DNA from: an uncultured virus (IMG/VR IMGVR_UViG_3300029955_000023)
Lineage: Duplodnaviria; Heunggongvirae; Uroviricota; Caudoviricetes
Length of the DNA stretch: 20,000 nucleotides
Strand: one strand, 5' to 3'
Virus record (IMG/VR): IMGVR_UViG_3300029955_000023
The notes beneath the pieces were generated by a model that saw only the letters and a program-made list of their open reading frames with translations, was not told where the DNA came from and did no database searches. The translations under genes were made by a program, and so were the position numbers. Of the stretch, positions 1 through 20,000 are shown piece after piece (position 1 is the first letter of the stretch; each line of letters begins with the position of its first letter).

Positions 1-1430
1 AGATAGAAAGGCGATGTCGGCGTGCGGGTATTTGTATCCGTAGTTTTTGTGCCGTTCAGATCAATGATGCCTGCCGATGCTTTCCACGATAGCCCCGTAT
101 CGTTCGCCCCGGTCCATGTGGCCGTATTGCTGGAACTGAGAACCGAAGCAAGCGCGGTCGTAGCGTTGTTTCCCGCTGTCTTTCCGAGCATAACAGCGCC
201 GTTCGCACTTACAAGCGTGGAGGCAGTCGAAGCAATACCGTCAGGCGTATTGATGACGAGCGCCCCGCCCGCCCCCTGCAACGCCACCAACGCCGGCCCA
301 ATGATCTGCACCACGTCCGCCGCGCGGGTGACGGCGCTTGCGGCGGTTGGGATCGCGCTCGTAGCAAACGCGCCCAATTCGACTTGCGGATATGTCATCG
401 TGCCGAGGGACGTGACGGTCACAACGAGCGAGGTCGTCGAGGTCGTTCCGGTGTAAGTCGTGCGTGTTGGATAGGCGCTGCCGGTCATAACCTGCGTCAG
501 CGCACCGGACAGCGTAAGGACGCCCGTGCCGTAGAAACTGACCGAGTAGGCCGAACCGCTGGCGACAGTGATCGTCTGCGTGGCGGGGGCGTTGCTGTTG
601 AGGAACAGGTTCGTCCTACTCTCTTCGATCCGCAGCCCTAGCGGCGCGAGCGTGGTGGGGCTGTAGTCGAAAGCAGGTCCGAAAAAGGATGCGCTGGTCG
701 TAGCGACCTGATCTTGAGCGCGGGGGGCTGTTTCGTAGGTGACGGCGGAAAGGGTGACGCCGCCCACATACATCGTCGAGTTGGCTACTCCATCTGGTCG
801 CAGCCATGGATAAATTTGTGTGACCGTCGTTTTGAATGCAATATAGATCTTAAACAAGCCCCCGCCCAACGAGATCGAACCATATGTTAAGTTGGAATAC
901 CCACCTATTGCAGCCGGTGCAGACGCCCCGCCAGTCGTGGCGTTGAAAGTCACCAATGCATAATCTGCCCCGTCCGTGAACGCGATAAGTGTGGTTGAAG
1001 CGGAAGTGCCGGCGGACATGTACGTGGAAAGAATATAATTCCCGCTTTGAACGCTAATTGGGTTGACTGCTTGAATCTGGGCAGTGCCACCATAACCCGT
1101 AACCTGCCAGAGATTGCCCGCTGGTGACGAAACAGCCGAAGCAGAAACGATTTCGCTAGGCCCCTGCCACCCGAGGGTGTTGCTTAAAGCGTTGCTATAC
1201 AACGCCAAATTATTCGGCGCATACGTAATCGCCCCCGTCGCGCCGGTGATCGTCCGCAGCGACGGGCCGCTGTAGGTGTAGTTCGCGGGGTCGAGAGCGC
1301 CGCCGAGAAAGTTTGTGTATACGGTCGGCTTTACGCCGCCGCTAAACAGCAACAGTTCCTGCCCCGGCGTCGCAGCAATCGCCCCCGCCGCAACCAGCAT
1401 AGCCCCAATAAAAGCGATCAGTCCCCGCAT
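1..1430 (-). CDS. Phage head-spike/fibre-like protein (>476 aa, 3' end outside the window; absent from the ORF track)
   Basis: Manual translation from ATG at 1430 (AGGA upstream) stays open to base 1: MRGLIAFIGAMLVAAGAIAATPGQELLLFSGG...FDYSPTTLAPLGLRIEESRTNLFLNS...QVELGAFATSAIPTAASAVTRAADVV. The GL.IEE.RTNL and Q.E.G.FATS.IPT....TRAAD motifs match my recollection of RcGTA-type head-spike fibre and related phage fibre proteins. Confidence 0.85.
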   Translation of the reverse strand, partial: MRGLIAFIGAMLVAAGAIAATPGQELLLFSGGVKPTVYTNFLGGALDPANYTYSGPSLRTITGATGAITYAPNNLALYSNALSNTLGWQGPSEIVSASAVSSPAGNLWQVTGYGGTAQIQAVNPISVQSGNYILSTYMSAGTSASTTLIAFTDGADYALVTFNATTGGASAPAAIGGYSNLTYGSISLGGGLFKIYIAFKTTVTQIYPWLRPDGVANSTMYVGGVTLSAVTYETAPRAQDQVATTSASFFGPAFDYSPTTLAPLGLRIEESRTNLFLNSNAPATQTITVASGSAYSVSFYGTGVLTLSGALTQVMTGSAYPTRTTYTGTTSTTSLVVTVTSLGTMTYPQVELGAFATSAIPTAASAVTRAADVVQIIGPALVALQGAGGALVINTPDGIASTASTLVSANGAVMLGKTAGNNATTALASVLSSSNTATWTGANDTGLSWKASAGIIDLNGTKTTDTNTRTPTSPFY

Positions 1431-1434
1431 CGTC

Positions 1435-2025
1435 TCAGTCCTGCAACATGGTGTAAGTAAACACGAGATCTGTCGTGCTCGCGGGCGTCGGCGTGCCGGT
1501 CGTGACCGCACAAACGTAAAGATTGGTCGTCGGCGTCGTGTCGGCGTTCTTGACGGATTCGTTAACGCTCTGGCCAGATGTCGTCTGCGTCGTTCCCGCC
1601 GTCGCGGATGGCGTCAGCGTGATCGGGAAACCCGGCAGGAGGTTGGGGAGATCGGCCGAACTGAGCACAAAAGTTACGTGGTCGGTGCATGTCGAAGCTG
1701 GCGACTTGTTGAATACATAGATCGCCTCGGTGGCCGTCAGACCCCCCTTGGAGGCGATGCCGATATAATTCAAAATCCCGCTCGGCTGTACGGGGGTGCG
1801 GAAAATAGATACTGTCTGCACGCCGCCGACCGCCATATTAGCCGTATAGGCGCTGTTCGTTACGGTCGGATTCGCGGAGATCGGACCGGCGTTGAGGCTG
1901 GCCGACGTGTAGCCCCCACCCGCAGGGCCAGAGCCTCCACCGCCGCTCGCGATTTGTGCGTCCGTACGTCCAGCGAAGATCGCGAACAGAATCGCCGCGA
2001 GGACCAGCTTCGCTAAAGATTTCAT
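1435..2025 (-). CDS. Hypothetical beta-rich virion-associated protein with signal-peptide-like N-terminus (196 aa)
   Basis: Strong SD (AGGAG) before ATG 2025. N-terminus MKSLAKLVLAAILFAIFAGRTDA-Q. Thr/Ser-rich body with two Cys. Ends 4 nt before the spike gene start. Confidence 0.85.
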   Translation of the reverse strand: MKSLAKLVLAAILFAIFAGRTDAQIASGGGGSGPAGGGYTSASLNAGPISANPTVTNSAYTANMAVGGVQTVSIFRTPVQPSGILNYIGIASKGGLTATEAIYVFNKSPASTCTDHVTFVLSSADLPNLLPGFPITLTPSATAGTTQTTSGQSVNESVKNADTTPTTNLYVCAVTTGTPTPASTTDLVFTYTMLQD

Positions 2026-2037
2026 GCGTATCTCCTA

Positions 2038-2112
2038 CTAGACGAAACAGAGGATGACGGCGAACGCCCACGCTCCGAGGATCGCGGCGGCGGTGTATCG
2101 CCGCCACGACAT
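2038..2112 (-). CDS. Putative 24-aa single-pass membrane microprotein (MSWRRYTAAAILGAWAFAVILCFV)
   Basis: Fills the gap between two genes almost exactly. Basic N-terminus followed by an 18-residue hydrophobic stretch, with tandem TAG TAG stops. SD is weak. Confidence 0.45.
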   Translation of the reverse strand: MSWRRYTAAAILGAWAFAVILCFV

Positions 2113-2119
2113 CGTAGGG

Positions 2120-2386
2120 TCACTTGCTTGGAGACGTCGGCGCATTGGCTTTCACCGCATCCGCTTTCAGCTTGTCGTTCTCCGCCTTGAGCGCGGCGTT
2201 CTCTTTCGCCAAGGCAATGATATCGTCAAATACATGTTGCTGCTGAGTGTTGAACGCCTGCCAATCCCGGTCGAGCGTCGAAAGAACCGTAGGCGGCGGA
2301 GTTGGCGTAGCCTGTTGCGCCCCGGCGGCGGCGGAATAGGCCATAGATCCTGCAAATATGGCGTTTTTTAATAGGGTGAGTTTCAT
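2120..2386 (-). CDS. Small signal-peptide and coiled-coil protein (88 aa)
   Basis: GAGAG upstream of ATG. MKLTLLKNAIFAGSMAYSAAAGA-QQ, then heptad-like LAKENAALKAENDKLKADA. Confidence 0.8.
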   Translation of the reverse strand: MKLTLLKNAIFAGSMAYSAAAGAQQATPTPPPTVLSTLDRDWQAFNTQQQHVFDDIIALAKENAALKAENDKLKADAVKANAPTSPSK

Positions 2387-2406
2387 TGCTGTTCTCTCAG
2401 GTGCGT

Positions 2407-5358
2407 TTAGTACACGACATTATACTGGTTGACGACGTTCGTCACCGTCCCGACATTAACCGCGTTCGTATATCCGTGCATATCATTTCCAATGACAATC
2501 GCGGAAGTCCCGGCTCCGAGCGCCACGCCGCTCGCCGAACCGCCCGTCACGTCGGATGTGTTTCCCTGAATAACTGCTCGGGTAGTCGTCCCGAGGTTGG
2601 TATAGAACCCTCCGGCTGGCCCAAACTGATGATTCCCGATCATCGTCACGGTTGTCGTTGTCGCGCCGCTGGTGGTAGCATACGCATATCCGCCAACCGA
2701 GCCTGTAACGATGAAGTCGGTCAGCGTATTATTGCTCATTCGGTTATCTTGTGCGGTCCCCGTATTCACTATCATTGCCGTATCGACACCATCGAATTGA
2801 GAATTGGCTAGTGTTACAGGGCCGTTGTCGGTAAAAGATCCACAACAGGCCGTGGCGAAGTCCTCTCCTATACCTTGGTTGTAGCCCCACGCCTGCTCGT
2901 TATCGAACAGTAGCCAGTCGCTATGCTGTACATACGCAACAAACCCGTTTAGAGCCACCCATCCGCGCAGATGGCTCGACGGCGACGAATCAGCATTCCA
3001 CAACGCCCCTGAGTTCCAGTGGTTGTGGTCAATAGTGGTCCAGTCAACGATAAAGTTGATGTAGTAGCAGGCGTAGATGCACGAACCGTTGTTTCGCTGC
3101 ACATGAAGTCGCCCGACGCCAGAACTAGCATACGACCCTGCTAGCCCCATCGACTCATAGGAATTTGCGAAGAAATTATCCGCGATTGTTTGGTTTACGT
3201 TTCCGATTGTTCCGTTCGAAGTAAACAATGCAATCGTCGGCCCATATACGGTCGGCGATGCCGATGCGGCGCTCTGGCTGGGGTACCAAAACCCGCAGTT
3301 TCTCACCCCAGAATCATAGTCCAAAAGAATTGCTGCGTTCGTGTAAGCAACTGATCCAGAGCCCCACAATACCGCGAACACGGAACCTTTGCCGCCATAC
3401 GCCATCGTGTTTGAGTCAAAAACGCTGCCGTTGTTGGCGCACTGTAGCGTAACGCCGGATTTCACTGTTACTTGGGATTTGAGATTGATGTAGCCCACAC
3501 CCATCCAGACTACGCCGCCGCCTGCCGTGTTAGCGGTGTTTATAAATCCCTGCACACAACTCGCCTCGTCGCCGCTGCTCGTAGTTGTGCTGACAGCGCA
3601 TGACGAAGCGTCGTAAACGTTAGTCAACCCGCCGCTCGTGATCGTGTTGCATCCGAACCCCGTCGAGGTCGTCCACGTTAGGGCGCTCGATCCCGCCGAG
3701 CACGAGGGCATACTGACCGCGGTTGGCGACGCGGCCCCTGCCGTGGCGTTGGCGAGGACTGTATTCGCCGTCTGCGTGGCTAATTCCGCAAGCGTGATCG
3801 ACGCTGACGGAAATGTCTGCGTCGCCAACCATGTATTGGCGTGACTGAGGTTGACGTTGATCGCCCCGGACGTGTTGGCGAGCGTCGTGCCGTCCGGCTT
3901 GACGCCACCGAGCACCGAGTTCGTCGCCGTGGGGAGAACATAGGCTGTCGCATAGGCCCCGGTTCCGAACGCCCCGCCCGCCGCCGAGGTCAAGCTCGAC
4001 CCCGTGACGCCGCTCGCCAGCGTTGCGCCCGTCAGCGTCCCGGCGGCGGCCGCCACTGTACACGTCGATCCCAACGTGCAGCTTTGCCCGTTTACCGTTG
4101 TAGACGAGTAGACCAAATCCGCGTTGGTGACGAGCCCCGTCGCTGTAAACGTCGTGGTGACGGTGAAGCTAGGGGCGGTCAAACCGCTCGGCAGTGTCGT
4201 GGAGATCGACGGCGCGCCGCCAGAGGACGTGACTAGAACGCCGTTGTTCGCCGTCGCCAGCCCGGTAACGGTAGTCCCCGCCGTGCTATAGTAGGCGAGG
4301 TTGTTGGTCGATCCCGAGCTCACCGTGCCGCCGCCGCCGCCCGTCGTGCAGGCTCCCCCCGCATCCTGCACGCCCGTTGAGGACCATTGCAGGCAGTGCC
4401 CCGGCACAAGCGTTGGGGAATTGTTAGCGAGCACGATACCCGTCGAGGCGTTCGTGTTGACGCCGAGAGCCGGGGATACGCCTGTCCCGAGATTTATCGA
4501 TGTTCCCCACGCCGACCCGGTGCTAACCGCCACGCCTGCGCCTGGGTATATCATGCCTCCCCCACCAGAGCACGCGCCACCCGCGTCCTGCACGCCCGTT
4601 GAGGACCATCGCAGGCAATCGCCAATAGTAGGCGAGCCGTTGACCAGCGTCATTCCTCCCGAGGCGTTCGTGTTGACGCCAATCGCCGTCGCGACGCCAC
4701 TTCCAGGATTAATAAACGTCGGCGCGGAAACCCCGTTGAACTCTGGGATGCCAGCGGGGTTTGCCGTGCCTGTACCGCCGTTGATAGTGGGCAAAACAGC
4801 AACATCTTTGAGCAGCGTCCCTGTCGTGTTATTCCATATAGCGATGTCGCCCGCCGTAGTCGTGCCCGGTCCGACAATCCCTCCGGCTGCAAACGGGAAA
4901 TTGTATGTCGTCCCGTTGTAAATAAAGGCTAAAGGTAATTGCAAGGCTCCGGCCGCCGCTCCAAAATCCAGAAGGCCGCCGCCCTGCGCATTCGGGTCGA
5001 GACAGAGATAGTGATAGCCTGTCGGGTTATCCGTCGGTCCATCGAACATGCAGAAATGTTCGCCGAGTGGGCCATTGCCATTGCTGGCGTATGGAGGCGT
5101 GTATGCGCCGTGACCCGCGCGCGAGGTAATCCCCAATTCGGCAGTATTGGCGCCCAATCCGCCGCCGCCCGCGCCGCCTGCATCCATTACGATAGGTTGC
5201 GAAAATCCATCGCCGACATATTGCATTACGTGACCGGACGTTATCGGACCGGCTTGTAGGATAGTAGATTGGGCAAACGCCAAAGACGGAGCCAGCAGGG
5301 CCAGCGCCATCGAAATGGCTGACTTCCAAGGCGCGCGGCGGGCCAACCTGTTATTCAT
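2407..5358 (-). CDS. Tail fibre/tailspike-like protein with Gly/Thr-rich stalk and C-terminal pectate-lyase-like beta-helix (983 aa)
   Basis: Long G/T/S-rich repeats. The segment VQGFINTANTAGGGVVWMGVGYINLKSQVTVKSGVTLQC resembles the start of a pectate_lyase_3-type beta-helix and is followed by Asn-ladder-like rungs (IADNFF, MIGNH, IQGNT, VIGND). ATGA overlap with the upstream gene. Signal-peptide-like N-terminus. Confidence 0.8.
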   Translation of the reverse strand: MNNRLARRAPWKSAISMALALLAPSLAFAQSTILQAGPITSGHVMQYVGDGFSQPIVMDAGGAGGGGLGANTAELGITSRAGHGAYTPPYASNGNGPLGEHFCMFDGPTDNPTGYHYLCLDPNAQGGGLLDFGAAAGALQLPLAFIYNGTTYNFPFAAGGIVGPGTTTAGDIAIWNNTTGTLLKDVAVLPTINGGTGTANPAGIPEFNGVSAPTFINPGSGVATAIGVNTNASGGMTLVNGSPTIGDCLRWSSTGVQDAGGACSGGGGMIYPGAGVAVSTGSAWGTSINLGTGVSPALGVNTNASTGIVLANNSPTLVPGHCLQWSSTGVQDAGGACTTGGGGGTVSSGSTNNLAYYSTAGTTVTGLATANNGVLVTSSGGAPSISTTLPSGLTAPSFTVTTTFTATGLVTNADLVYSSTTVNGQSCTLGSTCTVAAAAGTLTGATLASGVTGSSLTSAAGGAFGTGAYATAYVLPTATNSVLGGVKPDGTTLANTSGAINVNLSHANTWLATQTFPSASITLAELATQTANTVLANATAGAASPTAVSMPSCSAGSSALTWTTSTGFGCNTITSGGLTNVYDASSCAVSTTTSSGDEASCVQGFINTANTAGGGVVWMGVGYINLKSQVTVKSGVTLQCANNGSVFDSNTMAYGGKGSVFAVLWGSGSVAYTNAAILLDYDSGVRNCGFWYPSQSAASASPTVYGPTIALFTSNGTIGNVNQTIADNFFANSYESMGLAGSYASSGVGRLHVQRNNGSCIYACYYINFIVDWTTIDHNHWNSGALWNADSSPSSHLRGWVALNGFVAYVQHSDWLLFDNEQAWGYNQGIGEDFATACCGSFTDNGPVTLANSQFDGVDTAMIVNTGTAQDNRMSNNTLTDFIVTGSVGGYAYATTSGATTTTVTMIGNHQFGPAGGFYTNLGTTTRAVIQGNTSDVTGGSASGVALGAGTSAIVIGNDMHGYTNAVNVGTVTNVVNQYNVVY
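4327..4713 (-). repeat. Intragenic duplicated module (two ~55-aa copies, about 4557-4713 and 4327-4497)
   Basis: INPGSGVATAIGVNTNASGG...CLRWSSTGVQDAGGACSGGGG versus INLGTGVSPALGVNTNASTG...CLQWSSTGVQDAGGACTTGGGGG. Identical DNA blocks gaggcgttcgtgttgacgcc and tcctgcacgcccgttgaggaccat occur in both copies. Confidence 0.9.
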
Positions 5359-5507
5359 TTAGGTTTCTCGTGAGACCTGAGGGAATGTTGCGCGCGACCT
5401 GACTCGTGCCCAATGGGCTTGCCTTTGAACTCGACGCGCTGGGGCTTGCGCGGCTTGGGCGGCGGTCGGACGGCTTGATGGGCCGGGCTGGCGGGCGCGT
5501 CGGTCAT
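5355..5507 (-). CDS. Small basic protein (50 aa, MTDAPASPAHQAVRPPPKPRKPQRVEFKGKPIGHESGRAQHSLRSHEKPK)
   Basis: Start overlaps the giant gene's stop (ATGA 5507-5504) and stop overlaps the fibre gene's start (ATGA 5358-5355), so it is coupled at both ends. The longer start at 5660 in the track is unlikely. Confidence 0.7.
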   Translation of the reverse strand: MTDAPASPAHQAVRPPPKPRKPQRVEFKGKPIGHESGRAQHSLRSHEKPK

Positions 5508-8500
5508 TGGCCGACCCCGAGCTTCGCCATTTTTTGCCGCGTCGCGTCGGCCATGATCTGTGGATATTTCATGAAAAGCACCCCGCGCGCCGCCTCGCGG
5601 CTGTGTTCGACGATGGCCTTGACCGCATCGACGCGGACGCCAACGGGCCATTGACGCCAATCCGGTGAACGCACGAACACGTCGAGGCGCTGTTTCGCCA
5701 TCCGGCCGGCGATGCGCGCGAAGTCATCATACTGCTGGTCTGTCAATTGCACATTTCGGATGGTTCGATCAACGGGGGCTATCCCGATCCCAAGTTGCGC
5801 GAGCGATATGTTCACCGGGTCTTGGCTCATCCGCTGTTCGTAAATCGCGGTGGCCCCGGCGGCGATCAGCGCATCGCGCGACGGAATCGGCTGGCCCCAA
5901 ATGTCGAGACGCGGAAACAGTTCTTCCGACATGCCGGGAGTTTTGGCGCGGATCGAGTCCATGACCGTGCGGGCCTGCCGAGAGTATGGGTCGCTTGCGC
6001 GCGCCATCTGCGCCATGCCGACGCTATACGGCACGAAAGACGATGCGAAATTCTGGATATAACGCTCGCCATAGCGGCCTGGGTCTTCAACGGCCTGGAT
6101 CAGTTCGGCCGGCCCGCGCATGAACGACTCGTCCAGCACGTTTTGCGTGACCGCGTGCTGCATCAGCGCGGCGGCCTGCAGCATGTCGCCGGTCGACGCC
6201 GTGTGCGCCACGTCGTACAGATCGGCTGACATGCCGAGCAGCATCCCGAGCGGCCCGAGCCGGTTCATCGCATACCAAGTGTCTCCGATCCGAACGGAAT
6301 GCGGCTGGTTTCCGGCCATGCGCCACATCGCGGCCTTGTTGCGATCCATCGGGCCAGAGCCGCTCACGTAGCCACTGGCGGCGAGCGAGCCGAAGCCAAT
6401 CGACAGCGCCGTGCCGACGATCATGCGGGCCTGCGCCATGTCCTGCGCGGCGACGCCGTTGCGGCCCATCAGGTCCGCGCGGATTTCCGACGACAGCAGG
6501 CCGGCGGGCGTCCGCTGCACGATGGACTGGTCGATGATATTCGCCGCGATGTGGACGAACGGGTCGATAAACTTGAGGATCGGCGTCTCGCCGAGGCCGG
6601 GCAGATTCGGAGCCCAATTGGTCAGTTTCGATAGGTGCTCGACGAACTTGCCGGCAGGCCCCATGAGCGTGAGGTCCGTCGCCCCCTTCGTCGAGGCCGA
6701 CATGATGTCATCGGGCGTGTTCAATCGCAATTGCGCGATCTTCGCCGCGTCGCCTTCGGCCTGCCGGTAGATCAGCGCCGATTTCTCGATGCTGTAATTC
6801 ATGGCTCGAAAAAAGGTGTGGATAGATGCGATGGCGCGGCTCGGCGCGCGCGCAAGCTGCCCGATCGGGATCACGCCCCCTCGAACCCGGACGTCGAAGA
6901 TAGCGCCCATCGGCGAATACATCGGCGCGGCGGTGCGCTCGCCGGCCGGCGTCGCCTCAAGCACCTTGCCTATGGCGAGCGCGCCGTCGAGCACTCCACG
7001 AAACGCGCCGAAGATCGCCGCCTTGGCGTCCGCGCGCGTCGCGCCCTCGTTCAGCATCTTGCCGGCCAGCGGGAGCGCCTGCTCCGGCTGATAGGGGAGG
7101 GCACGCACCTTGTCTTGGCCGGGAAGCCGCCCGGTCAGGCCGGTGCGGAAAGCGTCGGCCGCCGCTGTGACCGCCGGGATATAGCCAGACGCCGCGCCGC
7201 GTAGTCTGGCCGCCACCTCGCCGAAGCGGACTACGTTCGAAGTGTCGCGACCCATTGGGCCGCGCAGCGCGCCCAGCGCGGCGGCTGTGGTGGTTTCGAG
7301 CAAGCCCTTCTGCATCGACAGGATCATGTTGCCGATCACGTAGGTTGTATGCGTCGCCGGGCCGGAGATCAGCCCGTTGATCCAGTATTCCAGCAACATG
7401 CGACCGAACGAATGCTTCGCGGTCGCGTCGGTCAGATAGGCGATGGCTTCCGGCGTCTCGTAGGCCGCCAACAGCTTCATCTCCTGCGTCTTTTGGTAGA
7501 GCGTGCGGCCGGTCGCCGCGAGCATCACCTTGTCGATATCGCCCTGCATCATGCGGAAGATGTTGAGCGCGCGGCCCGCCTCCGCCGTCGCGCCCATGAT
7601 CGACTTAAGCACCATGTCGAGCCGGGCCTGTTCGGTCGCGAACGCCAGCACGCCTTCCGGCGACTCATCCTTGAGCCGCGAGATGCGCCCTACCTCGTTG
7701 GCTTGGTCGGTCAATAGCTCCTTGAGCGCCACGATCTGCTCGGCGTTCATCGCTCGCCCGCGCACCCAGCCATCGACCAAATCGGCCGCGCCAAACTTAC
7801 CCATCGCCGCGGCTAGTTCCTGCGTTTGCGCCCACGTCGTCGGCGCGCGGCGGTCGCCGATGAAGTCGCCATTCGCCTCGGAGCGCGCCTTGATCGCCGC
7901 CCACACGTCGTCGGCGACGTTGATGTTGGCGCGCTTGAAATTGCCCGCCTTGTCTACGTAGGGGGATTCTCCGTCCCCGATGAGCCTGACGGGCCGGGGG
8001 GCGAGGGGGGCATCCCTAAGAGGGTCGCTAGATTCGGGTCGTCCGCTGGCGGAGCCTCCGGCGGTGGGCTTGCCGACTTCTGCCGGAGCTGCATTTCCGC
8101 CTGCGCGCTCCTGGCCGCCTGCGCCGCCCATGACGCCGCCGCCGGACTGAGCCCCGGCTTGGCCGCCACCGCCGACCATTTCTGGTAATCCGACGTCGCC
8201 GCGTCCAACTTCTCCTGCGGCGTCGCCTCCTGGTCCTGCTGCTGCGGCTTCGACTTCTTGGACGGCTTGGGCGATTTCATCGGCGATCTCCGTCGGCGGT
8301 TGAGCGTCGTCAAAATGCGGCCGCTCGGCCTCGACCCGGTCGGCCGCGCCGCTCGCGTGTTCGTGCGGCGTCTGCTCGGCGGCTTCCGCGTGGAGGTCGT
8401 CGAGGCCGCGCCCCGGTTCCGCGTGCGGCGCGATCACCGTAGCGCGATCTTTCGTCTCGTGCATGTATTCGAACACGCTGCGTAGCGCCGGACTGATTTC

Positions 8501-11500
8501 TACGTTCAGGCCCTCCACCCGATCGTAGAGAGGGAGCATCCAGTCGCGGAACATCTTGAACACGCCGTCGAGCGCGCGCGTCGGCGCGGTTCCCTCGTAA
8601 AGCCAGCGCATGTAGCCGTTGGCGAACTTCTCGTGCGCCTTGGTCGAGATCACGTTGTCCGCGCCAACGCCTGTTTCGCGCTTGGCAACCTCCCACATAT
8701 CGCGCATCCGTTGCGGCGCTTCAGGATGTGCGGCGTCGCGCTTGAGCATCTCGAAGAAATCGTGGCCGAGTTCGTGGATCGCCGTCGTCGCGTTGGCAAT
8801 TTTCATCAACGTGATGATCGACCGCTGGCCGAGCCGCAAGAGGATGCGGCCGAACTGGCTCTGCTCAAGCTTGCGCTCGTCCTCATCTGGCTTCTCGGCT
8901 TCAATGGCCTGCGGAGCCTTTGACGGGTCTTTCGGCTTCAAGTCCTCCGTCAGCGCGGCCAGCTTCGCAGCCGCTTCGGCGTATTCCGCTTGGCGCGGCC
9001 ATGTCGCCGCCGCTGCCTTCGACAGCGTGTCGTATTCTTTCTGGTTCCCCGCGATCTGCGCCTCGACGCGATCCGCCTGCGCCTTGATCTCCGCGAGCAA
9101 CCCGGTGAACTTCGCCATCAGGCCGACCGGATCAGTCTCGCTGTTGATGATGAACTCGTTCGGGCTGGCGTAAAGGCTATTTCCCTCAAGCTGTAGCTTG
9201 CCGACGGTGATGATGTTTTCCTCTTGCGACGCGCCGCCGTAGGAATAGCTGCGCCTCAATTCGATGCTGGCCGGGAAGCCGCCAATCTCGCCGAAGTTAA
9301 GTGCGCGGGCGCTATGGCTCAATTGCGGAGCAATCCGCAGCACGCCGTCACGCACCTTCTCGCCGGCTGCTTTCCGGTCCGTGAGCGTGGTCCCGTCGCT
9401 CAACGTGATCTTGAACTTGTCGCCGCGAATGTCCTGCACGCGCTCGGAATCCTCTTTCGCAGGCGCAAGGTTCCGCTTCAATTCTTCAATGTGAGATTGC
9501 AGGCCCTTCACCTGCCACGTCGCACGCTGCTTGGTCTGGTCGAAACCGCGCTTTTGCGCCGTCAGTTGCCGCACCTGCCGCGTCAGTTCGGCGTGCTGCA
9601 TGATGCGCGGGTCGCCGGAGGCCGCCGCCTTGAGCATCTCGGCCTCGGGCAACGGGTTGTCGATGTCCTCGGCGACGCGGACGCCCTTCGATCCGCTGTT
9701 GACCTGCCCGATGAACTTCGCCTTGCGCTCTAAAAGCTGCCAGCGCGTCGCGTCCAGCGACCGTTCGGTGATGTAGCGCAGGATATGGACCTCTTTGTTG
9801 AGGTTGCCTTGGCGCAAAATGCGCCCATCGCGCTGTTCGATCTCCGCCGGCTTATGTGTCGGGTCCATGTGGTGCATGGCGATCAGGCGCTTCTGCGCGT
9901 TGGTGCCGACGCCCATCTTTTCCGTCGAGCCGATCAGCACGCGCGTCACGCCGTCATTCATGCGCGCGAATAGGGCGCGCTTCTTCTCATCGCTGTCGGC
10001 GTCGTGGATGAACTCGATCTCCTTGCGCGGGATACCTTCGGCCACAAGCCGCTGGCGCATGTCCTCGTAAAGATTGATCGGTGGCGGCTTCCCGGCCGCG
10101 CTCTCGTCCTTCGGGACCACGGTGCGCAGCGCCTTCTGCTCGGCCTTGGTCAGATCGCCCCACGAACGCTGCCAGTCGCGGTCCTCAATGTTCTTCGTCG
10201 ATCCCGCCGCGCGCGCCCAATCCATGCGCTCGTCGCCGGTCACGGCGTCCCAAGTCGCGGCGTAGCCTTCATCGCTCTCGGCGACCCTGGCCTTGGGCGT
10301 GCCGCGATCCATGAACACCATCTGCGAGCGCGCGTTCGGATCGTCCTTGTAGCGGTCGTATATGTCTTTGATGTTCTTGACCGCGAGCGCGATTTTGCCG
10401 TTCGGGTTGAACTCCATCGGCTTCGGCACCGCAAAGCCCATGATGTCGCCGTCGCGCAGCAAGCGCCCGTCGAGCGCGGCCTTGTTCCCGGCCCCCATGA
10501 GCGACAGCGTGTTGTCCTCGCCCTTCTCGCGCCGCAGGCCCTTGATCTCGGCGAGGCGCTCCACGATGCGCCGCACGGCGGCTTCCTCGTGCTCGGAAAG
10601 CTGCGCGGTGTGAACTTCGATCCCCGGCTTGCCGTCGCGCGTCATCAACGCCGGGCGTGGCAGGTTCAACTGCTCGGCCGATTGCGAGTCGGCGATCTCG
10701 GAATAGAGCGAGATCAACTCGGGAATGTTGACGAACTTCGAGAACGACGTGACGTCTTTGATCGACCTCCCGTCGGGAGCCATCTCGGGCTGCGTCACCA
10801 CCTTGCCGAAGGTGTTGCCCCAAGCGTCGAACTTATCCAACCCGCGCTCTTTGAGCTTGTCGAGTTGCAGATAGCGCATCATGGTCCAAAGCTCGGCCAT
10901 GCTGTTCGACATCGGCGTGCCGGTCGCGAAGATCGCCGAGCGCCCAGGCTTGCGCTGCTCGAGGTAGCGAATCTTCATAAACAAGTCCTCCGACCGCTGC
11001 GAGGCGGCGGAGGAAAGCCCGCGAATGTTCGAGTAGCGCGTCGGGAAGGCAAGGTTTTTGAACAGGTGCGCCTCATCGACGATCACTTGGTCAATGCCCG
11101 ATTCCTCGAATGTCGTTCCCTCGTCCTTCACTTCGTCGTTCAACAGTTTTTGCAGTCGGGCGTTCATCTTCTCCATCGCGCTTTCAAGCTGCTTGACGGT
11201 GCGCGACTTCTTTGTTTCCCCCGCCGCACGATCCGCCGCCTGCTGCGCTTTAAGCGCTTCGCGATATTCCGCAAGCTGGTCTTGGATGAATTGGCCTTGC
11301 GTTTCGCTCGATACGCCGATGCGTCCGAACGCGCTGTGCGTGAAGATCACGGCGTCCCAATCGTTCGAGGCGGTTTTGGCTACAAACGCGCGGCGCGCGT
11401 CGGGCGACATCTCGTCCTTGTTCGCCACTAGGATGTTGGCGTCAGGATAGGCCTGAATGAACTCGGTCGAGAATTGGTCGAGCATGTGGTTCGGGACGGC

Positions 11501-14500
11501 CACGCAAGGCTTTTGAATAAGTCCCAGCCGCTTTTGCTCCATCGCCGCCGCTATCATCGTTACGGTCTTACCGCTCCCGACCGCGTGCGCGAGCAGCGTG
11601 TTGCCCTTCTGCAAGATGCGCCAGACCGCGTTCTTTCGGTGCGCGCGGTCGGTGAACATCGGATTGAGGCCCGGTAGCGTCAGGTGCGAGCCGTCGGCCT
11701 TCCATTGCACCAGATCGTTCATGGTCCGATTGTAGACGCCCTCAAGCAATTCGCCGCGCTGCTGGTCCGCGAACGCCCAAGGCTCCACGCCCTTGTCAGG
11801 GTCGCCGGAGAACATCGAGCGGATTTCCTCGATCTTCGCCGCGACTTCTTCTGTCTTGGCTTGGTTCACAACGCGCGTGTCGCGGTCGATCTGGTCATAG
11901 ACCGTGATCTGATTGTTGTTGAACGCCGCCTTCATGATCGACTTGAGAGTGACGTCAGATCGACCGACGCCCCATTTCGTCTCTGCCGATGGCTTGAAGC
12001 GGTCAGCCTCGACGCGCCATTCCTTGTTGACCGGCAGCAATTCGACCTTCGGATTGACCGCGCCCAATTCCTTGAGGAAGTCGGCGTGGACCTGCGCGGG
12101 TATCCACGGTGCGCCCAACTGCGCCGTGATGTCTACGGCTGTCAGCAGGGGCGGCTGCACCTTTTCGAGCGCCGCGACGTTGCGCGCATAGGTCGGATCG
12201 GTCGCGGCGATGGCGCGCGCATCTTCCAACTTCTTGATGACGGTTCCCGACAGGTATTGATCGGCGGATTCCCATTCGCGCCCGTTCGGGTTCTGGTAGA
12301 TCAGGTCGCCCAAGCGCGCGACAACCTCGTCCTCGTCCTTCGCTCCCATAAGCTTACCGATCTCTTGCAGATCGACCTTGCCTTGGGTGTCAAGCACGGA
12401 CGCCAGCGCGTCGGCGGAACTGTTGATCTTGCGGTCCACCGGCGCGGCGATGACGTCCTTGGTCTGGATCGCGGCGCGCGTCGCCGTATCCTTCTCAGGA
12501 TCGTAATTCTCAATGGACGCAACCTTGTAGACGTCGGGGTCGTCGCGGAATTCCTCGAAGTTCGGATGCTTGATGCGAACCTGCGGGTTGCCGTCAGCGT
12601 CCAGCTTCTTCGAGACGATCTTAACCTCTTTGCGGATCGGGCCGTGTTTCGCCACGAACTCGTCGTAGGCGTCGCGCAGCGCCTCGCGCAGCTTCTCGGC
12701 GTCGCCGCCCTTGCCGAGTTGCGCCTTGAGCAGATCGTTGTAGATGTCGCGTATGCCGATCAGCTTCGACACGCGCGCAACGGTCTCCGGCGACATTTTC
12801 TGCGGCTCGCCAATGCCCTGAACGCGCCGGTAAATCTGGCCGTCTTTGAGAGCGTATCCGCCTTCTTTGACGTCCATTCCCATGTCGTCGCGATTGATGG
12901 TCGGCGGCGGCGGCGTGGCGCGCTTGGTGAAAGCGCCGGGCGGCATTTTTCCCGCCGCCTCGCCGATCTTGGCGCGCAAATCGTCCGGCTCGCCCATCAG
13001 CACGGGCTCGTTCGCTCCATACATCGAGCCTTTCAGCCGCATTTCGCCGAGCATCATGTCGGGGCGGTCGGCGAAATACTCGTTGATGTGCGTCGGGCCT
13101 TCCGGCGTCTGGATTTCCTTCGTGTCCATCCAGTCCGCGCTCGCGAACGGAGCCTCGCCCGGAATCTTCTTGCGCAGGAAGATAATGTCGGTCGTGACTT
13201 CTGTTCCAGCGTTGCCGGCGAATGCGCCCTCCTTGCCGCCTGGCAAGCGGATCGCGCCCACAAGATCGGCGTCTTTCGCCAGCCGCGCGCGCACGTCCGA
13301 ATTGGCCTTGTCCATCGTCCCCTTGGACGTGATGAACGCCACCACGCCGCCAGGGCGAACCTTGTCGAGCGACTTCACAAAAAAGAAATCGTGGATCAGG
13401 TGAGTGCCGTGCGGCTTCTCCGTCAGCGAATAGCTGCCGAACGGCACGTTGGAGATCGCGAGATCGTAATAGTTCGACGGGCGCTTGAGCGTCTCGAAGC
13501 CCTGATTGTTGACCTCCGCGCCGCCGTATAGCGCCTTGGTGATGCGGGCGGACAGCGGGTCAAGTTCAACAGCGGTCCATGACGTGCGCGGCGCGACGCT
13601 ATCGGGAATGAGACCGATGAAATGGCCGATGCCGGCCGACGGCTCGATGGCCTCGCCGCCCTTGTAGCCGAGCGCCGTCAGCGCATCCCACATGCCCTTG
13701 ACGACTTCCGGCGACGTATAGTGCGCGTTCTTCGTCGAAGCGCGCGCGGCGGCGTATTCCTCGTTGGTGACGAGAGCGCGAAACGCCTTGCGCTCCGCCT
13801 TGAACTCATCCTGCCGGTCGGCATTGAACATCTTTTCAGAGAACGCGCCCCAGCCGGTGTATTTGACCAGCTTCGCCTTTTCCTCTTGCGTCGCCTCGCG
13901 CGCCTCGTCCTCGATCAGCTTGAGCGTCTTGATCGCGTCGATGTTCGCCCGAATCTTCGCCTTCGGGCCGCCCTCGCCGATGGCGTCGGCGTCGGTGATG
14001 CGATAGTTCGCGCGCGACCGCTCCGCGATCTTTTGGCGCGCTTCTACTCGTCCTGCGGCTGCGGCGTCGGTTGATGGATCAGGTCGTGCCTGATCAGTTC
14101 CGTCAGAGCTTCTTGGTGGCCCGCTAACACTTTCTCCCTCGCCAACTGGTCCAAGTCCCTCGTCTCGTCGAGCTTCTTGAACATTTCGTGGTTCATCGTC
14201 TCCGCCGCCGACTCCCCCACCGAGGTCAGTCGTGCTTGGAGTTTGCCGGATTGGCTTAGGCTCCGGTGCAGGCGTGGGTGATTCGCTTTCAGGAAGCTCT
14301 CGTGCTCCGCCGCGAACCGTCTCTCCATCGCGTCCATAATCGACACTCCATTCCGGCGCGCTCGCCCAGGCGTCATCGAACAACTTGAGCGCCCGATCCA
14401 TCACGTCGCGGTAGATCGCGGTATCAGCCGGGTCGACCGATTCTTTCAGCCGCTTCACCGGCTGTCGCATCTCGTGCGCCTCGTCCATAACCCGCATCAC

Positions 14501-16903
14501 GGGCTCAGGGACAAGCTGCAACTCCGCCGACATGCCGTCGCCAAGGCCTATTTGCAAGTGGATGGCGCGATAACCTTCCTTGCCCGGACGAATAAAGTCC
14601 TCGGCCTCGATTATTGCGCCCGTTGCCTTGATTTTGTCGAGAATGGCGTCTAGGTTTTGAACGTGGTCGACAACGATACGCGCGCCGAGATAGTCGGATA
14701 TCGTGTTCGGGTTCCGCCTCTTCGCCGACAATTTGAGTTCGAGGCCCGGCAAGTCCTTTGCCCGCGCCCCATACACGCGCGCGCCGTCGACGCCCTTGAC
14801 TAGCTCGTTAAGCCTGTCGAGAAGCTTCGGCTTGTTTTCCTCGGCGGCGGCCAGCAGCGCCTTGTAGTCGCTTGATCCTTGAATTATCTTCTTACCGGAG
14901 GCTTGGTCGATGTCCCCCAACGAAAAATCGGTGAAGCGCGTAATCTCTGGCCCCTCGAAGATCGACGGCGGCATCTGCCGCATGGTCGAGCTTTCCGACG
15001 GCTCCGCGCGCTGCGAATCCTGGATCAAAGGCTCGGGCTGGGAGGAAGGCGGCTGCTTCCCTTCCGAGTTCATGTTCGCGCCGCCGGTCTCCTCGGAGCT
15101 TGCCTCGCGGATGGGCTGTCCCACTTCCGAGCTTTCCAAGGTCTGAACCGGCTCGGGCTCGGGTTCCGGCTCCGGCGCTTCCGCGATCTGCTCCTTTGCG
15201 ATCGCATCGACGTCCGGCTCCGGGGATGCCGCGCGCCGTTGCGCCTCCGCCTCGGCCTCCGCCGGCACGACGGGCAACTCAGGCGGCAGCTCGACCGACG
15301 CGACCACTTCCGGCCCGGTCTTGGCGCGCTTTCCGCCCACGCGGCGCACCTTGCCGTCCTCGCCTCTGATATCCGCGCCCTCGCGGCGATAGATTTCCTC
15401 CGGCGTTCCGATCTTGCCCTCGAACGCCTCCGAGCGCGCGGCCATGCGCGACGCCACGATGTGCCCCAGCGCCTCGGCTTCATCCGGCGGGCGTCCGGCG
15501 CTGATGAACTGGCGCTTGGCGTCGTCAACGATGGCCTGCAGGTCGCCGCCGCCGGCCGCCGCCTCGCCCTCCGGCGCGACCATCGCCCCGCCGACCTTCT
15601 CCGCCGCGCGCCGGTGCGCCGCGCTGATCTCTGGCGCGATGTCCGCAATCTTGGCTTCTACGGCGGTAACTTGCGCGTCGAGCGCGCCGTCGTGCGGCAA
15701 TTCGTCGGCGGCCTTCACGAGCGCGTCGCGCTGCGCGGTCAACGCCTCATATTCGCGGAACGCCTCGACGTGCGCGTCGCGCGCGAGCGGAGCCGGGTTC
15801 GGCAGTTCAGCCGTCCCGACGGTCGCTTGTTCCTCGCGCTGCGCGGCCTGCGCGGCCTGCTCCACGGCGGGCGGAGATTCCTCGTCGCCCATGAACGTCT
15901 TTTCGGTGCGAGCCGGGCCGCCCACGCCAAGCGCCCAGGCGTCGGTCAGCGTGGGGGGCCGCTCGCCATAAACGTAGTTTGCGTCGACGTCGGCCAGCGT
16001 GTGTTCTGGTCCGGCTGGCGGTTCGGTCACGGCTCCGTAAATGCCGCCCACGTCGTAATCCTGTCGCCCCCGGAACCGCTGACCTTGTTCCTCGAATGGC
16101 GGTTCTTGGGGTTTCAGCCCCATCACGTCATGTGCGGTAGTTCGCCCGAGCAAGCGCGGAATGATGCCCTCTATGGCCTCTCCGAAGCGATTTGGCTTGT
16201 TGAACACCAGACCGAAGCCGGTCGAGATCGCGACCTTGTTCCAATCGACGTCGCCCTCGGCCGCCTCTTGCCCCAACTCCATGCCGCCCATCAACGCGCC
16301 GCTGAATAGCCGCTGCGTCGCCGGATTGACCATTAGACGTTGGAGCGCGGTCGAGTTCTCCGGCAGTTTCGCCGCCGCTGAAAAACCGCCCGGTTTCATC
16401 GTCAGCGCGAACGGAGCCATGCCGCCGAGAAATGTCGCGTAGGGGTGCTGCTCTTGGTCGAGGCGCTGCTGGCGCTCGTCTTGGCCTATCGACTCCACCC
16501 ACGAATCCGGCAGCTTCGACAGGCCGTAATCCTGAGCCTTCTCAGCCGCGAACGATCCGCCGAACCCGCCGATCAAGCCGCCAGCAACGCCGCCGACCAA
16601 TTCGGAAATGCCGGTTTCGCCGAGGCCTGGGACCAGAGCGCCCGCCGCCGCGCCGTAGGCCGCGCCCGCTCCTGCGCCAGCGAGACCGCCCGCCGCCGGG
16701 AGCGCGCCGCGCGCCGCGCCTCGCGTGAACGCGCCGGACGTTGATGAGCCTGTCGGGTCGACGGTCTGGCCATTCAGCAGTTTCGCGAACGGGTCGTTCT
16801 CGTCATCGGCAGGCGGCGGCGCGGCCTGATAGCGCAGCGGCTGGTCGCCGCCGCCTAAGACGCCCGCAAACGGATCGGCAACTTGACCATCGGCATCGGC
16901 CAT
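5504..16903 (-). CDS. Giant DarB-like polyvalent (probably virion-ejected) protein, 3799 aa: RelA/SpoT-like + N6-MTase + SNF2 helicase + metallopeptidase-like + LPD38-like
   Basis: Single uninterrupted ORF with a TAATG overlap to the upstream gene and a Gly/Ala-rich hydrophobic N-terminal segment. Motifs are listed in the domain features. The MTase-helicase pairing is the architecture of phage P1 DarB and of large polyvalent proteins. Confidence 0.93.
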   Translation of the reverse strand: MADADGQVADPFAGVLGGGDQPLRYQAAPPPADDENDPFAKLLNGQTVDPTGSSTSGAFTRGAARGALPAAGGLAGAGAGAAYGAAAGALVPGLGETGISELVGGVAGGLIGGFGGSFAAEKAQDYGLSKLPDSWVESIGQDERQQRLDQEQHPYATFLGGMAPFALTMKPGGFSAAAKLPENSTALQRLMVNPATQRLFSGALMGGMELGQEAAEGDVDWNKVAISTGFGLVFNKPNRFGEAIEGIIPRLLGRTTAHDVMGLKPQEPPFEEQGQRFRGRQDYDVGGIYGAVTEPPAGPEHTLADVDANYVYGERPPTLTDAWALGVGGPARTEKTFMGDEESPPAVEQAAQAAQREEQATVGTAELPNPAPLARDAHVEAFREYEALTAQRDALVKAADELPHDGALDAQVTAVEAKIADIAPEISAAHRRAAEKVGGAMVAPEGEAAAGGGDLQAIVDDAKRQFISAGRPPDEAEALGHIVASRMAARSEAFEGKIGTPEEIYRREGADIRGEDGKVRRVGGKRAKTGPEVVASVELPPELPVVPAEAEAEAQRRAASPEPDVDAIAKEQIAEAPEPEPEPEPVQTLESSEVGQPIREASSEETGGANMNSEGKQPPSSQPEPLIQDSQRAEPSESSTMRQMPPSIFEGPEITRFTDFSLGDIDQASGKKIIQGSSDYKALLAAAEENKPKLLDRLNELVKGVDGARVYGARAKDLPGLELKLSAKRRNPNTISDYLGARIVVDHVQNLDAILDKIKATGAIIEAEDFIRPGKEGYRAIHLQIGLGDGMSAELQLVPEPVMRVMDEAHEMRQPVKRLKESVDPADTAIYRDVMDRALKLFDDAWASAPEWSVDYGRDGETVRGGARELPESESPTPAPEPKPIRQTPSTTDLGGGVGGGDDEPRNVQEARRDEGLGPVGEGESVSGPPRSSDGTDQARPDPSTDAAAAGRVEARQKIAERSRANYRITDADAIGEGGPKAKIRANIDAIKTLKLIEDEAREATQEEKAKLVKYTGWGAFSEKMFNADRQDEFKAERKAFRALVTNEEYAAARASTKNAHYTSPEVVKGMWDALTALGYKGGEAIEPSAGIGHFIGLIPDSVAPRTSWTAVELDPLSARITKALYGGAEVNNQGFETLKRPSNYYDLAISNVPFGSYSLTEKPHGTHLIHDFFFVKSLDKVRPGGVVAFITSKGTMDKANSDVRARLAKDADLVGAIRLPGGKEGAFAGNAGTEVTTDIIFLRKKIPGEAPFASADWMDTKEIQTPEGPTHINEYFADRPDMMLGEMRLKGSMYGANEPVLMGEPDDLRAKIGEAAGKMPPGAFTKRATPPPPTINRDDMGMDVKEGGYALKDGQIYRRVQGIGEPQKMSPETVARVSKLIGIRDIYNDLLKAQLGKGGDAEKLREALRDAYDEFVAKHGPIRKEVKIVSKKLDADGNPQVRIKHPNFEEFRDDPDVYKVASIENYDPEKDTATRAAIQTKDVIAAPVDRKINSSADALASVLDTQGKVDLQEIGKLMGAKDEDEVVARLGDLIYQNPNGREWESADQYLSGTVIKKLEDARAIAATDPTYARNVAALEKVQPPLLTAVDITAQLGAPWIPAQVHADFLKELGAVNPKVELLPVNKEWRVEADRFKPSAETKWGVGRSDVTLKSIMKAAFNNNQITVYDQIDRDTRVVNQAKTEEVAAKIEEIRSMFSGDPDKGVEPWAFADQQRGELLEGVYNRTMNDLVQWKADGSHLTLPGLNPMFTDRAHRKNAVWRILQKGNTLLAHAVGSGKTVTMIAAAMEQKRLGLIQKPCVAVPNHMLDQFSTEFIQAYPDANILVANKDEMSPDARRAFVAKTASNDWDAVIFTHSAFGRIGVSSETQGQFIQDQLAEYREALKAQQAADRAAGETKKSRTVKQLESAMEKMNARLQKLLNDEVKDEGTTFEESGIDQVIVDEAHLFKNLAFPTRYSNIRGLSSAASQRSEDLFMKIRYLEQRKPGRSAIFATGTPMSNSMAELWTMMRYLQLDKLKERGLDKFDAWGNTFGKVVTQPEMAPDGRSIKDVTSFSKFVNIPELISLYSEIADSQSAEQLNLPRPALMTRDGKPGIEVHTAQLSEHEEAAVRRIVERLAEIKGLRREKGEDNTLSLMGAGNKAALDGRLLRDGDIMGFAVPKPMEFNPNGKIALAVKNIKDIYDRYKDDPNARSQMVFMDRGTPKARVAESDEGYAATWDAVTGDERMDWARAAGSTKNIEDRDWQRSWGDLTKAEQKALRTVVPKDESAAGKPPPINLYEDMRQRLVAEGIPRKEIEFIHDADSDEKKRALFARMNDGVTRVLIGSTEKMGVGTNAQKRLIAMHHMDPTHKPAEIEQRDGRILRQGNLNKEVHILRYITERSLDATRWQLLERKAKFIGQVNSGSKGVRVAEDIDNPLPEAEMLKAAASGDPRIMQHAELTRQVRQLTAQKRGFDQTKQRATWQVKGLQSHIEELKRNLAPAKEDSERVQDIRGDKFKITLSDGTTLTDRKAAGEKVRDGVLRIAPQLSHSARALNFGEIGGFPASIELRRSYSYGGASQEENIITVGKLQLEGNSLYASPNEFIINSETDPVGLMAKFTGLLAEIKAQADRVEAQIAGNQKEYDTLSKAAAATWPRQAEYAEAAAKLAALTEDLKPKDPSKAPQAIEAEKPDEDERKLEQSQFGRILLRLGQRSIITLMKIANATTAIHELGHDFFEMLKRDAAHPEAPQRMRDMWEVAKRETGVGADNVISTKAHEKFANGYMRWLYEGTAPTRALDGVFKMFRDWMLPLYDRVEGLNVEISPALRSVFEYMHETKDRATVIAPHAEPGRGLDDLHAEAAEQTPHEHASGAADRVEAERPHFDDAQPPTEIADEIAQAVQEVEAAAAGPGGDAAGEVGRGDVGLPEMVGGGGQAGAQSGGGVMGGAGGQERAGGNAAPAEVGKPTAGGSASGRPESSDPLRDAPLAPRPVRLIGDGESPYVDKAGNFKRANINVADDVWAAIKARSEANGDFIGDRRAPTTWAQTQELAAAMGKFGAADLVDGWVRGRAMNAEQIVALKELLTDQANEVGRISRLKDESPEGVLAFATEQARLDMVLKSIMGATAEAGRALNIFRMMQGDIDKVMLAATGRTLYQKTQEMKLLAAYETPEAIAYLTDATAKHSFGRMLLEYWINGLISGPATHTTYVIGNMILSMQKGLLETTTAAALGALRGPMGRDTSNVVRFGEVAARLRGAASGYIPAVTAAADAFRTGLTGRLPGQDKVRALPYQPEQALPLAGKMLNEGATRADAKAAIFGAFRGVLDGALAIGKVLEATPAGERTAAPMYSPMGAIFDVRVRGGVIPIGQLARAPSRAIASIHTFFRAMNYSIEKSALIYRQAEGDAAKIAQLRLNTPDDIMSASTKGATDLTLMGPAGKFVEHLSKLTNWAPNLPGLGETPILKFIDPFVHIAANIIDQSIVQRTPAGLLSSEIRADLMGRNGVAAQDMAQARMIVGTALSIGFGSLAASGYVSGSGPMDRNKAAMWRMAGNQPHSVRIGDTWYAMNRLGPLGMLLGMSADLYDVAHTASTGDMLQAAALMQHAVTQNVLDESFMRGPAELIQAVEDPGRYGERYIQNFASSFVPYSVGMAQMARASDPYSRQARTVMDSIRAKTPGMSEELFPRLDIWGQPIPSRDALIAAGATAIYEQRMSQDPVNISLAQLGIGIAPVDRTIRNVQLTDQQYDDFARIAGRMAKQRLDVFVRSPDWRQWPVGVRVDAVKAIVEHSREAARGVLFMKYPQIMADATRQKMAKLGVGQ
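5700..6420 (-). other. LPD38-like C-terminal domain (approximate bounds)
   Basis: PHSVRIGDTWYAMNRLGPLGMLLGMSAD...SFMRG...DPGRY...ASSFVP...DPY...RLDIWGQP resembles, from memory, the conserved C-terminal region of phage giant ejection proteins. Confidence 0.55.
7954..8280 (-). CDS. Nested same-strand (+1 frame) ORF, 108 aa, unknown function
   Basis: GGAG (8291-8288) lies 7 nt before ATG 8280. Helical-looking core EKLDAATSDYQKWSAVAAKPGLSPAAASWAAQAARSAQAEMQLRQK. The host frame becomes a Gly-rich linker over the same interval. Confidence 0.55.
   Translation of the reverse strand: MKSPKPSKKSKPQQQDQEATPQEKLDAATSDYQKWSAVAAKPGLSPAAASWAAQAARSAQAEMQLRQKSASPPPEAPPADDPNLATLLGMPPSPPGPSGSSGTENPPT
8450..8870 (-). 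other. Zincin-like metallopeptidase (MPTase-like) domain
   Basis: HELGH (HExxH) at 8776-8762 with downstream HEKFA (H at 8635) supplying a candidate third zinc ligand. Confidence 0.65.
9690..11700 (-). other. SNF2/SWI2-type SF2 helicase domain
   Basis: Walker A AHAVGSGKT (from 11590), VDEAH (D at 11077), ATGTP, STEKMGVGTN and motif VI QRDGRILRQGN (Q at 9835). Confidence 0.93.
12920..14010 (-). other. N6-adenine DNA methyltransferase domain (DarB-like)
   Basis: SAM-binding EPSAGIGHF (E at 13645), AVELD, catalytic NVPF (NPPF-like; N at 13450), GAIRLP and TEVTTDIIFLRK. Confidence 0.92.
14044..14337 (-). CDS. Nested same-strand (+1 frame) TnpV-like protein, 97 aa
   Basis: GGAG lies 8 nt before ATG 14337. 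MDAMERRFAAEHESFLKANHPRLHRSLSQSGKLQARLTSVGESAAETM...EALTELIRHDLIH matches the remembered TnpV pattern YLKEH.P.LY..L..SGKL..HL..I...A.E...E.V..ELIY. The host frame is low-complexity here. Confidence 0.72.
   Translation of the reverse strand: MDAMERRFAAEHESFLKANHPRLHRSLSQSGKLQARLTSVGESAAETMNHEMFKKLDETRDLDQLAREKVLAGHQEALTELIRHDLIHQPTPQPQDE
14360..14880 (-). other. RelA/SpoT-family (small alarmone synthetase/toxSAS-like) nucleotidyltransferase domain
   Basis: Ordered SYNTH motifs: RAK (14764), SDYLGARI (D 14695), GYRAIH (G 14575), ELQL (E 14524) and AHE (H 14476). No hydrolase domain is apparent. Confidence 0.85.
14862..14901 (+). promoter_or_regulatory. Candidate antisense sigma70-like promoter plus SD for the nested antisense ORF
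   Basis: TTGTAG (14862-14867), 17-nt spacer, TATCTT (14885-14890), then GGAGG (14897-14901). Consensus match is only 3/6 and 4/6. Confidence 0.4.
14910..15146 (+). CDS. Nested antisense ORF, 78 aa, candidate antitoxin/immunity protein for the RelA/SpoT domain
   Basis: GGAGG lies 8 nt before ATG 14910. The sequence looks globular (VISGPSKIDGGICRMVELSDGSARCESWIKGSGWEEGG...FMFAPPVSSELASRMG), while the giant frame reads Ser/Pro-rich like an antisense shadow. Function is inferred from position only. Confidence 0.65.
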   Translation: MSPNEKSVKRVISGPSKIDGGICRMVELSDGSARCESWIKGSGWEEGGCFPSEFMFAPPVSSELASRMGCPTSELSKV

Positions 16904-19900
16904 TACGGCGAAATCCCCATTGTCGTGTTGAACACCGGGGCTAGCGCATCCTGTTTCGGCGGCTCATTTCCCACGTTTTCAGGCTTGCCGACAAGGCTCC
17001 CGCGCAGATCGCGCACGGTCCGCTCCGCCGAGAAGCCTGCCGGGCCGAAGTGTTTGTCGAAATATTGCATCGTCGCGTTCGTCGGGCTCTCCGACAAAAT
17101 ACTAAGCACATTAGCCCATTGTGTGTGCGTGATCGGTTTCCCGCCGACGCTGGGCGGCTTTGTGACGTAAGACTGCCACGCCGCCGGAGCGACATTTGCA
17201 GGCGGTGGAGGAAGTGGCGCGTCAGGCGCTTCCTGCCCGCCCGCGCCGATCTGAAATTCGTTGATCTTCGCGCGGGGCCTCAATATCGTGAGCATTTGGT
17301 CCAGCTTTTTCTGATCAAACAGCGGGAAGTCCGCCATGTTCTTGTTAGCGTTGCGCCAATCATCCAACTGCCCATAGAACATGTTGAGGAACTTCAATTC
17401 GTAGATGCCCTTACCTTCCGGGTCTTTCACCTGGTAATAAGGCTCGTTCACGCTCTTATCGAGATAGTCCTTCGCGTAGCTTAGAACGCCAGCCTCACGT
17501 TGTTGCATCCCGAGTTCGCTCGTGGATTTCTTCGTCTTGTCGAGGACGCCGAGCAAATGGTCTGAGCCCTTGGCCGTCAACTTTCCGTCGGCTTCCATCT
17601 TCAAGATGTCGCGCGGATCGCTGATCCGATCAGTCTCACTCTTGGGCTCGACGATGTTCTTGAGCGCGTCGGCGTATTCCGAGCCGTAGCTGATCGGGTT
17701 AGGGTTGCCGGATCGGCGCTCAAGAACGTCGCTCAACGTGTCGAATGCCTTTTCCGATAGCGGCCGGCGCGGGTCGGCCATTAGCGCGTTCAATTTCGCA
17801 TAGGCCGCCGTGTAACTTTCCTTGCGCGCAGTCCCGAGAACGTCGTCTGTCGCCTCTTTCTCGCGCGCGGCCACGGCGCGTTGCTGCTCGCCGGCCGCCG
17901 CGATCTCGAACGCCGCGCGTTGTGTGATCTGGCGCTCGCCCTCGATCATCTGCTCTGGCGTCAGACCCATGCCCTGCAAATGTTGCATCGCCGCCGACTG
18001 GCGGTCGTAGATCGCGTTCACCACATCCTCGGGCGTCTGCGGCGGCGCGGGAGGCGTCAACGCGGCAGGCGGAGATGTAGTGAGCGCGGCGTCGGTCGGC
18101 TTGACCGTTTCGAGGGATTCTGGCTCGGCCGACGGCGCGGCGTCCTCCCAGCCGGGCCGCGCCATCGTCCCGCTCGCCGACAGGGAGCCATGACCAAGAG
18201 GCTGCGTTGTGGCGGCGACGCCGGGCGCGCCCAGCCGCCCCAAGATGCCATTCACATATTGCGAGACGAATGTGCCTTGCCCGTCGTGGCGGTTCTCTTT
18301 CCACGGCGTCGCCGAGCCGGGCGGCGCGACGTTCCCCTCGCCGGAGAAATAAGCGACCGCCACTCGTGCGGCGTCGCCGTTATATTTCTGCGAGTAATAT
18401 TCAAGGATGCGGTGGCCGACGCGCTTGTTGTCCTCGGGGTTGTCAATCGTCTCCCCCGGCTTGGCGAACCGATTGAATGTGTCGGGGATGATCTGCATGT
18501 CGCCGTGCGCATTATCGACGCTCGTCGTCGTGTTCTTGCCGCCGCCGGATTCTTGGCCGTGGAAAGCGGGATAGAGATCATCGCCGGAATACTTCTTGCC
18601 GCTTGCCGCTGCCGGGGCTACGTCGCCCAATAGCCCACTGTAGCTCGCCGGATGAACACGGTCTGGCGACAATTTCGACGGGTCGACAGGTTGAAACTTC
18701 GCGCCGGTTTCATTTGCAAATTTTTTGATCCTGTCGTTCAGCCCGGCAAAATCAGCCCGATCACCAACGCCCATCACCGTGATGTCTGACGGTTTCGCGC
18801 CCTTCTTGATCGCCTCGCTGATTTGAGAGAAAGCGTAACCGACGTCCTTTGGGCTGTTTGACAGCCCTGTGGAGATGACAACCGGCTTCCCAGCAAGGGA
18901 GCCGTCAGGGAGCGCGTGCAAGACATCGTAAACCTGCTGCGGCGTGCGCCCGACTTTTGTGTCACCCGACAGCCCGTAGGCTGTTTTTACGCCTTCGCCG
19001 AGGCTGTCGCCGTAGACTTGGGCGTTCGAGGAAACCGGCGTCGTCTTGGGCGGGCCGCTCCCCGCCGCGTCCCAAGAAGCATTGCCGCCGCCTTTGCCGA
19101 CAGCGCGGTCCGCCGCCTGGTGCGCCTTGTCGAGCGCCGCGCCAAACGCGACGCCGAATTTCGCCTCGTTGGCGCGCACAAACGCTTCCGCCTTCGTCGG
19201 GTCGTTGACCTCAATTGTGTCGGCCTTCGAGATATAGGAGCGGGCGACACTATCGCGCACGCTCTTTGCTGTGGCGTCATAGTTCGAGCCAAGTGCGGTT
19301 TTCAGTTTCGGGTCATCCAGCTTGGCGAACGCCCCGTCAGGGTCTTTCGTCGCCATTCCTTCAAGGCCGGATTTGTAGACGAGAGCCGCTTTATCCTTCG
19401 CTGCCGCGATTGAGTCGGGGTCGGCCTCCATACCGGCGCTTTGCAGCTTCTTGATCTCGCCCGACAGCGCCTTGTGATAGGAAACTTCGACTGTCGCCCA
19501 ATTTCCGTCAGACCCCGCCGTGGCCGCCATCGAGTGCGCGACTTCGATTCCGGCGTCTGCTGTCTTAGTCGCGAACTGCCGCCCTGCATCAATAAACGTC
19601 GTGTTCAACTGCCCGCGAATGTATCGGTCAAAGAACGGGCGGTTCTGGTTGTCAAAAAAATGCTGCTGATCGGGAGTCCCGAGTTGGTTGCGATATTTCG
19701 CGTAAATGCTGTCAAGCGTCGTGTTCGCGCTCTTCTGCGCGTCAAGGGCGTCCTGTCCCTGCAACGAGCGAATATGCTCGGCGAAGTCCGATGCTTCCTT
19801 CTGCGCATTGTTCGAGGCGTCGTCCGCTTGGACGTGGCCCCAAAACTTGCTGAGATCGACCGCGCCAGCGCCAGCCTTTTCCGCGCCCTGCGCAATCGCT

Positions 19901-20000
19901 CCACCGAAGGATGACGGATTGGCCTCGATGTGCTGGTAGTCGTCGGGCGGACGGGCATCCGGCTGAACGTCGTCCGCGCCTCCGGCGTAAGGGACTTGGG
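16903..20000 (-). CDS. Internal virion/ejection protein with SGNH esterase and lytic transglycosylase domains (>1030 aa; 5' end just outside the window)
   Basis: The frame stays open upstream of the track's TTG start (19764) to the window edge: QVPYAGGADDVQPDARPPDDYQHIEANPSSFGGAIAQG... Helical Ala/Lys/Asp-rich scaffold. Located directly before the giant gene. Confidence 0.88.
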   Translation of the reverse strand, partial: QVPYAGGADDVQPDARPPDDYQHIEANPSSFGGAIAQGAEKAGAGAVDLSKFWGHVQADDASNNAQKEASDFAEHIRSLQGQDALDAQKSANTTLDSIYAKYRNQLGTPDQQHFFDNQNRPFFDRYIRGQLNTTFIDAGRQFATKTADAGIEVAHSMAATAGSDGNWATVEVSYHKALSGEIKKLQSAGMEADPDSIAAAKDKAALVYKSGLEGMATKDPDGAFAKLDDPKLKTALGSNYDATAKSVRDSVARSYISKADTIEVNDPTKAEAFVRANEAKFGVAFGAALDKAHQAADRAVGKGGGNASWDAAGSGPPKTTPVSSNAQVYGDSLGEGVKTAYGLSGDTKVGRTPQQVYDVLHALPDGSLAGKPVVISTGLSNSPKDVGYAFSQISEAIKKGAKPSDITVMGVGDRADFAGLNDRIKKFANETGAKFQPVDPSKLSPDRVHPASYSGLLGDVAPAAASGKKYSGDDLYPAFHGQESGGGKNTTTSVDNAHGDMQIIPDTFNRFAKPGETIDNPEDNKRVGHRILEYYSQKYNGDAARVAVAYFSGEGNVAPPGSATPWKENRHDGQGTFVSQYVNGILGRLGAPGVAATTQPLGHGSLSASGTMARPGWEDAAPSAEPESLETVKPTDAALTTSPPAALTPPAPPQTPEDVVNAIYDRQSAAMQHLQGMGLTPEQMIEGERQITQRAAFEIAAAGEQQRAVAAREKEATDDVLGTARKESYTAAYAKLNALMADPRRPLSEKAFDTLSDVLERRSGNPNPISYGSEYADALKNIVEPKSETDRISDPRDILKMEADGKLTAKGSDHLLGVLDKTKKSTSELGMQQREAGVLSYAKDYLDKSVNEPYYQVKDPEGKGIYELKFLNMFYGQLDDWRNANKNMADFPLFDQKKLDQMLTILRPRAKINEFQIGAGGQEAPDAPLPPPPANVAPAAWQSYVTKPPSVGGKPITHTQWANVLSILSESPTNATMQYFDKHFGPAGFSAERTVRDLRGSLVGKPENVGNEPPKQDALAPVFNTTMGISP
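18230..18590 (-). other. Soluble lytic transglycosylase (SLT) domain
   Basis: Motif I QESGG (catalytic E at 18552), motif II AHGDMQIIPDT, NPEDN...G..IL, and motif III AVAYFSGEGNV. Confidence 0.88.
18630..19026 (-). other. SGNH/GDSL hydrolase domain
   Basis: Block I VYGDSLG (S at 19005), block II VGRT, block III VVISTGLSN (N at 18858) and block V DRVHP (D 18663, H 18654). Confidence 0.8.

Follow-up and report, generated by a model that had tools for sequence, protein, structure and literature searches.

Two inter-module linkers of a giant DarB-like virion protein gene probably each hold a conserved small gene in the +1 frame

Analysis of a 20,000-nucleotide stretch of DNA from an uncultured virus (IMG/VR IMGVR_UViG_3300029955_000023; hereafter, the window) suggests that two inter-module linkers of a 3799-aa virion protein gene are dual-coding. 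On the strength of the sequence comparisons described below, we consider it probable that genes A and B, one in each of these linkers, are conserved small genes in the +1 frame, and that a third, antisense ORF arose by chance. A sequence-only reading of the window had proposed three nested genes. This proposal is supported for the ORFs at 14337-14044 (gene A) and 8280-7954 (gene B), which are backed by homologues, nesting, GC phase, and conservation, and is not supported for the antisense ORF at 14910-15146. Both genes appear to fit the class of embedded, same-strand overlapping genes that have a putative ribosome-binding site and a start codon of their own.

The host gene (5504..16903, minus strand) encodes its 3799 aa in a single frame without interruption. 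A RelA_SpoT nucleotidyltransferase domain (14513..14764, minus strand; giant aa 714-797) was recognized by PF04607 with 27.4 bits against a cut-off of 27, and a DarB-like methylase-SNF2 helicase module (8858..14185, minus strand; aa 907-2682) by phrog_10089 (E = 0, 1596 bits) together with a Pfam SNF2/ResIII match at aa 1753-1960; DarB-like antirestriction is the PHROG label of the E = 0 match. Directly upstream of gene B lies a phrog_9880 module (8357..8989, minus strand; aa 2639-2849; PHROG E 1e-27). The sequence-only reading had called this neighbor a peptidase, and its translation does contain an HELGH motif, but no peptidase family matched it. An internal virion protein module (phrog_6651, E 7.6e-24) occupies 5855..6589 on the minus strand (aa 3439-3683), and the genes beside the giant gene include those for an SLT lysin-type protein and tail proteins (Pfam, PHROG). 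Judged by these matches, the 3799-aa product is probably a DarB-like polyvalent virion protein, i.e., a single polypeptide that combines several effector modules and whose gene lies among those for virion proteins. The polyvalent proteins of Iyer et al. 2017 (PMC5512222), including the Bcep22-like DarB-like giants, have the same architecture, with RelA_SpoT, methylase-SNF2 helicase, and virion modules in one polypeptide near tail and lysin genes. Packaging of the giant protein in the virion and its injection are suggested by its likeness to phage JC1 gp69, a 4515-aa DarB-like protein that is virion-associated by mass spectrometry according to the accessible text of PMC9144972, a result that does not by itself prove continuity across the linker.

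The three small ORFs reported to have GGAG 7-8 nt before an ATG were all found in the sequence as claimed. The two on the minus strand (genes A and B) lie entirely inside the giant gene, on the same strand and in its +1 frame, and they occupy its two glycine-rich linkers. When we selected ATG-initiated ORFs of at least 75 aa in an alternative frame that had GGAG at a spacing of 4-10 nt (a 10-base search interval whose last base is 5 nt upstream of the ATG), just these three ORFs were recovered from the giant gene. Across 300 synonymous-codon permutations, 1.48 ± 1.18 such ORFs were expected by chance, with three or more in 18.7% of the permutations, and open stretches of 75 codons or more in alternative frames numbered 72 versus a null of 69 ± 4.6. 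The combination of a Shine-Dalgarno (SD) motif and an ATG alone is not above chance (3 observed versus about 1.5 expected), and it is the comparative evidence that raises two of the three ORFs, genes A and B, above it.

Codon-position GC content was scanned in 240-nt windows along the giant gene, with the +1 signature defined as GC peaking at giant position 1 and being lowest at position 3. This signature occurred at two places only in the 11.4-kb gene, 13964-14383 and 8024-8323, and the same two were obtained with a stricter threshold: the blind scan singles out precisely genes A and B. By nested codon position, GC is 0.65/0.37/0.80 for gene A, with similar values in the related loci L004, L009, and L013, and 0.64/0.61/0.84 for gene B in the window, with 0.67-0.70 / 0.46-0.53 / 0.85-0.87 in loci L016-L018. 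Read in the giant frame, GC3 is 0.33-0.47 over gene A and its counterparts in cultured phages and 0.46-0.61 over gene B, compared with 0.47-0.91 outside the nested ORFs of the same genes. The composition of the giant frame was as the sequence-only reading had described it: Gly/Pro/Glu/Arg/Asp-rich over gene A (G 0.17), Gly/Ala-rich over gene B (G 0.25, A 0.17), and Ser/Glu/Pro-rich over the antisense ORF (S 0.16, E 0.14, P 0.11). The accompanying idea, that the giant frame loses its normal composition where the nested frame is the constrained one, was borne out for genes A and B. Looking within long ORFs for a change in the phase of codon-position GC is a simple and general way to detect embedded genes.

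Gene A (14044..14337, minus strand; stop codon at 14046-14044) encodes 97 aa in the +1 frame of giant aa 856-954, within the linker separating the RelA_SpoT domain from the DarB-like module. An SD-like GGAG at 14346..14349 (minus strand) lies 8 nt before the ATG at 14337, and a longer form of 110 aa would start from the ATG at 14376. The protein matched Pfam family PF14198 (TnpV) marginally, with 27.3 bits against a gathering cut-off of 27 (E 3.8e-6), and the same family was matched by 29 of the 30 aligned relatives (best E 4.6e-15). These relatives come from a phmmer search of 1.84 billion representatives, which returned 30 matches at E ≤ 1e-3, with family motifs common to 29. The 29 true relatives are all at most 308 aa long, mostly 90-130 aa; P0025, which lacks the motifs, was rejected as a repeat-protein false match. 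The closest matches display 61-64% identity (E 1e-31 and 8e-30). Protein P0013 starts at the alignment column of ATG 14337, P0006 starts one column earlier and has a stop identical to that of gene A, and homologues of 95-105 aa begin at the methionine of the family's N-terminal boundary. AlphaFold2 predicted four helices from residue 13 of the 110-aa form (pLDDT 89.5, pTM 0.75), and an Atlas structure aligned with a TnpV cluster at a TM of 0.78 over 89 residues; a Foldseek search of the model against the PDB gave no match at E ≤ 1e-3. The product of gene A is, on this modeling and family assignment, probably a small all-helical TnpV-family protein of ~100 aa. PF14198 is described as a transposon-encoded protein of unknown function, and the name TnpV derives from Tn4451. 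Gene A resembles the family in reaching its gathering score, but the score of the window copy is marginal and gene A is embedded in another gene.

In other metagenomic loci, gene A again occupies the +1 frame of a longer open frame, whose length is at least 1167 aa in L004, at least 477 aa in L009, and at least 1671 aa in L013; the product identities are 50%, 44%, and 36%, respectively. In these three loci as in the window, its stop always falls just ahead of the DarB-like start motif, and what lies upstream of the pair varies, i.e., RelA_SpoT in the window and Zeta_toxin plus ddrB-ParB in L013. In 6 of 7 metagenomic lineages, the N-terminal boundary of the TnpV-like family coincides with an ATG or GTG that has an SD-like motif 3-9 nt ahead of it. 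The motif is present in L004, L013, L005, and L008 and weak in L009, and the L012 homologue has neither a canonical start codon nor an SD motif. Gene A is also present in L008, although the giant frame is broken there. One protein, P0028, could be taken for TnpV fused in frame to the start of the DarB-like module, a reading that was rejected; it switches from TnpV to the giant frame within an 'RHDLI / ARPD' stretch and seems better read as a frameshifted remnant. A single-query search of viral contigs returned no related loci, nor did one with the gene A family alignment (A2), and a profile scan of genome contigs with A2 gave one weak Oscillospiraceae locus that is uninformative, with 26 residues covered. 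No matches were obtained by tblastn with the gene A and gene B products against GenBank phages or with P0002 against plasmids; P0013 against plasmids gave one match, unannotated, in Subdoligranulum.

Gene B (7954..8280, minus strand) encodes 108 aa and lies in the +1 frame across the linker formed by giant aa 2875-2984, which is rich in Gly; its SD-like GGAG (8288..8291, minus strand) lies 7 nt before the ATG at 8280. The protein starts with a basic tail (MKS...), continues as a helical hairpin, and finishes in a Pro-rich tail, and it belongs to a family without a name: Pfam and PHROG contained no match, and Atlas contained no usable one. The sample for gene B is small (6 protein matches and 3 loci). 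The six homologues are 49-85% identical, five of them starting with MKS and P0040 with VKA, and several come from contigs of just 554-1826 bp. Each of the three IMG/VR loci (L016-L018) likewise has gene B in +1 relative to a longer open frame around it (2322, 2903, and 1448 aa), and its position between the phrog_9880 and phrog_6651 modules is constant. GGAG(G) precedes the start by 6-7 nt in L016 and L017, and GAAAGGG is found in L018; collectively, an SD-like motif recurs before the start of both genes, being weak in L009 and L018. The AlphaFold2 model has a core pLDDT of 86-91 and a moderate overall pLDDT of 70.1. A search for longer proteins containing gene B found none, which is weak evidence. 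Gene A-type and gene B-type products were observed to co-occur in P0010.

Aligned according to the giant frame, gene A has a mean BLOSUM62 score of 1.82 in the nested frame, 1.66 in the giant frame, and 1.44 in the third frame, and the corresponding values for gene B are 1.64, 1.33, and 1.20. The nested-over-giant margin for gene A in the metagenomic set is modest, and its nucleotide differences are flat across codon positions (0.419/0.379/0.408; four fully nested loci plus L005). Conserved motifs are seen in both frames over the same DNA, since both frames share it. Together with the cultured phages described below, these comparisons show that the nested frames, which also have the native codon-position composition, bear the amino acid constraint and that the giant frame is no better conserved than a non-coding frame. 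Avoidance of stop codons in the giant frame was assessed separately. Gene A was recoded synonymously in 20000 trials each, scoring whether the giant frame stayed open; it did so in 9.3% (window), 0.15% (L004), 1.7% (L009), and 0.055% (L013) of trials. Recoding of gene B left the giant frame open in 23%, 13%, 10.5%, and 2.5% of trials (window and L016-L018). In the reverse direction, with the giant-frame linker recoded, the nested frame stayed open in 11-84% of gene B trials and 21-79% of those for cultured phages; a nested frame is often open anyway given a Gly-rich linker, and therefore its openness alone proves little. The giant frame over the nested genes appears to be kept stop-free, and both frames are probably maintained by selection.

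The same arrangement was found in cultured phages. We examined 8 phages, hand-picked among 30 listed of 91 records and including Bcep22, PEp14, and VvAW1. In all 8, the +1 frame directly 5' of the DarB-like module contains an ORF of 102-109 aa that begins with ATG and is preceded by an SD-like motif at a distance of 6-9 nt. In 6 of the 8, no more than ~100 nt separate the stop of this ORF from the point where the DarB-like match begins, and the ORF falls within a single annotated giant CDS in 7; none of the 8 records annotates it separately. Among six of the phages, amino acid identity is 0.444 in the nested frame, 0.326 in the giant frame, and 0.348 in the third frame, and nucleotide differences by nested codon position are 0.398/0.363/0.508. 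The +1 ORF of Bcep22 coincides with a drop in giant-frame GC3 from 0.91 to 0.44, and recoding in VvAW1 left the giant frame open in 0 of 4000 trials. PBC5 is annotated as two large ORFs, of which the upstream one (2185 aa) is in frame with the small ORF and shares its stop, and comparison with Atu_ph08 shows a 1-nt gap at the linker start; the small protein of PBC5 could be a C-terminal domain rather than a separate protein. A relationship to TnpV is hinted at by Pfam matches in PBC5 (E 0.0025; 18.2 bits, below the cut-off) and Atu_ph08 (E 0.071), and no such match was obtained for the +1 ORFs of POI1126 and Gervaise. A local HMM gave E 4.8e-5 to 0.035 for the cultured +1 ORFs, and their hhalign match to TnpV is weak (E 0.0017, probability 15%, 34 columns).

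The remaining ORF (14910..15146, plus strand, 78 aa) has GGAGG at 14897-14901, 8 nt before its ATG, and its sole homologue in the database is a 74-aa fragment that is 92% identical, a match that is uninformative because it comes from a near-identical relative. Neither Pfam nor PHROG contained a match. Over this ORF the giant-frame GC profile is normal (0.56/0.50/0.82), and the 240-nt window scan revealed no +1 or +2 signature. Its third codon positions are those of the giant frame, and this antisense phase contains 17 open stretches of at least 75 codons in the giant gene. It looks like a chance ORF without independent support, and that it is also a genuine gene, as its GGAGG and its lone match might be taken to suggest, seems to us extremely improbable.

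For genes A and B, a different route to the same sequence would be a frameshift isoform, in which ribosomes shift by +1 at the linker start and stop at the end of the small frame, giving a truncated N-terminal protein that ends in a TnpV-like domain. The G/GT logic of tail chaperones is a model for such an isoform made beside the full-length protein. The PBC5 annotation and the 1-nt gap relative to Atu_ph08 point in this direction, as do the N-terminal extensions ahead of the TnpV-like part in P0010, P0018, and P0023 and the 8 to 95 open +1 codons that precede the gene A start, depending on the locus. We nevertheless regard this explanation as unlikely, given the start and SD-like motif seen throughout the 8 cultured phages and, among 7 metagenomic lineages, in all but L012 (with a weak motif in L009), the 95-105-aa homologues that begin at that very methionine, and a giant frame in which, short of a systematic search for slippery sites, no in-frame stop or other known +1 stimulator was seen. 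Genes A and B were not assigned to the programmed-frameshift class; independent starts with an SD-like motif recur.

Two further explanations dispense with one of the two frames. Were only the giant frame coding, conservation in the +1 frame would be conservation of the DNA, and the small database proteins would be mis-called on fragments. Motifs shared by both frames, the short contigs behind several gene B homologues, and a +1 frame that is frequently open given the linker composition are compatible with this. It is very unlikely all the same: giant-frame GC3 is reduced over the nested genes, the nested frame is clearly better conserved whereas the giant frame does no better than the third, and gene A matches TnpV, is confidently modeled, and exists in L008 with the giant frame interrupted. 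Conversely, the giant frame might be open by chance, the real products being three large and two small proteins. PBC5 is annotated as two large ORFs, and long spurious open frames are common at high GC; antisense ORFs of 475-615 aa lie within the giant gene. However, no stop breaks the frame in the window, nor in 7 of the 8 cultured phages or 6 divergent loci from metagenomes or IMG/VR, the modules on either side lie in one frame, and recoding makes the openness improbable, in VvAW1 as well. The 4515-aa JC1 protein found in virions (accessible text of PMC9144972), which does not prove continuity across the linker, also argues against separate genes, and we hold this explanation to be highly improbable.

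The dual-coding arrangement that we favor has partial precedents. In phage lambda and many others, Rz1 lies in the +1 frame of Rz. The embedded class of Rz1 within Rz, described in the accessible text of PMC9144972, is likewise a complete small same-strand gene inside a larger one, in another frame and with its own start. Both Rz and Rz1 products are structured and act jointly in lysis, whereas here the host reading would be a low-complexity linker; unlike Rz1, the embedded gene would belong to an older family also found alone, and the host is an 11-kb multi-module gene with two embedded genes. The polyvalent-protein concept, as set out in the accessible main text of PMC5512222, does not include embedded genes in linkers, and the terms TnpV, frameshift, overlapping, and linker are absent from that text. 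Virus overprinting, by which de novo genes arise in alternative frames, also has one DNA stretch encoding two proteins in different frames (accessible text of PMC8227390), but the polarity here would be reversed, with an embedded frame that is old and family-bearing and a host frame that is derived and compositionally odd. In phage P1, the small partner Ulx aids DarB localization and, like the nested genes, is a small protein encoded beside a DarB gene, tied in that case to its function (accessible text of PMC9024508); ulx, however, lies 3' of darB and is not embedded. Ulx was rejected as a homologue of the nested families (hhalign E 0.33 for the gene A family and 0.88 for the gene B family).

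If genes A and B are real, each linker would be the -1 reading of a complete small gene in the +1 frame. Internal initiation at its own SD motif and ATG on the giant mRNA would yield each small protein, as for Rz1 inside Rz, while translation of this DNA in the giant frame would give a flexible spacer. Because the third positions of the small gene, which are GC-rich, would become giant first positions, they would favor Gly, Ala, Arg, Pro, Asp, and Glu codons, hence a low-complexity spacer. Such an arrangement may have originated when module genes fused across an intervening small gene that survived in its own frame. The gene A product may work together with the DarB-like module, which gene A invariably precedes. 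The sequence-only reading had gone further, proposing that enzymatic modules travel as cassettes with a cognate partner gene in the linker, putatively for immunity, regulation, or a chaperone. Position alone speaks for this, gene A being found at the 5' edge of the DarB-like module whatever lies upstream and gene B between the phrog_9880 and phrog_6651 modules; of the enzyme-domain neighbors named, gene A does adjoin the methylase-helicase and is not specifically tied to the synthetase. We tentatively propose, at somewhat less than an even chance, that giant virion proteins grow by engulfing inter-module small genes, which persist intact in the +1 frame, whose out-of-frame reading becomes the linker, and whose product serves the neighboring module as a dedicated partner. 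Such a partner might, for example, fold, package, restrain, or activate the DarB-like methylase-helicase.

Gene callers disallow long same-strand overlaps, which is why the nested genes are missing from every record examined. The literature on DarB, DarB-like, and polyvalent proteins, searched for overlapping, nested, or overprinted genes, yielded no description of embedded genes in DarB-like genes. If the nested genes are real, a conserved part of a widespread phage antirestriction system, including that of the well-studied Bcep22-like, PEp14-like, and Vibrio phages, has been overlooked. Should giant proteins indeed grow by engulfment, an unannotated small gene would be standard in the DarB-like genes of phages of Alpha-, Beta-, and Gammaproteobacteria, and the linkers of other giant phage and plasmid proteins may conceal further small genes. 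The evolutionary route would also be unusual, in that an old gene is kept within a younger fusion whose linker is the old gene read out of frame. At the nested starts themselves, the T of each ATG falls at the third position of a Tyr or Asp codon in the giant frame, and a T-to-C change there would abolish the nested start and leave the giant protein unaltered.

The IMG/VR record containing the window spans 40,880 bp, and a 63,790-bp metagenome contig carries the same phage. Within the window, a single 3799-aa ORF occupies the minus strand from 16903 to 5504, flanked by genes for an SLT-domain protein and tail proteins. Pfam revealed RelA_SpoT (giant aa 714-797) and SNF2/ResIII (aa 1753-1960), and PHROG a DarB-like antirestriction region (phrog_10089, aa 907-2682, E = 0); phrog_9880, with a HELGH motif inside, covers aa 2639-2849, and the internal virion protein phrog_6651 covers aa 3439-3683. 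The product is a polyvalent virion protein as defined by Iyer et al. 2017, the main text of which (PMC5512222) lacks the terms TnpV, frameshift, overlapping, and linker.

The sequence-only reading proposed three genes nested in this giant gene: gene A (14337-14044, minus strand, 97 aa) and gene B (8280-7954, minus strand, 108 aa), both in the +1 frame, and an antisense 78-aa ORF (14910-15146, plus strand). The ORFs, their ATGs, and the GGAG(G) 7-8 nt upstream were placed exactly, and the giant-frame composition described over them agrees with the computed one. No other alternative-frame ORF in the giant gene combines an ATG, a length of 75 aa or more, and a GGAG so placed. Synonymous-codon permutation (n = 300) produced 1.48 ± 1.18 such ORFs, with at least three in 18.7% of cases, and the alternative frames of the gene contain 72 open stretches that reach 75 codons or more; the combined criterion of SD motif, ATG, and length is statistically weak. 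Family searches (Pfam, PHROG) returned no match for the antisense ORF, its sole homologue is a 92%-identical fragment, the giant frame retains its normal GC profile over it, and its antisense phase stays open for 75 codons or more at 17 places along the giant gene. We treat it as a chance ORF, and the proposed antisense gene as wrong or unsupported. The window also has antisense ORFs of 475, 615, and 476 aa inside the giant gene (10004-11431, 11684-13531, and 14879-16309, plus strand), far longer than the three candidates and typical of high-GC coding DNA.

The 110-aa extended translation of gene A (from ATG 14376) matched Pfam TnpV (PF14198) at the gathering threshold. A phmmer search of 1.84 billion representative proteins gave 30 matches, of which P0025, a repeat protein, is false and the remaining 29 show a clear family pattern; these 29 are mostly 90-130 aa and none exceeds 308 aa. 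TnpV matched 29 of the 30 aligned family members (best E 4.6e-15). The start column of ATG 14337 coincides with the start of database protein P0013; P0006 begins one column earlier and has the same stop position as gene A. AlphaFold2 on the family alignment predicted four helices (pLDDT 89.5) beginning at residue 13 of the 110-aa form, i.e., at the 14337 start. In addition, an Atlas entry is identical letter for letter to the 97-aa product, and its model resembles a TnpV cluster (TM 0.78). TnpV-like domains are also fused to other short conserved segments, 'IARA..RRVA.KYGD..LAKAAKEL' being common to P0018 and P0030 and 'AL(R/K)GQL..LP' to P0010 and P0011.

A metagenome scan uncovered 14 gene A loci, of which 3 are the window phage and the other 11 comprise 9 distinct sequences. 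In L004, L009, and L013 (products 50, 44, and 36% identical, respectively), the ORF is read +1 relative to a longer open frame that extends for at least 1167, 477, and 1671 aa. It is also nested in L005 (= L006), where the big frame breaks shortly past the DarB-like start; the big frame is interrupted in L008 and L012, and L010 (= L011), L014, and L015 are truncated or frameshifted remnants. In every nested case, the giant-frame motif opening the DarB-like module directly follows the gene A stop. This module is ~73% identical among the gene A lineages, and the upstream one varies, being RelA_SpoT in the window and Zeta_toxin plus ddrB-ParB in L013 (giant ORF 2555-7567, where both precede the nested TnpV-like ORF); therefore, the module that precedes the cassette is interchangeable. 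The earlier notion of a cassette thus holds in the positional sense that gene A stays at the DarB-like start and its upstream neighbors differ. The giant frame reads the TnpV motif 'SYLSSVG' as 'QLSLFGG' in five of eight lineages (L009, L013, L008, L012, and L010), through codons AGC-TAT-CTC-TCT-TCG-GTG that are identical in four of them (L009 differs only in the first, AGT), also in lineages with a broken giant frame; the window has 'TTDLGGG' at this site (14200-14240). QLSLF resembles the beta-clamp-binding consensus.

The evidence for gene B is thinner than that for gene A. Six database homologues (99-120 aa, 49-85% identity) begin with MKS, or VKA in P0040, and an invariant Trp marks the conserved core of all six. 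This core is 42% identical over 48 aa (pairwise E 9e-8) to the N-terminal part of P0010 (246 aa), whose C-terminal part is TnpV-like. The ORF recurs in all three related IMG/VR loci (L016-L018; identities of 64, 51, and 44%), +1 relative to open frames of 2322, 2903, and 1448 aa. It is flanked by phrog_9880 and phrog_6651 in L016 and L017, with GGAG(G) 6-7 nt upstream of ATG or GTG; in L018 the motif is weaker and the PHROG search gave no match. AlphaFold2 predicted a helical hairpin (core pLDDT 86-91, overall 70.1). Family (Pfam, PHROG), Atlas, and longer-protein searches with gene B found no match.

Codon-position GC is 0.60/0.46/0.84 for the giant frame in the single-coding DarB-like region and 0.65/0.37/0.80 for the nested frame over gene A, with the same pattern in all four lineages. 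A blind scan of the whole giant gene detected the full +1 signature at two places only, genes A and B. Over the shared DNA, amino-acid conservation is best in the nested frame, even with alignment on the giant frame, which exceeds the third frame only slightly in conservation over gene A and is much like it over gene B. Nucleotide differences by nested codon position are 0.292/0.25/0.458 between the window and L016, the closest gene B pair. The case for nested-frame constraint is weakened by flat differences over gene A (0.419/0.379/0.408; four fully nested loci and L005), by shared motifs visible in both frames, and by the linker composition, which makes an open +1 frame unsurprising. Synonymous recoding of gene A kept the giant frame open in 9.3, 0.15, 1.7, and 0.055% of trials (window, L004, L009, and L013), and identical amino acids use identical codons more often in gene A (0.642, 154/240) than in the flanking domain (0.539, 447/830), the pairs being non-independent. 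The giant frame thus appears to be still under selection to stay open.

Collectively, homologues, conserved nesting, and GC signature uphold the nested-gene interpretation for genes A and B; for the antisense ORF it is wrong or unsupported. On sequence grounds, the two are best read as a genuine embedded pair, probably translated by internal initiation, whose out-of-frame reading would form linkers of the giant protein. Our literature search for embedded genes in DarB-like genes found none. The available portions of PMC9144972 report the 4515-aa DarB-like protein of phage JC1 in virions and an embedded Rz1 gene, and do not mention one in the DarB-like gene. P1 Ulx helps DarB localisation, according to PMC9024508; ulx lies 3' of darB and has no sequence relation to the nested families.

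With the DarB-like N-terminal 296 aa as query, tblastn matched 91 GenBank phage records, and from the 30 listed we picked eight phages spanning hosts (PBC5, Atu_ph08, POI1126, Gervaise, Bcep22, PEp14, VvAW1, and SopranoGao). All eight have a +1-frame ORF of 102-109 aa whose ATG start follows an SD-like motif at a distance of 6-9 nt; in seven it lies within a single annotated giant CDS with no small CDS annotated. In six, no more than about 100 nt separate its end from the DarB-like match start, and ~170 aa of extra giant frame intervene in Atu_ph08 and PBC5. Relative to Atu_ph08 (L022), PBC5 (L021, ~1640-1660) has a 1-nt gap at the linker start that brings the upstream 2185-aa ORF into the frame of the small one and divides the giant gene into orf33 and orf23. 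The gap may represent either natural variation or an error in sequencing.

Six of these phages, whose products start with 'MN(L)xNW' or the like, were aligned on the giant frame: amino-acid identity is 0.444 in the nested, 0.326 in the giant, and 0.348 in the third frame, and nucleotide differences by nested codon position are 0.398/0.363/0.508. Giant-frame GC3 in the cultured phages is 0.33-0.47 over the ORF versus 0.47-0.91 elsewhere in the same genes (0.44 versus 0.91 in Bcep22, where the small ORF is the sole +1 signal of the whole gene). Similarity to TnpV is weak, and we claim no common family. Across 4000 recodings for VvAW1, the giant frame never stayed open; for the other phages it did so in 0.35% to 28% of trials. 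The VvAW1 nested ORF (L027/L030) has a GC3 of 0.75 versus 0.47 in the rest of the gene, a marked local deviation of the kind expected if the other frame avoids stops and encodes a linker. The PEp14 giant gene (L031) shows a second +1 GC-phase signal (nt 2384-2692, aa 801-920, a 103-codon open frame); it has no relation to genes A and B and may mark a further embedded gene.

Follow-up and report, generated by a model that had tools for sequence, protein, structure and literature searches.

A previously unannotated antisense gene is overprinted on the giant gene of a phage, beside a RelA/SpoT synthetase domain, and the attachment of this conserved gene to the domain is the new part of the present findings. 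The window, a stretch of 20,000 nucleotides from the uncultured Caudoviricetes virus IMGVR_UViG_3300029955_000023, encodes on its minus strand a polyvalent protein of 3799 aa (16903..5504) with an N-terminal membrane-like region, the synthetase domain, an N6-methylase, an SNF2 helicase, an HExxH motif and an internal-virion-like C-terminus. The antisense gene (14910..15146, plus strand; 78 aa) starts within the N-terminus of the synthetase domain and has its third codon positions in common with the giant ORF. Its ribosome-binding site, GGAGG (14897..14901, plus strand), stands 8 nt before the ATG, inside the coding sequence of the domain. Judged from sequence comparison, it is a real coding sequence that is conserved and stays with the domain, and its product is predicted, as the likely case, to be the cognate protein inhibitor of that domain. 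The fuller reading, that a toxic alarmone synthetase is injected, that the gene of its inhibitor is overprinted on the linker and that both move as one in-frame cassette, has about an even chance of being correct. The domain alone is known in kind; the overprinted partner is a new twist on the toxSAS-immunity theme.

Copies of the antisense gene were sought at 43 loci, which reduce to 29 distinct domains. A homologous antisense ORF was found in the same place in 14 of the 29, with identities of 24-63%; 13 copies were used to build a profile, and the held-out locus (L034) was recovered by it at E 2.9e-19. In the remaining 15 distinct DNA loci no copy could be detected; all of them except L042 carry altered G-loop motifs. 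A diverged antisense candidate was noted by eye in L042. Four further matches (L053-L056) were dropped as chance matches. The segment ahead of the domain is conserved in homologues, yet it looks like the imprint of a different reading frame. Seven residues, M1, D19, G20, R24, E36, W38 and W44, are invariant in all 13 aligned copies (27-63% identity to the window copy). The codon test gave TGG in 26 of 26 cases in the W38 and W44 columns against a background of 345/1217 (28%); within the enzyme core, for comparison, columns with invariant Gln or His have TGG in 27/84 and stops in 14/84. D19 and E36 never swap, while their synonymous codons do vary. Because both frames share wobble positions, the requirements of the antisense protein show at bases that the host frame leaves largely unconstrained.

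ATG or GTG occupies the aligned start column in 12 of 13 loci versus 0 of 5 loci without the gene, and a Shine-Dalgarno sequence of at least 4 nt is found in 11 of 13 versus 1 of 5. The antisense start overlies a D-I-D motif of the host protein; where the host has D-T-D (L016), the start becomes GTG. Gene callers list only 8 members of the antisense family, all on contigs of at most 9 kb. Using a DNA-pattern scan, six viral loci were obtained, of which four adjoin a synthetase and two are free-standing copies (L063 and L064). Both of the latter have their own Shine-Dalgarno sequence and a closed opposite frame, so the antisense family is a genuine gene. Their records, 16% and 22% complete, have no synthetase in the assembled part, and their neighbours are phage replication-terminase regions. 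A placement of the free-standing copies within satellites was considered and dropped, the neighbours being ordinary phage replication genes.

These data bear directly on the view that the ORF merely mirrors the host frame, in the way that shadow ORFs often do where DNA is rich in GC. The frame is often open by chance, with a stop rate of 2.5% per codon, and many shadow ORFs were seen; the count of 0 stops in 993 antisense codons versus about 25 expected is partly circular and comes from related rows. The Trp/Asp/Glu wobble constraint, the conserved start and Shine-Dalgarno sequence, a confident predicted fold, homologues that stand free while their opposite frame is closed, and an RNA contig limited to the gene all speak against a shadow, which is largely refuted and very improbable.

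In its AF2 model (pLDDT 81.8) the 78-aa protein forms a meander of four strands, accompanied by two short helices. No match was obtained in Pfam, NCBIfam and Atlas searches with this protein or in a PHROGs search with the free-standing copies. Fold searches gave no clear match (best BFVD E 0.17; best VIA Z 3.8), a negative that does not establish a new fold, and showed no likeness to the Tis1, IapK or pZFD inhibitors. The window's protein has no Tyr and hence no YXXY motif, and a YXXY column is absent from the alignment of antisense copies (A2). As for expression, a single 261-nt contig of depth 3.1 from peat metatranscriptome run X24 is confined, within 13500-15600, to 14899-15141. X24 is the only RNA run listed and was found with the stretch, and the uncovered flanks are the sole silent-region control. 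The contig is a hint only, because it is unstranded, comes from a single run and meets a skipped repeat at its 3' end; DNA carry-over is a possible origin. A promoter scan returned two weak 9/12 sites, on which nothing here is based.

The linkage of the gene to the domain was followed in genomes and in proteins. In 5 of 5 related genomes there is exactly one antisense copy, always at the domain. Of the 139 proteins that could be classified, 74 have the antisense signature in the host frame adjoining the domain; the protein list (top 150) is enriched for the signature since the search profile included that region. Among 88 proteins whose R..H motif is intact, 23 lack it. In three proteins (P0116, P0126 and P0153), at protein level only, the signature stands after the domain and not before it; relatives of P0163 or P0116 were sought in species genomes and none was found. 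L065 has no synthetase part, and its DNA thus does not confirm the downstream placement. In having a small conserved gene genetically linked to a putative toxin, the locus shows one feature of a type II toxin-antitoxin or effector-immunity pair. No HD hydrolase (PF13328) was found in any of 6 phage records, so no alternative immunity of the hydrolase type is seen there; the control was found in 10 of 14 genomes, and a divergent Aph1 could escape the search. An apparent coupling of motif loss to gene loss (67/100 vs 3/36; Fisher p 6e-10; 154 proteins examined, 18 of them excluded as truncated) was rejected as evidence and given no weight, because it reduces to one 45-row clade and one independent pair (quick tree; sign test p=1).

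A real gene need not encode an inhibitor. The product could instead be an activator, a chaperone, or a superinfection-exclusion or regulatory moron that is locked to the domain by the overlap of its start and ribosome-binding site, and such a role is considered rather unlikely. It would suit the free-standing copies, which sit near replication and terminase genes on fragments whose assembled part lacks a synthetase, as well as the lack of fold likeness to Tis1, IapK and pZFD, and the overlap alone would explain the co-inheritance of upstream copies. That explanation does not extend to the three proteins with the signature downstream of the domain, where no overlap forces linkage, and the single copy per genome, always at the domain, also speaks against such a role.

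The synthetase domain itself had been proposed in a first-pass annotation, which placed an alarmone-synthetase-like domain with intact RxK, DxxGxR, GYRxxH, ExQ and H motifs at 14360..14880. All of these motifs were found in frame within the 3799-aa ORF, as R714-A-K716 (nt 14764), D737-Y-L-G740-A-R742 (14695), G777-Y-R-A-I-H782 (14575), E794-L-Q796 (14524) and H810 (14476). The domain is located there, but its extent is slightly larger, about 14360-14944 (minus strand; aa 654-848), with an N-terminal extension added. Pfam RelA_SpoT (PF04607, cut-off 27) is matched with 32.1 bits (E 1.5e-7) by the excised domain and with 27.4 bits in the whole protein. An AlphaFold2 model built from 18 homologues (pLDDT 93.9) has the nucleotidyltransferase fold on which the annotation had staked its proposal. 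The best Foldseek matches of the model are RelP/RelQ (E 9e-9), with Tas1 and CapRel also matched and CapRel giving the best TM (0.66). VIA Z-scores were 16.3 for RelQ (5ded; rmsd 2.4, 160 residues aligned), 15.8 for RelP, 14.2 for Tas1, 13.6 for CapRel and 8.2 for FaRel2. By sequence, RelQ/RelP score 40.5 bits vs 16.5 for Tas1, and FaRel2 is not among the matches listed. The donor-site residues of FaRel2 named in its description (PMC11782079) are matched at equal spacing by R714, K716, K724, D737, G740, R742, Y778, E794 and Q796, while S70 and R77 of FaRel2 have no counterpart. Across 154 homologues the motif residues are retained in 153 (R), 154 (K), 154 (D), 151 (E) and 147 (Q). Both the fold and the conserved ATP-donor residues are present, pyrophosphotransferase activity is predicted, and on the strength of sequence and model the domain is classed as a RelA/SpoT-fold pyrophosphotransferase within a phage polyvalent protein.

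Beyond the synthetase domain, the giant protein contains a DarB-like methyltransferase and SNF2 helicase region (aa 907-2682; 8858..14185, minus strand), which matches phrog_10089 with 1596 bits and Pfam SNF2, and a C-terminal region (aa 3439-3683; 5855..6589, minus strand), which matches the internal virion protein phrog_6651 (E 7.6e-24). Methylase, SNF2 and RelA/SpoT domains thus share one large polypeptide, a combination of several conflict domains as in the phage polyvalent proteins of Iyer et al. 2017. The synthetase domain stands ahead of the methylase start motif, and the same fusion is seen in 4 other proteins (P0003, P0006, P0036 and P0050). One contig from run X22, which may be the source of the stretch, reads through the junction without a break; the runs holding the stretch are peat metagenomes, and 23 of 24 are flagged as possible sources of it. 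Upstream lies an SLT-containing gene of internal-virion type (16903..20000, minus strand, open at the window end; Pfam SLT E 2.2e-11; PHROG lytic tail protein). The virus record, of 66,309 bases, has a podovirus-type head-tail module, in which Pfam and PHROG searches identified a head-tail adaptor, a major head gene, three phrog_394 tail genes and a phrog_376 tail gene. Two internal-virion genes (phrog_308 and phrog_418) are followed by the SLT gene and then by the giant gene, adjacency across the contig ends being deduced from a duplicated SLT start. The giant gene thereby occupies the place at which podoviruses encode their largest ejection protein. A serine recombinase is also encoded in the record.

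Because the giant gene occupies this internal-virion slot, its protein is likely to be ejected with the phage DNA, as far as gene content and order can tell. The fusion to a DarB-like antirestriction protein, from which injection had first been argued by analogy with P1, holds for the methylase-helicase part only (phrog_10089); the gene itself sits in a podovirus-type internal-virion-protein slot. The slot and the phrog_6651 C-terminus plausibly provide another reason for injection than P1 DarB. P1 DarB likewise joins a methylase to an SF2 helicase; unlike the P1 Dar system, the present one has a podovirus-type structural module, an extra synthetase domain and nested genes. That the domain is no entry-stage effector at all, being a weak or inactive nucleotide-binding or structural module or active only in the producing cell, is quite unlikely. 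This would fit its atypical Syn4 V-P, the persistence of a 45-row clade of homologues with altered G-loop motifs (GYPSAN and others) and the DNA-protecting methylase and helicase domains that the host protein also bears. The Mg/ATP-binding residues, however, are near-invariant in 154 divergent homologues, and the gene lies in the internal-virion slot.

In the preferred reading, a few ejected copies of the domain would, on entry, use ATP as pyrophosphate donor for the 3'-OH of an acceptor, with GTP or GDP as the most likely one, and the resulting pulse of (p)ppGpp would dampen host transcription and translation. The small protein would inhibit the synthetase by binding. Transcription of its gene, being antisense, would not depend on the late operon, and the inhibitor would be present before the bulk of the giant protein, protecting the producing cell. 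In a carrier cell, where it would also be present, it would guard against the domain when a related phage delivers it. Since the inhibitor gene leaves the host frame open throughout, both partners could shuffle between polyvalent proteins as one in-frame cassette. The enzyme is presumed to be toxic because adjacent small genes mark toxic SAS enzymes; small inhibitors generally adjoin ToxSAS enzymes (PMC12691689; PMC7229694).

As to the acceptor, the Syn4 motif, E-L-Q-L-V-P, differs both from the IR found in (p)ppGpp enzymes and from the YH found in Apk2. The Apk2/Tas1 signature (Syn2 RYT, Syn3 GxN and Syn4 YH; PMC12226406) is replaced in the window by GAR, AIH and LV. The motifs exclude that signature and weakly favour (p)ppGpp over tRNA. 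They cannot decide the product, because motif swaps in the Apk2 study do not switch it (PMC12226406). The first-pass annotation had likewise held that motifs alone do not predict the product. Tentatively, (p)ppGpp is placed first; tRNA CCA is possible but less probable, an inactive domain or some other product is doubtful, and (p)ppApp is the least probable.

The tRNA alternative keeps the same injected cassette and architecture and differs in the product, the acceptor being the tRNA 3'-CCA end, with a translation block like that of CapRel/FaRel2. As a complete account it is fairly improbable. The N-terminal extension aligns only with the CapRel and FaRel2 structures (from residue 2-3), while RelP, RelQ and Tas1 begin at 25-26, and CapRel has the best Foldseek TM, at 0.66. 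Furthermore, FaRel2 binds tRNA through its N-terminal K28/R29 (PMC11782079), and the K671 column of the present domain is basic in most homologues (R 84, K 30), its match to K28/R29 being putative. The best Z and sequence scores, on the other hand, go to RelQ/RelP (16.3 vs 13.6 for CapRel and 8.2 for FaRel2; 40.5 bits), and a translation block at entry would presumably hamper the phage's own early genes.

Among characterized systems, RelQ/RelP are the closest match in fold and sequence and share the GxR and GYRxxH motifs; unlike them, the synthetase domain shows only 16-20% identity, has Syn4 V-P instead of IR, carries an N-terminal extension and is embedded in a virion-module protein. CapRel, FaRel2 and PhRel share the common core, a structurally aligning N-terminal extension and phage association, but are host or prophage defence modules with pZFD/YXXY antitoxins, whereas the present domain is putative virion cargo with no pZFD or YXXY. 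Like MuF-fused Apk2 and Tas1, with IapK/Tis1 and Aph1, the present system would join a toxic synthetase to a delivered protein with a small neighbouring cognate gene, delivery and toxicity being predicted here. In contrast to these, no MuF or PAAR domain is among the Pfam matches of the giant protein, no linked Aph1/SAH hydrolase gene was found, the domain is internal instead of C-terminal, and the partner is overprinted in antisense instead of following in an operon.

That phage RelA/SpoT domains alter host signalling on entry, as the first-pass annotation suggested, is a known idea. According to the main text of Iyer et al. 2017, such domains occur in polyvalent proteins of Spirochaete and epsilon-proteobacterial (pro)phages, and an alarmone-like host shut-down was proposed for them (PMC5512222). 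As here, those proteins combine RelA/SpoT with a methylase and SWI2/SNF2 in a giant phage protein; unlike them, as far as that text describes them, the present domain belongs to a large family in environmental phages and has a hidden antisense partner. The words 'antisense' and 'overlapping' have 0 occurrences in the main text of PMC5512222, and no polyvalent protein whose partner is encoded in antisense or by overprinting is reported in the literature searched, which has most subscription papers outside its reach. Members of the domain family may be listed in the supplements of Iyer 2017 or Jimmy 2020.

The spread of the domain was assessed with a profile that covers it and the upstream 70 residues, which retrieves 198 clusters at E<=1e-30; at E<=1e-3 it retrieves 3315, with unrelated SAS among them. 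A tblastn search of the domain against 50,697 GenBank phages gave no match. Several of 15 scanned host proteins carry SNF2, LPD38, DdrB-ParB, InPase, DarA-C, 2H or GGDEF, and because its hosts bear such varied domains the synthetase is regarded as a mobile module of phage polyvalent proteins. LPD38, DdrB-ParB, InPase and DarA-N are given as domains of phage polyvalent proteins only (PMC5512222).

A wider generalization, somewhat less than evenly probable, is that polyvalent ejection proteins are in-frame cassettes in which each dangerous domain has a partner gene overprinted on its linker. Here this would amount to a widespread, unclassified family of toxins of the alarmone or tRNA kind, injected and paired with an antisense immunity gene that is invisible to annotation, self-expressed in carriers and present elsewhere as orphan immunity, in phage-versus-phage warfare. 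If true, it would explain how a toxic enzyme can be part of a late-expressed virion polyprotein without death of the producer, and also how domains shuffle freely, the antidote gene being carried inside the linker. The 'disordered linkers' of giant phage proteins would then be predicted to hide unannotated genes, and the antisense product would add a small fold that is new among inhibitors of RelA/SpoT enzymes. The alarmone-injection proposal of 2017 would become testable, with a toxin that could be cloned together with its predicted antidote.

Two further nested ORFs were noted in linkers of the giant gene. One is a candidate of 108 aa in the +1 frame (8280..7954, minus strand), for which no homologue was found in the 5 related genomes searched. 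The other is a TnpV-like gene of 97 aa, also in the +1 frame (14337..14044, minus strand), in the synthetase-methylase linker, with GGAG at 14349-14346 and a Pfam PF14198 match of 27.3 bits, above the cut-off. The TnpV-like ORF was considered as the antitoxin and rejected, since no more than 3 distinct lineages have it and it tracks the methylase, not the synthetase, where both are visible. Over this ORF the GC3 of the host frame falls from about 0.8 to 0.28-0.48, and a homologue scores 40.2 bits in G001, with others recognized by eye in L020/L021.

One derived clade of synthetase domains, made up of the homologous loci L009-L011, L023-L029, L037, L038, L041 and L043, carries a changed G-loop, such as GYPSAN or GYRxxS, while retaining the catalytic R, K, D, E and Q. 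Because these catalytic residues are kept, the clade possibly uses another acceptor. Some of its domains are fused to a 2H phosphoesterase or GGDEF, and all of these loci are without the antisense gene. In L042, from an AT-rich phage, a diverged candidate antisense ORF was seen by eye 5' of the synthetase domain; it contains two Trp and GEVLIAPP, and scores under the HMM threshold. The homologous protein P0012 carries two synthetase domains in tandem (aa 1272-1660), with the antisense signature ahead of the first.

Free-standing members of the antisense-protein family were identified at L063 481-780 (+), at L064 9632-9925 (-) and as protein P0163. The free-standing copies run opposite to the adjoining replication and terminase-like genes, and are candidates for orphan immunity genes.

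A TnpV-like gene lies nested in the +1 frame directly ahead of the methylase domain, both in the window (14337-14044, (-)) and in L004 (3060-3362), and by eye it is also present in L020/L021. Between the window and L004, identity across this gene is 39/96 in the nested frame and 33/96 in the host frame. This gene may be a long-standing partner of the methylase-helicase, retained in the linker. A third candidate, a +1-frame ORF of 108 aa (window 8280-7954, (-)), coincides with a fall in host GC3 to 0.58-0.68; a homologue was found in 0/5 related genomes searched. L049, the giant gene of virus genome G002, encodes a 5142-aa polyvalent protein and contains further +1 ORFs of 121, 53 and 60 aa at host aa about 754, 1565 and 4200, each with a Shine-Dalgarno, which suggests that nesting is general.

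In the 66-kb phage record, G000, the start of the SLT gene occurs in two diverged copies at the contig ends (1-1057 and 65284-66309), 91-94% alike where they align. The record also contains a duplication of 1.76 kb (37478-39238 and 40216-41976), whose two copies agree at 99.7%. These end copies and the duplication may represent a strain mixture or an assembly artefact. The same record holds tail protein phrog_394 as three tandem paralogues (6104-8211), and short-period repeats at 38065-38613 and 40803-41351, one strand of which reads PVTLVT/PVPP repeats.
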